Source of the DNA: Clostridiales bacterium
GTDB taxonomy: Bacteria > Bacillota > Clostridia > Saccharofermentanales > DTU023
Length of the DNA stretch: 64,000 nucleotides
Assembly (NCBI GenBank): GCA_028724525.1
Contig: JAQYCV010000033.1
Span: 36,290-100,289, forward strand
Direction of reading: 5' to 3'
Every line of letters begins with the position of its first letter. Positions within the stretch are counted from its first letter, which is position 1. A program made the position numbers and the translations under genes. This document shows positions 1 through 64,000 of the stretch, piece after piece. A model generated the notes under the pieces. That model saw only the letters and a program-made list of their open reading frames with translations. It had not been told where the DNA came from and did no database searches.

Positions 1-1
1 C

Positions 2-904
2 CTGGTGCAAGCTGGCGAGGCAAGCTTTGCTGCCCGATATGTTGTAAACTGTGCCGGAGTCCATGCCGACACTATTCATAATATGGTAGCCCCGCCAGCC
101 TATAAAATTGAGCCCACCCGAGGTCAATATTATGTCCTAGACCGCGCAGCAGGAGACCTGGTCCACTCTGTTATTTTCCCCTGCCCCAAGGCTTTTACCA
201 AGGGCATCCTGGTCGCCCCGACCGTTCACGGTAACATCTTAGTGGGACCGGATGCGGAGCGGATTGAGGATCCTGAAGATACCGACACCACGGCAGCTGG
301 CCTCAGCCATGTCGCCCAGGACGCTACCCGCTGTGTCCCCAGCCTGAACCTCCGGTCCAACATTCGCAATTATGCCGGAATCCGGGCCAACAGCGATTAT
401 GGAGATTTTTTCCTCAAAATAGTGGCTCCCCACTTTCTGGACATCGCTGCCATTAAGTCGCCCGGCCTTACCTGTGCACCCGTCCTGGCCCAGGAAGGGG
501 TCAAACTTCTACAGGGTGAAGGCCTTACCTGCCTTCCAAAGACCGCCTGGGACGGCAAACGTCAAGTCGTTCGCTTCAAGGAAATTCCCGAAGAAGACCG
601 GCAAGCATTTATTGCAGACCATCCTGCCTATGGGCGGGTGATCTGCCGCTGTGAAACCATTACGGAAGGAGAAATCATCGCCGCTCTCAAGCGTGGCTTG
701 CCCGTCGTCTCTCTAGACGGAGTCAAGCGCCGAACTGGAACCGGTATGGGCCGCTGCCAGGGAGGCTTCTGCGGGCCCCGTATTCTTGAAATCTTATGCC
801 GGGAAACTGGCATAAGCCCTGAAGAAATTACCCAGGACAAGGCGGGCTCTTATATTTTATGTGGGCCCACTAAGGGGGCATCCTGCGAGGAGATAAAAGC
901 ATGA
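2..904 (+). CDS. FAD-dependent oxidoreductase, GlpA/LhgO-like (5' end cut by window), with C-terminal BFD-like [2Fe-2S] domain
   Basis: The frame is open from the window edge. The C-terminal Cys pattern CRCETITEGEI...GMGRCQGGFC is typical of BFD-like 2Fe-2S domains on glycerol-3-phosphate-dehydrogenase-type flavoproteins. The stop overlaps the next start (ATGA at 901-904). Confidence 0.75.
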   Translation: MVQAGEASFAARYVVNCAGVHADTIHNMVAPPAYKIEPTRGQYYVLDRAAGDLVHSVIFPCPKAFTKGILVAPTVHGNILVGPDAERIEDPEDTDTTAAGLSHVAQDATRCVPSLNLRSNIRNYAGIRANSDYGDFFLKIVAPHFLDIAAIKSPGLTCAPVLAQEGVKLLQGEGLTCLPKTAWDGKRQVVRFKEIPEEDRQAFIADHPAYGRVICRCETITEGEIIAALKRGLPVVSLDGVKRRTGTGMGRCQGGFCGPRILEILCRETGISPEEITQDKAGSYILCGPTKGASCEEIKA

Positions 905-2265
905 CATCAGTGGATCATCAGGCAGGGGCTTATCCCACATATGACTTAATTGTTGTCGGCGGAGGTCCCGCTGGCCTTGCCGCTTCCCTGGGCGCTTATC
1001 AAGCAGGCTTGCAGAAAATTCTTATCGTTGAGCGTGATCTCTACCTGGGCGGCATTCTCAATCAATGCATTCACAACGGCTTCGGCCTCCACTATTTTGG
1101 CGAGGAACTGACCGGGCCAGAATATGCCAGCCGATTTATTGACCAAGTGTCAGACACTCCTATTGAGACAGCCCTAGACACCATGGTTCTCAGTATCGAA
1201 AACACCGAGGAATGGCGCTACATCCACATGATGTCCAAGAATCGAGGCTATCAAGTGGTCCGCGCCAAGGCCCTGGTCCTGGCTATGGGTTGCCGGGAGC
1301 GGACCCGGATGCAAATCCAGATACCCGGCTCTCGGGCCGCCGGCATTATTAACGCCGGTCAGGCCCAGCAATTTGTCAATCTGGAAGGCCACATGGTCGG
1401 GAAGCGGGTCATTATTCTGGGTTCTGGCGATATCGGCCTGATCATGGCCCGTCGTCTCAGCCTGGAAGGAGCCGAAGTAGTGGCCTGCGTAGAGCTCATG
1501 CCCTACTCGGGCGGCCTCATGCGGAATATCGTCCAATGTCTAGAAGACTATAATATTCCCCTCTACCTCTCCCACACCATCACCGACATCCGGGGGAGGT
1601 ACCGGGTTGAAGGCGTTACTGTCCAAGCCGTCGATGAGCATTTCAAGCCTATTCCAGGCACAGAAGTCGATTATGCGGTAGATACCGTCCTTCTCTCTGT
1701 AGGCTTAATTCCCGAGAATGAGCTGAGCCGGGCCGCCGGCGTCCAACTGGACCCTCGCACTTCTGGCCCCTGCGTTTATGAAAACGGCGAGACCTCCCAG
1801 CCCGGCATATTTGCCTGTGGCAACGTCTTACACGTCCATGACCTAGTCGACTACGTAACAGAAGAAGCCTTGGCCGCAGGTCAAGCTGCCGCAACCTTTG
1901 TAAAGCAAGAGATAAGAGGCTCCGAGACTCCTAAGGAGCAAAATCGGATTGAGCCAGACCAGCAGCTTACGCCAAGCCTCATCGCGCTCAAAACAGATGA
2001 CCATATTGCCTACACCGTCCCCCAGCACATCCGCCTAGATAAGCTGGTTGAGATGGATAAAAATGTCCGCATTTTCTTCCGGGTCCGGCAAATTTACCCC
2101 CAGCCCATGCGGCTCATCTTCCGTGACAGCCAGGGCAAGCAGATTGCCTCCTTTAAACGCCCCTATATGGCACCCGGCGAAATGGAAAACGTCAGCCTGC
2201 CCACGGCCTTGCTCAAGCAAATGTCCGGCCAGGAATTAAAACTCTCAGTGGAGGACATGGCATGA
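901..2265 (+). CDS. NAD(P)/FAD-dependent pyridine-nucleotide-disulfide-family oxidoreductase
   Basis: 454 aa with two dinucleotide-binding folds (VVGGGPAGLAAS and ILGSGDIGL). Translationally coupled to both neighbours. Confidence 0.8.
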   Translation: MTSVDHQAGAYPTYDLIVVGGGPAGLAASLGAYQAGLQKILIVERDLYLGGILNQCIHNGFGLHYFGEELTGPEYASRFIDQVSDTPIETALDTMVLSIENTEEWRYIHMMSKNRGYQVVRAKALVLAMGCRERTRMQIQIPGSRAAGIINAGQAQQFVNLEGHMVGKRVIILGSGDIGLIMARRLSLEGAEVVACVELMPYSGGLMRNIVQCLEDYNIPLYLSHTITDIRGRYRVEGVTVQAVDEHFKPIPGTEVDYAVDTVLLSVGLIPENELSRAAGVQLDPRTSGPCVYENGETSQPGIFACGNVLHVHDLVDYVTEEALAAGQAAATFVKQEIRGSETPKEQNRIEPDQQLTPSLIALKTDDHIAYTVPQHIRLDKLVEMDKNVRIFFRVRQIYPQPMRLIFRDSQGKQIASFKRPYMAPGEMENVSLPTALLKQMSGQELKLSVEDMA

Positions 2266-2612
2266 AAAAAGAAATGATTTGTATTGTCTGCCCCCGCGGC
2301 TGCCACCTGCAAGTCGATGAAGAAAGCCTACAGGTTACAGGCAATAGTTGTGAGAAGGGTGCGGTCTACGGCCGCAACGAACTCACCCACCCCACCCGGG
2401 TCGTCTGCTCAACCGTCAAACTAATCAGCGACCAACTCTGCCGCTGCCCTGTCAAAACAGACCAGGCCGTCGCCAAGGACAAAATTATGGACGTCATGCA
2501 CGCCATCAACCAAATCCAGGTCCAAGCCCCTGTCAAAATCGGCCAAGTCCTCTGCAACAACATCGCCGGCACCGGCGCCAAACTTGTGGCAACCAGAAAT
2601 ATTGAACATTAA
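2262..2612 (+). CDS. DUF1667 domain protein (third subunit of the flavoprotein cluster)
   Basis: 116 aa with N-terminal CIVCPRGCHL...C..G. It sits in the usual gene order after the two flavoproteins, and its start overlaps the upstream stop. Confidence 0.75.
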   Translation: MKKEMICIVCPRGCHLQVDEESLQVTGNSCEKGAVYGRNELTHPTRVVCSTVKLISDQLCRCPVKTDQAVAKDKIMDVMHAINQIQVQAPVKIGQVLCNNIAGTGAKLVATRNIEH

Positions 2613-2698
2613 TTAATCCGCTTGAATCCAGCAGTTAGTTCTGATACGATAATGGCAGATAACTTGGCTTAGGGTTACGGCCCTAGGGCATCAAAGAG

Positions 2699-2728
2699 AC
2701 TCCGCCACGGAAGTGACGGAGTTTTTTT
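2699..2728 (+). terminator. Rho-independent terminator of the flavoprotein operon
   Basis: ACTCCGCCAC-GGAA-GTGACGGAGT hairpin (one mismatch) followed by TTTTTTT. Confidence 0.7.
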
Positions 2729-2732
2729 GATT

Positions 2733-3767
2733 ATGGAAGATTTTAAGCCAGACAAGCCCTACATTTCAGAAGATGTCATGTTAAATCGTTTAGCAGATCG
2801 TGGATTGGAGATAGAAGATATTGACCGGGCCAAAGCAATTCTCTCTTCCTTTTCATATTATGATCTCATTAATGGCTACAAAAGCATTTTTGCTGAAGAT
2901 GAAAAATTTGTGGATGGTATCTCCATTGATTTTCTATATAAGTTTAGGATGTTTGATCTAAACATGCAAAACATGCTATTCAAATATTCTGTAATGTCTG
3001 AGAATCGTTTTAAAAACATCATGGCTCAAAATTTAGCTAAATATTTAGGAGTCCATCAAAACCAATATCTAAATCCATTTTATTTCTCGTATAGTAAAAA
3101 CGAGGTCGAAAAATTCAATAAAACAATTGAAGATGTGAAAAGTGTATATACAAAGAGCAAACGACACTTCGTTATTGATCAGCCAACAAGACACTATGTA
3201 AACAATCATAACCATGTCCCACCATGGATTTTACTGAAGAATACTACATTCAGCACCTCAATTGACCTGTATAACTTCCTCAGTCGTCCTATAAAAGACG
3301 AGATCACAAAGAATCTTCTAAATTTAGAAGATAGTATAGACAACCCATTTGGGATAGCACTCAAGTCTCTTTACACAATACGTAGATTTAGAAATGTGAT
3401 TGCACATAATCTCAAATTTATAACATTCAATCTGCGTACACCACAAGCCATTGCAAAAGAGGAGTTACGGCCAATTTTTGAAGGGTCTTTGATTGACCCT
3501 TCGGATACAAAGAGCATTGGATCTGGTGACCCATACTCTATGGCCTTGGCTTTAGTGCTGATTTTGCACGAAGGTTTCCTCGTAGAGCAGTTATTTACTG
3601 ATATAAAAAATCTTTATCAAGCTAATATGCGGCTCAATGAAGGAATCGTTCGTAAGTATGAAGAAGTCTCTCACATACCACAAGATATTGTATCTAGAGG
3701 TCATAAGTATATGAGCAAGAACAACCTATTGGAAAAGAAACAGACAGAATTCATCGAATTTCTATAA
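2733..3767 (+). CDS. Abi_2 (AbiD/AbiF-like) abortive-infection family protein
   Basis: AT-rich ORF. N-terminal ...FSYYDLINGYK... and central ...RRFRNVIAHN... motifs resemble the Abi_2 family as I recall it. The ATG at 2733 is preferred over the track's TTG at 2727. Confidence 0.65.
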   Translation: MEDFKPDKPYISEDVMLNRLADRGLEIEDIDRAKAILSSFSYYDLINGYKSIFAEDEKFVDGISIDFLYKFRMFDLNMQNMLFKYSVMSENRFKNIMAQNLAKYLGVHQNQYLNPFYFSYSKNEVEKFNKTIEDVKSVYTKSKRHFVIDQPTRHYVNNHNHVPPWILLKNTTFSTSIDLYNFLSRPIKDEITKNLLNLEDSIDNPFGIALKSLYTIRRFRNVIAHNLKFITFNLRTPQAIAKEELRPIFEGSLIDPSDTKSIGSGDPYSMALALVLILHEGFLVEQLFTDIKNLYQANMRLNEGIVRKYEEVSHIPQDIVSRGHKYMSKNNLLEKKQTEFIEFL

Positions 3768-3836
3768 AACACCCATCTCCGCACCTAGTGAGCTCAGGGA
3801 AGGCTCCGGCTGGGCAACATTTCTAGAATGATGAAA

Positions 3837-3875
3837 ACCCCTGCAATCATTTGATTACAGGGGTTTCACATTTTT
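3837..3875. terminator. Bidirectional hairpin terminator between the Abi gene and tRNA-Ser
   Basis: ACCCCTGCAATC / GATTACAGGGGT stem of about 12 bp (one mismatch). T-runs follow it on both strands. Confidence 0.6.
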
Positions 3876-3886
3876 GCAAAATGTGC

Positions 3887-3978
3887 TGGCGGAGAGCAAG
3901 AGATTCGAACTCTCGAAACGCTATTAACGTTTACACGATTTCCAATCGTGCGCCTTCAGCCAACTCGGCCAACTCTCC
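3887..3978 (-). tRNA. tRNA-Ser (anticodon GGA)
   Basis: The reverse complement reads GGAGAGTTGGCCGAGTTGG...CACGATTGGAAATCGTG...long variable arm...GAGAGTTCGAATCTCTTGCTCTCCGCCA. It has a cloverleaf with a GGA anticodon loop, a TPsiC GTTCGAATC and an encoded CCA. Confidence 0.9.
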
Positions 3979-4084
3979 ATAAAGCTTAACTTGTGCCTCA
4001 TCATGAGACACCAGGAGATTTCTCCTGCAAAGCCTGTCTATTATATAAAAGCTTTCTCCTAACTGTCAAATCCTGACCTTTCAA

Positions 4085-4900
4085 CTATCCTTGCAAGCCT
4101 GCTAGATAATGCTTGATGACTTGATTGACATACTTGAGATTGAGGGGTTTATTTGACATTTCAAACGTAGCAATCAAGCCGCATCCTAGAAAGATGCCCC
4201 TTTGCCCATACTCGTCCAGCTTCTCATAAGCCTTGCGCGCATAGGCCGGATCACCCATCATGCCAAAGTGCTCCCAATAAAGTTCTCTATCATTGTGATA
4301 ATCATAAAAAGTAAAGTCTGGATAAAGGGTCGTCCGATTACGGGTGTTTAAGGGGCACTCATATTTGTAAGGGATACCGAGGGCAAAAAATCTGTCTGCT
4401 AGAATCTTCTCGCTCTTAGACCGCACAAATTCTCCTTGATTGGTCTGAAAGTAAGCTTCCTGAGACTTAAAGGCAAGTCCCTCATACGGTTCATTTTTCC
4501 ATGCTTTCAGTTTCTGGTATTTAGTGGGCTCTATAGGTTGAACCAGGGCCTGACGGCCTGGGTGTAGTTTTGTAAAAAGAAGTTCTAATTCATCATCTTC
4601 AAAGTGATTCACAAGTGCTCGGATCTGCGGAATACGGAGCTTAAGGAGCCTGCAGACTTTATCTTGATATGCCTGCTGAGCCAGCGCTGAAATGATGGGT
4701 CTTTTATCCTGAGAGGCGTATTTCCTCACGGCCATGCCCGTTATAGGATCCTTGCGGACATAAACATAGCTATACCCAGTACGAGCTTTGGATAATACCT
4801 CTACCCTCCCCTCTATAGGTCTGTTTTCCAGCTTATCTTGCTCAAGCTTTTCGAGGGTTTTGCTGTACTTAACCAGCAGTGCTTCTAACTCTTGCTTCAT
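4085..4900 (-). CDS. Hypothetical protein with a C-terminal PD-(D/E)xK / TnsA-N-like nuclease motif pattern
   Basis: 271 aa. The C-terminal ...FVRSKSEKILADRF...GIPYKYE...LYPDFTF...LYWEHFG... resembles the E...D...E core of restriction-endonuclease-fold proteins. I do not recognise the N-terminal half. Confidence 0.35.
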   Translation of the reverse strand: MKQELEALLVKYSKTLEKLEQDKLENRPIEGRVEVLSKARTGYSYVYVRKDPITGMAVRKYASQDKRPIISALAQQAYQDKVCRLLKLRIPQIRALVNHFEDDELELLFTKLHPGRQALVQPIEPTKYQKLKAWKNEPYEGLAFKSQEAYFQTNQGEFVRSKSEKILADRFFALGIPYKYECPLNTRNRTTLYPDFTFYDYHNDRELYWEHFGMMGDPAYARKAYEKLDEYGQRGIFLGCGLIATFEMSNKPLNLKYVNQVIKHYLAGLQG

Positions 4901-5131
4901 ATAATTTTCACCCCTTCTGTCTGTTCATCCTTTTTCTCCAAGAGAAATGAGGCTGGCTATGCCAAGTCGCTTTTAAAACATCTCAAATTAAACAAACTAG
5001 GGAATACACACGCACAGGCTCGGTTGCAATAAAGGTCGCTTCGAGCTGTTTTTGAACGCGCGTAAGACAAACTTATCTGCGATGTGTAGGGATATTGTAA
5101 CAAGGCCATTCTAAATTGCCAACTTTATCTT

Positions 5132-5555
5132 GTGATTCCTATACTTCCGGCATTTCACAGGTATTGGCTGGGTAGTATTTGAGGGAAATTTCTGGTGAAA
5201 CTTATCCATTTAACTTTTCACAAGTACTAGACCTTCAAGTAAGCCTGTGAAAAACACTATTTCTATTTTTCACAAGCCTTTGATGGGCATTTTCGCGGCG
5301 AAATTTCTGGTGAAATTTACTTATCTAATTTTTCACAAGTAATAGGACTTCAGGAAGGCCTGTGAAATACGTCATTTTTACTTTTCACAAGCATCCGTTA
5401 GGCATTCTAACGGAGAAATATATGGTGAAAATTACTTTACATATTTTTCACAAGAAAAACGATAAAAACTTGATTTAAAAATGGCTTGTGAAATTTTAAA
5501 TTTGGCCATTTCACAAGAAACTGAACTAATCTATGAAACTAGATCGCCTGTGACA
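5132..5555. repeat. Array of seven 27-bp palindromes GTGAAA-N15-TTTCAC, embedded in three 115-bp tandem units
   Basis: GTGAAA starts at 5195, 5247, 5310, 5362, 5425 and 5488, each followed exactly 15 nt later by TTTCAC. A degenerate copy (GTGATT-N15-TTTCAC) lies at 5132 and a half-site (GTGACA) at 5550. Tandem units start at about 5185, 5300 and 5415. Confidence 0.9.
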
Positions 5556-5569
5556 CCCTAGCCTGTCCC

Positions 5570-6382
5570 CTAAGCTTTAAAGTAGTTGTTTTCAGCGAGT
5601 TTTTGGTAGAGCTGGCGCTTGAGCTCGCTTTGGCTGAAGAGCCAGTCGCGGGATCGCTGGTCGGGCGGGGTGGGGATGGAATAGGAGGAGACAAAATGGG
5701 CGGGTCTCCCCTCCAGGACTAGAATGCGGTCGGCAAGGAGAATGGCTTCTTCCAGGTCATGGGTGACCATGATGATGCTGCGCTGGAGTTCTTGACGAAG
5801 GCCGAGTAGCCATTCCTGCATGCGGTTTCTGGTAATGACATCCAAGGCGGCAAAGGGCTCATCTAAGAGGAAGACCTGGGCTGGACAGAGGAGGGTGCGA
5901 AGGAAGGCGGCGCGTTGGCGCATGCCGCCGGACAGGGTATCGACCAGGGCAAATTCGTAGCCATCGAGGCCGAAGCGCTGGAGGAGCTTGAGGATTTCCT
6001 CCTTGCTATGGCCTTTTTGTCCAGGATGGAGCTGGTCATAGAGTCGGACATTGTCATAGACCGTCATCCAGGGAAATAGGAGGTCGGACTGGGGCATATA
6101 GGCAAAAGCCGATTTATGCCGGCTGTAGTCTTCTCCTTCGAAGCGGACATGACCGGCTTCCAATGGCAAGATAGAAGCCAAGATCTTTAGCAGGGTAGAT
6201 TTGCCTACACCGGATGGGCCAATAATCGCTACAAATTCCTGGGCAGCCAGGTCGAAGGAGAGATCCTTGAGAATGACCTCTCCATCGTAGGCGATGGAGA
6301 GGTCTCTCACTTCGACCTGGGCCAGATGCTTGGCCGGGGTCAAATTTTGAGCTGATGATTTTGAAGCAAGTGCATTTGACAT
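5570..6382 (-). CDS. thiZ: ABC transporter ATP-binding protein (NitT/TauT family; ThiZ-like)
   Basis: Walker A GPSGVGKST, signature LSGGMRQR, Walker B FLLDEP. Last gene of a TPP-riboswitch-controlled operon. Confidence 0.8.
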   Translation of the reverse strand: MSNALASKSSAQNLTPAKHLAQVEVRDLSIAYDGEVILKDLSFDLAAQEFVAIIGPSGVGKSTLLKILASILPLEAGHVRFEGEDYSRHKSAFAYMPQSDLLFPWMTVYDNVRLYDQLHPGQKGHSKEEILKLLQRFGLDGYEFALVDTLSGGMRQRAAFLRTLLCPAQVFLLDEPFAALDVITRNRMQEWLLGLRQELQRSIIMVTHDLEEAILLADRILVLEGRPAHFVSSYSIPTPPDQRSRDWLFSQSELKRQLYQKLAENNYFKA

Positions 6383-6520
6383 GATAGAAGCTTTCTGAGC
6401 CAGGGACCCTAGAAGGAAAAAAACCTGTGCTTGATGGTGGTGGCCTAAAGGGCAGACAAATGTTTGCTGGCCCCTGCCCTGAGGCTGAAGAGCCTGCAGG
6501 GGCCAGAGTTTAGCAATTAA

Positions 6521-7621
6521 TTATTTTTCAGGAATAAAGGCATTGGTAAAGTAGTCTTCAGGGGAAAGGACCTTCGAGATCAAGCCATTTTCTTCCATGA
6601 AATCGGCATAACCGGTCCAAACCTCATCTTTCATGAGGCCCCAGCGGTCGGCTCCCTTACCATATTCGCCGGCCAGGAAGCTTTGTGATTGTGTCAAGAG
6701 TTCCAGATCGAGCTCGGGAGAATATTTCAGAAGGATCTGCACCATTTCTTCCACATTTTCCGGGTCCGAAGCAAAAGCATAGCCCTTGCCCGTAGCCCGC
6801 ATAAAGGCCTTAACAAGGTCAGGATCTTGGTCAATTAAGTCATTGCGGGTCACCAGTATAGGGGTGTAGTAGTTGAGGCGTTCGTCAATGTCTCGGCAGG
6901 GTATGTAATTGAGGTCTAAGCCTTCCATTTTGGCCGCGATCATATCCCAACCTTCAAAGAACCACATGAGGTCAATGTCCCCTTCCAGACTGGCGTAGGA
7001 GGTATCCATAGCCGTGACGAAGGTCACAGAGTCCGGGTCCTCACCCGCTTGTTTAACGGCGGCCTGTATAATGGCTTTTTCTGCAGCAGAGCCCCAGCCC
7101 GCATAGGTCTTGCCTGCGAAATCGGCTGGCTTAGTGATGTTCTTTTCCTTATGGGAGGCAAAACCAGAGGTATTATTTTGAATAATTGTAGCGATGGCCT
7201 TAAGGGGCAGGGGCTCGTCCTGGGTGAGAGCGTAGGTGAGGTCTTCCTGATAGCTGGTCGCAAAGTCTGCCTTACCCGTCGCTAAAATCTGCAGGCTAAC
7301 ACCTTCTTGAGGCTCAACGATCTGGACATCTAAGCCCTCATCCGCGTAGTAGCCCTTGTCCAAGGCGGCAAATAAACCAGAGTGGTTGGTATTAATGACA
7401 TAGTCCAAGATGACTGTAACGGGACGGAGGTCTGCTGGTTTATCAGCATCTGTTTTCTGGCTATCCACTGGGGCAGCAGTTTCAGCAGCAGCTTTAGTCG
7501 CAGATTCTGAGGGGACTTGAGTGACTTCTGTTTTGGGCTGAGGCTCTTGGGCGCAGGCAGCGCCGAGGCCTAGGCAGAAGACTAAAAAGAGGGCGAAGAG
7601 GGATTTAAGAGATCTTTTCAT
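6521..7621 (-). CDS. thiY: NMT1/THI5-like substrate-binding lipoprotein (ThiY-like, thiamine-precursor uptake)
   Basis: Signal peptide with lipobox LGAAC. The size and operon context fit a ThiY-type NMT1/THI5-like binding protein, and it lies in the TPP-riboswitch operon. Confidence 0.7.
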   Translation of the reverse strand: MKRSLKSLFALFLVFCLGLGAACAQEPQPKTEVTQVPSESATKAAAETAAPVDSQKTDADKPADLRPVTVILDYVINTNHSGLFAALDKGYYADEGLDVQIVEPQEGVSLQILATGKADFATSYQEDLTYALTQDEPLPLKAIATIIQNNTSGFASHKEKNITKPADFAGKTYAGWGSAAEKAIIQAAVKQAGEDPDSVTFVTAMDTSYASLEGDIDLMWFFEGWDMIAAKMEGLDLNYIPCRDIDERLNYYTPILVTRNDLIDQDPDLVKAFMRATGKGYAFASDPENVEEMVQILLKYSPELDLELLTQSQSFLAGEYGKGADRWGLMKDEVWTGYADFMEENGLISKVLSPEDYFTNAFIPEK

Positions 7622-7694
7622 AAGAGTTCCTTTCTGGAGAAGAGACTGGAAGTCGGGCTTCTCGTGTTGTTTTCAGATTTATCTTGTCTCTAGT

Positions 7695-8510
7695 TTAGGG
7701 TTTAGGGGAGCTATTCAAGCCCAAGGCCTTAGCTTCTCGCCTATGACGAGATCGGGCAATATAGCCCAAACCGGGTTCCCACAGGAGGCGCATCAAGGCA
7801 ACCAAGCCATTCATGACTAGGGACCAAAAGATGATCAGGAAAAGGCAGGCAAAGACTTTATCCAGTTGATAGGTATTGGAGACCCGGATCATGTAATAGC
7901 CGAGCCCCGCTTGGGAGGAGAGCCATTCCCCAATTACAGCCGCTGAAATGGAATAAGTGGCGGCCACCCGCAGGCCGGAAAAGAGGTATGGAATGGCCGC
8001 AGGAATTTTAGCAACCCGATAGATTTGTAGCTGAGAGGCCCCGAAGCTATGGAGGAGGTCTAGGCTATCCTGACTGAGCTTTTGCAGACCCTCGGCAAAG
8101 TTTACCGTGATGGGATAAAAGCACATGAGGACGACCACTACAATTTTGGGCGCCATGCCGAAGCCCAGCCATATCATGAGCAGAGGGGCCAGGACCAAGC
8201 TGGGAATGCATTGGCTGATCACCAGAAGGGAGTGGAGGGTCTGGCGGAGGGTTTGGTTAAGGTCCATGAAGAGGGCTAGGAAAATAGCTAAGGCCACTGA
8301 AATAAGAATCCCAATAAAACTCTCTAAGAGGGTTACCCAGGAGTGTTCCAGGAGAGGGCCCAGATTTTGTCCCAGAGTTAAGAAAATTTTACTGGGCTTG
8401 GGTAAAACATAGGAAGGTACCTGACTCCAGGTGCAGGCAAGTTCCCAGAGGAGGAAAAGTCCCAATAGAATCAAGACCATGATGTGATTGCGTTCTAAAA
8501 ATTTCTTCAT
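7695..8510 (-). CDS. thiX: ABC transporter permease (ThiX-like)
   Basis: Polytopic BPD-type permease. The ATG at 8510 is preceded by AAGGAG, so it is preferred over the longer track ORF ending at 8534. Confidence 0.75.
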   Translation of the reverse strand: MKKFLERNHIMVLILLGLFLLWELACTWSQVPSYVLPKPSKIFLTLGQNLGPLLEHSWVTLLESFIGILISVALAIFLALFMDLNQTLRQTLHSLLVISQCIPSLVLAPLLMIWLGFGMAPKIVVVVLMCFYPITVNFAEGLQKLSQDSLDLLHSFGASQLQIYRVAKIPAAIPYLFSGLRVAATYSISAAVIGEWLSSQAGLGYYMIRVSNTYQLDKVFACLFLIIFWSLVMNGLVALMRLLWEPGLGYIARSRHRREAKALGLNSSPKP

Positions 8511-8545
8511 CTCACTCCTTTGCTTGCCTATCAATATTGGGCCAC

Positions 8546-8575
8546 AAAAAACCGCCTAGCCCAAGGATAAGCGGT
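8546..8575 (-). terminator. Riboswitch expression-platform terminator
   Basis: Minus strand reads CCGCTTA-TCCTTGGGC-TAGGCGG followed by TTTTTT, between the THI-box aptamer and the thiX start. Confidence 0.6.
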
Positions 8576-8584
8576 CATAGGTAA

Positions 8585-8676
8585 AGTATGATCCCTACGT
8601 CGGCATTATCCGCATCAGGTTTGAGGGTCGGAAACGTAATGTCTCCCTCTCAGGCCCTAGGCCTCCCCTTGTTTAA
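8585..8676 (-). ncRNA. TPP (THI-box) riboswitch
   Basis: Minus strand reads GGGGAGGCCTAGGGCCTGAGAGGGAGAC...GACCCTCAAACCTGATGCGGATAATGCCGACGTAGGGA. This matches the conserved CUGAGA ... ACCUGAU..GGAUAAUGCC..CG.AGGGA core. Confidence 0.85.
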
Positions 8677-8734
8677 CTGTCCAAAATCTTAGCTTGGCTA
8701 CTTTATGATGTCAAGCCAGCCCTGGCCGCTCAAA

Positions 8735-9796
8735 CTAGATAAATACCTTCGCCAAATAAGGAGAAGTCAGGGCATGGAGGATGGCGTTGTAGTTAGGCAT
8801 AAATTCTAGGCTATCCCCTGGCCGGAGGGATTTATTGAGCCCCGTGACATCGTAAAAACTCTGATCCTGAGTTTGGCCCAAATAGCGGACCCCGCGAAGT
8901 TTGGGTTCTAGGTCGCGGGCATCCAGGTCTTGGTAACCCAAGGCCAGGTTGACTCTTTGAATGAGGCCGCGATCCACATAAGACAAGACCCGGCCAGAAC
9001 TGCAGTCTCCCCGTACTCCTTGGGGTAGAGAGGGGCGGCGCTGAGCCTCTATGACCTCAGCCTGCACACTAAAGATATTTTGATTTAAGCCAGCAAAGCT
9101 ACCGCCATGGGCCGACTCCCGGCCTGTGAGCAAGGCTTCACCCAGAACAAAATGCTGCACGGCCGGCGGAATCTGCCCGGTCTCTAGGAGATTAAGGCAG
9201 GAGGAGTTGAGAGCTGAAATATAGTCTAGACTGAGCACATAGCGTTGCTCAATATACTGAGTAAAAGCGGCTAGGTCTTCAAGCACAGAAACAGAGGGTA
9301 AGATACCGCCATAGCCATTAAAGTCTGCTTTAAAGCCGGCCAAACGGACCCCCCGCAGGTTGACCAGTTGGCTAATCATTTGGCTGGCGGCCTCCAGCTC
9401 GAGGCCAGAGGTCAGGTCCCCCACATCCAGCTGAACGATAACCCGGTGAATCTTTTGCCGGACCAAGGCTGCGTCCGAAAGTGCACAAATAACCGCCCAC
9501 TCCGTGTTGCAGGAGAGGTCGCAGAGGTCTACCACCGCAGCCGCTTGGGAGAGCATGGGCGACCGCAAGAGCATGCTATCCACAGCGTAAGGGGCCAAAA
9601 ATTCAAAGTCTTGCAGGTAGCTTGAAGCTAGGTGCCGCAGGCCATGCCCCGCAAGCACCTCCAAGAGAGGGACTTGGCTGGCAAAAGCACTGCAGTCAAA
9701 ATGACAAAATCTTTCTTGGCTTTGTAGGAGCTGGTCTAGGCGCAGGGCATTTTCCCGGAAAGCTTGTTGATCAATGAGGAGAGCGGGGTTGGACAT
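8735..9796 (-). CDS. Alanine-racemase-fold (COG3457/YhfX-like) predicted amino-acid racemase homologue
   Basis: About 353 aa, with the family assignment made from memory of YhfX-like proteins. The ATG at 9796 is preceded by AAAGGAGG, and the track's upstream ATG contains that RBS. See the finding on the apparently missing PLP lysine. Confidence 0.5.
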   Translation of the reverse strand: MSNPALLIDQQAFRENALRLDQLLQSQERFCHFDCSAFASQVPLLEVLAGHGLRHLASSYLQDFEFLAPYAVDSMLLRSPMLSQAAAVVDLCDLSCNTEWAVICALSDAALVRQKIHRVIVQLDVGDLTSGLELEAASQMISQLVNLRGVRLAGFKADFNGYGGILPSVSVLEDLAAFTQYIEQRYVLSLDYISALNSSCLNLLETGQIPPAVQHFVLGEALLTGRESAHGGSFAGLNQNIFSVQAEVIEAQRRPSLPQGVRGDCSSGRVLSYVDRGLIQRVNLALGYQDLDARDLEPKLRGVRYLGQTQDQSFYDVTGLNKSLRPGDSLEFMPNYNAILHALTSPYLAKVFI

Positions 9797-9946
9797 AAGG
9801 GCCTCCTTTAGGGGCAAGTCAGCTTGCCCATGGCATACACTAGCCTAAGTATAGCATCGACCTTGCCATCTCACTAACCCCCGATAGATGGGCAGGCAAC
9901 TTGAAGTTAAGGCCCAAATTTGATATCTTTTGAAGGGTTTAGAGAT

Positions 9947-10043
9947 GGGAGCAGATGGGTGCTGGTGTGCCCCGCGGTCTTCAAAACCGTTGCGAGGGGT
10001 TAGAAGCTTCTCCGGTGGGTTCGATTCCCACGTGTTCCCGCCA
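9947..10043 (+). tRNA. selC: tRNA-Sec (anticodon UCA)
   Basis: 97 nt. It has a 6-bp D-stem with a 4-nt loop (GGGTGC-TGGT-GTGCCC), anticodon loop CTTCAAA (UCA), a long variable arm, T-arm GTGGG-TTCGATT-CCCAC, a long acceptor stem and an encoded GCCA end. Confidence 0.85.
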
Positions 10044-10135
10044 TTTAATAATGAATTGCCATTATCCTGCCACATTCCTTGTTTATAATAATTTCGATTA
10101 ATATTTTACCGACTTGATTGTGATGTGAGGAAAAG

Positions 10136-11017
10136 ATGCAAGATAAAATTATTCGTGTGACAGGTGGCCAGGGCAGTTTCCGGGCTTTTATTACTAATAG
10201 CACCCAGACTGTGGAGGAGGCGCGCAGGATTCATCACACCTCCCCGGTGATGACGGCAGCCTTGGGCCGACTTCTGACGGCGGCTGCCATGATGGGGCTC
10301 AGTTTGGAAAATGAGTCTGGCAAACTGACTCTCCTGGTGCGGGGCGATGGTCCTGCGGGTTCTCTTCTAGCCACCACTACAGCCCTGGGCGAGGTAAAGG
10401 GCTATGTAACCCACCCCCAGGTAGAAGTCCCGAATAAGCGGCCTGGCAAGTTAGACGTTGGTCGGGCGATAGGGCCAGGCAGTCTGACCGTTATCCGCGA
10501 TCTTGGAGAAAAAGAGCCCTTCGCAGGCACTGTTGAGCTGGTAACGGGGGAAATTGCGGAAGACCTGGCCCACTATTATCTCCAGTCTGAGCAAACGCCC
10601 TCTGCCCTGGCCTTGGGTGTTCATGTCCATAAGGATTACAGTGTAGAAGTTGCGGGCGGCTTTATGATTCAAATGATGCCGAGCGCGGATGACCAAATTG
10701 CCGCTCAGCTTGAGCAAAGGATTTTAGACCTGGGCCCGATAACAGAGCTTCTCCGCCGGGGTGAAACGCCCGAGTCTCTGGCCGAGCTGCTCTTTGCTGA
10801 TCTAGACTATACCCTCTACGATAGCACTCCCCTAGCCTATGCCTGCCACTGCTCCAAGGACCGTCTGGCTTCAGTCCTAGTTTCTCTGGGGAAAGAAGAG
10901 CTAGAAAAGATGATTACAGAAGATCACGGCGCGGAGGTCCACTGCCACTTTTGTAATAAAAACTACAAATTTTCTGAGACTGATTTACAAAATTTACTGG
11001 TCAAATCCAGCGAATAG
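10136..11017 (+). CDS. hslO: Hsp33 redox-regulated chaperone
   Basis: 293 aa with the C-terminal zinc centre CHCSKDR...CHFCNKNY. Confidence 0.9.
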   Translation: MQDKIIRVTGGQGSFRAFITNSTQTVEEARRIHHTSPVMTAALGRLLTAAAMMGLSLENESGKLTLLVRGDGPAGSLLATTTALGEVKGYVTHPQVEVPNKRPGKLDVGRAIGPGSLTVIRDLGEKEPFAGTVELVTGEIAEDLAHYYLQSEQTPSALALGVHVHKDYSVEVAGGFMIQMMPSADDQIAAQLEQRILDLGPITELLRRGETPESLAELLFADLDYTLYDSTPLAYACHCSKDRLASVLVSLGKEELEKMITEDHGAEVHCHFCNKNYKFSETDLQNLLVKSSE

Positions 11018-11114
11018 GACATATCCCAGACAGGTTTCCCCCTAACTGTGCTATGATATTAATAGTTAAACTCAATACTTATACAGGAACTCAGTGATTG
11101 GAGGGATAGTCATC

Positions 11115-12128
11115 ATGAGGCTGGGAGTCCACGATTTGTTAACAGTTAACACAGAAGATACGAGTGCCAGCGTTTTTGATCGTACCAAGCGCATGGTGCA
11201 GGAGCTAGAGCAAGCGGGCTATCACAGATATTGGTTCGCTGAGCATCATGGAATCAAAGAGCATATTTCCTGTAGCCCGGAAGTTATGGCCGCCTATTTT
11301 GCGGGCACGAGCAGCAAGATCCGTGTAGGTGCTGGCGGTACCATGATTATGCACTACTCCCCTCTCAAGACAGCAGAACTCTTTAAGACTTTGTCCTGCT
11401 TAGCCCCTGGTCGGATTGACCTTGGTATGGGGCGGGCTCCCGGTTGCTCAGTCAATGAAATTCTGGCCCTTGCCCAAGGCCGTTTCTCTAGTCCTAAGGA
11501 CCTAGACCAATATTTTGCCGATAAAATTTTAGATATTTTAGCCTTCCTCCAGGATGAGGAACCCCAGACGGAACTCTACAAATACGCGGTTGCTGTCCCA
11601 AAAGAGATAGAGACTTTGCCCCAGACCTGGCTCTTAGGCTCTACCGGTCGGACAGCGCCTTTTGCTGCAGAACAAGGTCTTCCCTATAGTCATGCCCGTT
11701 TCTTCGGCATTGACGTAGACGAGAAGCCATTCTTGGAATACCGCAAAAACTTTAAGCCCTCGGCTTTCGCAGACCAGCCCAATCTCAGTTTTTCATATGA
11801 GATTGTCGTTGCAGACACGAGTGAGGAGGCAGATTATCTGGCCAAAACTTTTGAGGTCGCCGCAGTTCGCAATAAGGCAGAGGACATCAAGGCCATGCAG
11901 GATCCTGAGCTCCTCAAGGATGTCAAATTTACCCCGGACGAAGCCAACCATATCGAAGAACTCTATGCCAAGCGCTTCTTAATTAAGGGGTCCCGCCAAG
12001 AGGTCCAAGCGATCCTGGAAGAAGAGATCGAACGCTTTCAACTAGACGAACTCATGTTCTACATCCCCCTCTATCATGAAGCGGATCAAATCCGTTGCTA
12101 CAAGATGCTGGCAGAGATGTTTGCCTAG
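11115..12128 (+). CDS. LLM-class (luciferase-like) flavin-dependent oxidoreductase
   Basis: N-terminal ...GYHRYWFAEHH... is typical of the family. The ATG at 11115 is preceded by GGAGGGA. Confidence 0.7.
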   Translation: MRLGVHDLLTVNTEDTSASVFDRTKRMVQELEQAGYHRYWFAEHHGIKEHISCSPEVMAAYFAGTSSKIRVGAGGTMIMHYSPLKTAELFKTLSCLAPGRIDLGMGRAPGCSVNEILALAQGRFSSPKDLDQYFADKILDILAFLQDEEPQTELYKYAVAVPKEIETLPQTWLLGSTGRTAPFAAEQGLPYSHARFFGIDVDEKPFLEYRKNFKPSAFADQPNLSFSYEIVVADTSEEADYLAKTFEVAAVRNKAEDIKAMQDPELLKDVKFTPDEANHIEELYAKRFLIKGSRQEVQAILEEEIERFQLDELMFYIPLYHEADQIRCYKMLAEMFA

Positions 12129-12158
12129 AGGAATACCAGGCCACAAGTTGAGGACTAT

Positions 12159-12653
12159 ATGTCAGAACGTATCTTTGTGACAGGCTTAGGCGAAGACAGC
12201 CATCGCTTTAGCAAGCAGAAAAAGGCCCTGGTCCTAGGAGGCTATTCCTGTAGCGACCAAGGCGGCTTTGAGGCGAACAGCGATGGAGATGTCATTCTTC
12301 ACGCCCTTTGCAATGCCTTATCTTCCCTCACCGGCAAGCCGGTATTAGGTCCTCGGGCAGACGAACTCTGCCGGCAAGGCAAGACCAATTCTCGTATTTA
12401 TTTGGCCCTGGCCTTGGAGGATTTACATGCCGATAGGCGGGATTGGGAAATCCACCATATCGCCATCTCCCTAGAGGGAGCGAAACCTAAACTTCTCCCA
12501 CTCCAGGAGAAGATCCGCGACTCTATCGCGGGATTAATGGGTCTGCAAGCTGACCAGGTAGGCATCACTGCCACCACGGGTGAGGATCTGACCGCTTTTG
12601 GCCAAGGCCAGGGTATGCGGTGCACCCTTATTGTCTCCGCATCCTACTGCTAA
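12159..12653 (+). CDS. ispF: 2-C-methyl-D-erythritol 2,4-cyclodiphosphate synthase
   Basis: 164 aa with GLGEDSHRF and SDGDVILHALCNAL motifs. Confidence 0.9.
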   Translation: MSERIFVTGLGEDSHRFSKQKKALVLGGYSCSDQGGFEANSDGDVILHALCNALSSLTGKPVLGPRADELCRQGKTNSRIYLALALEDLHADRRDWEIHHIAISLEGAKPKLLPLQEKIRDSIAGLMGLQADQVGITATTGEDLTAFGQGQGMRCTLIVSASYC

Positions 12654-12678
12654 AAATAAGCCTTTCTAGGAGGCCTGT

Positions 12679-13812
12679 GTGTCCCTTAAAATAATAAAAG
12701 CCTTGGCCTTTATAGGCCTGTGTATCCTATTACTTGGTCTGGCTTACTGGGCTGGAGCTTTTTCGCCCTCTTCGCCCTCCAGCAGAGAAAACCAAACCCA
12801 GGGAAACGAGGATAAATTAATGAGACCATCACAAGAAGAAAATGTAAATATTGCTCAGTTTGGCCGTCCGGGCCAGGCAGAGATCTATTTAGCCGCTGGC
12901 TGCTTTTGGGGAACCGAAGCCTACTTTAAATTAGTACCGGGGGTCTTAGAGACTGAAGTGGGCTATGTTAATGGGGCCTCCGACCAGACCAGCTACCGGG
13001 AAGTGGCCCAAACCGGTCACGCCGAAACCCTAAAAATCACATATGATCCCCATAAGCTACATTTAGCGGAACTCTTGGAGCGTTACTACCGGATCATCGA
13101 TCCCTTCAGTGTCAATCGCCAGGGTAATGATGTGGGAACCCAATACCGGACAGGAATTTACTATAGCGATGAGGTAAGCGGGGCAATCGCCCAAAAATCT
13201 TTAGCCAACTTTGAAGACCTCCAGGGTAAGAAGACAGCCATCGAGCTGGAAAGATTAGAGAATTTTGTCCCTGCGGAGGATTACCATCAAGATTATCTGG
13301 ATAAAAATCCTGGCGGCTACTGCCATATCAACGTACAGGACGCCTTGGAGCCACTCTTCCCTGGCAAAGATCTGGCCAGTGATGAGGAGCTTAAAGAGAC
13401 CTTGGATCCGACCGCCTACAAGGTCGCTAGGCAGCATGGCACAGAAGCTCCTTTCACCAGTCCCCTAGACCAAGAGTTTGGCCCGGGCATCTATGTGGAT
13501 AAGGCGACTGGCCAGCCCCTTTTCTCTTCGGATGATAAGTTTGACGGGGGCTGCGGCTGGCCCAGCTTTACCATGCCTATCACCACAGACGTGATCAATT
13601 ACTATCAGGACACTTCCTATGGCATGAGTCGCACTGAGGTCAGGACTAAGAACACCAACCATCTTGGCCACGTTTTTGAGGATGGGCCAAGGGAGGCCGG
13701 GGCCTTACGCTACTGCATAAACGGGGCTATCCTGCGCTTTGTCCCCTTGAAAAATATGAAGGCTGAGGGCTACGGTGCCTTGATCCCCTTTGTGGCCAAA
13801 AACACCCGGTAG
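12679..13812 (+). CDS. msrAB: Membrane-anchored bifunctional methionine sulfoxide reductase MsrA-MsrB
   Basis: N-terminal TM anchor, MsrA GCFWGTEAYF, and MsrB CGWPSF / RYCINGA. GTG start 5 nt after AGGAGG. Confidence 0.85.
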   Translation: MSLKIIKALAFIGLCILLLGLAYWAGAFSPSSPSSRENQTQGNEDKLMRPSQEENVNIAQFGRPGQAEIYLAAGCFWGTEAYFKLVPGVLETEVGYVNGASDQTSYREVAQTGHAETLKITYDPHKLHLAELLERYYRIIDPFSVNRQGNDVGTQYRTGIYYSDEVSGAIAQKSLANFEDLQGKKTAIELERLENFVPAEDYHQDYLDKNPGGYCHINVQDALEPLFPGKDLASDEELKETLDPTAYKVARQHGTEAPFTSPLDQEFGPGIYVDKATGQPLFSSDDKFDGGCGWPSFTMPITTDVINYYQDTSYGMSRTEVRTKNTNHLGHVFEDGPREAGALRYCINGAILRFVPLKNMKAEGYGALIPFVAKNTR

Positions 13813-14399
13813 CCGGCCTTACGGGCCAGGTCAACCACCTGGTCGGGACCGCCAAAGAGACGTTCTAGCTCATCCTTGGTCGTTTTGGCCCCCTGTTTTT
13901 TCTGGACCACAATCATGAGCTTACCCCCTGGGTTGAGGGCCGCATGGGCTTCGGCAAAGAGCCGGTAAACCACGGTCTTGCCTGCCCGAATAGGCGGATT
14001 CAGGAAGATATAGTCAAACTTGAAAGGAACCTGGGAGAGGCCGTCTGACAGGTAAAACTGGGCATTTTGGCCCGGGCAGTTATTGTTAAAATTCTCCATG
14101 GCCTGGCGGAGGGCCCGCTCGTTGATATCGCAAAAGCTGAGCTGGGCCTGGGGGTAAAAGCTGGCCAGGATAGTCCCTACCGGCCCCCAGCCGCAGCCCA
14201 AGTCCAGGATCTGGCAGCCCGGCGGAAAATCGCCCAAGTCTAGGGCAGCCTCCAGCAATTGGCGAGAGCCAAAGTCTAGGCGGTTTCGGGAGAAGGTCCC
14301 TGCGTCACTAATAAAGCGAAAGACCTGGCCCTGGACTTCCTCTGTGAAAGCCCGGAGGCTGTGGGCAGCCTCCGGGTCTGGATCAAAATAGTGGGCCAT
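13770..14399 (-). CDS. Class I SAM-dependent methyltransferase (MTS / RsmC-like small domain)
   Basis: SAM motif LDLGCGWGPVG and an NPPIRAGK motif. Confidence 0.75.
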   Translation of the reverse strand: MAHYFDPDPEAAHSLRAFTEEVQGQVFRFISDAGTFSRNRLDFGSRQLLEAALDLGDFPPGCQILDLGCGWGPVGTILASFYPQAQLSFCDINERALRQAMENFNNNCPGQNAQFYLSDGLSQVPFKFDYIFLNPPIRAGKTVVYRLFAEAHAALNPGGKLMIVVQKKQGAKTTKDELERLFGGPDQVVDLARKAGYRVFLATKGIKAP

Positions 14400-14400
14400 C

Positions 14401-15009
14401 TTACTTGCTCTCTTTGCCCTCTACAGGGAATTTCGCTTTTTCTAAAGCCAGGACCACCCCCATGCCTAGAACATAAATGACTAGGGATTGGGAGAGGAAG
14501 ATAGAGGCGATAGATCCAATGATTTCCAGGGTAGTGGGCGTGTGCTCAAGGAGGAGATAGGGCAGGTAGGAACCTACAATGACGGCATTGAACAAGATGG
14601 GGGGAAAGAGCATGACAAAGCGCATAAAACGCTTTTTCCAGGTATTGGCCTCTATCTTGCTGTAGTCTGGCCGCCGCTCCGCCAGGATTATTCTCCGATA
14701 AGGCTTAGCCAGCCAATAGGTGGCCATGGCTGCAATGAGGGTAGCCAGACTACCGCCGAAGATATCAATAAGGCCCAAGTTATTGGGATTTAAGATATTC
14801 GACAAGAGGCAGCCCAGGAAGACACCCGGTATGGCCATAGAGCTAAAGGCAGGCATGACCGTTAAAACTTCAGCCAGGCGGAACTGCACCATGCCAAAGC
14901 TAAAGGAGGCAAAGGGCAGGCAAAGGACAACGTAGAGAGCGGCAACGATGCCGGCTATGGCTACGTTTAAGGGCTTGAGCTTAAATTTTGATGCTTTATT
15001 GTTTGACAT
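14401..15009 (-). CDS. queT: QueT family queuosine-precursor transporter (ECF S-component type)
   Basis: Polytopic, with the ...AALYVVL...FGMVQFRLAEVL... signature region of QueT proteins. Confidence 0.75.
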   Translation of the reverse strand: MSNNKASKFKLKPLNVAIAGIVAALYVVLCLPFASFSFGMVQFRLAEVLTVMPAFSSMAIPGVFLGCLLSNILNPNNLGLIDIFGGSLATLIAAMATYWLAKPYRRIILAERRPDYSKIEANTWKKRFMRFVMLFPPILFNAVIVGSYLPYLLLEHTPTTLEIIGSIASIFLSQSLVIYVLGMGVVLALEKAKFPVEGKESK

Positions 15010-18000
15010 TTTCTAAAATAATTTCCAATTCTTCTCCGTTGATATCCCAGGTCTGCTTCTGGTCACGCAGGTCAGCGGGAGCCTGGTCTAGGGGTAGGAT
15101 ATCTATACCTAGGACATCTGCTAAGAGGGCTTCCTTATGGTTTTCCACGATATGCCAGAGCTTGTCTGTACCGCCAAAGTAGAGCTTAATCCGGTCGGTC
15201 AAATCAAAGTCGGCATCCTTCCGCATGGTTTGAATCTTGGACACGATCTCGCGGAGGAAGCCTTCCTCAATCAGCTCAGGGCTCAGCGTGGTATCTAAGG
15301 CAACCGTTAGTCCGTAATCAGAAGCGGCGGCGTAGCCCTCTGCCTGCTGGTTTTCCACCAGGAGCTCTTCTTCGGTCAGAGTTTCAGGGCCTTCTGACAT
15401 ATGAATTTCAATGGCTCCCTTCTGTTTAAGCTCCTTGTAGGCTTTGACACCATCAAGTTCACTCAAAACTTCCTTAAGCTGGTTAAGGCGTTTGCCAAAG
15501 CGCTTACCCAGGAGCTTGAGCTGGGGTTTAAAGCGGTAGTCCTGGAGTTGGTCAGCGTCATCGGCTTTTTCCAGGCGTTTGACATTGAGCTCGTCTTCAA
15601 CCAATTTGGCAAAATCTTCTTTCAGATGGTCCCCGCCCACAATCAGCATGCGGGAGAGGGGTTGGCGGGTCTTGAGCTGAGATTGGGCCCGGGCAGTCCG
15701 GCCCAGGTTGACCAGCTTGAGGACAAGGTCCATCTGGTCTTCCACCTCTGGCTTAATGAGGCTTTCGTCCGCCTTGGGATAGGCGCAGAGGTGAACAGAT
15801 TCTGGAGCCGAGGGGTCTAGGCCTGCTACGAGGTTTTGGTAGATTAGCTCAGCCATGAAGGGGGTAAAGGGGGCGGACAGCTGAGCCAAGGTGACCAGGA
15901 CGGTGTAGAGGCATTGATAGGCATCTACCTTATCCTGGGGCATGCCAGCTACCCAATAGCGTTCCCGGTTGCGGCGGACATACCAATTGGAGAGGTCATC
16001 CACAAACTTTTCCAAGAGTTGGGTTGCCGTTAAGATATCAAACTTCTCCAAGCTCTGGGTGACCTGGACCACCAGGGTGTTGAGGCGGGAGAGAATCCAG
16101 CGGTCGATGACCTTGACCTTGTGGGGATCCCAGGGGTTGTCCTGGGGCTTGAACTGGTCAATTTCCGCATAGAGCACGTAGAAGGCATAGGTATTCCAGA
16201 GGGTGCCCATGAATTTACGCTTGTCTTCTTTGACCGCATCTAGAGAGAAGCGGGAGGGCAGCCAGGGCTGGCTATTGGAGTAGAAATACCAGCGGACCGC
16301 ATCCGCACCCTCGGAGTCAATGGCCTCCCAAGGATCCACCACATTGCCCTTGTGCTTGGACATTTTAATGCCGTCCTTGTCTTGGACGTGGCCCAGGACA
16401 ATACAGTTCTTGAAGGGCTCCTGCTCAAAGAGCAGGGTCGCTTCCGCCGTCAAGGAATAGAACCAGCCCCGGGTCTGGTCGACAGCCTCAGAAATGAAGT
16501 CAGCCGGGAAACGGTCCTTAAAGGTATCTTGATTCTTGAAGGGATAGTGCCACTGGGCATAGGGCATGGCCCCGGAGTCAAACCAGGCATCGGCCACCTC
16601 CGGGATCCGGGTCATAAGTTCGCCGCACTCTGGGCAGGTCAGGTGGACTGCGTCAATATAGGGGCGGTGGAGCTCAATTTCCTCCGGGCAGTCCGGTGAC
16701 ATGGCCTTGAGCTCCTCAATAGAGCCTACCACATGGTCGTGGCCATTGGGGCAGCGCCAGACCGGCAGAGGCATCCCCCAATAACGTTCGCGGGAAATGT
16801 TCCAGTCAATGACATTTTCCAGGAAATTGCCAAAGCGTTTTTCACCCAGGGTGGGGGGAATCCAGTTGACCTTTTGATTGTTAGCCACCAGCTCGTCCCG
16901 AACCTTGGTCATTTCAATAAACCAGGAGTTGCGAGCATAGTAGATGAGGGGGGTGTGGCAACGCCAGCAGAAGGGATAGGAGTGGTTATAGGCCTGGACC
17001 CGGATAAGCTTGCCCTGGTCCTTGAGCCAATCAATAATCTGCGGGTCTGCATCCTTGACAAAGAGTCCAGCAAAATCTGTAACCTCCGGGGGCATGGTCC
17101 CATCATCCCGCACAAACTGTACGAAGGGCAGGTCGCAGGCCTTGCCCAGGCGGTTATCGTCTTCACCAAAGGCTGGGGCGATATGGACAATACCCGTACC
17201 TTCGGTCGTTGTAACAAAGTCTGCCGTAGCAACATACCAGGCCTTCTTGCCAGACTTAGCCACAATATCCTCAGCATAGGAGAAGAGGGGCTCATAGGCT
17301 AAGCCTGCCAGGTCTTGGCCACTCAGTTCTTTCAGAACCCGGCCAGGATTTTCGCCAAAAACGGCTTCTTGCAGGTCTTTGGCCAGATAGTAGCGCCGGG
17401 TCTGGCCCTCTTCTTCCCGCTCCAAGAGGACATAGGTCACTTTAGGGTTTACAGCCAGGGCTAGGTTAGAAGGCAGGGTCCAGGGGGTAGTAGTCCAGGC
17501 CGCCAGGTAGGTATTGTCCTCACTCTTGACGGCAAAGCGGACATATATAGAGTTTTCTGTGACATCTTCATAGCCCTGGGCGACTTCATGACTGGCCAAG
17601 GCCGTGCCACAGCGGGGGCAGTAGGGCACAATGCGGTAACCCTCATAGAGGAGACCCTTTTCCCAGATCTTCTTCATGGCCCACCATTCAGACTCAATAT
17701 ATTCTTGGTCATAGGTGACATAGGGATGGTCCATATCCGCCCAGAAGCCGACCCGCTTGGACATCTCTTCCCATTCAGACTTATATTTCCAGACAGATTC
17801 CTTGCACTTCTCAACAAATTCTTCAATGCCATAGGCTTCAATCTGTTCCTTGCCTGAAATGCCCAGCATTTTTTCCACTTCAATCTCGACGGGCAGGCCA
17901 TGCGTGTCCCAGCCCGCCTTGCGCAGGACATTGTGGCCCTGCATGGATTTGAAACGTGGAATCAAGTCTTTGATGGCCCGGGTTAAAACGTGGCCAATAT

Positions 18001-18163
18001 GGGGTTTGCCATTGGCCGTAGGGGGGCCGTCATAAAAGGTATATTTGTCTGCGTCCTGGTGGAGCTTGACCTGCTTTTTAAAAATCTGCTGATCCTCCCA
18101 AAATTTGAGGATCTCTTCTTCCCTCTTTACAAAGTCTAGGGAGTTATCAACTTTACGGTACAT
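14996..18163 (-). CDS. ileS: Isoleucine--tRNA ligase, long (type-2-like) form
   Basis: 1055 aa with HIGH motif GKPHIGH and KMSKS motif KMSKHKGN. RBS GGAGG lies before the ATG, and a T-box leader lies upstream. Confidence 0.95.
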   Translation of the reverse strand: MYRKVDNSLDFVKREEEILKFWEDQQIFKKQVKLHQDADKYTFYDGPPTANGKPHIGHVLTRAIKDLIPRFKSMQGHNVLRKAGWDTHGLPVEIEVEKMLGISGKEQIEAYGIEEFVEKCKESVWKYKSEWEEMSKRVGFWADMDHPYVTYDQEYIESEWWAMKKIWEKGLLYEGYRIVPYCPRCGTALASHEVAQGYEDVTENSIYVRFAVKSEDNTYLAAWTTTPWTLPSNLALAVNPKVTYVLLEREEEGQTRRYYLAKDLQEAVFGENPGRVLKELSGQDLAGLAYEPLFSYAEDIVAKSGKKAWYVATADFVTTTEGTGIVHIAPAFGEDDNRLGKACDLPFVQFVRDDGTMPPEVTDFAGLFVKDADPQIIDWLKDQGKLIRVQAYNHSYPFCWRCHTPLIYYARNSWFIEMTKVRDELVANNQKVNWIPPTLGEKRFGNFLENVIDWNISRERYWGMPLPVWRCPNGHDHVVGSIEELKAMSPDCPEEIELHRPYIDAVHLTCPECGELMTRIPEVADAWFDSGAMPYAQWHYPFKNQDTFKDRFPADFISEAVDQTRGWFYSLTAEATLLFEQEPFKNCIVLGHVQDKDGIKMSKHKGNVVDPWEAIDSEGADAVRWYFYSNSQPWLPSRFSLDAVKEDKRKFMGTLWNTYAFYVLYAEIDQFKPQDNPWDPHKVKVIDRWILSRLNTLVVQVTQSLEKFDILTATQLLEKFVDDLSNWYVRRNRERYWVAGMPQDKVDAYQCLYTVLVTLAQLSAPFTPFMAELIYQNLVAGLDPSAPESVHLCAYPKADESLIKPEVEDQMDLVLKLVNLGRTARAQSQLKTRQPLSRMLIVGGDHLKEDFAKLVEDELNVKRLEKADDADQLQDYRFKPQLKLLGKRFGKRLNQLKEVLSELDGVKAYKELKQKGAIEIHMSEGPETLTEEELLVENQQAEGYAAASDYGLTVALDTTLSPELIEEGFLREIVSKIQTMRKDADFDLTDRIKLYFGGTDKLWHIVENHKEALLADVLGIDILPLDQAPADLRDQKQTWDINGEELEIILENVKQ

Positions 18164-18189
18164 ATTGCCTCCTGCCTGCCTAGTCTCCT

Positions 18190-18500
18190 AGGTCCTTATG
18201 TTTTTTGGGCAAAGAAAAACGCCCACACGGGGCGTGAAAATACGCGGTACCACCCGTTTCACCAAGCCAGTTTAGGTCTCTCAGACCTTCCTGCCGCTTG
18301 GCCTCTTGAGCCCTCATACGGTGGGCAACCGTCTGCACTTAATAGCCTCACTATAGCTTGATCGCTTACTATAACAAACTCGGCGTTCGGAGCAGCCGCT
18401 CGGGGCTGATTTTCGTATCCTGGGCCCTGCGCGCTGCTCTCACCCTCCAGCACTCGCTGTGGCCGCTACCAAGATCTACTCTTGCCCTTCATAGCGTTTA
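18190..18500 (-). ncRNA. T-box riboswitch leader (candidate Ile specifier AUC) with terminator
   Basis: The minus strand carries AACGGGTGGTACCGCG (T-box, 18243-18255 on plus). It is followed by the ACGCCC-CGTGT-GGGCGT hairpin and TTTTT (about 18212-18237). A stem-I-like AUGAAGGGCAAGAGUAG lies near 18495, and GAAAAUCAG contains AUC at 18408-18410. Confidence 0.8.
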
Positions 18501-18577
18501 TATGGGGGCTTTTGCGCTTCAGATGCGGTCTTCTGTCTTTTTAGAAAGACCTTATCCAGGCGAAAAAGCACGTCCAA

Positions 18578-18606
18578 AGTATACTAAACACAAGGGTAGC
18601 CGTCAA
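18578..18606 (-). promoter_or_regulatory. Candidate sigma-A promoter of the ileS leader
   Basis: Minus strand reads TTGACG, a 17-nt spacer, then TATACT. Confidence 0.4.
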
Positions 18607-18684
18607 AAATTTTAATCTTAGAGGCTACAAGTTGATCAGGCATAAAGCTTCGCATATGACCTTATGTACACGAAATCTTATCCG

Positions 18685-19329
18685 TCAGGAGATCTTATGT
18701 GTAGAGACAATAACCCCCCGTTCCCTCAGAACTAGGAAATACACCATAGCAAGGACAAAAAAGTGAAAAAGAATCGTCAGTCCTGCCTGGCTGAAATACC
18801 AGCTCATTTTTATTTGCTCATCTAAAAGGAGCGTTGGCCAGGCAAAGAGATTAGCTAGAGATACAGGCGGTTGGGTACAGATGATAATCCAGATCCATAG
18901 GGCCACTGTCCAGCGCCGACTATTATTAGACAAATTAATAATTTGGTCATACATTCCTAAAAATATAGAAATTATAATAAGCCAGCACATAAAGTGTAGG
19001 GCCCCTAACCACTCGATAGAAATATTGAGTGGGTAGGAAAGCAAGATACAACCTGCTCCAAGCACGACAATTTGAGGCACTAACTCCTGCAGTACATATT
19101 TTACGGAATACATCAGGTAATCTTTATAACTTTTTAGCCTGGGCAATAGAAAATTCAGTTCAAAACTATGGACAAACAGAAAGTAAATAAAAATAGGATA
19201 GAAAAGACGACCTGATACTCTCTGAAAAATATTGATCGTTCCTTTATCACCAAAATCTATGACATTGAAGATAAAGTAGCCTAGCCAAATGAGTAAGAAT
19301 TTATATCGATTAGCTTTTATGCTTTTCAT
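18685..19329 (-). CDS. Polytopic membrane protein, probable permease partner of the adjacent ABC ATPase
   Basis: 214 aa and AT-rich, with several hydrophobic segments. Its start overlaps the upstream ATPase gene by 20 nt. Confidence 0.5.
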   Translation of the reverse strand: MKSIKANRYKFLLIWLGYFIFNVIDFGDKGTINIFQRVSGRLFYPIFIYFLFVHSFELNFLLPRLKSYKDYLMYSVKYVLQELVPQIVVLGAGCILLSYPLNISIEWLGALHFMCWLIIISIFLGMYDQIINLSNNSRRWTVALWIWIIICTQPPVSLANLFAWPTLLLDEQIKMSWYFSQAGLTILFHFFVLAMVYFLVLRERGVIVSTHKIS

Positions 19330-19969
19330 GGTTATCCGGACAAGAGCTCCCTTTCTTGAGGGCTTCTATAGGCAAAATAGTATCAGCAATGTTTGTTATA
19401 TCTGCTTGATCATGGCTGGTAAAAATAATTGTTGTTTGTGGGCTCTTAAAATGCTTAAAAATATTTTGCACTAGCTCAACACTTTGCTCGTCTAGGGCAT
19501 TAAAAGGTTCATCCATAATCAAGTACTTAGGGTGTTCCATGAGTGCTTGAATAATTCTCATCTTTTGCTTCATACCCTGAGAGTAAGTTTTATAAGGCTT
19601 ATGGATAGCCTGGGTAAGACCCATTTGGTCTACCCACCATAAGACTTCTTTTTGATTAATTTTTTTGCGGATATTGGCCAGATACATAAGGCTGTCATAA
19701 CCTGTCCAGGCAGGCATAAATTCCGGCTGGTTAATGCTTACTCCCGCATCCTGAATAAAATCCACGTCGCGCCCTAGAACCTGTCCATCAATCAGGACTT
19801 GGCCGCTATCCGGTGTCATAAAACCTGTCATAAGGTTCAAGAGCACACTTTTGCCACTCCCATTTCTTCCGACAAGGCCATAGGCATGACCATCTAGAAA
19901 AGTGAAATTTATTTGGTGAAAAATTTCTTCATACTGAAAACTTTTACTAATATTGATCAACTGAATCAT
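19310..19969 (-). CDS. ABC transporter ATP-binding protein
   Basis: Walker A GRNGSGKS, signature YSQGMKQK, Walker B LIMDEP. Confidence 0.85.
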   Translation of the reverse strand: MIQLINISKSFQYEEIFHQINFTFLDGHAYGLVGRNGSGKSVLLNLMTGFMTPDSGQVLIDGQVLGRDVDFIQDAGVSINQPEFMPAWTGYDSLMYLANIRKKINQKEVLWWVDQMGLTQAIHKPYKTYSQGMKQKMRIIQALMEHPKYLIMDEPFNALDEQSVELVQNIFKHFKSPQTTIIFTSHDQADITNIADTILPIEALKKGSSCPDNHEKHKS

Positions 19970-19988
19970 AAGGGGGCTCTTTCTATTG

Positions 19989-20864
19989 CTATACTCTCAC
20001 TTTTGCATGCCGGATTTGATTACTTATGATAAGTCCCGAAGGTAATAGAGTAGGAATCAGCTGTAGAATAAAAAATGGTATAGTAGCTACATTTCTTATA
20101 GAATTAGGTATACATAGGCGAGCGGGCTCTAGATATTGTAGCAAAGTGTGTAGCCAAGACGGCATTATATTCATGCCACCTAAGCGATTAAAGAACAGAG
20201 TAAGCGCATAATAAGTTAATACAGTCACCAGAAGGACTTGATACCTCTTTTCAAACACAAGACCTAATGTGCTTCCCATAATTGAAAATAAAAAGGGAGC
20301 ATAGCCGTACTGTACACTGTAAACCATAAAATAGTAGAGCTTACGATGGTCAAAGTAAAAATCTACCCCGAAAAGATCTAAGAAAAGGCTCGCTCCGTTG
20401 GTACTTCTAGGGGGTAAGATGTCTGGCGCCCGTGCGATGCGTAGGCCCCTCTCCACATCCGCCGGCGTAGCAAATGCAATGTGCAGGAAGAAAATCAATA
20501 AGAAGGCGGCATAACAAGCCAGAGCAACATGCAAGCTATTCAGCAAAATATCATGCAGGACCAGCCCGCGATAAGTCCTAGTCCGAGGCGCTTTCAATGG
20601 CCAAAGATGTTTGCGGATAGAGACAAAAAGCATACCCGCTATCCCTCCATAGATCGGTCCTTGAAATTGGAAACTCTCATGCAAATGGAAGACAACCGAA
20701 TCAAAAGAGAAAGTTGATTGCAAAACCTCAGATACGTCTACAGCAGACCACTTAATTAGGAAGAAATTACGAGAAACAGCCAAAGAGATATAAAAATACA
20801 GCAACAGGCTGAGCATGATGAGAAAGAATGTCGTATCAAAGAATCTTTTTAGTTTAACTTTCAT
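19989..20864 (-). CDS. Polytopic membrane protein (permease-like)
   Basis: 291 aa and AT-rich, with multiple TM segments. First gene after the hairpins at 20.93-20.99 kb. Confidence 0.5.
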   Translation of the reverse strand: MKVKLKRFFDTTFFLIMLSLLLYFYISLAVSRNFFLIKWSAVDVSEVLQSTFSFDSVVFHLHESFQFQGPIYGGIAGMLFVSIRKHLWPLKAPRTRTYRGLVLHDILLNSLHVALACYAAFLLIFFLHIAFATPADVERGLRIARAPDILPPRSTNGASLFLDLFGVDFYFDHRKLYYFMVYSVQYGYAPFLFSIMGSTLGLVFEKRYQVLLVTVLTYYALTLFFNRLGGMNIMPSWLHTLLQYLEPARLCIPNSIRNVATIPFFILQLIPTLLPSGLIISNQIRHAKVRV

Positions 20865-20933
20865 TATTCAGCCTACTCAATTTTCTCTATGATCTAACTA
20901 TTAGTCTATCATATATAGTCTTGAAAATGTATT

Positions 20934-20958
20934 AGGCTTTAGCTCGGAGCTAAAGCCT
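20934..20958 (-). terminator. Intra-island hairpin (possible terminator or processing site)
   Basis: Perfect 11-bp stem AGGCTTTAGCT-CGG-AGCTAAAGCCT. A second perfect 8-bp hairpin, GGCAAAAT-GA-ATTTTGCC, lies at 20976-20993. The downstream T-tract is weak. Confidence 0.4.
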
Positions 20959-21055
20959 AGCCTTTCCTCATCTAGGGCAAAATGAATTTTGCCAGCGGCC
21001 GTGTGATGTGAGAAGACTATCTACAAGCCCAGCTAAATGCTCCCATATTGGAATA

Positions 21056-22936
21056 TTATTTCCTAAGCAATTTCTCCTCTTGGTAGCGATAGAGAACCGC
21101 ATATTCCCCGTTTTTATCTAGGAGTTCTTGATGCGAGCCTTCTTCAATTATTCTTCCATTCTCCAATAAAATTATTTTGTCAGCCGCATGAACATTTGTA
21201 AAATTATGACTTATCCATAGAACTATATGCTGACTTGCTTCTTGCTGTACCCATTTTAGAATTACTCTTTCTGACTTGATATCAACATTTGATGTTGGCT
21301 CATCCAAAATCAATACCTGATGTTTACGAAAAAACGCTCTTGAGAGAGCAAATTTTTGATTTTGCCCAACTGATAATTCAAGACCTTCGGAATCAAACAG
21401 CCTTGTAATATTGTGGTTCATACCTCGCTTTGCCTTATTAAAAAAATCGGTACATGCAGCGCTCTCCATTGCTTTTATCGCTCGTCTATCAAAATTTTCA
21501 CTGAATATCACACTTTTGCCTTCTTGTTGATCGTTAAGTGAAAATGCATTATCTGAAATCATATAATTCTCTCTTATAGAAAAAGGAAAATTTAGCATAT
21601 TCTGGAAGTACACTGAAAATCGTGATCGTAAGTGCTCTAAAGAGAATTTCCTTATATCAGTTCCATTTATTAGTATTCTTCCTTCAGTCGGGTCATAAAA
21701 ACGAAGAAGCAGCTTAATTAGTGTGCTTTTACCAGAACCATTTAGACCAACAAGTGCAATCGTCTCTTTACTATGAATATGTAAATTTATATCATCTAGC
21801 ACAAGTGGACTTTCATCATTATAGCGAAATGAGACATGTTCAAATTTTATTTCCTGAATTTGTTCCTCTAGCTCACAATCCCCATCTACAATTGTATTTT
21901 CATACGAGAAGAAAGATTGTAGATTTTTAAATTTAAGTCGATTTTCATATAGTGCAATAATTGAAATACCAATACCGCTCATTCCATTCCGTACTTGCAG
22001 AAATAAATTTGTATAAAACGTATAGTCTCCTACAGTATTTTGATGCTGTAAAACTCGCAGCGCTAAGTCTAAACTTATGCCGCAAAGAGAAACAATCGGA
22101 AGTATTTCAAAAATTACTAGATAAAGGTTTCTTTTTCTTAAGACATTTCTCCTCTCGTAAAATAATTTATTCCATATCGATTCATGTTTTTTCAAAACGT
22201 ATGATTTAGAATTGAAAAGTCTAAAGTCTTGAGCATAACGCTTATCAGATGATAGACTTTGCAACAAAGAAGATTCTCTACCCTCGTTAATCTGCGATAT
22301 GCTTAACTGATATAGTTGTTTAGTGAACGATAAGGAAATTATTACTGGCGGTGCATTCACCACTAGTAGTATCAATGCATAAACCGGGGTAACTCTAATA
22401 GCTAGAAAAATAGTTCCACCAATAGCAATTATAGAACTTAGAAAATTCAACACATACCAAACTTCTTCTGCTACAGCTTCTGAATCTCTGAATGAAGAAA
22501 CCAATTTATCATACCACTCGGGCTTATCGAAAAAAACCAAGTCCATTTTCATAGCATTTTCAATTTGCTGATGAATAATATGTTTTTTAATCAGTTCAGA
22601 ATGTTCATTTGTTGCATACTCTCTCCATCTATCTACTATTGTTAATATTAATAAAATCAATAGTGTCAAACTAAAAATGAATAGCAATCTATTTAGTGAT
22701 TTCTCAATATTACCTTGAACCAAAATGTCAATCACAAGCTTCCCTAAATAGGAAAGCACAAGTGGAATGAGAGGATTGACGCACTCTATAATAATTCTAG
22801 ATATTGTATATATTTTTGACGTCCTCCAAGACAAATCCATGCAATACTTTATTGTTTTGATGGTGCTTTCGAGCGCAGTCAAAATTTTTTTAGATTTATT
22901 GTTTATTAAATTTAGAATATTTAAGTACATAATCAC
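21056..22936 (-). CDS. ABC exporter, fused transmembrane and ATPase domains, no N-terminal C39 peptidase domain
   Basis: 626 aa. A six-TM-type N-terminal half begins within about 30 residues of the start. Walker A GLNGSGKST, signature LSVGQNQK, Walker B LILDEP. Confidence 0.85.
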   Translation of the reverse strand: MIMYLNILNLINNKSKKILTALESTIKTIKYCMDLSWRTSKIYTISRIIIECVNPLIPLVLSYLGKLVIDILVQGNIEKSLNRLLFIFSLTLLILLILTIVDRWREYATNEHSELIKKHIIHQQIENAMKMDLVFFDKPEWYDKLVSSFRDSEAVAEEVWYVLNFLSSIIAIGGTIFLAIRVTPVYALILLVVNAPPVIISLSFTKQLYQLSISQINEGRESSLLQSLSSDKRYAQDFRLFNSKSYVLKKHESIWNKLFYERRNVLRKRNLYLVIFEILPIVSLCGISLDLALRVLQHQNTVGDYTFYTNLFLQVRNGMSGIGISIIALYENRLKFKNLQSFFSYENTIVDGDCELEEQIQEIKFEHVSFRYNDESPLVLDDINLHIHSKETIALVGLNGSGKSTLIKLLLRFYDPTEGRILINGTDIRKFSLEHLRSRFSVYFQNMLNFPFSIRENYMISDNAFSLNDQQEGKSVIFSENFDRRAIKAMESAACTDFFNKAKRGMNHNITRLFDSEGLELSVGQNQKFALSRAFFRKHQVLILDEPTSNVDIKSERVILKWVQQEASQHIVLWISHNFTNVHAADKIILLENGRIIEEGSHQELLDKNGEYAVLYRYQEEKLLRK

Positions 22937-23059
22937 TCTTTTGTTTAGTTATCAACTGTTACCTTATAGCACGCGAATATATTTCGCGCCTCGACTCTGC
23001 ACGTATCAATCTGGTTCGTATCATGTAGTAATCTATTCATTTTTACACTGTCAACTCTC

Positions 23060-24256
23060 TCATGACTGGTATCTCTTTAATAGATGTGACCCAGCTGTAA
23101 TGAAAAGGATCGATAGCGCAATGAGTAAAAGCAGGCTGCTCCAATAGCCAAATCCTAAATCTCCAATAAGTAGTTCCGAGATTTGAATAAAAGAAAATGG
23201 ATTGAATGGCTCTGGAACAATGACCAGACAAGATAAGAAGCCAACACAGATTACCGTCCCACCGGAATCTTTCAGAATGAGTGACAACAAATTTGTCAGC
23301 GAGAAAAGAAAAATAGAAACGCACGTATATATGATATAATAATATTTTATATAACTCCAAATTGATACGCTCTTTAGGCTGGAGAAGGCTAATTCAGGTG
23401 AAAATCGAACAAACAAACGTTCAAATATTCGCGGATTGATTAGCACCGAGATATCAGATCCGGGTCCACCCATAAATAATGCCACAGCACTCGGCAAAAA
23501 TAGCAAGAGACTCACGAAAATAAGTGTGATTAACAGCTTCACAATCACTTTGGAATAGTATATTTCTCTACATGGGTACGGTTGGGTTAATAGAAGGCGT
23601 ATCCCCCCCGATGTAAATTCTACGGCCCAGTTATTTGCGTTGATAATAACAACAAAAAACATGGCAAACAATGTAAACAGTGGAAAACTAATTGTATAAT
23701 GTAAAATTGAATTTGTCTGAGCTTTATCGCTGAAAGACTCTCCTAGAGCTAAGCTTCCTTTGTTCTTAACCAATCTTGCATATAAATTGCGAATATCAGT
23801 ATTATAAATATAATCCTCATGAATCAGATTAATCTTCTTCTTATAGATTTTTTCGTAAGCAAAATTGTCCATATCTACGATGGTTTTCTTTATATTGGTG
23901 TACTGCTGAGCTCTATGCTGATTGAACATTTCCAGTTTTTCCTGAAACATATAATACTTGAGTAAGACATCACTTTCGAATTGGTAGAGCTCTGCTTGTT
24001 TTGCCAATTCATCAGTTGGATTTTGCTGATTTGCTTTTTTTACCAAGGTATATAGATTCTGCGTAAATTCGTATGCTAACCAAAGTTTCTCTTTTTCAGC
24101 TGCTGCTAACGCTTCGCTTCTCTTCGGGAGGTCACGCTGAATTTGTTCAAACGTAGATAGAATGGCTATGCAGAACAGTACTAAAACTACAATAATTGAG
24201 AGCAAGAACCTTTTACTGATACTCTTTGTTAAATCTGCAAGAATTAAATTTTTCAT
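23060..24256 (-). CDS. ABC-2-type permease with a large extracytoplasmic helical insert
   Basis: 398 aa: TM1, then a charged region of about 170 aa, then a TM bundle. Contains an ABC-2-like ...EFTSGGIRLLLTQPYPCREIYYSK... segment. Confidence 0.6.
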   Translation of the reverse strand: MKNLILADLTKSISKRFLLSIIVVLVLFCIAILSTFEQIQRDLPKRSEALAAAEKEKLWLAYEFTQNLYTLVKKANQQNPTDELAKQAELYQFESDVLLKYYMFQEKLEMFNQHRAQQYTNIKKTIVDMDNFAYEKIYKKKINLIHEDYIYNTDIRNLYARLVKNKGSLALGESFSDKAQTNSILHYTISFPLFTLFAMFFVVIINANNWAVEFTSGGIRLLLTQPYPCREIYYSKVIVKLLITLIFVSLLLFLPSAVALFMGGPGSDISVLINPRIFERLFVRFSPELAFSSLKSVSIWSYIKYYYIIYTCVSIFLFSLTNLLSLILKDSGGTVICVGFLSCLVIVPEPFNPFSFIQISELLIGDLGFGYWSSLLLLIALSILFITAGSHLLKRYQS

Positions 24257-24257
24257 T

Positions 24258-25160
24258 CTAACTGGCTATGATTATTTCTTTATATATCTCTTCAAGCGAT
24301 TTATAGGATTTCTTTATTTCGGATATTCTGATCTTTTTGTTTAAAATGACCATCAATAAGTCATTTAGTTCGTCCTCGGTGAGATCACAATGTAAGAGTA
24401 CCGTTTTATGCGAATCTGTTTTCTTTGAGCAATTGTATCCCAGGTCTTTAAGAGTCGCTTCGAGTTTCAACATATCCTCTGTATAAATATCATATCCTCT
24501 ACTCGCTTGTTCTTGGGAAATAGCGCCATCGAATATGACTTTCCCATCGTTAATCATAATTACTCTGTCAGATATCTTCTCTAATTCAGACAGCAAATGT
24601 GAGGAGATTAAAATGCCCATTCCCTGATCTTTTAGGTGACATAGTTCTTCACGAAGCTGAAAAACTCCATCAGGATCCAGCCCATTCATTGGTTCATCTA
24701 AAATAATTAAATGGGGTTTTGGCATTAGGACCATTGTTACTATCAATCTCATTTTCATGCCAGTGGAATAAGTAGAGACTCTACTGTGAAGAGCTTCACC
24801 TAATTTTGAGAACACTTCTGCCTCAGTTATTCGTGTTTTAGGCAATTTTCTCCACTGCGCAATCAACTTGATATGATCCGCGCCCGTCAGTTCGGGATAT
24901 AGAGCAGGACTTTCGATGCTTGCACCGAGTAACATTAAAGCATTAACTCGATCCTCCCTAATATTGTGATTCTCAATGCTTATATCTCCAGAATCAAACG
25001 GAAGTAAACCACAAATACACTTCATTGCTGTTGACTTTCCAGCGCCGTTAGGTCCAAGAAGACCAACAATTTCAGACTGATTTACTTGAAAGCAAAGATT
25101 CTGAAGAACCGACTTATGACCAATCCTTTTATTAAGATTGCAAACTGAAAGTAATGACAT
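24258..25160 (-). CDS. ABC transporter ATP-binding protein (ABC-2 / LanF-like subfamily)
   Basis: Walker A GPNGAGKST, signature YSTGMKMR, Walker B IILDEP. 1-nt gap to the permease gene. Confidence 0.9.
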   Translation of the reverse strand: MSLLSVCNLNKRIGHKSVLQNLCFQVNQSEIVGLLGPNGAGKSTAMKCICGLLPFDSGDISIENHNIREDRVNALMLLGASIESPALYPELTGADHIKLIAQWRKLPKTRITEAEVFSKLGEALHSRVSTYSTGMKMRLIVTMVLMPKPHLIILDEPMNGLDPDGVFQLREELCHLKDQGMGILISSHLLSELEKISDRVIMINDGKVIFDGAISQEQASRGYDIYTEDMLKLEATLKDLGYNCSKKTDSHKTVLLHCDLTEDELNDLLMVILNKKIRISEIKKSYKSLEEIYKEIIIAS

Positions 25161-25171
25161 AATTCACTACC

Positions 25172-26521
25172 CTATGACTTATCGCTAATGTACTCAACAT
25201 TAGTTATTCCAAGTCTATTAAATGAGAACAGCAATTTTTCAATCAATTTTTTCTTCTGCTCTTCGCAGCTAAGGTTTTTCTTCTCTCGTCGCCTCAATGG
25301 GCAGTGGCCACCCATACATATTGGAAGGAAATTGCATTTCTTACACTGATTATTACTCAACGGATTGAAAAGTAAATATTCATAGTAATTATTATTATTT
25401 CTTCTATCTTCGCCAACATTATTAATGTTGCCAATTATAGCACTTGACTTTCCGATCTCTTCCCAGCATTTGCACAGGTTACCAAGCGGGTCAATCACAA
25501 AGGAATTAAACTTATCACAAGTACACGCACTTGTAATCCTGTTAGGATAAAAGTATGAAAACTCAACCTCTTTGCCATATACATTTTCAAGTGTTGTTAT
25601 GAATTTGCGTTCGAATTCTGAAAATTCATTTTCCGTTAAAGTATATTTATTCTCTGTGTCATTGTTATCAAAAACACGCGCGACATAAGGATAGACATAA
25701 TTGAGTATTTCTTCTTTATATAGTAAATCAAGCACATTTATCATAGACTGATAATTTTTTCGTGTAGAGTTTAACCTAAGAGCAATGTTGGGAAGAATTG
25801 AATGTTTTGTATCATAGAGGTCTTTCAAATTCTTCAAATTATAAATAATTTTATCAAAAGTAACCGCTCCATTTACATGTCTTCGCGTTATATCGTGATA
25901 ATGAACATCTCCATCTAAAGGTATTTGAATTGATTGTATTTTAAGATCAACGAGGGTCTTAAAAGTATAATTGTCCAAAAGGTAGCCGTTTGTTGTGATA
26001 CCACTTCTATAATTAATATTATTTTTATCACATATATCTATTAGTTCACTTGAAATGGCATTGATCTTATCCATTGCCAACAGCGGTTCCCCACCATACC
26101 AGCTTATTGATAGCATTTTGAGATTCTGGACATTTTGTTTAACGAAGCTCACAATACCATCCATTACAGAATCAGTAATATTACCCCGTTTTCGAGATCC
26201 TCTTTCAAAACAATAGGGGCAATTAAAGTTACAGTCGAGAGTTGGAGCAATTGTTATTCCTAAGCTATTATTCCCAAATTTCGCATTATACATATCAATT
26301 TGAAGCTGCTTAAGCTCATCAAATTGATTCTCAATAATTATTCCTCCATACAACATGTCCTTCTTGACAGTATCGTCTAGCAGATCAATGTATTCTTCAT
26401 CATTATTAATAAAATTTTCAGCAACACCGTCAGGAAACTCCGCCAATGCATTACTAAATGCATTATATACATAGAACTTTTCCGGTCCTCTAAAGTAGTG
26501 ATTAAATATGGATTTTTTCAT
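25172..26521 (-). CDS. Radical SAM / SPASM-domain peptide-modifying enzyme (sactisynthase/ranthisynthase-like)
   Basis: 449 aa with a CNFNCPYC (CX3CX2C) radical-SAM cluster motif. The C-terminal Cys-rich extension reads ...ACTCDKF...GNLCKCWEE...CKKCNFLPICMGGHCP.... Confidence 0.9.
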   Translation of the reverse strand: MKKSIFNHYFRGPEKFYVYNAFSNALAEFPDGVAENFINNDEEYIDLLDDTVKKDMLYGGIIIENQFDELKQLQIDMYNAKFGNNSLGITIAPTLDCNFNCPYCFERGSRKRGNITDSVMDGIVSFVKQNVQNLKMLSISWYGGEPLLAMDKINAISSELIDICDKNNINYRSGITTNGYLLDNYTFKTLVDLKIQSIQIPLDGDVHYHDITRRHVNGAVTFDKIIYNLKNLKDLYDTKHSILPNIALRLNSTRKNYQSMINVLDLLYKEEILNYVYPYVARVFDNNDTENKYTLTENEFSEFERKFITTLENVYGKEVEFSYFYPNRITSACTCDKFNSFVIDPLGNLCKCWEEIGKSSAIIGNINNVGEDRRNNNNYYEYLLFNPLSNNQCKKCNFLPICMGGHCPLRRREKKNLSCEEQKKKLIEKLLFSFNRLGITNVEYISDKS

Positions 26522-26524
26522 AGC

Positions 26525-27928
26525 TCACCTATAATTCTTATACATAGTCAATTTAGCTAACAATATTATTCCCACTATTGAAATTGCCAATAAAAATATT
26601 GCATGGAACCAGGTAAACTGCTCTGCTCCCAGAGTGATGTTCCACCCGTTAGCAACCGCAAAAGGATTGAAATAGTTTAATCTAGATCGTATGTTCTTTT
26701 GTTCAAAGAAAAAAATGCAGAACGATAGTGCAGCAACCACAACTATACGGTATTTGGACTTCATCACAGTCAGAACGACACTTGTGGATAATACAACAAT
26801 AAAAGTGACTTTCAAGAAATCAACCGTCGCGGCTCTAAGGAAGAACTCGGCAAATCTAACTGACATAAAGTCACTATAGCTGAGATTCGAAATAGTATTG
26901 TGTGCACCGTATGGCACATACAACAATTGAGACAACCCAATGTATCTAGTCGAAAAAATACCATTAGTCTGACCAAGTGAATGAAATGTGTTGTATCCTC
27001 GTCGAATAACAACCATATCCGTATTCCAATTGTAAGGTTTTCCAAGCAGTAAAGCCAAGGCACAGCTAACAATTTGAGGAATGTAATAAAAAAACAAAGA
27101 TATAAAGTAGGTTATAAAAAAAAGATGCAGAAAGCTGTGAAATCTTTTTTGTGGTAACATGAAAATATTATTAATATAGCCGGAATTAGAAATTTTAAAT
27201 ATATAATACGCTACTAAAACAGGGCAAACTGTTAAGAGAACTAGCCTTGGCTGAAAAGCTCCCCGTACGGAATTTTTTGACATTAACCTCATGAGAAAAT
27301 AATATATATTAAAATCGTTAGTCGGTTCAACGCGATCAGAAAAGTAATTATCAATCGCTCTTTCAGCCATCAACGCCAGATGTGCATATTCCACATCAGA
27401 CTTCTTTGCGTCATTACTTGCGATATCATCAAAGTCTTTAATTATATAAGGGTAACGAATAGTAGCCAAGAACGCTTTAATCTTTTCAGGATACAAGGTG
27501 TAAACATTTGGTTTTTCGTCTGTGTTATCGGTGAAAAACTGAGCCGCCAAAAGGTACTCTAGTGCATTTGTAGAGTTTGCATCACTCAGTTTTTGCTCAA
27601 AACTGTTCTTTTTTTCCAACTGATTTAGTGCTGTCATCACTTTACTTGTCTGGTAATCATAATTCGCTTCAAATCTTTCCATAAATTCGTCACCGCGACT
27701 CTTAGCTAATAGTCTCGCTCGACTTATCCAATAGCCTTTGCCTCTAATGTTTGAACTTATATGGTCACGATAAATTTCCTTCTGATGCTCAAATACTGAT
27801 GGGGACTGTACGTACAGATATAGAACCCAAGCAATAAAAAACATCAGAAGGACAAAAAATACGCGTCGAAGCGTTTTGTCACGAAAAAGCACAGACAATT
27901 CAAGACGTTTAAGAAAAAAAATATTCAT
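26525..27928 (-). CDS. Polytopic membrane protein, ABC-2-permease-like with a large N-terminal extracytoplasmic domain
   Basis: 467 aa: TM1, then a soluble region of about 190 aa, then a TM bundle. Its start lies 6 nt after the stop of the small Cys-rich ORF. Confidence 0.5.
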   Translation of the reverse strand: MNIFFLKRLELSVLFRDKTLRRVFFVLLMFFIAWVLYLYVQSPSVFEHQKEIYRDHISSNIRGKGYWISRARLLAKSRGDEFMERFEANYDYQTSKVMTALNQLEKKNSFEQKLSDANSTNALEYLLAAQFFTDNTDEKPNVYTLYPEKIKAFLATIRYPYIIKDFDDIASNDAKKSDVEYAHLALMAERAIDNYFSDRVEPTNDFNIYYFLMRLMSKNSVRGAFQPRLVLLTVCPVLVAYYIFKISNSGYINNIFMLPQKRFHSFLHLFFITYFISLFFYYIPQIVSCALALLLGKPYNWNTDMVVIRRGYNTFHSLGQTNGIFSTRYIGLSQLLYVPYGAHNTISNLSYSDFMSVRFAEFFLRAATVDFLKVTFIVVLSTSVVLTVMKSKYRIVVVAALSFCIFFFEQKNIRSRLNYFNPFAVANGWNITLGAEQFTWFHAIFLLAISIVGIILLAKLTMYKNYR

Positions 27929-27934
27929 TCCGGA

Positions 27935-28108
27935 TTATTCAGGACTGTGGATGGGACCAGACGGACAATACGTGTGATAATAGCAATTATGCGGACAATA
28001 ACTAGTACACAATCCACAAACATCAAGAGGGCAATCTCTTACACACAGATAGCATCCACTCGGTGAAATCGGGTTCTTGTTTTTCGGTTCTACCAAAAAT
28101 TTCATCAT
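27935..28108 (-). CDS. Candidate RiPP precursor peptide (57 aa, 8 Cys), absent from the ORF track
   Basis: GAGAGGAG lies 6 nt upstream of ATGATG. Translation: MMKFLVEPKNKNPISPSGCYLCVRDCPLDVCGLCTSYCPHNCYYHTYCPSGPIHSPE. First gene of the block containing the rSAM/SPASM enzyme. Confidence 0.7.
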   Translation of the reverse strand: MMKFLVEPKNKNPISPSGCYLCVRDCPLDVCGLCTSYCPHNCYYHTYCPSGPIHSPE

Positions 28109-28376
28109 TATCAGCTCCTCTCTTGTTAGTTTTAACTACATATAGAATAACATACATTTATTCGATTTCCAATAGCTATTTTCACATGAATAAAATGGGA
28201 ATCTAATATTCCTACTCTGTTCCGCTAACACTGTGCTGTCGATTTATCTGTCCATACATTGACATTTACTATTCGGAACTTAGACCCTTGAGTTGATCTT
28301 CAACATTAACTACAATCAACTGAGTTATATTAATTTGACATATTTACCGCTCAAAGGTCATTCAAGACAGGCTATC

Positions 28377-29090
28377 ATGATGGATTTACAATTTTCACAG
28401 GACATGCACCAGCTGGAAGTTTTGAGGAAGGCGACTCAGGTCGGAAAAATCCAGTTTTATAAGAACACCTTTCACCAAAGGAATACTTATCTTCGTCTGC
28501 ATCTGGACAAGCTGAGCCCAGAAGAAGCAGTCCTAGTCCTACTAACCTGTCGGGAAAAATGCGACACACCCTTGCAAGTCATGCTTGATGCAGGCGCGGA
28601 GCAATCCGAAGAAGTTTTGCTTAAAGCTGGCTTTCGCTTAGTGCGCCATTGTATCCTTGGCGATTTCAGTCAAACAGACCTAGCCGGCCCCCTAATCTCG
28701 AGCACAACAGTGGCATCTATCTCGATTAAAGAAAAGGACTCTCTGGTATTTTCACAAGCTCTGTTTGCTTATTATTGTAAAAATCATACAGATATTAATC
28801 CCTGGACCGGGAGTTTTGGAGATTTCTGTGACATTCTACCTGAGACTATTCTCTACGATCAGGATCTTCCTCTCAACTTTGCTTATATCGAAAATAACGA
28901 GATCGCCTATTGCCACGGTACGGGTGACGAAAGCTTCCAGCGTTTTAGCCAAAGCCTGGTCAGCCGGCTATTTAATCAATATGACCGCATCTACTTTGAA
29001 GCTGATGATAATGATCCCTATGCCTTGATATTATTAGGCTTATTCCGGCCCAAGGAACTTGATTACTGTAACACTTTTATTCTGGATTAG
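28377..29090 (+). CDS. Hypothetical protein
   Basis: Long ORF divergent from the RiPP block. The ATG at 28377 is preferred over the TTG at 28293. I do not recognise any motif. Confidence 0.4.
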   Translation: MMDLQFSQDMHQLEVLRKATQVGKIQFYKNTFHQRNTYLRLHLDKLSPEEAVLVLLTCREKCDTPLQVMLDAGAEQSEEVLLKAGFRLVRHCILGDFSQTDLAGPLISSTTVASISIKEKDSLVFSQALFAYYCKNHTDINPWTGSFGDFCDILPETILYDQDLPLNFAYIENNEIAYCHGTGDESFQRFSQSLVSRLFNQYDRIYFEADDNDPYALILLGLFRPKELDYCNTFILD

Positions 29091-29106
29091 CTGAAATACG
29101 ATATCG

Positions 29107-29739
29107 CTATAGTTCTTTCCTCATTTGCTTATCGATCCAGCTTAAAAGCTCTGCCAGGGAGTGACGGCGGGACCGGGCACATTCTGGGGCGGGCCGATCA
29201 CAGAGAAAGCATGTACGGGGGGGCAGACCGAGCTCTTCCCGGCTGAGGGGGCCAGCTTGGCTGAAAACATCAAGGTCGTAGAGGCGGCCTAAGGGTTTCT
29301 CCTCCAGTTCTACCATGCGGCGCTTGACCTGGACGGCGGGCAGGGGGCTGGCTAAGAAATATTCTGGACCCGTTGGCAGGTCAGGCAAGCTTTCCTCCCA
29401 GTCCCTGTCCCCTTCCGGGAGGCTAGTCCGGATATCCTGAAGGCCCCGGGCAAAAAGGGCCTGGATGCTGTCATTATTCTTGACTTGACCGGGGATGTTG
29501 AGCTTGAAGCAAACCACTGTCAGATGGCTTTTTAATAAGCTTTGAATATGCAAAACTCGGGCTTCTCGGCGGACCAGAACGTCTGCCAAGCTGGGCTGGC
29601 TCCCCTGCTGAAAGCCCTGGGGGATAGTCGCAGCATGGGCTGTCGCTGTGGAGTTCCGAGAGAAGTCTTCCCGGCCTCCGGGAGGATTGTTCATGGCAGG
29701 ATCGGTCTCCTTTCTGAGGAAGAACGCTTGAGCCTTCAA
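29107..29739 (-). CDS. citX: Citrate lyase holo-[acyl-carrier-protein] synthase (apo-citrate lyase phosphoribosyl-dephospho-CoA transferase)
   Basis: The C-terminal ...RLYDLDVF...CFLCDRPAPECARSRRHSLAELL... pattern is characteristic of CitX. The true start may be the internal Met 15 codons downstream. Confidence 0.65.
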   Translation of the reverse strand: MKAQAFFLRKETDPAMNNPPGGREDFSRNSTATAHAATIPQGFQQGSQPSLADVLVRREARVLHIQSLLKSHLTVVCFKLNIPGQVKNNDSIQALFARGLQDIRTSLPEGDRDWEESLPDLPTGPEYFLASPLPAVQVKRRMVELEEKPLGRLYDLDVFSQAGPLSREELGLPPRTCFLCDRPAPECARSRRHSLAELLSWIDKQMRKEL

Positions 29740-29826
29740 GCTGATGGACCCCTGATGACCAGCACGAAGCTGGATGGTTGGCTATAACTGGAAGCTGGCT
29801 GGCTCTAACAGGAGGCTTAATTGCTT

Positions 29827-29841
29827 GCTATAATATATAGC
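29827..29841 (+). promoter_or_regulatory. Palindrome overlapping a TATAAT box upstream of citC
   Basis: GCTATAATATATAGC is a perfect inverted repeat, and TGCTATAAT (extended -10-like) lies at about 29826-29834. Confidence 0.3.
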
Positions 29842-29884
29842 ATAAATTGATCAAGGTGCTAGAGAAAGAGCAAGACCGAAAAAG

Positions 29885-30952
29885 ATGGAAATTAGACGCC
29901 TGTGGCCAGATAAAATTAGCCGAGACCGCCAAGCTTGGATCAAGCGTTTAGCCCAGGCTGGCTTGCGGCCGGAAAAGAATGTGGACCAAGTCTATGGCCT
30001 CTATGAGGGTGAGGATTTAATTGCCACAGGTTCCCTCTTTCACAACATTATTAAGTGTGTGGCTGTGCGGGAAGATTACCAGGGCGGACCAGGCTTTAAT
30101 AAGCTAATCGGCGAGCTTCTGCAAATGATCATGCACAAAGGCGAGCTCAAGGCCTATGTCTACACCAAAGCCCAAGCTGCGCCAGCCTTTGCCCACCTCG
30201 GCTTCCGGGAAATCTCCCGGGTCCAGGACCGCTTAGTCTTTATGGAAAGAGCCATGAAGGGTATCACAGATTTTCTGAAAGATTTAAAAACCCAGGCCCA
30301 GCTGGCAGATAAGAGGACTAGTCCTTCATCTGATAGGCCGGAGTCCGTGGCCGCCATTGTCCTCAACGCTAACCCCCTCACCTTGGGCCACATGGCCTTA
30401 ATTGACCAGGCCCGCCAGGCCTGCTGGACCCTGCACGTATTTGTGGTCGCAGAAGATCGATCTGCCTTTCCCGCAGCTGACCGACTGGCCCTTGTTAAAG
30501 AGGCGGTTGCAGCCTGGCCCCAGGTCCAGGTCCATAGTACAGGCCCCTATCTCGTTTCCTCTGCCACTTTTCCCTCCTATTTTTTACCAGAAGATGAAGA
30601 TATTACGCGGATCCAGGCCCGCCTGGATGCCCAGATCTTCCGCCGCTACTTCGCTCCCAGCTTGGGCATCACTAGCCGCTGGGTGGGAGAAGAACCCCTG
30701 AGTCCCAGCACACAGATTTATAATCAAGTCATGGCCGAAGTTTTCCAGGAGGAGGCCCCCTACCCGCCCCTAAAACTGGAGGTCATCCCTCGCGCCGAAC
30801 AGGATGGCCAGCCTATCTCGGCCTCTCAGGTCCGCCAATATTTAGCCCAAGGCGAGCTGGACCAGGCGTTAGTGCTAGTGCCTCCAGTCACGCAGAAATA
30901 CTTGCAGAGTCCTCAGGGACAGACCATCATTCGAAAGTTGCAATCTGTATAA
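29885..30952 (+). CDS. citC: [Citrate (pro-3S)-lyase] ligase
   Basis: 355 aa with an N-terminal GNAT-like region and a cytidylyltransferase-like core (NANPLTLGH). Confidence 0.75.
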   Translation: MEIRRLWPDKISRDRQAWIKRLAQAGLRPEKNVDQVYGLYEGEDLIATGSLFHNIIKCVAVREDYQGGPGFNKLIGELLQMIMHKGELKAYVYTKAQAAPAFAHLGFREISRVQDRLVFMERAMKGITDFLKDLKTQAQLADKRTSPSSDRPESVAAIVLNANPLTLGHMALIDQARQACWTLHVFVVAEDRSAFPAADRLALVKEAVAAWPQVQVHSTGPYLVSSATFPSYFLPEDEDITRIQARLDAQIFRRYFAPSLGITSRWVGEEPLSPSTQIYNQVMAEVFQEEAPYPPLKLEVIPRAEQDGQPISASQVRQYLAQGELDQALVLVPPVTQKYLQSPQGQTIIRKLQSV

Positions 30953-31077
30953 AAATACCCCCTTGCCCTGGTCAAAATAGGCAGACTGCCTAAAAAATTC
31001 TTTCTTTTCTCCGTCAGTTTTGCTAAGATGAATAAGCTTTAATACGACTTATCCAGATGACTGGGGAGGAAGGCTTA

Positions 31078-32400
31078 ATGAATTCACACCACCGGACCAA
31101 AGATCTCTTGGTCGTTAGTTTCGCCCTATTTTCCATGTTTCTAGGCGCAGGCAACATAATTTTCCCACCCTACATGGGCGCCATGGCAGGGACTGACTGG
31201 TCTATCGCTAGCCTAGGCTTTGTTTTAACCGGTACCGGACTCCCCATGCTGGGGATCATTGCGGTGGCCAAGGCTGGGGGCAGCGCGCAGAAATTCTGTG
31301 AACGGGTCTCTCCCATTTTTGCCACTGTGCTCACTACCATTATCCTGACCTTCATTGGGCCGCTCTTCGCCATCCCCCGGACGGCTGCGACAGCGGTGGA
31401 GCTGGCAGTCCTCCCCTTTATGCCAGAAAGTGTTGATGCCCATACCCTCCTCATTGTGGGGGCCTTGGTCTTCTTCAGCATCTGCCTATATTTTATCCTC
31501 AGTCCTAATTCTGTGATTGACCGGTTAGGCGCCTTCCTGACCCCCTTCCTCTTGATTTTCCTGGCCATTATTATCGGCATTGGAATTTTTAAGCCCATTG
31601 GAGAGCCGATTGCCCCTGCACCAGACCGCATGGGGACAGGGGTCTTCCACTATGGTTTCAGTACGGGCTACCAGACTATGGACGCCCTGGCTTCGATTGT
31701 CTTTGGGGGCACCGTCGCAATGACCCTGCAGCAAAAGGGTTATGAAGGCAAGTCAAAAGAGTCCATCATGCGAAAGGTCGCCGGGCTCGCAGGCCTGGGT
31801 ACCATGGCTGTCTATGTAGGCTTTGCCTGGATTGGCGCTTCCGGCTCTGGCCAATTACAAACTATTCCCGACCGCACCACCTTAACGGTCACTGCCATCA
31901 AGCTCTTATCCGGAAATTTCGGCCAGATCCTCCTGGCCCTGATCATTTTCCTGGCCTGCCTGACCACCGCTATTGGCTGCCTGCTCACAGCCAGCGATTA
32001 TTTTACCCAGCTTTTCAAAAACCGCTTTAGCTATAAGACAGTGGCTGTAACCTTAACCCTCCTTTCCTACCTGGTTTCTATCATGGGCGTAGAAGGGATT
32101 ATCAATCTCTCGACCCCTCTACTCGAAATCATCTATCCTGTTGTTATCGTTCTCATTGCCCTCAATCTTTTGGGTAGGAAGATTATTCCTTACGATGAGG
32201 TCTTTATCGGCGGAGTCATCGCCGCTATCCCCTTTGGTGTCGTTCAGGCCCTCAAGACTATCACGGTCACCAAGCCCACGGCGGAAGAAATCCTCACCCA
32301 CGTTCCCCTGGGCCCTCAAGGCTTCGCCTTTCTCTTGCCAGCTCTGCTCGGCTGCATCTGCGGCTGGATTGTAGGGGCGCACAAGGCCAAGAAATCATAA
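31078..32400 (+). CDS. brnQ: Branched-chain amino acid transport system II carrier (LIVCS family)
   Basis: 12-TM-type protein with GAGNIIFPPYMG near the N-terminus. The ATG at 31078 follows GGAGGAAGG. Confidence 0.85.
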   Translation: MNSHHRTKDLLVVSFALFSMFLGAGNIIFPPYMGAMAGTDWSIASLGFVLTGTGLPMLGIIAVAKAGGSAQKFCERVSPIFATVLTTIILTFIGPLFAIPRTAATAVELAVLPFMPESVDAHTLLIVGALVFFSICLYFILSPNSVIDRLGAFLTPFLLIFLAIIIGIGIFKPIGEPIAPAPDRMGTGVFHYGFSTGYQTMDALASIVFGGTVAMTLQQKGYEGKSKESIMRKVAGLAGLGTMAVYVGFAWIGASGSGQLQTIPDRTTLTVTAIKLLSGNFGQILLALIIFLACLTTAIGCLLTASDYFTQLFKNRFSYKTVAVTLTLLSYLVSIMGVEGIINLSTPLLEIIYPVVIVLIALNLLGRKIIPYDEVFIGGVIAAIPFGVVQALKTITVTKPTAEEILTHVPLGPQGFAFLLPALLGCICGWIVGAHKAKKS

Positions 32401-32470
32401 GCCCGATAGGCTTTCGAGCCGAGTGAGTGAGAATTGTAGCCTGCAAAAAGTTGAAGCTTGACCATAGTTT

Positions 32471-32505
32471 AAAAAAGTCCGGGCTCGTCTCGCCCGGACT
32501 TTTTA
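32471..32505. terminator. Bidirectional rho-independent terminator (brnQ / ABC operon convergence)
   Basis: AAAAAAGTCCGGGC-TCGTCTC-GCCCGGACTTTTT. A perfect 9-bp stem is flanked by A- and T-runs. Confidence 0.8.
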
Positions 32506-32534
32506 TTGAGCTTGTCAAAGTTGCCAGAACTGGC

Positions 32535-33563
32535 CTAGGCATCGTAGAGGTGGCAGGCCACAAAGTGCCCCGGCTCCATCTCTCTTTCCTCAGGAAACTC
32601 TTGCCGGCAGATAGGCATGGCATAGGGACAACGGTCGTGGAAATAGCAACCGCTTGGTAGGTTGACCGCTGACGGGATCTCCCCCTTGATGGTCATCTCT
32701 TCGACGATGGGCTCTTCGTCAATCGTGGGGACGGCGGAGAAGAGCATCTTGGTATAGGGGTGGAGGGGATTCTCAAAAATTTGGTTTTTATGCCCCTTCT
32801 CCGTAATGCTACCCAGGTACATGCAGGCCAGACGGTCTGAGATATGACGGACAACGGAGAGGTCATGGGCAATAAAGAGACAGGAGAAGCCCATCTCATC
32901 CTTGAGGTCCATGAGGAGGTTGAGAATTTGAGCCTGGATAGAAACGTCCAGGGCAGAAACAGGTTCATCTGCAATGATAAAATCAGGCTCCACGGCTAGG
33001 GAACGGGCAATGACGATACGCTGCCTTTGCCCGCCGGAAAATTGGTGGGGATAGCGCCGGCTGTGTTCTGGCCGCAAGCCTACCTTCTGGAGCAGGTCCA
33101 CGGCCTTCTCTTCAGCTTCGGCCCGGTTGCTCGCTAGCTTATGGAAGAGCAGGGGCTCGCAGATAATATCAATGACCCTTTGGCGGGGGTTTAGAGAAGT
33201 GTAGGGATCCTGGAAGATCATCTGCATTTCGCGCCGCACCTTGCCAAGTTTCTGTTCCGGCAGGTGGCTAATGTCTTGCCCTTTGTATAGGATCTGGCCG
33301 GCGGCTGGCTCCAGGAGACGGATCACCGTCTTAGCCGCCGTGGATTTACCGCAGCCGGACTCCCCTACAAGCGCATAAACTTCTCCCTCTTGGACATCGA
33401 AGGAAATACCATTTAAGGCATGGATCACCTTATCATTCCAGCAGATACGGCCGTCTTCTCGGCGCAAGGACTGGAAAAAACCCTTGGTGAGATAGAAACG
33501 CTGTTGGAGATTATTGACTTCTAAGGCCTTCGGGGCGGGCTGGGTCGTTTGTTGAGTATTCAT
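32535..33563 (-). CDS. Oligopeptide/dipeptide ABC transporter ATP-binding protein (OppF/DppF-type)
   Basis: Walker [18 protein letters not shown]-like FSGGQRQR, and a C-terminal Cys-containing Opp/Dpp extension. Confidence 0.85.
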
Positions 33564-33575
33564 CCTGAAGGCCTC

Positions 33576-34586
33576 CTAAAACACATCTTCCCCGGCTTGC
33601 AGAGGGAAGTGACAGGCCACAAAGTGTCCTGGTGTATGTTCAATAAGCTGGGGTTGTTCTTGCCTGCAGCGGTCCTGGGCTCGCGGACACCGGTCAGCAA
33701 AATAGCAGCCCTGGGGCAGGTGGAGCATGGCTGGTACCATGCCAGGGATATAGGGCAGGCGGGGCCGCGAAGACCGGAGGCGGGGGATACACTTCAAGAG
33801 ACCTACCGTATAGGGGTGGCAGGCATGGTGAATGAGTTCATCCCGGCTGGCATGCTCGACCAGCTTGCCGCAATACATAACGGCAATCCGGTCCGCATTT
33901 TCCGAAACCACCGCCAAATCGTGGGTGATTAAGATAAGCGATGTCCCCTGGTCTCTGACCAGTCGAGTCATGAGGCGGAGGATCTGGGCCTGGATAGTGA
34001 CGTCTAGGGCTGTGGTCGGCTCATCTGCAATAAGCAGCTTGGGCTCAATGGACAGAGCAATCGCGATAACGACCCTCTGCCGCATGCCACCGGAAAGCTG
34101 GAAGGGATAAGACTTGAGCCTTTCCTCCGGCTTGGGGATACCAACGGCCCGCAAAAGTTCTAGGCATTTTTCCCGGCGTTCCGCCTTGGTCATTTCTGGC
34201 CGGTGGAGGATGAACATTTCCGAGATTTGTTGCTCAATAGTTTTGAGAGGGTCTAAAGAGGTCAGGGAATCCTGGAAGACCATGGAGATTTTATCTCCCC
34301 GCACTTGCCGCATTTTCTTTTCAGAGGCCGGAACCAGGTCCTGGCCCTCGAAGATAATTTGGCCAGATTCAATTTTGCCGTTCCCCGCCAGGAGCTTGAG
34401 GATTGAATAGGAAGCTGCGGACTTGCCAGAACCTGACTCGCCCACAATGCCTAAAATCTCTTTTTCCTTAAGGCTAAAGGAAATATCATCAACAGCTTTA
34501 ATAACCCCATCAAAGGTATGGAAGTACATGCAGAGATTACGAACATCCAGCATGACGCCATCAGACTGAGTATTGCTCACGGCCAT
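33576..34586 (-). CDS. Oligopeptide/dipeptide ABC transporter ATP-binding protein (OppD/DppD-type)
   Basis: Walker A GESGSGKSA, signature LSGGMRQR, and a C-terminal Opp/Dpp extension. Confidence 0.85.
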   Translation of the reverse strand: MAVSNTQSDGVMLDVRNLCMYFHTFDGVIKAVDDISFSLKEKEILGIVGESGSGKSAASYSILKLLAGNGKIESGQIIFEGQDLVPASEKKMRQVRGDKISMVFQDSLTSLDPLKTIEQQISEMFILHRPEMTKAERREKCLELLRAVGIPKPEERLKSYPFQLSGGMRQRVVIAIALSIEPKLLIADEPTTALDVTIQAQILRLMTRLVRDQGTSLILITHDLAVVSENADRIAVMYCGKLVEHASRDELIHHACHPYTVGLLKCIPRLRSSRPRLPYIPGMVPAMLHLPQGCYFADRCPRAQDRCRQEQPQLIEHTPGHFVACHFPLQAGEDVF

Positions 34587-34587
34587 C

Positions 34588-35478
34588 TTACACCCCCTGT
34601 AATTTGGGATTTAGCTCATCACGCAGGAAGTCCCCTAAAAGGTTAATACCAAACACGATCAGCATGATATAAAAGCCTGGGAAGACGGACACCCACCACA
34701 GGCCACTAAAAAGCACGTCAAAGCCACTCTTGACCAAAAGGCCAAGCGAAGGCTTGGTAATTGGGACGCCAACACCTAAGAAAGACAGGGTGGCTTCAGT
34801 CAAAATAAAAGAACCTACCTGCATAGTCGCCAGAACCACAATGGAGTTGCTCACATTGGGCAGGACATGCCGGAGGAGAATTTGTCGTTTAGGGAGACCA
34901 AGCGTTCGGGCTGCTTGGATATAGTCTAGGCTTTTCACCTTGAGAGTTTCGCCCCGCACCGTACGTGCGTAGGTCACCCAGCCGACCGCCACTAAAGCGA
35001 TCAAGAGCTTACCTATCCCGCGGCCAAAAACAGCCATGATGGCCAAGGCCAGAAGCATAGAGGGGAAGGAGAGCTGGACATCGGCCACTCGCATGATAAA
35101 GCTTTCGGTCCGGCCACCAAAATAACCAGCGACCAGGCCTAGTGCCGTACCCAGGATGCAAGAGCCCAACATGCCCATCAATCCAATAAAGATAGAGGAC
35201 CGGGAGCCATAAATAATGGCGCTCATGAGGCAACGGCCTTGGTTATCCGTGCCCAAGGGGAATTGAGCCTGCCCACCCTCAGCCCATGCCGGTGGTAAAT
35301 AGGCATCTGCCAGGCTAATCTGGGTGAGGTCATAGGGATTTTGCGGGGCCAGATAGGGCCCGATAGTGGCAATTAAGATTGCCGCAAGCAAGAGCAAGCT
35401 ACCGATAATAGCGCCTGCACTGTGCCGATACTTATAGAAGAATTCAGACTGCCAAAAAGATTTTTTCTTATCTTGCAT
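34588..35478 (-). CDS. Peptide ABC transporter permease (OppC/DppC-type)
   Basis: BPD-transporter-type polytopic protein in operon position. Confidence 0.8.
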   Translation of the reverse strand: MQDKKKSFWQSEFFYKYRHSAGAIIGSLLLLAAILIATIGPYLAPQNPYDLTQISLADAYLPPAWAEGGQAQFPLGTDNQGRCLMSAIIYGSRSSIFIGLMGMLGSCILGTALGLVAGYFGGRTESFIMRVADVQLSFPSMLLALAIMAVFGRGIGKLLIALVAVGWVTYARTVRGETLKVKSLDYIQAARTLGLPKRQILLRHVLPNVSNSIVVLATMQVGSFILTEATLSFLGVGVPITKPSLGLLVKSGFDVLFSGLWWVSVFPGFYIMLIVFGINLLGDFLRDELNPKLQGV

Positions 35479-35490
35479 ATGTCGTGCCCC

Positions 35491-36456
35491 CTAAGCCAAG
35501 GAAATCCGGGGATCGATGAGGGAATACAGGATATCCACAATAAAGTTGATCACCACAAACATCCCTGCAGTCACCATCAAGTAGGCCACGATAATGGGCC
35601 GGTCAGCCTTGCCAATGGAATCGATTAAGAGCTTGCCCATACCCGGCCAAGCATAAATCGTCTCAGTTACAGTCGTAAAGGCGATTAAGCCGCCAATGTT
35701 AAGGCCCAAGACGGTAACAACTGGAATAAGAGCATTTTTAAGGGCATGGCCAAACATAATCCGGCGGTTGCCGGCTCCCTTGGCCCGCAGGAACTTAACA
35801 AAGTCCTCCCGCATGGTTTCGATAATTCCTGACCGAGTTAAACGCAGGGTCGAAGCGATATTACTAATAGCAAGCGTGACAGACGGGAGAATCAGATGTT
35901 TCCAACCATCTTTTGTAAAAAGACTGGAAGAAATACCCAGGAAGGTGCCTACCTGGCCTCGACCTGAGGCTGGCATGACATGCAACTCTACAGCAAAGAT
36001 GTAAATGAGCATCATGCCTATCCAGAAGTTGGGAAGAGAAATCCCCAGAATAGAACCACCCATAATAAGTTTAGATGACCGGCGGTTGGGGAAGGCCCCT
36101 GCATAGACCCCAAGGGGGATCGCAATAAAGATGATCAGAAGGCTGGCCACAATGACCACCTCCATAGTGGCAGGGAAACGCTCCAAAATCAGGGACATGG
36201 CCGGCTTGCCATAGGTATATGACACCCCAAAGTTCCCCTGCAGCAAGTCCTGCAGAAAGATCCCATATTGCACATAAATGGGGCGGTCTAAACCCAAGCG
36301 CACACGCGCAGCCTGAATTTCCGCCTCACTGGCATCTTCTCGCACAAGCATCAGGACGGGGTCGCCCAAAAAGCTAGTTAAGAAAAAGACTAGTATGGAT
36401 ACTACTAGCATGACGATGAGCATCTGCCCAAAGCGTCGCAAGAAATACTTAAGCAC
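35491..36456 (-). CDS. Peptide ABC transporter permease (OppB/DppB-type)
   Basis: N-terminal MLKYFLRRFGQMLIV... is typical of OppB/DppB permeases. Confidence 0.8.
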   Translation of the reverse strand: MLKYFLRRFGQMLIVMLVVSILVFFLTSFLGDPVLMLVREDASEAEIQAARVRLGLDRPIYVQYGIFLQDLLQGNFGVSYTYGKPAMSLILERFPATMEVVIVASLLIIFIAIPLGVYAGAFPNRRSSKLIMGGSILGISLPNFWIGMMLIYIFAVELHVMPASGRGQVGTFLGISSSLFTKDGWKHLILPSVTLAISNIASTLRLTRSGIIETMREDFVKFLRAKGAGNRRIMFGHALKNALIPVVTVLGLNIGGLIAFTTVTETIYAWPGMGKLLIDSIGKADRPIIVAYLMVTAGMFVVINFIVDILYSLIDPRISLA

Positions 36457-36498
36457 CCTACCCTCCTCCTAGTTCCGGTCTCTCAAAGATTGAAATCT

Positions 36499-36521
36499 GC
36501 CCGCCCCAAGGCGGGGCGGGC
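36499..36521 (-). promoter_or_regulatory. GC-rich intercistronic hairpin between the binding-protein and permease genes
   Basis: GCCCGCCCC-AAGGC-GGGGCGGGC is a perfect 9-bp stem with no strong T-tract. Such hairpins commonly set SBP:permease mRNA ratios. Confidence 0.5.
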
Positions 36522-36544
36522 TGTAAGTTTTTGCGAATTAAAGC

Positions 36545-38113
36545 TTATTTTTTGTGGAAGCGCCAAGCATAGACCATCTTGTCGAAGGTCGGGGTGAAGT
36601 CCAGAGTATCCTTAATGGCATAGGAGTCTTCCTCGTAGTGGAGAGGGAGAACAGGATATTCGAAGGCGGACAGCTTGTTGGCTTCTTTAACAAGTTCAGC
36701 GCGCTTCTCCATATCGGGCTCAGCCATGGCTTCTTCAATCAGCTTATCAACCTCGGGGTTGGAGTAGTGACCACGGTTAACTGTTCCGTAGTTGACTTCA
36801 TTATCGTAGGTATGAACCATATCCTTGAGCAGGGAGATACCATCAACAGACGCATCAGACCAGCCGGTCATGAGGGCCATGGTGTTCTCCTGGCGGACAG
36901 AGATATGTTTGAAGAAGTTGGCCTTGGGCATGAGGTTCAGATTGACCTTGATCCCAATTTTTTCCCAGTAAGCAGCTACGGCCTGAGCAATTTCTGCGTC
37001 ATTAACATAGCGGTCATTGGGAGCATCAAAGGTAATCTCAAAGCCATCAGGGTAACCAGCTTCAGCCAAGAGTTCTTTGGCCTTCTCAGGGTTGTATTCA
37101 GGCATGTCGAGGTCTTCTTCGCCCACATAGCCCTGAGGCACGATGGAGTTCATCAGATAGGCGTGGCCATTCATGACGTTCTTGATAATGGTTTCGCGGT
37201 CAATAGCAAGGAACATAGCCTCACGGACCTTTGCGTTAGCCATGGGGTTTTCACCCTCTGGGAAGTGGGGAGAATCCGGACGGGCATCCAGGTTGACGTA
37301 GATTTCACGTAGGCCTTGGCGGGTGAGGAGTTCAATACCCTCTGCATTGGCCAGGCGCTCAGCGTCACGTACCGGCACATCCATCATAAAGTCAATTTCA
37401 CCACTCAGCATGGTAGCAGTCCGGGTGGCGGGGTTGGAGATGGGGCGGAAACGCACGTTCTTAAACTCGGGCTCTTCACCCCAGTAGTCTTCGTTGTACT
37501 TCAGGTCGATATGGTCTTCTTTGACTTGTTCAACAAAAACATAGGGACCAGTGCCAACAGGGTTGTCTGCAATCTCCTCTTCGGTTTTGTCCACGATGTT
37601 TTCTGCTTTTAAGATATACACATTGGACAATTCAAAAAGGAAGATGGTGTCAACGGCCTTGAGGTGGAAAATGACTGTATAGTCATCTGGGGTTTCAATT
37701 TCCTTGATCGCGCCTGTATAGATAGAGAAAGCAGAGGGCGAATCAGGATTGTTAGCCAGTTCCATGGAGGCTTTGACGTCTTTTGAAGTCAGTTCAGACC
37801 CGTCATGGAAAAGGACACCCTTGCGCAGGTTGAATGTCCAGGTCAGGCCATCCTCAGATTGTTCAAAGGATTCCGCCAGCAGGGGTTGGAAGACCAAGTC
37901 TTGGTCAATCATGACTAGGGCTTGGAAAATATGCCGCATAAATTGGTTGGTAGGACCCTCGTCAAACTTATAGGGGTCCATTGACAGGATGTCAGAGGCC
38001 ATACCAATAACGAGCTGGTCGTCTTCAGCTTGAGCAGGCATGTCCAAACCAAAGAAGACACCTAGTAGCAGGGTCAGGCTCAGGACTAAGCTAAGCAGTT
38101 TTTTCTGTCTCAT
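36545..38113 (-). CDS. ABC transporter substrate-binding protein, family 5 (peptide/nickel type)
   Basis: About 522 aa with a signal peptide and family-5 SBP features. The ATG at 38113 follows GGAGGAAAGA. Confidence 0.8.
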   Translation of the reverse strand: MRQKKLLSLVLSLTLLLGVFFGLDMPAQAEDDQLVIGMASDILSMDPYKFDEGPTNQFMRHIFQALVMIDQDLVFQPLLAESFEQSEDGLTWTFNLRKGVLFHDGSELTSKDVKASMELANNPDSPSAFSIYTGAIKEIETPDDYTVIFHLKAVDTIFLFELSNVYILKAENIVDKTEEEIADNPVGTGPYVFVEQVKEDHIDLKYNEDYWGEEPEFKNVRFRPISNPATRTATMLSGEIDFMMDVPVRDAERLANAEGIELLTRQGLREIYVNLDARPDSPHFPEGENPMANAKVREAMFLAIDRETIIKNVMNGHAYLMNSIVPQGYVGEEDLDMPEYNPEKAKELLAEAGYPDGFEITFDAPNDRYVNDAEIAQAVAAYWEKIGIKVNLNLMPKANFFKHISVRQENTMALMTGWSDASVDGISLLKDMVHTYDNEVNYGTVNRGHYSNPEVDKLIEEAMAEPDMEKRAELVKEANKLSAFEYPVLPLHYEEDSYAIKDTLDFTPTFDKMVYAWRFHKK

Positions 38114-38170
38114 TCTTTCCTCCATTTTTGGGTCTAGATGACCATTTATTACAAAAAGTCTTCATGAAGC

Positions 38171-39001
38171 TCACAAAGACCATTTGTCACCAAAGAGATA
38201 GGCGTTTACAGCGCCATTGGCCTTAATTGCCTGCTGGCCGGATGGCCCCAGTTTGATGGCCAAAAGGCTAGAAAGGGCTTCCACTACCGCAATCGGGCTC
38301 AGCATGGAATTGTCAAAAATAGGCACGGCCGTCTGTACAATAATCGTGTGATCAGGCCCTGCAGCGGCAGGAGATTCCAGACTGTCCGTGACGGTGATCA
38401 GGGGAACATTATGTTCCTGCGTGAATTTAACAATTTTGCTGATTGGCTGGTAGTAAGGCTGGAAGCTAAAAAGCACGACCAAGTCGTGGCTCGTCATGCG
38501 GGACAAGTGCAGGCTGAGGTCAGAACCTAAACCTAGCTGGCAAGCCACACATTTCCGGCTCATTAGATTTAGGCGATGACTCAAGAATTGGCTAGGGATA
38601 GCCGAAACATTATGGCCAAAGCTTACAATTTCGCGGGCTTCAAGTAATTTGCTGACTTGGCGCTCTAAGAAAGCTAGATCTAGGTCCTCGACCACCCCGT
38701 TCAGACTAGCCAAAGCGGCATGTTGCCAAGCCAGGTAGGGCTTAAGACTTTCGTCCCGGTCAGAAATTTCTTTGTAGGCTAAATTCAGACGAAGGGCTGG
38801 ATCTAGGCCACAGGCTTGGCGGAGGTCTTTATAGCCCGCAAAACCCATTTTGCGGCAGAGGGCAAGGACAGTGTGTTCAGAGGCTTGGCAGAGTCTCGCA
38901 AAATCACTGAGGGACAGGGGTGAAAAATCAAAATCCAGTTGTCTCATAAACTGAAAAATAGATTTTTGCTTGCCTGTCAATTCCTGGTAAACAAAGTCCA
39001 T
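38171..39001 (-). CDS. MurR/RpiR family transcriptional regulator (HTH + SIS domain)
   Basis: N-terminal HTH region (...SLSDFARLCQASEHTVLALCRKMGF...) and a C-terminal SIS-like region. The ATG at 39001 follows GGGGAGGG. Confidence 0.75.
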   Translation of the reverse strand: MDFVYQELTGKQKSIFQFMRQLDFDFSPLSLSDFARLCQASEHTVLALCRKMGFAGYKDLRQACGLDPALRLNLAYKEISDRDESLKPYLAWQHAALASLNGVVEDLDLAFLERQVSKLLEAREIVSFGHNVSAIPSQFLSHRLNLMSRKCVACQLGLGSDLSLHLSRMTSHDLVVLFSFQPYYQPISKIVKFTQEHNVPLITVTDSLESPAAAGPDHTIIVQTAVPIFDNSMLSPIAVVEALSSLLAIKLGPSGQQAIKANGAVNAYLFGDKWSL

Positions 39002-39289
39002 CTGAACACCCTCCCCTCTTATAGCTTTGTAGCTTTGCAAGATTATGCAAAAAACATAGTCTAATTTTACGAAATAAGCCCCTGATCCTCAAGAATAAAC
39101 TTCATTATTCGCTGCGTTAAATGTGATTAATTGTGAAATTAAAGTTACAATTATTTTACACAGCAGGAAAAGTTGCAGTAATTAGTACATTCCTTGGGTC
39201 TTTTAAGGCCCTAGACCCTCTAGGCTTGTAGACAGAGCACACTTTAGCTTTATACCCTGTCCCACAAGATAACTAGGGCCGCAAGTCCT

Positions 39290-40396
39290 TTAGAGCTGGT
39301 CGTAAACGTCCGCATTCATAGACCGCAAAATGGCTGTTGCCAGGTCTACGGAAGCTTGGAAGTCCCCTAAGCTCAGCATGCCGTAGGAGGTGTGAATATA
39401 GCGGACAGGAATACCAATAACTATGGTCGGAACCCCTTGATTCGACAGGTGGATCGGCGCGCCATTGGTAGAACCACCGGATCGGACAGCCCTTTGGCAG
39501 GGAATATTATGTTCAGCCGCCAAATCCAGAGCATAGCGCTGGAAGCCCGGATGAGTGACCATGCGGGCATCAATATGGCGGAGCATGGGTCCCTTGCCCA
39601 AGCAGGTTTGGGCCTTATAGGCAGGTGTGAAAGTATCATCTGCGGGGCAACCTTCAAAGACAATAGCCAGGTCAGGTTTCACGCGATTGGCAGTAACCTG
39701 GGCCCCACGGGTACCCACTTCTTCCTGGGTAGAGAGAGCGGCAACCACATCGACATCCAGCTTTTGGCCGGCTAGACCCCGCATGACATTGACAATAGCA
39801 GAGCAACCCGCCCGGCAGTCAAAAGCCTTGCCCAGGAGGATATCCTGGTCTTCCATATAACGGGCTTCGACGTCTGGTATCACAGGAAGACCCACTTCAA
39901 TACCCAGCTTGAGGGTATCTTCCAAGGACTTGCTTCCCACATCAATGACTACATCTTCAAGCTTTAAGGCCGCAGCCTTTTCTGCGTCAGTCATAAAGTG
40001 GGGAGGCTTAGAGGTAGTAAGTCCGGTGACATAGGAGCCATCCCTGGTCATTACCTTTACCAGGTGGGCAGGAATATTGGAAGTCACCCAACCACCTAAA
40101 TTGATGAATTCGAGCGTACCGTTTTCCCGGATGGCGGAAACCATGAAGGCAACCTCATCCTGGTGGGCATCTAACTGAACACAGAGGCGGCCCGCCTGCT
40201 TGCGGTCTGCGGTCTGGTCAAGCTGAAAGCTATTCTCTTCTCTGCTCAGGTAGAGATTATGCATTTTGTCCTGGGTCAGCTGTCCCAGGTCCTTCAGATA
40301 GGAACTTGCGAGTTTAGATACATCAGCTTCGAAGCCGGGGGCGCCTGGCGTATTAGAGAAGCTTGACAGCATGGCAATTTGCTCTGATTTATTCAT
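39290..40396 (-). CDS. M42 family metallopeptidase (glutamyl aminopeptidase / FrvX-like)
   Basis: DAHQDEVAFMV and TQEEVGTRGA motifs. The ATG at 40396 follows GGAGGA, and the track ORF extends upstream from an alternative start. Confidence 0.8.
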   Translation of the reverse strand: MNKSEQIAMLSSFSNTPGAPGFEADVSKLASSYLKDLGQLTQDKMHNLYLSREENSFQLDQTADRKQAGRLCVQLDAHQDEVAFMVSAIRENGTLEFINLGGWVTSNIPAHLVKVMTRDGSYVTGLTTSKPPHFMTDAEKAAALKLEDVVIDVGSKSLEDTLKLGIEVGLPVIPDVEARYMEDQDILLGKAFDCRAGCSAIVNVMRGLAGQKLDVDVVAALSTQEEVGTRGAQVTANRVKPDLAIVFEGCPADDTFTPAYKAQTCLGKGPMLRHIDARMVTHPGFQRYALDLAAEHNIPCQRAVRSGGSTNGAPIHLSNQGVPTIVIGIPVRYIHTSYGMLSLGDFQASVDLATAILRSMNADVYDQL

Positions 40397-40602
40397 AATT
40401 TCCTCCCATATTTGTGAACTTGCCTGATAAGCTGTAATTATTGTAAACAGAAAAACCAGGGCCTTCAATCCATGCTTATGCAAGCTATTAATTATTAACA
40501 AAATGTGTATTTATGCATAGTCTCAGTCGCTTTTAGGATCGTCCTTCTAATGGACCCTCCCGCCTTAGCAACTATTTCGGATTTCTTGGATCTCCGACAA
40601 AT

Positions 40603-40720
40603 TTGCAAGTAATGGATGGCTCTCCGCGCCCAAAGCACCCATTAGCTGCAGATTTGCCCTCTTGACCATCCACTTCTTGCAAACTTGTCCGGCGCCCCAC
40701 CCATTAGCTGCAAAAATGCC
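40603..40720. repeat. Two copies of a ~60-bp direct repeat (core CACCCATTAGCTGCA)
   Basis: The 15-mer CACCCATTAGCTGCA occurs at 40636-40650 and 40698-40712, 62 bp apart. Each copy is preceded by TTGCAA...CCGCGCCC / CCGGCGCCCC. Confidence 0.7.
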
Positions 40721-40751
40721 TGAGAATCCAGAAAACCGAACGAGTATGGCC

Positions 40752-40790
40752 CATAAAAATAACCCCCTCGCCTACTAGAGGCAGGGGGCC
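40752..40790 (-). terminator. Rho-independent terminator of the LPXTG gene
   Basis: Minus strand reads CCCCCTGCC-TCTAGTA-GGCGAGGGGG followed by TTATTTTTAT. Confidence 0.65.
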
Positions 40791-40822
40791 TAGTATCACT
40801 TTGATAGTGTTAAGAAAAAGGT

Positions 40823-42160
40823 CTAGCGGGTATGTTGCAAGAGAATACCCAGCAGGGTTGAAGCAAAGCTACCGATTATTAAGGAGCTAGACTGAGCGCT
40901 GCCTGTTGCAGGCAAAGCTCTGACGTTGTCTTGCAGGACAGCAACAGGAGCTTGAGCTTGGGGCGAGCTTGCTTGAGGCTGATCCAAAGGAACGGTGATT
41001 GTACCAGAGTTATCTAAGACGATAGGAGCATTTACGATTATTTCTGGATATTCCTCATAGTGAGCTGTAAAAGTATGGTCGCCTACCACCGTATAGCTAT
41101 CACCTGGGTGATAGAGTGATCCTTCCCAATAGAGGAAGTTGTGGCCATCTAATGTGGGGCCTGCGGGGATGGTGATGCTTTCTCCAACCGGGGCCGTCAT
41201 TTTGACCGGATCCTGTGAACCGTTTTCCCAATGCCCTTCAGCCGGGTCAAAAGTGAGTTCGGCCATTTCTTGAAGAACTTCTTTGGCAGAAAGGGTGACA
41301 GTCCAACCGTCTAAGTCATTACCTGTAACTTTTAGATCGTAGCGTTCCTTGAGGGCATCTGCTTGATCCCCAGCAAACTCGGCCCGTAACTCAAATTCTC
41401 TGTATTTATCTGTATAGGGACTAAATTGATTAAGGCTATTCTGGTGTACTGCGTAATAAAATTTATCTTCTTTACCTGCTTCATCTGTCTTCCATAATTG
41501 CGGATCGCCAGGCTTAAATGTCACCTCTCGCTCAATAATCCCTGCATTACCTCTAAGTGGATATGTCAGCTCACCATCTTCTGTTTTAGCAACCGTATAC
41601 CGGATAGGTATTTCTTCCTCAGGATCAAGTGTTAAGCCATCAGCCAATTTTTGCTCGACATTTAGATTCATATTTTGGCAAAAGAGAGCATTAACCTCTA
41701 AGGTGTTTGAATTAAGACCACCGCTAACTCCGTAAATTTTATTTTCGCTATAAATAGGCAAATAAACTCCTTCAAAAGTGACAAATTCATGAATTTGTTC
41801 ATTAATGTCTTTCACGTTTTCTCGTGAAAGAGTTAAAATTTTCTTTTCGCCAATCTCACCTGAATAAGTCATCCATTCAGAGTAGTATTGTGGACCAGTT
41901 CTTTTTCCAGTCTCCTTATCAGTGTCAGTGAATAGTATGGCATAAGTGAAGGAAACACTTTTTCCCTTATCAGCAGGATTATAGAAACCGGTACTTAAAT
42001 CATAATGATTCCACTTTAATATAATTTTTTGCGTGTTTGCCTTTTCTTGCTCTTGCCCATCCCCTTCACCTTCTGCCAGGACCACTTGCGCGGGCAGGCA
42101 GGCTAAGAAGATACCAAAGAGCAGGGAAAAGATTAATAATGCTGTTATCTTTCGTTTCAT
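40823..42160 (-). CDS. LPXTG-anchored surface protein with a C-terminal Listeria-Bacteroides (Flg_new)-type repeat
   Basis: Signal peptide from the ATG at 42160 (RBS GGAGG). The C-terminus reads LPATG, then a hydrophobic stretch, then HTR. ...LDGHNFLYWEGS...GDHTFTAHY resembles the Flg_new repeat. Confidence 0.8.
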   Translation of the reverse strand: MKRKITALLIFSLLFGIFLACLPAQVVLAEGEGDGQEQEKANTQKIILKWNHYDLSTGFYNPADKGKSVSFTYAILFTDTDKETGKRTGPQYYSEWMTYSGEIGEKKILTLSRENVKDINEQIHEFVTFEGVYLPIYSENKIYGVSGGLNSNTLEVNALFCQNMNLNVEQKLADGLTLDPEEEIPIRYTVAKTEDGELTYPLRGNAGIIEREVTFKPGDPQLWKTDEAGKEDKFYYAVHQNSLNQFSPYTDKYREFELRAEFAGDQADALKERYDLKVTGNDLDGWTVTLSAKEVLQEMAELTFDPAEGHWENGSQDPVKMTAPVGESITIPAGPTLDGHNFLYWEGSLYHPGDSYTVVGDHTFTAHYEEYPEIIVNAPIVLDNSGTITVPLDQPQASSPQAQAPVAVLQDNVRALPATGSAQSSSLIIGSFASTLLGILLQHTR

Positions 42161-42360
42161 GAGAATACCTCCTCTTGTATTGTTCATATATTATAAAAAA
42201 AAAACCGATATTGCAATTGCAATTCGAAGACATTTGAGACAGGAGGTATTAAGTGTGAGCCTTTTAGAAACTAATTGATAATGATAAAAGCATCCGATAT
42301 GGAGATTAGAGGTATTTATTGAATAAAAAGCATCAATCGCCTAATACGCAAGGCAGTCAA

Positions 42361-42790
42361 CATTGGTGGCATTTTAGCCTTTCAACTATTAGCCACCAAT
42401 GGGCGTACTGCGGAAAAATTTTCTATTGGCGTTAAATTAGGAAAATGCTGTTTTGCCGCCAAAAGTTAAGCGGAATAAAAACTTCAAATTGGTGGATATT
42501 TAGGAAAATGCGATTTTCCCGGCAATTATGAGAGGCCACAAGAATTTTGCTTTGGAGGCATTTATGCTTTTTAGCCTTTAACCGCCAATGACTGGGCTGG
42601 CGAAAAAAATTCTATTGGCTGAAAATTGGGAAAAACATTATTTTGCCACCAATAATGGGCCCCTGCAAAAAAATGAGTAGTGACGGCATTTCGCCTTTTC
42701 AGCCCTTTACCACCAAAGAACCTGCGGGGGTAATTTCCCTCTTGGTGTTAAAATAGAGAAATCGCAGTTTTGCCGCCAATCGCCAACAAT
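42361..42790. repeat. Array of about seven 57-70-bp hairpin-type repeat units (ATTGGYGG ... CCRCCAAT)
   Basis: The best copy is CATTGGTGGC (42361-42370) paired with GCCACCAATG (42392-42401). Two loop types alternate: GGCATTT..TAGCCTTT.AAC and TTAAATTAGGAAAATGC.GTTTTGCC. Linkers end in CTGCGG/CTGCAA plus an A-run. Confidence 0.8.
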
Positions 42791-42796
42791 AGAAGA

Positions 42797-43780
42797 TTAT
42801 AGCTGAATCACAAGATATTCCGGAGGGGCGGCGAAGCGGGCAGGGATGCCGACTGTGCCAAGGCCGGCAGTGACGATTAATTTGCCTGGGGCCTGGGGAA
42901 AATCGTAGAGGCCATAGGGATAGTGTTTGGCTTGACAAGGCTTGTAAAGCTGGAGGCCAAAGGGGCGTATTTGCCCCCGGTGGCTGTGCCCGCTAATAAA
43001 GAGCGTGGGGACAGAAAAACCACCGGCCTGGAGATAGGCCGCGGCAGGGTCCGGTTCATGTAAGAGGACTAATTGGGCTTGAAGGGGCACTTGGGTTGCT
43101 GGACGGCTAGGGTCCGCAGGGGCTTCCTGAGTATTATCTGGGCTGTGAGACTCTTCTTGACAGGCTTTTTTTGGGGATGAAATCCCCAGCTGATGGGACA
43201 CAAAGGCCTGGAGGGGAGCAGGGTCAGGGTGGGCGACTGAGCAGGCAGCGGCCAGGTCTGGCTGGCCATAGAGGGCATCATCGAGGCCCATCAGCTGGAG
43301 GCCATGGAGGACCAGGCCCTGGTTGACTAAGGCCTCTGCCCCCATAGCGCCCATAGCCTGATTGAAGAAGTCTCGAGCGGCTGGGCTTTCAATATCGTGG
43401 TTGCCCCGTACGGCATAAAAGCCTAGGGGGGCCAGGTCTTTGAGCTGGGACAGGCTCTGCAAATAGGCTTCCCTCTCCTCCGGTGAAAAGAGGTCGGCGG
43501 ACTCGGAGAGGTCGCCGGCGAAGAGGAGGAGGTCGGGCTGTTCTGCCCGGATGAGGCCGAGGAAATAGTCTAGACGGTCTAGGGGGAGACCCTCACCTAC
43601 ATGGAGGTCAGACAGGCAAAGAATTTTCTTATCCTGCCAAAAGTCCGCTAAGCCGGGGACAGAGAAATTGTATTTTTGTACTTGTACCCGTTTGACTTCA
43701 ATAAAAAAGCCCCAATAGAGGCAGGCTCCAGCGGCCAGGCTACATAAGATAATTATGAGTATGGCAACATAGCCGGGCAT
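42797..43780 (-). CDS. Membrane-anchored metallophosphoesterase (calcineurin-like)
   Basis: N-terminal TM segment plus motifs DLHVG, GDLSE, GNHD and GHSH. Confidence 0.8.
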   Translation of the reverse strand: MPGYVAILIIILCSLAAGACLYWGFFIEVKRVQVQKYNFSVPGLADFWQDKKILCLSDLHVGEGLPLDRLDYFLGLIRAEQPDLLLFAGDLSESADLFSPEEREAYLQSLSQLKDLAPLGFYAVRGNHDIESPAARDFFNQAMGAMGAEALVNQGLVLHGLQLMGLDDALYGQPDLAAACSVAHPDPAPLQAFVSHQLGISSPKKACQEESHSPDNTQEAPADPSRPATQVPLQAQLVLLHEPDPAAAYLQAGGFSVPTLFISGHSHRGQIRPFGLQLYKPCQAKHYPYGLYDFPQAPGKLIVTAGLGTVGIPARFAAPPEYLVIQL

Positions 43781-43829
43781 ACATCTTCCTCTCTAGCTTG
43801 TACAGAGTAGGCCGCAGATCCGTGGGGCC

Positions 43830-45479
43830 TTAGCCTAGAAAAAACTGGGCTTTCTTGCGGGCGATAGTCTCAATCTTGGCCATATATTCACCCAGGTCTT
43901 TGCTGTTGTAAAGTCGGTCCAGGTGGCCATCTTTCAAACGTTTACTGGCGGCACCCGCACCCAGGCCAATCACTTGGCGCTGGTCGGACATCATGCCGAC
44001 ATTGTAGGCACAGGCCTGGCCGGCTTGGGCATAGCCTGTGTTTTCCAGGCCAGAGATCACCTGTTTTTGCCGGTAGAGATAGTAGGCTTCATAGCCGGCT
44101 TCCCGTAAATCTTCTTCGGCCTGGTTTAAGGCGTTCAGCCAGGCGGGGGCAGGCAACAATAACTGGGCCTGGAGGTCCTGGGCAGGAGGCTGGGCCGGAT
44201 CGGGGTCTAGCTTGTCTCCCGGGGCTGGATCAAGGTCCTTATGGTCCCCCTGAGACAGGTTTTGGAACTGGTCAAAGAGATAGGCAGACCTTTTAAAGGC
44301 TAAACTGTGGATGGTCAGAGAGGCAGGGGCCAAGCCCAAGACTTGGCTTAGGTTGTCGGCAAAATCCTGGGAATCTTCCCCTGGCAAGCCGAGAATCAAG
44401 TCCATATTGATGTCGTCAAAGCCCGCCTGGCGGGCCAGATCGAAAGCATTGTAGACTTGGGCTACTGTATGACGACGGCCAATCCGCTTTAAGGTCCTAT
44501 CCTGCATAGTCTGGGGATTGATACAAAGGCGACCTATGCCCTGGTCTTGCATGACTTGTAGCTTATCCCAGTCTAGGGTGTCCGCCCTCCCCGCCTCAAC
44601 GGTTAGCTCGACATCCGGCCGCAAGGGTAAATATCGGCGGGCGCTACTCAAGACCAAGTCTAGGTCAGCCGCAGACAATGAAGTAGGTGTGCCGCCACCC
44701 ATATAGAGGGCAGCCACTTGTCCCTGCCCTGCCAGCTCTTGGCCAACCAACTGGATCTCCCGGGCCAGGGCCCTGGCGTAGTCCCCCAGCTGGTCAGCAA
44801 AGCGGGAGGCGTCTTGGGCAATAAAGGAGCAATAGGCGCAGCGGCCAGGGCAGAAAGGCACGCCGAGATAGACCAGGTAGTCTTCGGAGGGCAGGGGCGC
44901 TAAAATAGCCTGCTCAGCCAGGGTCACCTGGACTAGCTTAGTGGCTTTGAGGGGATCTAGGGCAAAATGCTCCTGCAAGGTTTGGGCCAGTAGAGGCGGC
45001 TCTAACCCACTATCAATGAGTTGGGCCGCAACCTGGCTGGGCCTCACCCCAGTCAGCGACCCCCAGGGCCAAGAAATACCGGTAAGTTCCGAGAGGGCAA
45101 AGTAGGCCTGGCGCTTGAGCTCTCGTCGAACATCCGCGGAAGGTACGGTCTGGCTGACCTGCCAGAGACTTTTAGTCTGCCCTTCCCTTGGCTCTGGCAG
45201 TATGGCCATGGCCCCCCCTGGATCGCCTAGGGCGGCCTGAGGAATGAGGCTAGTCGTAACCGTCACAGGCGGGGCCTCTTCCCTGCCCCGTAGAACGTTT
45301 AAGCTGAGGGGGCGGCTAAGTGCGCTGCAAACGGCCAGGTCCAAACCCTTATAGGCCGGACTGACCGCATACAAGGGACCCTGAAAGCCCTCCTCGTAGG
45401 TTTCTAAGCGAGAGAAAAATAGGCGGAGGGTGTCCCGCAGGCAGGCTTTTTCTTGGTGGTTTTGCAAGATAAAACGCAT
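43830..45479 (-). CDS. HemN/HemZ-family radical SAM protein (coproporphyrinogen dehydrogenase-like)
   Basis: 549 aa with CPGRCAYC (CX3CX2C) in a HemN-like context and a long N-terminal extension as in HemZ. Confidence 0.7.
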   Translation of the reverse strand: MRFILQNHQEKACLRDTLRLFFSRLETYEEGFQGPLYAVSPAYKGLDLAVCSALSRPLSLNVLRGREEAPPVTVTTSLIPQAALGDPGGAMAILPEPREGQTKSLWQVSQTVPSADVRRELKRQAYFALSELTGISWPWGSLTGVRPSQVAAQLIDSGLEPPLLAQTLQEHFALDPLKATKLVQVTLAEQAILAPLPSEDYLVYLGVPFCPGRCAYCSFIAQDASRFADQLGDYARALAREIQLVGQELAGQGQVAALYMGGGTPTSLSAADLDLVLSSARRYLPLRPDVELTVEAGRADTLDWDKLQVMQDQGIGRLCINPQTMQDRTLKRIGRRHTVAQVYNAFDLARQAGFDDINMDLILGLPGEDSQDFADNLSQVLGLAPASLTIHSLAFKRSAYLFDQFQNLSQGDHKDLDPAPGDKLDPDPAQPPAQDLQAQLLLPAPAWLNALNQAEEDLREAGYEAYYLYRQKQVISGLENTGYAQAGQACAYNVGMMSDQRQVIGLGAGAASKRLKDGHLDRLYNSKDLGEYMAKIETIARKKAQFFLG

Positions 45480-45657
45480 AGAAAAATTCTAGCCCGCCCT
45501 TTTTCTAGCGTCAATGACCTCTCTGGCAAAAAGAAAGTGCCTCCCGGGGGAGGCACGATTCGTAAACTTGTGAGGTTGAGCGTCAAGCTTGGCTGAGTAA
45601 GAAGTTTAACTCAGCAAAACTTAACTCTGCGAGAAGCCTGACCAAACGAAAATCTGG

Positions 45658-47469
45658 CTAGGCGTAGAGGTCTTCCAGTTTGCCCACGATCTCACCCATG
45701 AAGTTGATGGTCCGATCTAGGGCCTTGGTGTTGGAAATATCAATCTTAGCAGTCTTAGCATGGTCGACAGGGGCTGTCGGACCGCCCTGGGCCAGGAATT
45801 TCAACCAATCTTGGGTGGCGGACTCCCCTTCTTCCCGAAGCCTTCTAAACATTTCCGTAGAAATGACCAGGCTGCAAGAATAGGTGTAGGAATAAAGGCC
45901 ATTGTAATAGTGGGGTTGGCGCATCCAGGTGAGTTCTGCGCCCTCATCTAGAATCACCGCATCGCCCCAGAATTTCTCCAGGGTTTCCCGGAAGATTTGG
46001 TCAAAGTCCTCCGCCTGCAGGTTTTCCCCCTTGTCTACTCGGCGGTAGACCTCACGCTGGTAGTAACCTTCTAGGAAGTGGGTGACGAAGTTGTGGTAGT
46101 AGGTATTTTCAATCATGGCCGCGTAGGTCCGCTTGGCCAAGGCTTCATCGCCCTTAGCTTCCGCTTCTTGCAAGAGGCTATAGGAAAGCAGCATCTCGTG
46201 GAAGGTGGAAGGAGATTCCACATCGTACCAGGTGAAATCAGCTTCCAGCACGGAGTTGTGTTTCTCTGTCAGGAGGCCTTGGGCAGCATGGCCCAGTTCA
46301 TGGGCCAGGGTGTAGAGTTCGGAGAAGGAGTCATTCCAGTTCAGGAGGATATAGGGCGGGCATGATACCGGGGGATAGCAGAAACCACCCGTGGACTTGC
46401 CTTCGTTGCGGGCAAAGTCGACCCAGCGTTCAGCAAAGCCTGCCATGACCATGTCTTGATAGTCTTTACCCATGGGGGCAATGGCCCTCTTAATATAGTC
46501 CTGGGCCTCCGTGACACTGACCGCAGGGCTATTATCGGGATCGAGCACCAGCTTGAGGTCGGCATAGTGCATCTCGTCCAGGCCGTGCTTCTTCTGCAGG
46601 AGCTTGGCCCAGCGCCGCATGATGGGGGCCAGGTGTTCCATGGTGAAGTCTAGGTGGCGGTCATATTGTTCACGGTCTACCTTTTGGTGGAAAAGCAGGT
46701 AATCAAAGACCGATTCGAAGCCGCGGAGTTCTGAGATGGTCTTCTCTTTCTGGACCTGGGCGTTATAGATGGTAGCGTTGATGTGGTGATAGTGCTTGAG
46801 ATGGTCTGAGAAGGCCTGGAAGGCAGCCCGGCGGACAGCCGTGTTGGGCTCCTCACAATAATGGGACTCGTAAAGGACATAGGATAAGGGATAGGTCTTG
46901 CCATCCACTTCAAAATCGGGGAAGCGCATATCCCCTCCCTTGGAAATATCGTAGACATCCTCCGGAAGGCCTAGAGTCGGGCCCAGCTTGGCCAGGGCCA
47001 TCTCTGTCTTAGGGCTCAGCATGTGCTTTTGCCAGGCCTGGATATCTTTGAGGTAGATAGCAAACTGAGGGGCTTCTTCTGCAGCCTTCATGAGCTTATC
47101 CCCAGGGGCCTTCGCTAATTCATCTTGGAAGAATTGCAGGTCGGCGCTTAGCTCAGCCAGGCCCTGGAAAACTTCGCCCGCCAAGCGCTGGGCAGCCGCG
47201 TCAGCCATATCTGTACTAGGTCGGAGGTGGGCATAAATACCTATCTGGGTCAGACGGGTCTCTAGCTTATCGTAGGCTTTGAGGGCCTGCACGATGAGCT
47301 TGGCCTTGCCCTCTTCTATCTCGCCTTTATAGTGTTTGCGGAAGTCCTTAGCCTCGGCCTTCACGTCCTGTAAGGCCTGGCGGCAGGCTTCATCATTGAT
47401 AAAAAGTTTACTTAAGTCCCAAGTAAGCTCTTGGGCGACTTCTGACCGTTTAGGTAATGCTTGTGCCAT
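45658..47469 (-). CDS. pepF: Oligoendopeptidase F (M3B)
   Basis: 603 aa with the HELGH zinc motif (TLAHELGHAAQG). Confidence 0.9.
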   Translation of the reverse strand: MAQALPKRSEVAQELTWDLSKLFINDEACRQALQDVKAEAKDFRKHYKGEIEEGKAKLIVQALKAYDKLETRLTQIGIYAHLRPSTDMADAAAQRLAGEVFQGLAELSADLQFFQDELAKAPGDKLMKAAEEAPQFAIYLKDIQAWQKHMLSPKTEMALAKLGPTLGLPEDVYDISKGGDMRFPDFEVDGKTYPLSYVLYESHYCEEPNTAVRRAAFQAFSDHLKHYHHINATIYNAQVQKEKTISELRGFESVFDYLLFHQKVDREQYDRHLDFTMEHLAPIMRRWAKLLQKKHGLDEMHYADLKLVLDPDNSPAVSVTEAQDYIKRAIAPMGKDYQDMVMAGFAERWVDFARNEGKSTGGFCYPPVSCPPYILLNWNDSFSELYTLAHELGHAAQGLLTEKHNSVLEADFTWYDVESPSTFHEMLLSYSLLQEAEAKGDEALAKRTYAAMIENTYYHNFVTHFLEGYYQREVYRRVDKGENLQAEDFDQIFRETLEKFWGDAVILDEGAELTWMRQPHYYNGLYSYTYSCSLVISTEMFRRLREEGESATQDWLKFLAQGGPTAPVDHAKTAKIDISNTKALDRTINFMGEIVGKLEDLYA

Positions 47470-47554
47470 ATCTTCCTCCTATGGTTCTCTTATGTGTTAA
47501 AGCAATTGTTTGTTGTGTTATAGCGCCTTAGAAAGGCTTTCTACTAGTTTACCG

Positions 47555-49156
47555 CTATTTACTCTGACTTTCATCTAAGTAGAGGCCCCGCAAAATATCC
47601 AAAGCATGGTCCATGGGCATGCCTGGCGTAATTTCCGGTCGATAGTGCATCTCTATCAGGAGCCAATCAATCTCGCTGGGGGCTTGAATGTGGCCCCATT
47701 CTTGGCAGTAGATGGAATCCCGGTAGGCGTAGGAGTCATTGATCAGACCCAGGGACTGGATCAGCTCTTCCTGGAGCAAATGGATCATGTGGACTTCTAG
47801 GTTGACATCTGTGGCAACCCCAATATTGGCTCTATTGATCTCATATAAATCGTCACCGGCCTTCCACCAATAGTTGAAGAAGCCCCAGTTGCCGGGAGGG
47901 GCATCGGGCATGCGGAAGGTCAGGGCATCCAGGGGAGCAAAAAGCAGATGGATATTGTAATCCTCATGTTCATCCATGGAGTAGCTAATCTCTGGCAGGA
48001 GTTTTAAGGAGTTGAGTTGCATCACCAGCCGGTCTAGGGTCTCCAGGACGGCGGGGTTGGGCTCACCTTCATAGTCGACATAGATATGGATAGGGTCTGC
48101 CCATTTTTTGACAAATCCGTCATCGGCGTGGTCAAATTCGCCAGAGCCCGCGACTTCTTCGTAAAGCTTGAGGCCTCGCTCAAAGAATTCGGGGTCAATG
48201 TCCGCTCGGCGCTCATAGAAGCTTTCGCGGGAGCCCTCCGGGTTCAGGTCCAGGCCAAAGGATTTCCATAAGGCCTGGTCTTTCTCTACAGCCTTAGCCT
48301 CTTCCTCCTTAGCGGTCTCTGTCCGAACTTCAGCAGGCGAAGCTTCTTCGTCCGCAGGATCATAATCCGCAGGGCCCAGATAGAGATTCTCTAGGATCTC
48401 CAGGGCTCGATCAAAGTCCATGCCCGGCTTGAGCTCCGGCCGGTAATGCATTTCGAGGATGAGCCAGTCCAGGTCGCTGGGCTCAGCAGTTAGGGGCGCT
48501 TGATCATAAAAGATACTGTTGGGATGGCTGGCCGACTTGGTCATGAAGCCCAGGATATGCCAAAGATTTTGGCCCGCTAGGCCTGCGACCTGGTCGGGGT
48601 CGACTTGGTCGTAAGCCACCCCGATATGGCCACTATAGAGGCGGAAGGGCGGATCATTGGCCCAATTCACATAAAAGGCCGAGGGGTCTTTCAGCTGGGA
48701 GAAACCGTGGACACGCAGGGTCCTCTGCTTGTTGATGGCAAGTTCAACATTGTAAGGGCCGTCTTTCTTAGCTTTCAGAGAAATCTCCGGGAGCAAGCCC
48801 CGCTGGTTCATCTGTTCTACCAGGCTGGAGAGTTGGGCAAGATTGTCCTCTTGCAGGTCACTCCGGTCATCCAGGCCAATTCTGAGGGGAGAAGTCCACT
48901 TTTTAATGGCATGGTTCATCTCCTCATCCCGCAGGTCATAGCCGGCCACTTCTTTGTAATAGGTCAGGCCTTCTTCAAAAAATTCCGGATCTAGCTCCTC
49001 TCGGCGATCAAAGAAGGAGGGAATTTTCTCAAGTGTCTGGGTAGTTTTCTCTGCTTGAGCCCAGGCACTAGCAGGAAGTAGGCCTAAGGCCAAGCTGGTC
49101 AGCAGGGCGAGGACCAAGAGGATTCTCTTGGCCTTATAGGGTTGGAAAGTCAGCAT
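47555..49156 (-). CDS. Secreted protein of unknown function with two tandem homologous halves
   Basis: It has a signal peptide. The two halves (~250 aa each) share blocks such as DPEFFE.GL..Y.EVAG, KKW..P, LLPEIS and D.DWL.LEMHYRPE..PGM....AL.IL..LYL. Confidence 0.6.
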   Translation of the reverse strand: MLTFQPYKAKRILLVLALLTSLALGLLPASAWAQAEKTTQTLEKIPSFFDRREELDPEFFEEGLTYYKEVAGYDLRDEEMNHAIKKWTSPLRIGLDDRSDLQEDNLAQLSSLVEQMNQRGLLPEISLKAKKDGPYNVELAINKQRTLRVHGFSQLKDPSAFYVNWANDPPFRLYSGHIGVAYDQVDPDQVAGLAGQNLWHILGFMTKSASHPNSIFYDQAPLTAEPSDLDWLILEMHYRPELKPGMDFDRALEILENLYLGPADYDPADEEASPAEVRTETAKEEEAKAVEKDQALWKSFGLDLNPEGSRESFYERRADIDPEFFERGLKLYEEVAGSGEFDHADDGFVKKWADPIHIYVDYEGEPNPAVLETLDRLVMQLNSLKLLPEISYSMDEHEDYNIHLLFAPLDALTFRMPDAPPGNWGFFNYWWKAGDDLYEINRANIGVATDVNLEVHMIHLLQEELIQSLGLINDSYAYRDSIYCQEWGHIQAPSEIDWLLIEMHYRPEITPGMPMDHALDILRGLYLDESQSK

Positions 49157-49201
49157 GTTCTCCTCCTCAATACTGGTTACAGGTGGTGAGCCGTTTTGGG
49201 G

Positions 49202-50038
49202 CTAGGCACGGATTTGGCTTAGGCCCATCATAAGGCCAAAATCGGCCTTATCCCGGCGGTAGGAATGATAGTCTTCTGGCTTTGCAACCGTCGACTGGTT
49301 GCAGAGCAAGATGTGGTCCGGGGGCAGGCCGGCCCGCAAAAAGTTATAGCAGAGGCAGAGCTGGAGGTCGACCAGATATTTGGGTCTTTCACTAGGACCT
49401 GCTTTGGGTCGGACCAGGTCTGGGAGTGCTGGGTAGGCAGCCCGGAAGAGGTCAGCGACATCATCCCCCACTTCAAAGTCTTCTCGGCCAATATGGGGTC
49501 CAATAGCCAGATAAAAGTCCTCAACCTTGACCGGGTAATCTTCCAGCATAGCGGCCAGGGCCTTGCCGCCCACATTGTGGAGGGTCCCCTTCCAGCCTGA
49601 GTGGATGTTGGCCTGAACCTGGGCCTCAGGGTTATAGAGGAGCAAGGGGGCACAATCGCCAAAGGAAGAGGACAGAAGGAAGTCGGGCCGGGAGGTATAG
49701 AGGCCATCCACCCCTGTCAGGCGGCGGCCAAGGCCAAAGGCTTGGCCCAGGCCCTCCTTATCGACCCGGGCAGACCGGTCTGTGTGCTCCTGTAGCATAA
49801 AGTAGTAGACCGAGTGGGAACCCGGCATAGCTTGAATCAAGGACTGCCAGGCTTGCAGGAAATCAGGGTCCGCTTCCCTGCCCTTCATCCGCAAGTTGAC
49901 ATCCTTGGAGCTAAAGAGATGGTTGAGGCCCAGGGCCCACAGGTCTGGGAAGTAAAAATACCGGACATCCGCAGGCTGGTAGGTCCGCCAGGCCGCATGG
50001 CTTTGACATAAAATTTGTGCTTGGTCAATCAGGTCCAT
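49202..50038 (-). CDS. pgeF: YfiH/PgeF (DUF152) purine-nucleoside phosphorylase / peptidoglycan-editing family protein
   Basis: 278 aa with the conserved HSGWKGT motif. Confidence 0.75.
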   Translation of the reverse strand: MDLIDQAQILCQSHAAWRTYQPADVRYFYFPDLWALGLNHLFSSKDVNLRMKGREADPDFLQAWQSLIQAMPGSHSVYYFMLQEHTDRSARVDKEGLGQAFGLGRRLTGVDGLYTSRPDFLLSSSFGDCAPLLLYNPEAQVQANIHSGWKGTLHNVGGKALAAMLEDYPVKVEDFYLAIGPHIGREDFEVGDDVADLFRAAYPALPDLVRPKAGPSERPKYLVDLQLCLCYNFLRAGLPPDHILLCNQSTVAKPEDYHSYRRDKADFGLMMGLSQIRA

Positions 50039-50065
50039 AGGCTGTGGTCCAAGGGGCTAAATGCA

Positions 50066-51469
50066 CTAGAGGCTAAAGAAGTGCTGGATCACCTGGGTCA
50101 TGTAGTAGGGATCCAGGCTTCCCCCTGTTTCTCGGCAGGAATGCATACCCCAAATGGGGTTTCCTACATCGACGGTAGACATGGGCAGGAGGGTGGAAGA
50201 AATAGGCCCGATGGTAGACCCGCCCCGCATGTCAGACCGGTTGATAAAGGTCTGGCAAGGGACACCTGCCGCCTGGGCTAGCTGGCGGAAGACGGCTGCA
50301 GACTTGGCATCTGAAGCATAGGATTGAGAGGCTGCCATCTTGATAACAGGTCCGCCATTGACCTTAGGCCGGTGGCCGGGATCTGCTTTCTCGGGATAGT
50401 TGGGATGGACTGCATGGGCCAGGTCTGCAGAAATCATAAAAGACCGGGGGAAGGCTTGGAGGAAGTCTTGCCGGTCTCCGCCTAGGGCTAAGACCAGGCG
50501 CTCTAGGCAGTCACGCACCCAGAGGCTGGCTGCTCCTTGCTTGGTCCGGGACCCGACCTCTTCATTGTCGGTGACCAGCAAGACTTGGATGCCTTGGGCC
50601 TCCGGGGCCTGGTCACTGGCTGTGATTAAAGCATCCAGGCCCGCCTTGAACATAGAGAGATTGTCTAGGCGCCCAGATGAAATGAAATCATCATTTAAGC
50701 CACAGAAGCAAGGAGGCTCTACCGGATAAGTCAAGAGCTCATAGTCTAAAATATCCTCGGGCTGGCAGGCCAGACGGTCTGCTAAAAGGTCCTTGAAGAT
50801 GTCTCGCGGCTGGGCTTGCTTGTCCACAGTGAGTCCGCCGTCTTCCAGGCAGAGGAAGGGCAGGATATCCTTTTGTCGCTCAATCTTTTGGCCATCATTA
50901 GACTTATTTTCCATGTGTATGGCCAGGTTAGGCAGGATCAGGAGGGGATCTTTAAGGTCTAACAAGCGTTCTTGGGGCTGCAGGGGGTTGTCACTCTTTA
51001 AGGTCACCCGGCCGGCCAGGGAAAGAGGACGGTCAAACCAGGTGTTGAGCAAGGGGCCACCATAGACCTCAACCGCCAGGCGGATCACCCCTTCAGAAGG
51101 TGCAACAGCTTGGGGCTTGACTTTTAAGGCTGGTGAATCGGAGTGGGCGCCGAAGATGCGGAAGCCACTGGTCAGGGGATTTTGGCCGATCCGGAAGGCC
51201 AGCAAGGCAGAAGAATTTTGGACAAGATAGCCCTTATCACCCGGCTGGAGCCGTAAGTGCTCACCAGGATCATGTTGGGTGAAAGCTGCCTGGTCGAGCC
51301 GCTTGCTGGCGGCGGCTACAGCCTGCCAGGCCGTAGGGGCTTGCTGGAGGAAGGCTAAAAGGTCTTCACAGCTTTTCCGTGCTTGCGCCTTGGCCTCAGA
51401 GCTGAGGCTGTGAGAAGCGGAAAGTGTGGCGGATGGGTTGGAAGGGGTGGGGTTATGAAGGTCTGACAT
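50066..51469 (-). CDS. M18 family aminopeptidase
   Basis: 467 aa with DNEEVGS and other M18 motifs. Confidence 0.85.
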   Translation of the reverse strand: MSDLHNPTPSNPSATLSASHSLSSEAKAQARKSCEDLLAFLQQAPTAWQAVAAASKRLDQAAFTQHDPGEHLRLQPGDKGYLVQNSSALLAFRIGQNPLTSGFRIFGAHSDSPALKVKPQAVAPSEGVIRLAVEVYGGPLLNTWFDRPLSLAGRVTLKSDNPLQPQERLLDLKDPLLILPNLAIHMENKSNDGQKIERQKDILPFLCLEDGGLTVDKQAQPRDIFKDLLADRLACQPEDILDYELLTYPVEPPCFCGLNDDFISSGRLDNLSMFKAGLDALITASDQAPEAQGIQVLLVTDNEEVGSRTKQGAASLWVRDCLERLVLALGGDRQDFLQAFPRSFMISADLAHAVHPNYPEKADPGHRPKVNGGPVIKMAASQSYASDAKSAAVFRQLAQAAGVPCQTFINRSDMRGGSTIGPISSTLLPMSTVDVGNPIWGMHSCRETGGSLDPYYMTQVIQHFFSL

Positions 51470-51501
51470 AGATTCCTCTCTATCTCTTGTATAGGGTCTT
51501 C

Positions 51502-52383
51502 CTATATTTCTAAGCTTTTGAATTCCAAATGGACCTGCTGGCCCGCGGCAATATTGGCAATCATCTGGCGGAAGTTGTCGGATAAATCGGAGGCATAAAA
51601 GCGGTTGAGCCGGGCATTGGTCTCATCTCCTGCCGGCTCTTGAGGACCTGCCAAGAGGCCTCGGTCGGTCAAAACCTGAGCGAGGGCCCGGACCTGGGCA
51701 GCCGCCGGATTCCAAATCCGCAGTTGAGGATAAAGACGGTGGAGCTTGGCCTCCATCAGGTGGTAGTGGGTACAGCCTAAAATGAGGTCGGTCAGGCCCT
51801 CAGCAGCCACAAAGTCATCCAAATAGTAATGGATAGCCTCCTCCATCATGCTGTGGTCGAGGAGGCCCTCTTCAATCAGGGGGACAAAGATAGGACAGGC
51901 CTTTTGGGCCAGCTGGCTTCCTGGAAGGGCATTGGCCAAGAGTCGGGGGTAGACCCCGCTAGCCACCGTGACCTTGGTACCAATCACGCCTAATCGGCGA
52001 GAGGCAAGAGCCTGGGGATCCGTCCGCAAGCTCATGGCTATTTCTGCAACCATGGGGTCAATAATGCCGACAATAGGCAAAGCGGGGTAGTCTTCCTGGA
52101 GGTCTGCTAGGCAGGTAGAAGATACCGTGTTGCAGGCGATCACAATGGCCTTACAATCTTCCGCAACTAAAAAGTCTACAATCTCCCGGCTAAACTTTTG
52201 GATGGTTGGCAGGGACTTGGACCCATAGGGGGTACGGGCTGTATCGCCAAAATACACCATCCTTTCCTCCGGCAGGGCCTCCAGCAAATAGGGCACGACC
52301 GTAAGGCCGCCTAGACCGGAGTCAAAGACCCCGATCGGGCGGGGGTCTCCAGCAGAGTAGGTAAAGGGGGTGTTTTTCGGCAT
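51502..52383 (-). CDS. murI: Glutamate racemase
   Basis: VFDSGLGGLTV, ACNT and GCTHY motifs. Confidence 0.9.
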   Translation of the reverse strand: MPKNTPFTYSAGDPRPIGVFDSGLGGLTVVPYLLEALPEERMVYFGDTARTPYGSKSLPTIQKFSREIVDFLVAEDCKAIVIACNTVSSTCLADLQEDYPALPIVGIIDPMVAEIAMSLRTDPQALASRRLGVIGTKVTVASGVYPRLLANALPGSQLAQKACPIFVPLIEEGLLDHSMMEEAIHYYLDDFVAAEGLTDLILGCTHYHLMEAKLHRLYPQLRIWNPAAAQVRALAQVLTDRGLLAGPQEPAGDETNARLNRFYASDLSDNFRQMIANIAAGQQVHLEFKSLEI

Positions 52384-52398
52384 GGACTTATCTTCCCC

Positions 52399-53499
52399 TT
52401 AAGCCCTTAGATAGGCTTCTAGGAGGGCCAGGGTATTGGCTATTCCCTCCCGGTGGATCCGCTCATAGCCGTGCGAAGCCGCTACGCCGGTACCGATGAG
52501 GGCATGACGGACATCAAGGCCGGTGCCCAGGGCAGCTGAGCAGTCTGACCCATAGAAGGGATAGATGTCCACTGCATAGTGGAGCTTCTCCTGCTTGGCC
52601 AGCTGGATGAGCACTGTGGTCATGCTGTAGTTATAAGGGCCAGAGGAATCCTTGGCACAGATGGAAACGGTGTACTCATCTGTATCCAGATCTTCTCCGA
52701 CCACGCCCATATCGACGGCCAGCATATCGGAAACACCGACAGGGAAACCACCAGCGGCCCCATGGCCTACTTCTTCGTAATTGGTAAAGAAAAGATAGGT
52801 TTTTCGGCGGAGTTTGAGTCGGCCGGCGGCGACTTCTTCCGCTAGGCGTAAGAAAAGAGCGGAACTGGCCTTGTCATCCAGGTGCCGAGATTTGAGGAAG
52901 CCATCACCGGAAAGACGAGGCCGGGGGTCTAAGGCAATATAGTCGCCGGCAGAAATACCGAGTTTTTCAACATCTTCGCGAGACTTCACTTGCTCATCTA
53001 AGACCAACTCCATGCTGGAGTCATCACGGACGGTTTCATTGGTCTTGCGGCTGGCGTGAACGGCAGGGTTAATGAGACGAACAGTCCCCTCATAAGTCTT
53101 GCCCTCCCGGGTAAAGACCTGGACATTCTCCTGTTCTACATAGTTGTAAGGGAAGCCCCCAATCGTAGTAAGGCGGAGACGGCCATCTGCCTTAATAGTA
53201 CGGACCATAAGGCCCAAAGTGTCAATATGGGCAGAAAGGAGGAGGGCATCATCGCCTGGCTGGCCAGAACGAGGCTGGGCACCCAGGGTGAGTTCGCAGA
53301 GGACGCCGCCCTTGTGGCGCTGCCAGGGTTTAAAGCCGAGGCCTTGCAGGCGGTCCATGAGATAAGCTTCCACCTGCTGGGTATAGCCGGAGGGACTGGG
53401 GATAGCACAGATTTTCAGAATTTCCTCCATGGCTTGGTCTGCGAGGTCATAATACTTCTGAGCGGGGCCCTTGGGGCAGTCCTTGTTTTGTGTAGGCAT
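52399..53499 (-). CDS. M42 family metallopeptidase
   Basis: AHIDTLG and NYEEVGHGAAG motifs. Confidence 0.8.
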   Translation of the reverse strand: MPTQNKDCPKGPAQKYYDLADQAMEEILKICAIPSPSGYTQQVEAYLMDRLQGLGFKPWQRHKGGVLCELTLGAQPRSGQPGDDALLLSAHIDTLGLMVRTIKADGRLRLTTIGGFPYNYVEQENVQVFTREGKTYEGTVRLINPAVHASRKTNETVRDDSSMELVLDEQVKSREDVEKLGISAGDYIALDPRPRLSGDGFLKSRHLDDKASSALFLRLAEEVAAGRLKLRRKTYLFFTNYEEVGHGAAGGFPVGVSDMLAVDMGVVGEDLDTDEYTVSICAKDSSGPYNYSMTTVLIQLAKQEKLHYAVDIYPFYGSDCSAALGTGLDVRHALIGTGVAASHGYERIHREGIANTLALLEAYLRA

Positions 53500-53522
53500 A
53501 GGGAATCCTTCCTTTTCTGCAA

Positions 53523-54173
53523 TTATTCTTCTAAAGTTTGGAGCTGGCGCTCTGCGGCTTGGGCCTCTTGGTCCAATCCTGCCTGTTTAAAGGCCGTGAG
53601 GGCAGACCGGGTATAGCGCAAGTTTTCCCGGGGCTTCCCTAGCTGGCCATAGGCCTCGGCCAAGGCTAAAAAGGCCTGGGCTTCCAAGGCTAAGTTCTTA
53701 TCTGACGATGCATAGGTTTTCGCCAGCTGGTAATACATGATCGCTGTATCAGGGTCTTGAGCCTGCAAAAAACACTGACCCTGGCCCAGATAGTTGCGGG
53801 AAAGCTTAGAATGGTAACCCTCCATATGGGAGTTCAAGATCCGCAAGGCCTTGCGATAAGAGGCCAGACTTTCGGCTATCTTGCCTTGGAGGCAGTAGAG
53901 CTCGCCTATCTCTTGCAGGGCCTGGGTTTGGTTATAGGGTTCATCCCGGCGGAAGCCTGCGCTGTAGAGCTGGTTAAAGGCCTCATGGGCCAATTCCCAC
54001 TGGCCTTCCTGCTTGTAAAGGGTCCCCTCCAAGAGGTAGAACTCAGACCGGTGGGCCGGCCGTAACTGGGAAAATTTTTCCTTCACCTCTTCCAGAATAT
54101 GGGCAGCCTCAGTATTTTGCCCGCTCGCAAGAGTCGCGCGAATAGCCTCAAATTTTTCGGTGATTTCTGCCAT
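53523..54173 (-). CDS. Tetratricopeptide-repeat protein
   Basis: 216 aa of repeated A..Y...G....A...Y..AL-type 34-residue patterns. Confidence 0.65.
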   Translation of the reverse strand: MAEITEKFEAIRATLASGQNTEAAHILEEVKEKFSQLRPAHRSEFYLLEGTLYKQEGQWELAHEAFNQLYSAGFRRDEPYNQTQALQEIGELYCLQGKIAESLASYRKALRILNSHMEGYHSKLSRNYLGQGQCFLQAQDPDTAIMYYQLAKTYASSDKNLALEAQAFLALAEAYGQLGKPRENLRYTRSALTAFKQAGLDQEAQAAERQLQTLEE

Positions 54174-54182
54174 CTTGCCCTC

Positions 54183-55622
54183 CTATTCTGTCCGGATGGC
54201 CTCTAAGGGCGAGAGCCGCATAGCACGTAAGGCAGGCAGAAGGCCGGCCACCATGCCGATAAGGATAGAGAAAGCCAAGGCCATCAAGGCCAGCCAGGCG
54301 GGAATGATGGAATTGGCTTGTCCAGGGCCCCCGCCCATCATGCCCATGAGCATGCCGCCCCCATCTTCTCCCTGACCTACAAAATGGTTTAGGAGGTAGG
54401 AAGCGCCATAGGAGAGGCCCAGGCCGATCACGCCCCCAATGAGACCAATCATACCTGACTCCAGGAGAAAGAGGTTGCGGATGGTTTTGAGATTACAGCC
54501 CAAGACCTTAAAGACCCCGATTTCCTTAGTCCGCTCATAGATAGCCATCATCATGGTATTAGCAATACCAATGGTTGCGACTAAGAGGGAGATGCCGCCA
54601 ATACCACCTAGCATGGTCTGGGTCCGGGAGTAGGACTCTTGCATCTGCTGAATGTATTCAGCATTGGAATTGGCCTGGTAACCTAGGTCTTGAATGGACT
54701 TGGTGAGATTCATGGTCTCGTCGATAGAGTCGGACTTAACTACCAACTGGCTATAGATAATTTGGCCAGTGGACCGGCCGCTTTTGGTTTGGGGCTGGTT
54801 GGGCCAGGCCTTACCCTTAAAGACCATATTGAGGAATTCTTTGGCGGGCTCGATGTCCGTGTAGATCCCATAGTCGTATTCAGAATAGCCCAGCTTGCCA
54901 GGTGCAATAATGGCATCCGCCTGGACAAGGAACTTTTTCGGAGCCTTAACCGGCTGACTACTGCCTCCCTCGTCAGAGGATTGATTTCCGAACTTGCCCT
55001 CCCAATAGGCCTGTGTATCAAAGATGGCGAAGACGGGCGTTTCGTACATATTCACGTCCGGGGGTGGCTGTTCTTGGTCGGGATCACCGCCCCAGAAACC
55101 ACGCATCGGGTCACGAGACTTGGTGTTATAAAACTGGTAGTTAAATTGTTTGCCAATGGCCAGGGGCAGCTTGCCCTCCTGGTATTCATCTGGAGAAGGG
55201 AAAGATCCCTCTTCAAATTCCCAACTCAAATCATCTAGATATTCCCGGCTGTAGGCCTCTATGCTCTGCACGTTTTCGTAGGGGCCTAGGAAAAAGGCTA
55301 CATCAATCCGCAAAAGAGGAGACACATATTCCACATGGGGCAGGGCAGAAATCTCTGCTAGAGCCTTGTCGTCTAGTTTCTTAGACTTGTCATTCTGGCC
55401 GCTCGGGCCAAAAAAGCCACCCGACCCATAGACCCGAATATCCTGGAGTTCACGGCTCGACCCAATCGCCTCTTCCATAAATTGCTGCTGGGCAATCCCA
55501 ATGGAGAGCATGACAACAATGGCGACTGTGCCGATGACAACGCCCAAAATGGTGAGGCCAGACCGCAACTTCCTCCTCCATAGGCTGGAGAGGGCCATTT
55601 TGATTTGGTCAGTAAAACGCAT
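54183..55622 (-). CDS. ABC transporter permease, FtsX/MacB-type
   Basis: 479 aa: TM1, a large periplasmic-type domain, and a C-terminal FtsX-like 3-TM bundle. Operon includes a MacB/LolD-type ATPase. Confidence 0.8.
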   Translation of the reverse strand: MRFTDQIKMALSSLWRRKLRSGLTILGVVIGTVAIVVMLSIGIAQQQFMEEAIGSSRELQDIRVYGSGGFFGPSGQNDKSKKLDDKALAEISALPHVEYVSPLLRIDVAFFLGPYENVQSIEAYSREYLDDLSWEFEEGSFPSPDEYQEGKLPLAIGKQFNYQFYNTKSRDPMRGFWGGDPDQEQPPPDVNMYETPVFAIFDTQAYWEGKFGNQSSDEGGSSQPVKAPKKFLVQADAIIAPGKLGYSEYDYGIYTDIEPAKEFLNMVFKGKAWPNQPQTKSGRSTGQIIYSQLVVKSDSIDETMNLTKSIQDLGYQANSNAEYIQQMQESYSRTQTMLGGIGGISLLVATIGIANTMMMAIYERTKEIGVFKVLGCNLKTIRNLFLLESGMIGLIGGVIGLGLSYGASYLLNHFVGQGEDGGGMLMGMMGGGPGQANSIIPAWLALMALAFSILIGMVAGLLPALRAMRLSPLEAIRTE

Positions 55623-57706
55623 TAGCTCATGAGGTCTCTAAAGTAGGCCTCGTCCTCCATGGTCATCCGCTTTTTCCGTCTGCGCTTGCGCAGGCCCAAG
55701 ATCAGGCCCAAGAGGGCAAATAAGAGGCCCAGGCCGCAGAGAATCCAAGCCCAGAGGGGCATAATAGCCAGAGGGCCAGTGGGTGTCTCCATTTCTCCCA
55801 TAGAGGGATCATCCATCCAAGGCGGCATATCACCACCAGGAAAGTCCATATCCCCCATCCCCATATCCTCCATGACAGTGAGCTTGAACTCGATATCCTC
55901 AGAGGATACTTGGCCGTTTTCATCTTCATAACTGATCTGGAGCATGCGGGGGTCTTCAGGCGAGAAAACAGACTCCGCGGTGATCATCATGTCCACCAGG
56001 GAGCTCGCCCCGGCCTGAATATTGCCCAAGAACACTTCATCACCCGTAATCCCCTGGTTTTCGGGAACGGATACAGTAACGTTGTAAAGAGTCGTTTTGC
56101 CCTTGTTATATAAGGGGAAGTTGAGGCTGGTCTGCTGACCGACATTGATTTCCTCGGGCATAAGCTCCATCTTGCCGTGGTCCATGCGGACAGCCTGGTT
56201 GAGTTGGATGGAGATCGCCTCATTGGCCTGGATGGGAGAAGCTTTGACGTCTTCATACTCCATCTCCAGCTTGAGAGGATAAGCCTTTTGCGGTACCTGG
56301 ACCGAGGCAGTCATCATGAGGTCCAAATTGTACTCTGAATCGGGGTCAATCCAGGGGATGAAAACCGAGGAGGCACCTGATTCCGTAATAAAGGGAGGCA
56401 CCGCGGCGTCCCCCACCGGGTCAGAAGAAACGACCAGGCGGATATTCTGCACCCCCATGAGGGCAGAGGTATTCTTGATGGTCAGGGTAAGCTTAAAGTC
56501 TTCTCCCCCTTGGACCTTGCCTGGATTGGTCGTAAAACCCGTGCACATCAGGCGGGGCTTAGAGTCCGGCCAAACCTCCTGGTTGCCGCCTTGGCCCTTA
56601 TTATCTTCTGCCGGGTTGCCAACGATATTGACGAAGATGGGGAAGGTAGATTCCTGGATTTCCTGGTTGCCGTACTTGTGTTTGACTAAAAATTCAATTT
56701 GTTTGGGACCGGAGGTTACGTCTTCCCGGACCGTTAAGGGGCCAAAATTAGCAAGGATCATGGTGCCAGAAGCCTCACTGCCGGCGCTGGCCCCGGGAGC
56801 TAGAGGCAAGAGCCGCCTGCCCACCGCCTGGGTATAGTCGGTCTGGCCAATCACAAAAGGCCAGCTATCGGCCTCTCCCTTGATAACAGGGGTAATAGAG
56901 ATAATATCGACCGGGTCAAAGCCTCGGTTGATCAGGCCGAATTGCAGGTTGAGGGCCTGGCCGTAGGTACCCGTTTGGGAGGCAAGGAGGGCCGGGGCCA
57001 GAAGGATCCGGCTATTGCTCTTGTTATCGGGATTGCCAACGACCCGGATGGTGTAGGACAGGGTTTGTTCATAGACAAAATTGTAGCTTGACTGACCCGC
57101 TGTATCGCTGTAACGAATAGTAAAACTTAAATTATAGTACCCATCAGGCGTACCTGACTTCACCCATTGGGGATCAATAGTGATCGTAGTAGATTCGCCC
57201 GGTTCCAAAACATCGTTGCCAGCCACACCCATGACCTTTGTATAAAGCGATTCAAAAGGGAAACCATCCCCTGAAGAATTTAAGAAAATTTCCTGAATCT
57301 GCAAGGTGGCGTCCGAGACGTTCGCGATGTCAAATTGCACGAAGTCAAAGGCATCGGTATAAAAAACAGGCGGATTGAAAGAAGCTGCGATGCGGAAGGG
57401 GTATTCGGAAGACTTGTTGACCCGCCCGAGATCCAGATTTGTTGAGGGATCTGTAGTCGTAGGCACAGTAACAGTAGCAGTAGTAACCTGCGATTCTTCA
57501 GCACTGACGAGTGGGGCAGGACCTGTTAAAACTATACTGACAAGCAAGAGTAGGCAGACGAGATAGGCCAGCCTAAAAATCCGGGGAGCGGGTATAGCCG
57601 CCTGACCTACTCCCAGACCGCTTGCCCTTGAAGTAGAGTGACAACCCAGGGGGCGAAGGGTTTTCACAGAGATAATCTTATGCGTGTTGACCGGTTCTTG
57701 CTTCAT
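55622..57706 (-). CDS. Large exported protein of unknown function with a C-terminal TM anchor
   Basis: 694 aa. It has an N-terminal signal/anchor, a long beta-rich-looking body, a Met/Asp-rich segment (MEDMGMGDMDFPGGDMPPWMDDPSMGEME), then a TM helix and an RKRRRKKR tail. Confidence 0.6.
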   Translation of the reverse strand: MKQEPVNTHKIISVKTLRPLGCHSTSRASGLGVGQAAIPAPRIFRLAYLVCLLLLVSIVLTGPAPLVSAEESQVTTATVTVPTTTDPSTNLDLGRVNKSSEYPFRIAASFNPPVFYTDAFDFVQFDIANVSDATLQIQEIFLNSSGDGFPFESLYTKVMGVAGNDVLEPGESTTITIDPQWVKSGTPDGYYNLSFTIRYSDTAGQSSYNFVYEQTLSYTIRVVGNPDNKSNSRILLAPALLASQTGTYGQALNLQFGLINRGFDPVDIISITPVIKGEADSWPFVIGQTDYTQAVGRRLLPLAPGASAGSEASGTMILANFGPLTVREDVTSGPKQIEFLVKHKYGNQEIQESTFPIFVNIVGNPAEDNKGQGGNQEVWPDSKPRLMCTGFTTNPGKVQGGEDFKLTLTIKNTSALMGVQNIRLVVSSDPVGDAAVPPFITESGASSVFIPWIDPDSEYNLDLMMTASVQVPQKAYPLKLEMEYEDVKASPIQANEAISIQLNQAVRMDHGKMELMPEEINVGQQTSLNFPLYNKGKTTLYNVTVSVPENQGITGDEVFLGNIQAGASSLVDMMITAESVFSPEDPRMLQISYEDENGQVSSEDIEFKLTVMEDMGMGDMDFPGGDMPPWMDDPSMGEMETPTGPLAIMPLWAWILCGLGLLFALLGLILGLRKRRRKKRMTMEDEAYFRDLMS

Positions 57707-58517
57707 AACTCATCTTTCCTTTTTCGACCGAAATAATTTTGCCGTCACTGATGCGGAAAATACGATCGCCATATTCTGCTAATTTATCGTCGTGGGTAAC
57801 CATAATAATGGTCTGCTGGTGTTTTTTAGAGATTTCCTGGATGAGGTCCATGGTTTCCGTGGAGGTATGAGAGTCCAGGTTACCCGTAGGTTCATCCGCA
57901 AAGATAATGTTGGGGTTGACCACCAGGGCCCGAGCTATACCCACCCTCTGTTGCTGACCGCCGGACATTTCTGAGGGGCGGTGGTACATGTGCTTGGCCA
58001 GACCCAGCATGTGGAGGAGGACAGCGGCTTTTTTCATGCGGAGGGCCTTGGGCTCGCCGCGAAAAACCAGGGGCAGGGCAACATTTTCCAGGGCTGTCAT
58101 AGATTTAACCAAGTTAAAGGACTGGAAAACAAAGCCCACATGCTCCCGACGAAAATCGACCAGCTCATCTTCTGTCAAGCCCACAATATTCTTGCGATTA
58201 ATGAGGATCAGGCCCTTGCTGGGAGGCTCCAAACCCGCAAGCATATTGAGTAGGGTAGATTTACCAGAACCTGAGGTACCAACAATGACACAGAACTCAC
58301 CCTTACGGATGTCAAAGCTCACCCCATCCAAGGCGTGGACCCGGCTGTCCCCTACCCGATAGATTTTATAGAGATCACGGACAGAAATAATTGCATCCGG
58401 TAATTCTGACTTAGGCAGGGTAGCATTAATAGACCGAGGCGATGCATCGGCTTGCTGAGGCTTAGGCACAGATTTTGACACGGCGGCGTCAGCCGGCTGG
58501 GTCGGGTGAGATGACAC
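57678..58517 (-). CDS. ABC transporter ATP-binding protein (MacB/LolD-like)
   Basis: Walker A GTSGSGKST, signature MSGGQQQR, Walker B IFADEP. Confidence 0.9.
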   Translation of the reverse strand: MSSHPTQPADAAVSKSVPKPQQADASPRSINATLPKSELPDAIISVRDLYKIYRVGDSRVHALDGVSFDIRKGEFCVIVGTSGSGKSTLLNMLAGLEPPSKGLILINRKNIVGLTEDELVDFRREHVGFVFQSFNLVKSMTALENVALPLVFRGEPKALRMKKAAVLLHMLGLAKHMYHRPSEMSGGQQQRVGIARALVVNPNIIFADEPTGNLDSHTSTETMDLIQEISKKHQQTIIMVTHDDKLAEYGDRIFRISDGKIISVEKGKMSYEARTGQHA

Positions 58518-58620
58518 GAGAGTTACTCCTCTACTACTTGCACATTACATGACTAGTTTAACAGAAATAGCGGGACCTGGAAGCCTGATCTTGAATGAAC
58601 TTTTCCTCCCCTATTCCACA

Positions 58621-61323
58621 TTATTTGGCCAAATTATTGACGATGTAGGAGCCTTGCTCTGTTTTATGCACATCTAGGCGCTGGGGAATCAGTTCTTTAA
58701 GCTCTTCGACGTGGGAAATCAGGCCGCAGAGATAGGAACCCGAAGAAAGTTCTAAAAGAGTGGTCACGGCCTGGTGAAGACTTTCGCGGTCCAGGCTGCC
58801 GAAGCCCTCGTCTATAAAGAGGGTTTCTAGGGCCAGACCCCCTTGGCTGGCTCGGGCTACGTCTGACAGGCCCAAGGCTAAGGCCATGGCAGTCTGAAAG
58901 CTCTCACCCCCGGACAGAGTGGACAATTCCCGCGTATGGCCGCTGTAGCTGTCCCAGACCTCCATCTCCAGGCCAGCAAGCCTACGGCGGTCCACAGGGT
59001 TTTGCGCATGCACCAGGTGGTAGCGCTGGCCCGTCATGGCCCCGAGCCGAATATTGGCTGCTTCGAGAATGCCTTGGAAATAATAACCCTGGACAAAGGT
59101 CTCAAAATCCCTATTGATGCCGCCTTTTAACTGGCCATTGGCAGCCTGGCTGACTTCTTGCACATCACTGACCTCAAGCTCCAGCTGGGCAAGCTCCTGG
59201 CCCAATTGGGTCAATTGGGCCTCTAGTCGGCTATTTTGCCCTTGCCGGCTCTGGATATTGGCCTGGCTGGCACGCAGATCTTCTATAGCTTTACTCAAAC
59301 TGTCATAGCGAGCCTGCATTTGGGCCAGATCGGGTAATTGGGCCGGGACCTGCCAGTTTTTCTGAAAAGCTGTGGCTTCCAGCTGCAAGGCCTGGAGCCG
59401 GTTGCGGTCTTTCTGGACCTGGTCCAGCTGGGCCTTAATCTGGGCCGCATCCAGGCCCAGATTTTCATATTCTCCTAAGCTCTCTAGGCCAAAGCTTTTC
59501 AGAAGGACCAGGATGTGGTCCTCTTGCTTTTGCCACTGGCTCTCCGCCTCCGCTCTCTGACCCGCCAAAGAGTCCCTTTGGGCCTTGTAGGCCTGGTCTT
59601 GGGCCTGGATCTGCTCTTCTTCTGCCTGCAACTTGGCTTGGTGTTCTGCCCAAGCCCGCTGATTTTGCTCCCAAGTGGCCAAGACTTGTTCGGCCTCTGC
59701 CCGGCTCGCATAGGCCAGGTCTTCCCTCCGGGTTTTCAACTGGGCTTGAATAAGCTCAAACTCTTGCTCCAGCTGATTTAGCTTTGTCTGGGCAGACGCC
59801 AGTAGCTGGGCGTCCGCCTGGGCCTGAGTCTCTAAAAGCTCTGGGTCTGTCAGGCTTTCTGGCTGGAGAGCAAGGGAACTCAGCGCCTCCGTCTGTCCAT
59901 CTGCCGGATGCGGGTGATGGAGGGAACCGCAAACAGGACAGGCTTGGCCCTCTTGCAAAGTCGCCGCCAAGAGACGAGCCTGGTGGGCCAGGTCTTTGAG
60001 CCGGTCTTGTTCCTGAGCCTGCCAATCCGCCCAAGCCTGGGCGGATTTTTCGGCCTGGGCCTGAGCCTGGCGAAAAGTCTTGGCCTCCGCTTCTAGGCCG
60101 TCCTGGGCCTGCTTCAATTGATCTTCTAAGCTGGCGAGCTTGTCATATTGATCCAGGCTGGCCTGGATCAACTGGGCTTCTTGAGCTTTAGCTTGCCTAG
60201 CCTCTGCCTGGTCTTGGAAGGCCAAGCGCTGGCGGTTGATCTGGGCTTGGCGGGACAGAAAATCTTTAGCGTATTGGGCCTGCAGGTCCTCCTGGTCCTG
60301 GCAAAGCTGGTCTAAGCGGGCCTTGGCTTGGTCAAAGTCTGGACGACGGGCAGTCATCTGGGTCAGGAGCTCTAGCTGGCGAGCCAAGCCCTCTTCTCTC
60401 TGACCAATGTCTTGGCAGGCGGCTTCTGCCGCGGCTAGATCTTGCTGGAGCTTGGCCCAGCGCGCGGCTAAGTCGAGGATAGTCTTGGCTTGGGCTAGGT
60501 CCAGAGCCAGCTTTTGTTGCTGATCGCTGAGGGTCTCTAGTTCCTGGGCATTGACAAAAAGCTGGGCGGCATCGCGCTCTTTTTCTTTGGCCAGGAGGCC
60601 CAAGGGGAGGCTCACATCCCAAAACTCTTCCTGGCCTTGATTGCGCAAGTCCTGCCAGGCCTCCAGGAGGTCTGGCGATACGAACTGCAGGCCCTCCAGG
60701 ACGATGCGGGCCTGGGCCCGAACTTCCTGGAGCTGACCCTTGGCTTCTTGAAAAGCCTCCTTAAGGCGATTTTGGAAGACCTGGAGCTGGTCGGTTTGAA
60801 AAATTCTCCTTAAAATATCTGATCGTTCTTGAGACCCTGCCTGCAGGAAGCTAGAGAATTCCCCCTGGGCTAGCATAGAAACCTGGCGGAACTGGTCCAC
60901 CCCAATGCCCAGGATAGTCCGCATCTGTTCATCAATATCCTCCTGCTTGGTCAAGATACGACCATCTGGCAAGCTGAGGACTTGCTGGGCGGGCTGGTTG
61001 GTTGTCCCTGATCCCACTTTTTTGGCCCGCTCGTAGCTAGGGCTACGCTCAATGCAGTAGATTTTCCCCTGCTGACTGAATTCCAAACGGACAAAGGTCT
61101 CTCGGTCAGGACCAGCTTGGTCTGACCGTAGATTGCGCTGTTTACGCCAGGTCCCCGAAGCCTGGCCAAAAAGGGCAAAACTTAGGGCATCGAAGATGGT
61201 AGTTTTGCCAGACCCGGTGGGACCAGAGATCAAGAAGAGGCCAGATTCCAGGCTCTGAAAGTCCACAGTCTGCTGGTCGATAAAAGGCCCAAAGGCCTGG
61301 AGGGTCAAATGAAGGGGCCTCAT
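58621..61323 (-). CDS. sbcC: SbcC exonuclease ATPase subunit (SMC-like)
   Basis: Walker A GPTGSGKTT, a long Q/A/E-rich coiled coil with a CPVCGS zinc hook, and C-terminal LSGGESF / LFIDEGFGSLD. Confidence 0.9.
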   Translation of the reverse strand: MRPLHLTLQAFGPFIDQQTVDFQSLESGLFLISGPTGSGKTTIFDALSFALFGQASGTWRKQRNLRSDQAGPDRETFVRLEFSQQGKIYCIERSPSYERAKKVGSGTTNQPAQQVLSLPDGRILTKQEDIDEQMRTILGIGVDQFRQVSMLAQGEFSSFLQAGSQERSDILRRIFQTDQLQVFQNRLKEAFQEAKGQLQEVRAQARIVLEGLQFVSPDLLEAWQDLRNQGQEEFWDVSLPLGLLAKEKERDAAQLFVNAQELETLSDQQQKLALDLAQAKTILDLAARWAKLQQDLAAAEAACQDIGQREEGLARQLELLTQMTARRPDFDQAKARLDQLCQDQEDLQAQYAKDFLSRQAQINRQRLAFQDQAEARQAKAQEAQLIQASLDQYDKLASLEDQLKQAQDGLEAEAKTFRQAQAQAEKSAQAWADWQAQEQDRLKDLAHQARLLAATLQEGQACPVCGSLHHPHPADGQTEALSSLALQPESLTDPELLETQAQADAQLLASAQTKLNQLEQEFELIQAQLKTRREDLAYASRAEAEQVLATWEQNQRAWAEHQAKLQAEEEQIQAQDQAYKAQRDSLAGQRAEAESQWQKQEDHILVLLKSFGLESLGEYENLGLDAAQIKAQLDQVQKDRNRLQALQLEATAFQKNWQVPAQLPDLAQMQARYDSLSKAIEDLRASQANIQSRQGQNSRLEAQLTQLGQELAQLELEVSDVQEVSQAANGQLKGGINRDFETFVQGYYFQGILEAANIRLGAMTGQRYHLVHAQNPVDRRRLAGLEMEVWDSYSGHTRELSTLSGGESFQTAMALALGLSDVARASQGGLALETLFIDEGFGSLDRESLHQAVTTLLELSSGSYLCGLISHVEELKELIPQRLDVHKTEQGSYIVNNLAK

Positions 61324-62498
61324 GCTTGGCCTCCCTCTTGTAAGTCAGCTAGCACTTGGCCGACCAGGTCTGCTTGCGAAGCCTTTAAGGCATGCCCTGT
61401 CTCTTGCTGGAAGAAACGGGCAAAAAGATCCGGAAACTCCTGGGTAGAAAAGGCCTGCTTGGCTGTATGGCTAGCCTGCTTGGCAGCCTGGGCATAAGCC
61501 GAAAAAATGAGGCCGCAGAGTTTAGGATAACGGGCCTGGAGTTTGAGGGAGGCATCTAGGACGAGCTGGTTGTCAGTAAGTTCGGCAAAGATATAGGCCT
61601 CTGGATCAGGCGTCTGAACAGGGTCCAGGAGGTCTGCAAAAGCTCCTTGGATTTTTCGGACCGGATAGAGGGGCTGTAAAGGCTGGGCTTTCCATTGGAT
61701 CTGGCCTGCTTGGCTTTCGATGATAATAACCCGCTTATCCTGGTTGGCTTCCGAGGCTGAATAGGCCAGCGGAGAACCTGGATAAACTGCCCGCGGGCTC
61801 ACTTCCTGGGGGCGATGGAGGTGGCCTAGGGCGACATAATCAAAGTCTGCAAAGAGATCGAGGGGGACTTGCTCCACCATACCCAGAGAAGGAAATTCTG
61901 ATTCGGACACCAGGCTGTCCTGGTCCCGATTAACAAGCCAGAGGTGGGCCAGGATCATAGAAGGGATACCCTCGGCCCTGCGGCGGCGCACCCGGTCTAG
62001 GCTAGGCGCCAGGTAAGCGGCCATCAAGTCTTGATAGGAAGCCTGGCTGTAATCCGGGCCAGTCTCCCTGGCCGCAAGGACCTGTCTTAAGTCATAGCGC
62101 CTGGCATAGGGCAGGAGGTAGAGGTCCAGGCGGTCCTCCCCCTCCCCTAAAGTAAAGACTTGGGCCTGGTCCTGGATTTGGGCCCCTAGATGGATCCCCT
62201 GCTGGGCGAAAAGTGTCCGGCCATAGCCTAAGCGGCTAGCAGAATCGTGATTGCCCGATACTAAATAAAGGGGAAGGGCCTCGGCTGCCAAGCGGGAAAT
62301 AAACTGGTCAAAGAGTTCCAAGGCCTCCTGAGAAGGGTTGGCCCGGTCAAAAACATCGCCCGCCAGGACCAGGGCGTCAACCCCTTCGCGGCGGGCGATA
62401 TTCAGAATTTCATCTAAGATGTATGCTTGGTCGTCCCGGAGGGAAAAACCACTGAGATTTTTGCCTAAATGCAGGTCGGCAAAATGTAGGATTCGCAT
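61320..62498 (-). CDS. sbcD: SbcD nuclease subunit (Mre11-like)
   Basis: HFADLHLG, GDVFD and GNHD phosphoesterase motifs. Its stop overlaps the sbcC start. Confidence 0.9.
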   Translation of the reverse strand: MRILHFADLHLGKNLSGFSLRDDQAYILDEILNIARREGVDALVLAGDVFDRANPSQEALELFDQFISRLAAEALPLYLVSGNHDSASRLGYGRTLFAQQGIHLGAQIQDQAQVFTLGEGEDRLDLYLLPYARRYDLRQVLAARETGPDYSQASYQDLMAAYLAPSLDRVRRRRAEGIPSMILAHLWLVNRDQDSLVSESEFPSLGMVEQVPLDLFADFDYVALGHLHRPQEVSPRAVYPGSPLAYSASEANQDKRVIIIESQAGQIQWKAQPLQPLYPVRKIQGAFADLLDPVQTPDPEAYIFAELTDNQLVLDASLKLQARYPKLCGLIFSAYAQAAKQASHTAKQAFSTQEFPDLFARFFQQETGHALKASQADLVGQVLADLQEGGQA

Positions 62499-62501
62499 TG
62501 C

Positions 62502-63563
62502 TTATCCCACCAAGGTGATGAGGAAAAGCAGAATGAAATAGAGCCAATAGCGGCTGGACCTAGATTTGGGATAAATAGCATCTAGGACATAGGTGAAGCT
62601 AAAGAAGAGGGTGTACTTGGCCAGGACCAGAAGGCTAGCAGCAAAGCTCACCGAGATCAGAGAGATAAAGATAATCACGAAATGCAGGAGGGTCTGCAAA
62701 ACCGTGGTATAAGAAACGAGTTTCAGATACTGCAAGGCAGGTAACTTAGCCTCGCCCCCCATACCGGAAAAGATCCAGGCAGCCAAGAAGTAGAGGAGGA
62801 GGACCAGGGTCTGCTGGACAAGAGCCAGGCCAAAACTAGAACCCCAGCTAAAGCTACCAGCGCCTAAGAGGCCACTGAAAAGGCCCCCGACATCGCCGAG
62901 GTTTGCTAAGGCCGCAGCAATGCCTTGAGAGGCAAAGGTGGCCTGGGCCAAGGCATAGAAGAGAATATTGCTAGCTAAAAGGATAATCCAGGAGACCAGG
63001 GACAAATCCTGGTTCAGAGCCTGACTGGGGTTAGAAGAAAAGTAATGCTTAAATAAGCCAGAAAACTCACCAACTTGTTTGGTGAAGTCATAAGTAGAGG
63101 CACCTGGACGGCTAGATCTGGCCTGACCTTGGGGTCCACGAGGACGTGGGCGGCCCTGGGGCTGACCCTGGGGGCGGCTGGCATAGGCTTGGCCAGCCTG
63201 GTAGGCATCATATTGGCCTGTCGCCTGATTTTGATAGGCGGGGTCGTAGAGATTTTCTGGCTGAGGGACAGGGTTGGTATAGCCCGCTTGTGCTTGCGGA
63301 TTATAGTCCCCCGCTTGAGGGTTATATGGCCCGGTATAGGAATTCATGGCAGGGTCAGGCTGGTAGCCTTGACCCTGAGGCTGGGGATTATAGTCATAAG
63401 GTTGGCTAGGGGCATACGCCATTTGTGGCTGGCCTTGGGGGTTTACGGGAGGAAGATCCTCAAAGGGGGGCTCTGGTGAATTGGTCCGGGGCATACCTGC
63501 GGCTTGCGTATTATAGGGCATGGGATTTGGACCATGAGGGCGCCCACTATTATCTTGGTTCAT
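62502..63563 (-). CDS. Membrane protein with a Pro/Gln/Tyr/Gly-rich N-terminal low-complexity region
   Basis: 353 aa. The first ~150 residues are PQGY-rich and the C-terminal half has about 5 TM segments. Confidence 0.6.
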   Translation of the reverse strand: MNQDNSGRPHGPNPMPYNTQAAGMPRTNSPEPPFEDLPPVNPQGQPQMAYAPSQPYDYNPQPQGQGYQPDPAMNSYTGPYNPQAGDYNPQAQAGYTNPVPQPENLYDPAYQNQATGQYDAYQAGQAYASRPQGQPQGRPRPRGPQGQARSSRPGASTYDFTKQVGEFSGLFKHYFSSNPSQALNQDLSLVSWIILLASNILFYALAQATFASQGIAAALANLGDVGGLFSGLLGAGSFSWGSSFGLALVQQTLVLLLYFLAAWIFSGMGGEAKLPALQYLKLVSYTTVLQTLLHFVIIFISLISVSFAASLLVLAKYTLFFSFTYVLDAIYPKSRSSRYWLYFILLFLITLVG

Positions 63564-63690
63564 TACTGTACCTCCTCAACGCAAGCATCCTGATAAATAT
63601 ACAGGCTACAGAGCCACTTGCGTAATAGATTTGTAAGAATACGTAAACATTTTATACATAATTGTCGATTTGGGCAAACTTTTCGCCAGG

Positions 63691-64000
63691 CTAGCCCTCA
63701 CAAACCAGTGCGGCGGGATTTGGGGCAATTAAACGGTCCACCCTGATATCCACTTTTAAGACATTGATAGAGGTGTAGCGGCTCACATCCGCTGCGACCC
63801 GGGCCTGGGCAGCCCGCATGACCTCTTGGGCAGGATAGCCATAGTGGAGGGAGATAGTGATAGCAAAGCTGGCCCCGTAAGGCTCTTTGTTCGCCCGGAA
63901 ATGCCGCATTTGCCCGACTCCCTCTACTTGCTTGAGGGAGATACGGACCATCTGGGCCATGGCATCATCTGAGATTGAGTAGGAGCCTAGGGTAGAAAAG
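63691..64000 (-). CDS. Asp23/Gls24 family envelope-stress protein (5' end beyond window)
   Basis: ...VEGVGQM...ITISLHYGYPAQEVMRAAQARVAADVSRYTSINVLKVDIRVD... is typical of Asp23. The frame stays open upstream of the track's ATG to the window edge. Confidence 0.75.
   Translation of the reverse strand, partial: FSTLGSYSISDDAMAQMVRISLKQVEGVGQMRHFRANKEPYGASFAITISLHYGYPAQEVMRAAQARVAADVSRYTSINVLKVDIRVDRLIAPNPAALVCEG

Follow-up and report, generated by a model that had tools for sequence, protein, structure and literature searches.

Background

The closest described systems to the locus studied here are of the Clo7bot type, which combine TIGR04333 peptides with the TIGR04334 maturase (ctpM) and have examples in Clostridium botulinum and on Paraclostridium bifermentans plasmids. 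They encode 7-10 tandem peptides of 35-55 aa. A second reference is CteB, the enzyme of the SCIFF (thermocellin) ranthipeptide, which is the closest solved structure and consists of an RRE, a radical SAM (rSAM) barrel and a SPASM domain with two auxiliary clusters. SCIFF loci mostly consist of just two genes and are housekeeping-like in character, and a link between this type of ranthipeptide and quorum sensing has been described in clostridia. PapB, of the freyrasin system, is an rSAM/SPASM enzyme that forms thioethers on repeated Cys motifs. Finally, LanFEG transporters use one ATPase and two related permeases for self-protection beside a separate fused exporter, LanT, which in many cases has a C39 protease.

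We analysed a cassette within a stretch of 64,000 nucleotides, hereafter the window. As in the Clo7bot systems, the precursor has a leader of the form MK[FY][ILV]xxP ahead of a Cys-rich core, and ABC transporters are encoded close to the rSAM/SPASM enzyme. However, its maturase is only ~34% identical to that of Clo7bot and far below the 600-bit cut-off, in place of the tandem peptides it encodes a single precursor of 56 aa that contains eight Cys and CP motifs and ends in a C-terminal tail, and its conserved pair of ABC-2-type permeases with an ATPase is missing from the annotated Paraclostridium locus. The resemblance to CteB lies in the Cys-rich precursor as presumed substrate and in the predicted enzyme structure, although the two enzymes share ~20% identity and the fact that CteB and PapB are ranthipeptide synthases is taken here as a lead only. 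The cassette precursor had no match to the SCIFF peptide model TIGR03973, and the cassette, in contrast to SCIFF pairs, is mobile and carries a putative immunity pump. Its core lacks the regular C-x3-D repeat of freyrasin and its leader differs. The arrangement of ATPase, two related permeases and separate fused exporter is that of LanFEG and LanT, whereas the cassette permeases have a large loop after the first transmembrane (TM) helix, the ATPase is below the TIGR03740 cut-off, and the exporter is without C39.

Results

Composition and gene content

The first-pass annotation had described the block 18685-28108 as ten co-directional minus-strand genes with a base composition differing from both flanks. 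The minus-strand block stands and every ORF named was found on that strand at the coordinates listed below, but the number of genes is nine, as it also was in the earlier list itself. The composition shift was reproduced, with 0.362 G+C (36%) in the island versus 0.517 (52%) in the rest of the window, and the two earlier spot counts are exact (16/60 in line 25201 and 34/60 in line 17041). All 1-kb windows in the island are at or below 0.43 G+C; outside, the mean is 0.518 with a standard deviation of 0.043. Six genes at 21056-28108 make up the actual unit, a cassette that encodes precursor, ABC-2-like membrane protein, maturase, ATPase, permease and exporter. The features are as follows.

28109-28292, strand not assigned: putative promoter region of the precursor operon
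27935-28108, minus strand: precursor peptide, 57 aa, small Cys-rich ORF
26525-27928, minus strand: membrane protein, 467 aa, second ABC-2-type permease subunit (profile-profile match)
25172-26521, minus strand: radical SAM/SPASM maturase, 449 aa, with a predicted RRE-like N-terminal domain (PF04055, TIGR04085)
24258-25160, minus strand: ABC ATPase, 300 aa, partner of both ABC-2-type permeases (PF00005)
23060-24256, minus strand: ABC-2 family permease, 398 aa (PF12679)
21056-22936, minus strand: fused TMD-NBD ABC exporter, 626 aa (PF00664 and PF00005)
20933-20959, minus strand: terminator-like hairpin with a 12-bp stem, closing the six-gene operon
18685-20864, minus strand: ABC trio of a 291-aa membrane protein, a 219-aa ATPase and a 214-aa membrane protein

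The hairpin, which was the strongest terminator-like site in a scan of 18100-29200, lies between the stop codon of the exporter and the next gene. The region 28109-28292 is common to the precursor operon and a 265-aa ORF that reads away from it, and a palindrome is found there at 28157-28194; compared to the homologous locus L002 (loci are given by our own handles), the region is conserved only in ~40 nt near the ribosome-binding site (RBS).

The same cassette was found in five other lineages. L002 and L005/L006 share the gene order described here, whereas L004/L092 have the six genes in a permuted order. Here and in L002 the cassette has a G+C of 0.35 versus 0.52 in the flanks, and the L002 cassette occupies a different chromosomal site. 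In the sister genome (L085/L086) the six-gene core is absent and the ABC trio is present in the corresponding position beside ileS with 85.5% nucleotide identity. Thus the low-G+C block is composite: relative to the sister genome, ~20830-29106 is specific to the window and 18685-20828 is shared. The low G+C in both places, the absence from the sister genome and the relaxase adjoining the L004 cassette together support a horizontal origin.

Three ABC systems in one island had been reported for this block. All three are present, but they are not a single unit, as the trio stands in the cassette-free sister genome and is therefore older resident DNA. In homologous cassettes the trio is absent or has unrelated transporters in its place. 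Its membrane proteins matched no family in Pfam or NCBIfam, and a relation to the ABC-2 family was not detected either; the trio is possibly another peptide-resistance pump.

Precursor peptide

The small ORF has a second ATG at 28105, which is the start used by its homologues and gives a 56-aa product beginning with MKFLVEP; an RBS (GAGGAG) lies 6 nt upstream. The precursor consists of a leader of ~18 residues, a core of 30 residues with 8 Cys in the pattern C-x2-C-x3-CP-x3-C-x2-C-x3-CP-x2-C-x5-CP, and a tail of 9 residues. The gene was overlooked by automatic gene calls on an identical contig. The L002 homologue is 75% identical and keeps 8/8 Cys. In the coding frame, 20 of the codon changes between the two are synonymous and 14 non-synonymous (2/31 and 0/32 in the other frames), a pattern of purifying selection. 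This pattern, the Cys conservation in L002 and the existence of homologues establish the precursor as a genuine gene. The ORF had been proposed to be a conserved Cys-rich precursor, and homologues were indeed found in L002, L004 (two copies), L005, L006, L092 and P0241, so that homologous loci do carry a conserved small Cys-rich ORF. It is single in the window, L002, L005 and L006; the two copies of L004 are separated.

The first-pass statement that the peptide resembles no named family was not sustained, since the MKFLVEP leader is the distinguishing mark of a superfamily of Cys-rich peptides of the Clo7bot type (TIGR04333/TIGR04334). The leader motif M-x-[FYW]-[ILV]-x-x-P occurred 119 times among 41,834 small-ORF starts. 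Most of these ORFs (98/119, in 45 of 83 loci) were Cys-rich, co-directional and at most 5 kb from a related rSAM gene, and they take in bona fide Clo7bot peptides above the TIGR04333 cut-off. The TIGR04333 model itself (cut-off 31 bits) had no match to the window precursor at E<=0.01 or to its L002 homologue at E<=1, and gave 9.4 bits for the L004 homologue; the positive controls L022, L038 and L018 scored 35-60 bits. Number and spacing of Cys differ among precursor homologues, and across the rSAM clade the cores are hypervariable with Cys-richness as the sole common feature.

Maturase

The claimed rSAM motif CNFNCPYC is present (C97, C101 and C104), and the domain search proposed at first pass gave PF04055 with 53.8 bits (cut-off 29.5) and the SPASM model TIGR04085 with 43.9 bits (cut-off 27). 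In 28 homologues, CX3CX2C (C97-x3-C101-x2-C104) and the seven Cys of the SPASM motif C333..G347-x4-C352..C393-x2-C396-x5-C402-x4-C407..C419 are invariant; the last spacing is x4, compared to x3 in the canonical motif. The best family model was TIGR04334, the Clo7bot maturase, with 280.2 bits against a cut-off of 600 and thus below membership, and the closest relatives of the enzyme scored 259-354 bits against the same model. Scores for other models were 241.9 bits for TIGR04463 (cut-off 525), 207.4 for CefB (NF038107, cut-off 600), 116.7 for PapB (NF047865, cut-off 340) and 73.3 for the SCIFF maturase (TIGR03974, cut-off 425). The top NCBIfam models were all maturases of Cys-rich peptides. The first-pass annotation had left room for an anaerobic sulfatase-maturating enzyme (anSME) or a cofactor-type enzyme; no such clustering was observed (TIGR03942, 70.3 bits, cut-off 349.45), and the cassette has no sulfatase gene.

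Among solved proteins the best sequence match was CteB (E 9e-15). CteB was also the top Foldseek match of the AF2 model (pLDDT 87, pTM 0.86), over the full length with E 5e-19 and TM 0.66-0.71. Residues 7-58 are modelled as three strands and three helices, and the alignment (456-466 columns) takes in the RRE of CteB; Pfam PqqD had no match. The enzyme thus models as CteB-like, with a predicted RRE-like domain, an rSAM barrel and a full SPASM domain. Sequence and model comparisons support an rSAM/SPASM peptide maturase closer to thioether-forming maturases than to anSME or cofactor enzymes. In the searchable literature we found no chemically characterised member of the clade comprising Clo7bot, TIGR04463, CefB and unclassified rSAM enzymes; by analogy with CteB and PapB and given the Cys-richness of all substrates, thioether formation is the most likely reaction.

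Transporters

The 467-aa protein had been listed as permease-like and as a component apart. The former holds, but the protein is a paralogue of the 398-aa ABC-2 permease rather than a separate component. It has no match in Pfam or NCBIfam, and its topology of one TM helix, a ~190-aa loop and five TM helices is the same as in the 398-aa permease. Profile-profile alignment of the two families (hhalign) gave a probability of 96.8% and E 2.5e-10 in the C-terminal TM domain. In L004 and L092 the gene of the 467-aa homologue directly adjoins those of ATPase and permease, making three contiguous genes. The 398-aa permease matched PF12679 ABC2_membrane_2 with 38.6 bits (cut-off 27.2) and is conserved in L002, L004, L005 and L006; neither permease matched NCBIfam, the MutE and MutG models included. 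The 300-aa ATPase is kept in all cassettes with 46-76% identity, and of the NCBIfam models TIGR03740, the lantibiotic-protection ATPase, fits it best (197.2 bits, below the cut-off of 309.75). The paralogy of the permeases therefore points to a LanFEG-like two-permease pump.

The exporter, as claimed, has no C39 domain: Pfam finds ABC_membrane and ABC_tran only, and the gap to the upstream gene is 123 nt. By family models it is like MsbA, HlyB and bacteriocin ABC proteins, all below cut-offs. It is conserved as the 3'-terminal gene of the L002, L005 and L006 cassettes; in L004 it follows the rSAM gene. The export and LanFEG-like functions proposed earlier are in agreement with a fused exporter and with one ATPase encoded together with two related permeases, although each of the two transport systems could have the role assigned here to the other. 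In line with the first-pass annotation, the cluster has no conserved peptidase, regulator or second tailoring enzyme.

In strains of the species with the closest related cassette (L089-L091), precursor, rSAM enzyme and exporter have been lost through three separate deletions, yet the ORFs of membrane protein, ATPase and permease are uninterrupted. This is suggestive of selection for the putative immunity genes, and only suggestive because the membrane-protein gene of these variants is without its canonical ATG and the changes in the ABC-2 permease are about equally non-synonymous and synonymous.

Discussion

Our preferred reading, to which we give a probability of roughly 0.7, is a cassette for the production of a RiPP and immunity to it, which came by horizontal transfer from a donor of low G+C and works as follows. 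The predicted RRE-like domain of the rSAM/SPASM enzyme would bind the precursor through its N-terminal MKFLVEP leader. The enzyme would then cleave SAM reductively and abstract hydrogen atoms from core residues, and several of the eight core Cys may be joined to those carbons in intramolecular thioethers, as analogy with CteB and PapB suggests. These may be of the sactionine type, in which Cys sulfur is bound to an alpha-carbon, or of the ranthionine type, in which it is bound to a beta- or gamma-carbon. The fused ABC exporter would probably secrete the product. Because no dedicated leader protease is encoded, the short leader may be kept or taken off by a host protease. The 300-aa ATPase with the 467-aa and 398-aa permeases would form the LanFEG-like pump that protects the producer, and the product would be antimicrobial.

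The peptide might instead be a quorum-sensing-like signal or bind metal, with the ABC systems serving export or import only. The link of SCIFF-type ranthipeptides to quorum sensing fits this, as do eight Cys that could chelate metal and the fact that the only immunity proteins encoded are transporters. We nevertheless consider it unlikely, since two distinct transport systems are encoded, of which the LanFEG-like one has a lantibiotic-protection ATPase as best match and is kept by natural variants after loss of the production genes. Moreover, there is no receptor kinase or regulator at the locus, and presence/absence polymorphism between close relatives, together with the mobile element and lanthipeptide cluster at L004, is typical of bacteriocin loci.

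A RiPP locus whose enzyme installs something other than a thioether is also rather improbable. The reactions of SPASM maturases with this fold are diverse (the structural matches include SuiB, TigE, ChlB, EpeE and anSME), none of the close relatives is characterised and the nearest homologues are all below every curated equivalog cut-off, so that C-C or C-O cross-links, epimerisation or Cys oxidation might be considered, with the Cys as disulfides or metal ligands. However, Cys-richness is the one trait that the hypervariable cores have in common clade-wide, and, of the characterised enzymes, those that match best in sequence and fold form thioethers (CteB; the PapB model gave 117 bits).

Foreign composition, large deletions in related strains and a sister genome without the cluster would also be expected of a decaying, non-functional remnant of transferred DNA. 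This is very improbable here, as none of the six tightly spaced ORFs is truncated or without a start codon, all catalytic Cys are intact, the precursor has the pattern of purifying selection, and the operon has both RBS and terminator. The eight Cys with two C-x2-C-x3-CP elements and a Pfam Fer4 match (23.1 bits, cut-off 21.1) would fit a small ferredoxin-like Fe-S protein that donates electrons to the rSAM enzyme instead of being its substrate. This is hardly credible, since the match covers positions 11-23 of a 24-position model without a complete CxxCxxCxxxCP and is found in 2/6 family members, the homologues differ in how many Cys they have and how these are spaced, and the leader is shared with tandem hypervariable Clo7bot-type peptides, a pattern of substrates and not of redox proteins.

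Conclusions

The probable RiPP cassette is a new, rare relative of a family already catalogued and not a new kind of system, and as such it is a useful lead.

Locus structure and horizontal acquisition

The AT-rich island consists of nine tightly spaced, co-directional minus-strand ORFs at 18685-28108, and not of ten genes as the first-pass annotation stated, whose own list also has nine. The composition break that it described is borne out (G+C 0.362 in the island versus 0.517 in the remaining window), and its spot counts of 16/60 and 34/60 are both exact. The flanks are ordinary housekeeping genes, with ileS on one side and citX and the citrate lyase ligase gene on the other. The T-box leader upstream of ileS is absent from the default scan because its score is just below the Rfam gathering threshold.

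Features of the island and its borders (window positions, strand where assigned, description)
18225-18501, minus, T-box leader upstream of ileS (88.2 bits; Rfam gathering score 93)
18685-20864, minus, ABC trio: 291-aa membrane protein, 219-aa ATPase and 214-aa membrane protein
20933-20959, terminator-like hairpin with a 12-bp stem, 3' of the exporter gene
21056-22936, minus, 626-aa fused ABC exporter without C39 domain
23060-24256, minus, 398-aa ABC-2 permease
24258-25160, minus, 300-aa ABC ATPase
25172-26521, minus, 449-aa radical SAM enzyme (maturase)
26525-27928, minus, 467-aa membrane protein
27935-28108, minus, 57-aa Cys-rich ORF (precursor)
28157-28194, imperfect palindrome TTTATTCG...CATGAATAAA in the promoter region of the precursor operon
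28293-29090, plus, 265-aa ORF divergent from the precursor operon, inside the window-specific segment

The order precursor, membrane protein of about 470 aa, maturase, ATPase, ABC-2 permease and fused exporter is common to the window, to the related locus L002 (maturase 77% identical) and to L005/L006 from uncultured gut Clostridiales (maturase 42-43% identical). In the loci L004/L092, with maturases 47-48% identical, the order is permuted to precursor, membrane protein, ATPase, permease, second precursor, maturase and exporter. The cassette has a G+C of 0.35 compared to 0.52 for the host, and the same holds for L002, where it lies elsewhere in the chromosome, with rplS and a gene for a GTPase as neighbours. 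In L004 (1-21335) and L092 it is bordered by MobC/relaxase genes on one side and, on the other, by a LanM lanthipeptide cluster that includes a response regulator, and this region is a bacteriocin-rich mobile element.

The trio does not belong to this unit. A sister genome (L085/L086; ileS 92% identical) has the arrangement citC-citX-[276/219/214 trio]-ileS, with no RiPP genes and no 265-aa ORF, and the trio is missing from all other cassettes; in L002 an unrelated ATPase and two ABC2_membrane_6 proteins take its place. The proposal of three ABC systems in one island, taken as a single unit, needs correcting. In blastn, the sister genome matches window positions 13788-20828 at 85.5% and picks up again at 29123, and the gap therefore delimits a window-specific segment at about 20830-29106, made up of the six-gene cassette and the divergent 265-aa ORF. 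The empty site is L085 6737-7337, with the junction inside the first 12 or so codons of the 291-aa gene, which encodes 276 aa in the sister genome. No clean target duplication was found at these junctions, nor were flanking direct repeats, an integrase or a tRNA found at the island ends.

We conclude that a real RiPP cassette of the radical SAM/SPASM Cys-rich-peptide kind, acquired horizontally, is present here, and the class originally assigned to it stands.

The precursor gene

The 57-aa ORF has a good ribosome binding site. Public gene calls on the identical contig omit it (window 27925-28157 corresponds to L001 5235-5467) and place ORFs of 44 and 32 aa in other frames where it lies; in L002, the gene call for the adjacent membrane protein extends too far at the N-terminus and runs into the precursor. 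Its reading frame was therefore tested against the L002 homologue, to which the peptide is 75% identical. In the proposed frame, 20 codon differences are synonymous and 14 are non-synonymous; the corresponding counts are 2/31 and 0/32 in the other two frames. The core of 30 residues retains all eight cysteines, and third positions account for 13 of its 18 nucleotide changes.

A precursor homologue is present in each related cassette: L002 (MKYLVEP...), L004 (two copies), L005/L006 (MKYLVNP..., 77-78 aa) and L092. A word-based search of a 5.8-billion-protein index returned no candidate, and exhaustive HMMER among 1.84 billion representative proteins returned one match, P0241, with 53% identity.

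The maturase and its relation to the Clo7bot family

The maturase contains a Radical_SAM domain (Pfam) and a SPASM domain above cut-off (NCBIfam). Its top-scoring NCBIfam models are Cys-rich-peptide maturases throughout: TIGR04334 Clo7bot (280 bits), TIGR04463 (242), CefB (207), FlmE/OhkG (168), geopeptide (162) and PapB (117), followed by the SCIFF maturase (73) and the anaerobic sulfatase maturase (70). None of these models reaches its curated cut-off, and the nearest relatives of the enzyme are likewise under every equivalog cut-off. Among 28 aligned homologues, C97, C101 and C104 of the CX3CX2C motif and all seven SPASM cysteines (C333, C352, C393, C396, C402, C407 and C419) are invariant. 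Of the solved proteins, CteB is closest in sequence (E 9e-15). A confident AlphaFold model from the same alignment (pLDDT 87, pTM 0.86) predicts an N-terminus of three strands and three helices, laid out as in a RiPP recognition element. Foldseek again ranks CteB first across the full length (E 5e-19, TM 0.66-0.71), followed by anSME, SuiB, TigE, ChlB and SkfB. The first-pass annotation would have taken clustering of the enzyme with sulfatase or cofactor maturases as a refutation; with Cys-rich-peptide maturase models and CteB as the best matches, it does not cluster there, and that reading is rejected on the family-model scores.

Homologues form a large unclassified cloud (1,482 at E<=1e-10). 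Scanning species-representative genomes with the maturase as a single query sequence gave no match; a profile search was needed, and its best matches are only 42-43% identical. The representative genome of the host species, if among those scanned, does not carry the cluster.

We scanned 79 loci with related maturases from species-representative genomes. The motif M-x-[FYW]-[ILV]-x-x-P occurs 119 times among 41,834 small-ORF starts, and 98 of these 119 ORFs, in 45 of 83 loci, are Cys-rich, co-directional with the radical SAM gene and at most 5 kb away from it. The motif is the substrate hallmark across the whole clade. In C. botulinum, Paraclostridium and others, the tandem arrays consist of genuine Clo7bot Cys-rich peptides, with TIGR04333 scores of 35-60 bits (cut-off 31 bits), and peptides of the window type fall short of this model. 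The claim of a precursor unlike any named family is thus only half right: the leader is shared with Clo7bot, yet precursor and enzyme both fail the family membership tests. The locus is a new, rare member related to the curated family but outside it.

A Paraclostridium plasmid locus is annotated in RefSeq with Clo7bot peptides and ctpM, on electronic evidence only. Dozens of human-gut Collinsella genomes (L024-L083) also encode related maturases alongside short Cys-rich peptides that bear a leader (MNWVIDP..., MSWIVKP...), which suggests that the Clo7bot-like clade is common in the gut microbiome.

Transport, immunity and deletion variants

The 467-aa membrane protein has no family match. However, a profile of its five homologues aligns with the ABC-2 permease profile (probability 96.8%, E 2.5e-10), and in both proteins a long loop separates the first TM helix from five further ones. 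The best model for the 300-aa ATPase is the lantibiotic-protection ATPase, below cut-off. Membrane protein, ATPase and permease, whose genes are contiguous in L004/L092, have the same layout as LanFEG; by analogy, the fused exporter without C39 domain would play the LanT role. No relation to the ABC-2 family was detected for the membrane proteins of the trio.

Relative to L002 8028-15770, three contigs from metagenomes that belong to the same species (L089-L091, about 5900-9800 each; flanks 94-99% identical) carry three separate deletions, which take the promoter and precursor, maturase codons 27-403 or so, and the entire exporter. Membrane protein, ATPase and ABC-2 permease are still uninterrupted ORFs. 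This looks like an "immune non-producer" genotype and supports a split of the cassette into production and immunity genes. As an illustrative calculation, three deletions hitting three of nine genes at random would give this exact outcome with a chance of about 1 in 84. Since the canonical ATG of the membrane-protein gene is gone in these variants and synonymous and non-synonymous changes in the permease are roughly equal, selection for retained immunity can be called only plausible.

Promoter region and other features of the window

Between window and L002 promoters, conservation is confined to the RBS-proximal region. The upstream region of the L002 precursor has no conserved copy of the palindrome, and there is no regulator gene close to the palindrome in the window. 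The 265-aa ORF was considered as the missing peptidase or tailoring enzyme and rejected, having no Pfam, NCBIfam or PDB match and lying beside no other cassette.

A second low-G+C patch at 2500-5500 (G+C 0.37-0.43) may be a small defence islet:
2727-3767, Abi_2 (abortive-infection-like) protein
3887-3978, tRNA-Ser, flanked by the Abi_2 gene and the 271-aa ORF
4085-4900, unassigned 271-aa ORF

A third, at 40602-42300, encodes a putative surface protein of 454 aa that bears an LPATG motif of the sortase type. A stretch of 130 nt or so (40602-40735) is 75% identical to L085 6891-7014, intergenic DNA filling the empty site; this likeness suggests a short dispersed repeat. The window also carries a tRNA-Sec gene (9947-10043), so the host uses selenocysteine, and a TPP riboswitch (8575-8679). 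By ileS, the nearest named relatives (Saccharofermentanales/Fastidiosipila/Eubacteriales MAGs) are only about 60% identical, and the host is apparently an undescribed Clostridia lineage.

Nature of the product

The product could possibly be a signalling or metal-binding peptide, although such a role is harder to square with the two transport systems and the deletion variants. No paper was found in the literature on the chemistry of the Clo7bot/TIGR04463/CefB clade, and general sactipeptide and ranthipeptide papers do not cover it. With no characterised member apparent, the eight-Cys, CP-rich core might carry an undescribed type or topology of cross-link, for example a dense poly-thioether knot or a peptide that combines thioethers with metal binding, and so define a new RiPP class recognised by way of an unusually short N-terminal heptapeptide leader; we regard this as an unlikely outcome. 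For the same reason, chemistry other than a Cys thioether is a rival reading, although we think it distinctly improbable. Decay of the cluster into a remnant is unlikely, with ORFs and catalytic residues intact. A ferredoxin, prompted by a partial Fer4 match in two of six family members, is rejected as having hardly any chance, since Cys spacing varies and the leader is shared.

With this cassette, the Cys-rich radical-SAM-modified peptides gain a rare branch that had not been annotated before. Its six genes are compact and would be easy to refactor for heterologous expression, and the deletion variants that kept the pump, together with the empty site in the sister genome, provide a ready genetic argument for producing versus protecting genes. 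Were the product solved, it would give the entire Clo7bot-like clade, a widespread group in gut Clostridia and Collinsella, its first chemistry.

Follow-up and report, generated by a model that had tools for sequence, protein, structure and literature searches.

A cysteine-rich small gene in a radical-SAM/SPASM operon of a Clostridiales genome is a probable RiPP precursor

A 64,000 nt stretch of DNA from a Clostridiales bacterium (hereafter, the window) carries a small minus-strand open reading frame that very probably encodes a RiPP precursor peptide. In the scheme we favor, its leader, MKFLVEP plus about ten variable residues, would be bound by an RRE-like domain at the N terminus of a radical-SAM (rSAM) maturase. 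This CteB-like rSAM/SPASM enzyme would tie the thiols of core cysteines to carbons of other residues, with a number and placement of links that we can only predict, to yield a densely thioether-bridged peptide. A dedicated ABC exporter would secrete the product, and an ABC-2 transporter made of an ATPase and two divergent, LanFEG-like permeases would either export it or protect the producer. Systems that combine a Cys-rich precursor, an rSAM/SPASM maturase and ABC transporters are already well known, and finding this precursor overturns no current concept. Judged from its sequences, the subfamily is distinct: it falls below every curated family cutoff, has its own core, tail and operon layout, is unannotated and is very rare. 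A rare, mobile subfamily with an unusual ferredoxin-like eight-Cys core is now defined.

The gene and its upstream signals are arranged as follows.

27935..28108, minus strand: gene for the precursor peptide, 57 or 56 aa long depending on whether the ATG at 28108 or that at 28105 is the start
28122-28115, minus strand: Shine-Dalgarno sequence GAGAGGAG, spaced 6 nt from the first ATG and 9 nt from the second
28144..28172, minus strand: putative promoter TTGGAA-17 nt-TATTCT with a TG at the extended -10, as read from the sequence

Read from 28108 to 27935, the frame encodes MMKFLVEPKNKNPISPSGCYLCVRDCPLDVCGLCTSYCPHNCYYHTYCPSGPIHSPE, starting at an ATGATG (28108-28103) and ending at a TAA (27937-27935), with 6 nt between it and the next ATG (27928). 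The peptide comprises a leader of roughly residues 1-18 that includes MKFLVEP, a core with eight Cys residues (19, 22, 26, 31, 34, 38, 42 and 48; spacings 3, 4, 5, 3, 4, 4, 6), and a P-x-x-S-P-E tail. In the 56-aa form the Cys numbering shifts by one. The first-pass annotation had described the ribosome-binding site, the frame, the 6 nt gap to the next gene and the eight cysteines, together with the CVRD and CPLD motifs, exactly as we find them. It had also taken the neighboring gene to be the rSAM, which is not the case: the gene that adjoins the peptide gene encodes a 467-aa membrane protein, and the rSAM gene follows in second place downstream.

As far as can be read from the DNA, either of the two adjacent ATGs could serve as the start codon. 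Shine-Dalgarno spacing favors the first, whereas the MKF register of the family favors the second, and the sister strain L094 has ATGGTG in place of ATGATG. The putative promoter is missing from the consensus-scan list because it scores 8/12; its region is kept in L094, where similarity to the window ends about 100 nt upstream of the ATG.

Could this ORF be open by chance, as an untranslated part of an intergenic leader region? The idea draws on its short length, its lack of annotation and its absence from protein databases. Its Cys content (14%) is the highest among the 138 ATG-initiated ORFs of 40-100 aa in the window, the runner-up having 10%, and from base composition alone such a density would have P = 6e-4 per ORF, or about 0.08 occurrences expected over the 138 ORFs. 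As a sign of a gene, this Cys density is only suggestive. The case for more than chance comes from conservation, which makes a spurious frame extremely unlikely. Values of dN/dS are 0.06-0.09 (0.057 for the window versus the related locus L001, with 25 synonymous and 19 non-synonymous differences; 0.09 for L003 versus L004), and the window and L001 differ at 10, 8 and 26 first, second and third codon positions, respectively, an excess at the third. Frame, length, Cys register and Shine-Dalgarno sequence persist among loci in which the flanking DNA cannot be aligned, as is the case for the upstream DNA of the window and L001, and a GGAGG-type Shine-Dalgarno sequence is present 5-7 nt upstream of the start in every homologous precursor. 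On this comparative evidence, the ORF is a real, constrained coding gene that is presumably translated.

Relatives of the window rSAM among 5.8 billion proteins are few at high identity (one at 99%, one at 77%, two at 47-48%) and otherwise belong to a large family at or below 43%. A homologous small ORF was present near the rSAM in every close relative fetched. In all, six other locus types pair precursor homologues with orthologous rSAM/SPASM enzymes of 42-77% identity, and the eight peptide variants come in three gene orders built from one constant set of components. In L001/L002 the precursor is MKYLVEPQNKVIVSTNGCLLCVRECPLDVCGLCGSYCPHNCYYHTYCPAGPSNTPE and the gene order is that of the window. 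In L003, L004/L005 and L088/L089 the precursor lies directly upstream of the rSAM and reads MKFL[IV][END]PVEILQDPLCSLC[VI]R[EV]CP.D.CDNC.YCP.ECY.HNCT[RK]VNPISPESF[DN]Y; a 65-aa paralogue is found upstream of the permease genes in L003, L088 and L089. The L092/L093 precursor, MKFIVEP...YCGAECYRHTCTTYNKNTPESI, is encoded directly downstream of an rSAM that is 42% identical to that of the window. The L094 peptide begins MVKFLVEP and carries T34S; its ORF differs from that of the window by two nucleotides only, both non-synonymous, a point against the precursor reading, albeit on tiny numbers.

The co-occurrence check proposed with the initial prediction, that homologous peptides should adjoin orthologous maturases, therefore came out positive in L001/L002, L003, L004/L005, L088/L089, L092/L093 and L094, and the central idea of a leader-plus-core precursor for an rSAM maturase holds. 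The leader itself needs redrawing. An N-terminal leader exists, and its conserved part is MKFLVEP, with K2 and P7 invariant. The Lys/Pro-rich stretch and the SPSG sequence that had been proposed to define the leader vary among homologues, as do the residues between the motif and the first Cys generally. The peptide shows the features generally used to recognize RiPP precursors, namely purifying selection, co-occurrence with a maturase across diverged loci, and a leader that is better conserved than the core. No further precursor copies were found in the window, and no other candidate rSAM substrate was found within the low-GC island that carries the gene (see below).

A tightly packed six-gene minus-strand operon begins with the precursor and runs in the order peptide, 467-aa membrane protein, rSAM/SPASM enzyme, ABC ATPase, ABC-2 permease and fused ABC exporter. 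The genes and sites downstream of the precursor are the following.

26525..27928, minus strand: 467-aa membrane protein, a divergent ABC-2-type permease paralogue by hhalign and transmembrane topology
25172..26521, minus strand: rSAM/SPASM peptide maturase, 449 aa, with PF04055 and SPASM (TIGR04085) matches
24258..25160, minus strand: ABC transporter ATPase, 300 aa (PF00005), best match TIGR03740, lantibiotic protection
23060..24256, minus strand: ABC-2 family permease, 398 aa (PF12679 ABC2_membrane_2, E = 9.6e-10)
21056..22936, minus strand: ABC exporter with fused transmembrane and nucleotide-binding domains, 626 aa from a GTG (PF00664 at 42-317, PF00005 at 380-549)
20933..20959, minus strand: terminator-like hairpin with a 12-bp stem, by consensus match only
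18685..20864, minus strand: second small ABC set, encoding a 291-aa membrane protein, a 219-aa ATPase and a 214-aa membrane protein

The 449-aa maturase has the three-domain architecture of SCIFF/CteB-type enzymes: an N-terminal RRE-like domain, an rSAM barrel and a SPASM domain, which in that type has two auxiliary clusters. Its CxxxCxxC motif (C97/C101/C104) and eight C-terminal Cys residues are invariant in 17 sequences. An AF2 model (pLDDT 85.3, pTM 0.84) places strands at residues 7-11, 16-20 and 25-29 and helices at 33-39, 42-47 and 50-59, so that residues 7-59 are modeled with an RRE-like layout of three strands and three helices. The best Foldseek matches in the PDB are the CteB structures 5WHY and 5WGG (E ~1e-17, TM 0.66-0.70) over 446-470 columns, which is the full length; anSME, SuiB and SkfB follow. 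The model and the CteB match together support leader binding by the RRE-like domain and, by analogy, thioether formation. Every NCBIfam score of the enzyme is below cutoff, and the best matches are all maturases of Cys-rich peptides: TIGR04334 of the Clo7bot system (280.2 bits, cutoff 600), TIGR04463 (241.9 bits, cutoff 525), CefB (NF038107; 207.4 bits, cutoff 600), PapB (NF047865; 116.7 bits, cutoff 340) and TIGR03974 of the SCIFF system (73.3 bits, cutoff 425). The periodicity implied by the CefB match, with Cys at every fifth residue, is not that of the window precursor.

The 467-aa protein matched no Pfam or NCBIfam model, and BLASTP found no similarity between it and the 398-aa permease. 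Profile comparison with hhalign aligned its family (A3) to the ABC-2 permease family (A4), each built from six loci, with 97.3% probability and E = 2.3e-11 over 190 columns that correspond to the membrane domain. The two proteins also have a common topology, in which TM1 is followed by a loop of 150-190 residues and then by about five further TM segments, and one homologue of the 467-aa protein matches PF12730 (E = 3.9e-4). Homologues are present in every related locus, including a 457-aa membrane protein in L092 that is 26% identical to it (E = 3e-43). A single-sequence AF2 model was discarded because of its pLDDT of 41. We therefore ruled out that the 467-aa protein is a novel tailoring enzyme or leader peptidase, on the basis of its hhalign homology and the topology it has in common with the permease. 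The gene wedged between precursor and maturase represents a transporter subunit and no new enzyme, and this subunit is probably the second permease of a LanFEG-like ABC-2 transporter.

LanFEG immunity transporters likewise consist of one ATPase and two homologous, divergent ABC-2 permeases encoded in a biosynthetic operon. Unlike the LanFEG subunits, the window permeases are much larger (398 and 467 aa), each with the long loop after TM1. The ATPase scores 197 bits against the LanF-like model TIGR03740, whose cutoff is 309.75. The fused ABC exporter, with homologues in L001, L003, L006, L007 and L086, is the probable product exporter. It carries no N-terminal C39 peptidase domain, as there is no room for one before PF00664, and no leader peptidase is encoded; both points count against the proposed scheme. 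The hairpin at 20933..20959 is the probable end of the operon. Beyond it, the second small ABC set, which is missing from L001, L003 and L006, may add immunity.

A scan of 185,579 species-representative genomes with the rSAM alignment placed the window enzyme in a wider clade of at least 80 loci at 29-43% identity. Those listed include Clostridium botulinum, C. tepidum, Paraclostridium, Tissierella, many Collinsella and some Proteobacteria. Across these loci, the rSAM strand carries at least 132 small ATG-initiated ORFs whose first residues fit M-x-[FYW]-[ILV]-x-x-P, at least 129 of which contain four or more Cys. On the opposite strand of the loci listed, the same motif begins two ORFs, neither with four or more Cys; this strand specificity is a further argument against a chance frame. 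At least one motif-bearing ORF is present in 58 of the 80 loci listed, and several of the others lose their upstream part. The first Cys of the motif-bearing peptides, among the matches listed, is usually at position 15-17. From these motif counts we infer that MKFLVEP of the window peptide is the leader signature of a clade that includes Clo7bot. Cys richness is the sole constant feature of the cores, with Tyr and His not conserved among the matches listed. We found no characterized product for any member of the clade, Clo7bot included, in the searchable literature, and the clade is not covered in the genome-mining papers and the review examined. The small gene is an entry point into a large clade of rSAM/SPASM peptide systems, and Clo7bot-like systems are abundant in gut Clostridia and Collinsella.

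Clo7bot (TIGR04333 precursors, TIGR04334 maturase ctpM) is the closest described system. Its leaders (MKFIKKP or MKYIVKP) are similar to MKFLVEP, its cores are likewise Cys-rich with a first Cys at about 15-18, an ABC exporter is encoded nearby, and its maturase is of the same RRE-like, rSAM and SPASM type, TIGR04334 being the best NCBIfam match of the window enzyme. The differences are considerable. The window rSAM is just 33-34% identical to the ctpM proteins of C. botulinum and Paraclostridium, and the window peptide has no match to TIGR04333 even at E <= 10. Against a cutoff of 31, the L001 and L003 peptides score 7.8 and 9.4 bits, whereas the C. botulinum and Paraclostridium positive controls score 58.1 and 44.3 bits; the model does not recognize the window, L006, L092 or Collinsella peptide types. 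Clo7bot loci carry 6-10 tandem precursors, compared with one in the window and two in L003 and L088. On the Paraclostridium plasmid, RefSeq annotates seven Clo7bot Cys-rich peptide genes, with two small hypotheticals among them, followed by ctpM, an annotation made on computational evidence only for a family that was itself defined computationally. Relative to Clo7bot, the window core is longer and has CxxCxxxCP half-motifs and a P-x-x-S/T-P-E tail, and the operon adds an ABC-2 permease pair and an ATPase, with one permease placed between precursor and maturase.

Two ranthipeptide systems offer partial parallels. SCIFF (CteA-CteB; thermocellin, a ranthipeptide) provides the best full-length fold match, including leader-binding and SPASM domains, and also has a Cys-rich substrate. 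Sequence identity between CteB and the window rSAM is 21%, and the SCIFF peptide model finds no match among the window and homologous peptides. SCIFF peptides have a longer leader of another type and six Cys, and they are usually chromosomal and widely conserved. In PapA, PapB forms the ranthipeptide links of freyrasin from Cys to the beta-carbon of Asp within CxxxD repeats. As in PapA, the peptides described here place an acidic residue at a set interval after Cys (C-P-x-D/E in the main type, C-x-R-D/E in most). Unlike PapA, the window core has CxxD/E rather than CxxxD, and only two such motifs for eight Cys. Both C-x-x-D motifs had been singled out in the first-pass annotation; conservation bears out the second, which is CPxD/E throughout the main-type peptides, and not the first, whose final position reads D, E, E, V and E.

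The linkage chemistry could also be of another kind. The peptide might be an rSAM substrate without Cys thioethers, in which the enzyme would install C-C or C-O cross-links on Tyr or His, or epimerize residues, while the cysteines would engage in disulfides or metal binding. Conserved aromatic residues abound in the core, as in its CY-x-H stretch, and Y43 and H45 are invariant in alignment A1. The weaker maturase matches include the cyclophane-forming YhhB (70.6 bits) and FxsB (45.6 bits) and dynobactin DynA (78.8 bits), along with the fold relatives SuiB and EpeE. Function prediction from overall similarity is unreliable in this superfamily, and full-length similarity is a poor guide to linkage type and chemistry (PMC10288494). 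We consider such chemistry unlikely, given that the enzyme's top matches by family and by fold act on Cys-rich peptides and include the thioether-forming CteB and PapB, and that the one feature constant among the clade cores listed is Cys rather than Tyr or His. Thioether bridging of the core cysteines is the chemistry we favor. The acceptor carbons may be C-alpha, as in sactipeptides, or C-beta or C-gamma, as in ranthipeptides; the first-pass annotation leaned toward the ranthipeptide type or another topology, a choice for which sequence similarity is no predictor (PMC10288494). Should the product prove to be a densely cross-linked antimicrobial or metal-binding peptide of a gut anaerobe, it would be of interest for natural-product and microbiome research.

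The core of the main-type peptides has eight Cys with spacings of 3, 4, 5, 3, 3/4, 4 and 5/6, in the pattern C-x2-C-x3-C-P-x-[DE]-x-C-x2-C-x2/3-C-P-x2-C-Y-x-H followed by the tail P-x-x-[ST]-P-E. Neither C..C...CP nor this tail occurs in any of the 83 other clade peptides among the matches listed. The pattern resembles the 4Fe-4S motifs of ferredoxin-type proteins (PF00037; NdhI/NuoI and PsaC), in that CxxCxxxCP-x-D and CxxCxxxCP-x-x-C correspond to the last three Cys of each motif, and the likeness takes in the non-Cys residues V-R, N, Y and D. The peptide matches Fer4 (PF00037) above its gathering cutoff (23.1-23.2 bits versus 21.1), over profile positions 11-23 of 24 only and with the first Cys of CxxCxxCxxxCP missing from each motif; only four of the eight subfamily members match this model. 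In a search of the PDB with the peptide profile, the best matches are all Fe-S proteins, and each half of the core pairs with one of the NdhI motifs (CEVCVRACPID and FCGNCVEYCPTNC; E = 0.003). Shuffling with Cys fixed abolished the Fer4 match in 10 of 10 cases, and shuffles with both Cys and Pro fixed scored 6.7-11.3 bits, indicating that the likeness exceeds the Cys/Pro skeleton.

These matches raise the question of whether the ORF encodes a minimal ferredoxin-like Fe-S or metal-binding peptide, possibly a dedicated electron donor to the rSAM, and no substrate at all. Clostridial 2[4Fe-4S] ferredoxins are similar in size and Cys count (~56 aa, eight Cys), and a precursor of about 56 aa with eight Cys resembles them. 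However, the complete CxxCxxCxxxCP is present in neither half, with 13 of 24 profile positions matched, and the halves abut, whereas the NdhI motifs are about 30 residues apart. The L092 member has six Cys at other spacings, unlike conserved cluster ligands. Moreover, the leader motif is common to the hypervariable, multi-copy and non-ferredoxin-like precursors of the clade, the island offers no alternative substrate, and the genes travel with exporters and immunity-type transporters rather than in a context of redox metabolism. With the first Cys of each motif and the inter-motif segment both missing, and with the RiPP leader, the synteny and the six-Cys L092 peptide, we consider a true ferredoxin unlikely, and a non-substrate role of this general kind appears quite improbable.

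We retain the precursor reading, although it does not account for the ferredoxin likeness, which might still matter. It is conceivable, at rather long odds, that the core is a ferredoxin-like module whose two CxxCxxxCP half-motifs and two further Cys supply eight thiolates that, in the unmodified precursor or even the secreted product, could bind an Fe-S cluster or a metal. If the core is deliberately ferredoxin-like, it would represent a new functional type of rSAM RiPP, in one of two versions. The substrate may dock on a SPASM auxiliary cluster by mimicking a cluster-binding loop, or the product may be a secreted metal- or cluster-binding peptide rather than a conventional thioether bacteriocin.

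The operon lies in a segment that differs in composition from its surroundings.

18502..28400, strand not applicable: low-GC island of about 10 kb, GC ~0.30-0.42 with one 300-nt bin at 0.49
18225-18501: ileS T-box leader (Rfam 88 bits, E = 1.6e-18)

The GC content of the genome around the island is 0.50-0.56, and the island is flanked by the ileS T-box leader and citX. For the spacer upstream of the precursor, an RNA element was considered and rejected, since the sole Rfam match is the ileS T-box, which lies at the opposite end of the island. The 77%-identical cluster of L001 is also low in GC (0.356 versus 0.50) and occupies another chromosomal site, beside trmD/rplS. The L003 cluster adjoins MobC/relaxase genes and a LanM gene, and the L088 cluster is interrupted by a transposase in place of the rSAM. 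Composition and location point to a horizontally acquired island and to a mobile subfamily.

The rarity of the peptide is evident in database searches. Its exact 57-aa and 56-aa forms are missing from 15 billion predicted proteins, a set in which all neighboring genes are present, and the ileS, citC, rSAM and ABC genes of the window, which comes from an uncultured Eubacteriales/Clostridiales genome, have been deposited (MDD74018xx / MDY58358xx). An indexed homology search with the single peptide returned no relatives; scans of JGI metagenomes with the peptide alignment and with the rSAM returned no confirmed relative, and a plasmid tblastn search with the peptide returned none. A profile search of 5.8 billion clustered proteins yielded two peptide clusters. 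Exhaustive HMMER searching of 1.84 billion representatives at E <= 1e-3 recovered four matches, of which three are relatives (the two query members and P0185); the fourth, P0184, is a low-complexity repeat protein that we treated as spurious. Searching for M-x-[FYW]-[ILV]-x-x-P offers a simple way to recover precursors of this type that gene callers overlook. In L094 the gene caller picked a wrong-frame 44-aa ORF instead of the precursor, and in L001 the call for the neighboring gene was over-extended across it.

The layout of six genes is unchanged in a sister group of loci (L006, L007 and L086), where the radical SAM enzyme is 42-43% identical to that of the window. Their precursors, of 65-78 amino acids, lie as follows.

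L006 4271-4507, sister-group precursor
L007 4273-4506, sister-group precursor
L086 1331-1528, sister-group precursor
L086 1985-2206, sister-group precursor

These peptides begin MKY[IL]VNPNNR and end in a strikingly conserved tail, EINSTGSF[IM], which is the counterpart of the conserved P-x-x-S/T-P-E tail in the subfamily of the window. The presence of a conserved tail in both groups suggests that the C-terminal tails of the precursors may be functional. Radical SAM enzymes of the same clade, 30-33% identical to that of the window, also occur at Collinsella loci (L019-L083, e.g. L058 2939-3244) in dozens of human-gut genomes. The precursors there have 36-46 amino acids, begin MEWITEP, MNWVIDP or MSWIVKP, and are not recognized by the Clo7bot peptide model.

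The core of the window's peptide (residues 18-43, window 27980-28057) resembles two back-to-back ferredoxin half-motifs, CxxCxxxCP. Both cluster-binding motifs of NdhI align with this core, which exceeds the gathering cutoff of the Pfam Fer4 model. Shuffled sequences in which Cys and Pro were kept in place did not reproduce the Fer4 score.

Errors of gene calling partly explain why this peptide family is nearly missing from protein databases. In the sister strain (L094 899-1033), a 44-amino-acid ORF in the wrong frame was called instead of the precursor, and at the related locus L001 the called permease gene (6501-7997) runs 5′ over the precursor.

Three features of the window lie on or at the edges of the low-GC island on which the precursor gene resides.

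18225-18501, minus strand, T-box leader (RF00230; 88.2 bits, E = 1.6e-18, just missing the gathering score of 93 bits)
18685-20864, minus strand, second ABC module on the island (291-aa membrane protein, 219-aa ATPase, 214-aa membrane protein)
28293-29090, plus strand, 265-aa ORF with a TTG start

The T-box leader, with ileS (14996-18163) downstream, forms the left boundary of the island. The ATPase of the second ABC module has its top match to the lantibiotic-protection type, and the module is absent from related loci. At the other edge, about 1 kb separates citX from the peptide gene in the window (28210-29106), compared with only about 190 nt in the sister strain (L094 760-900). The extra DNA, which carries the TTG-start ORF that matched no family, could represent either an insertion specific to this strain or a remnant.

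Transposases break up or border the cluster in some contigs (L088, L090, L091).

L088 5986-6684, minus strand, transposase in the expected place of the radical SAM gene
L090 and L091, 480-aa DDE transposase adjoining the 65-aa precursor paralogue

The related cluster in L003 has MobC/relaxase genes on one side and a LanM-type lanthipeptide synthetase on the other (265-2420 and 13296-16049), and this region looks like a mobilizable element with two RiPP systems.

The window also encodes two tRNAs.

3887-3978, minus strand, tRNA-Ser (gga)
9947-10043, plus strand, tRNA-Sec (anticodon tca)

The presence of the latter gene indicates that the host uses selenocysteine.
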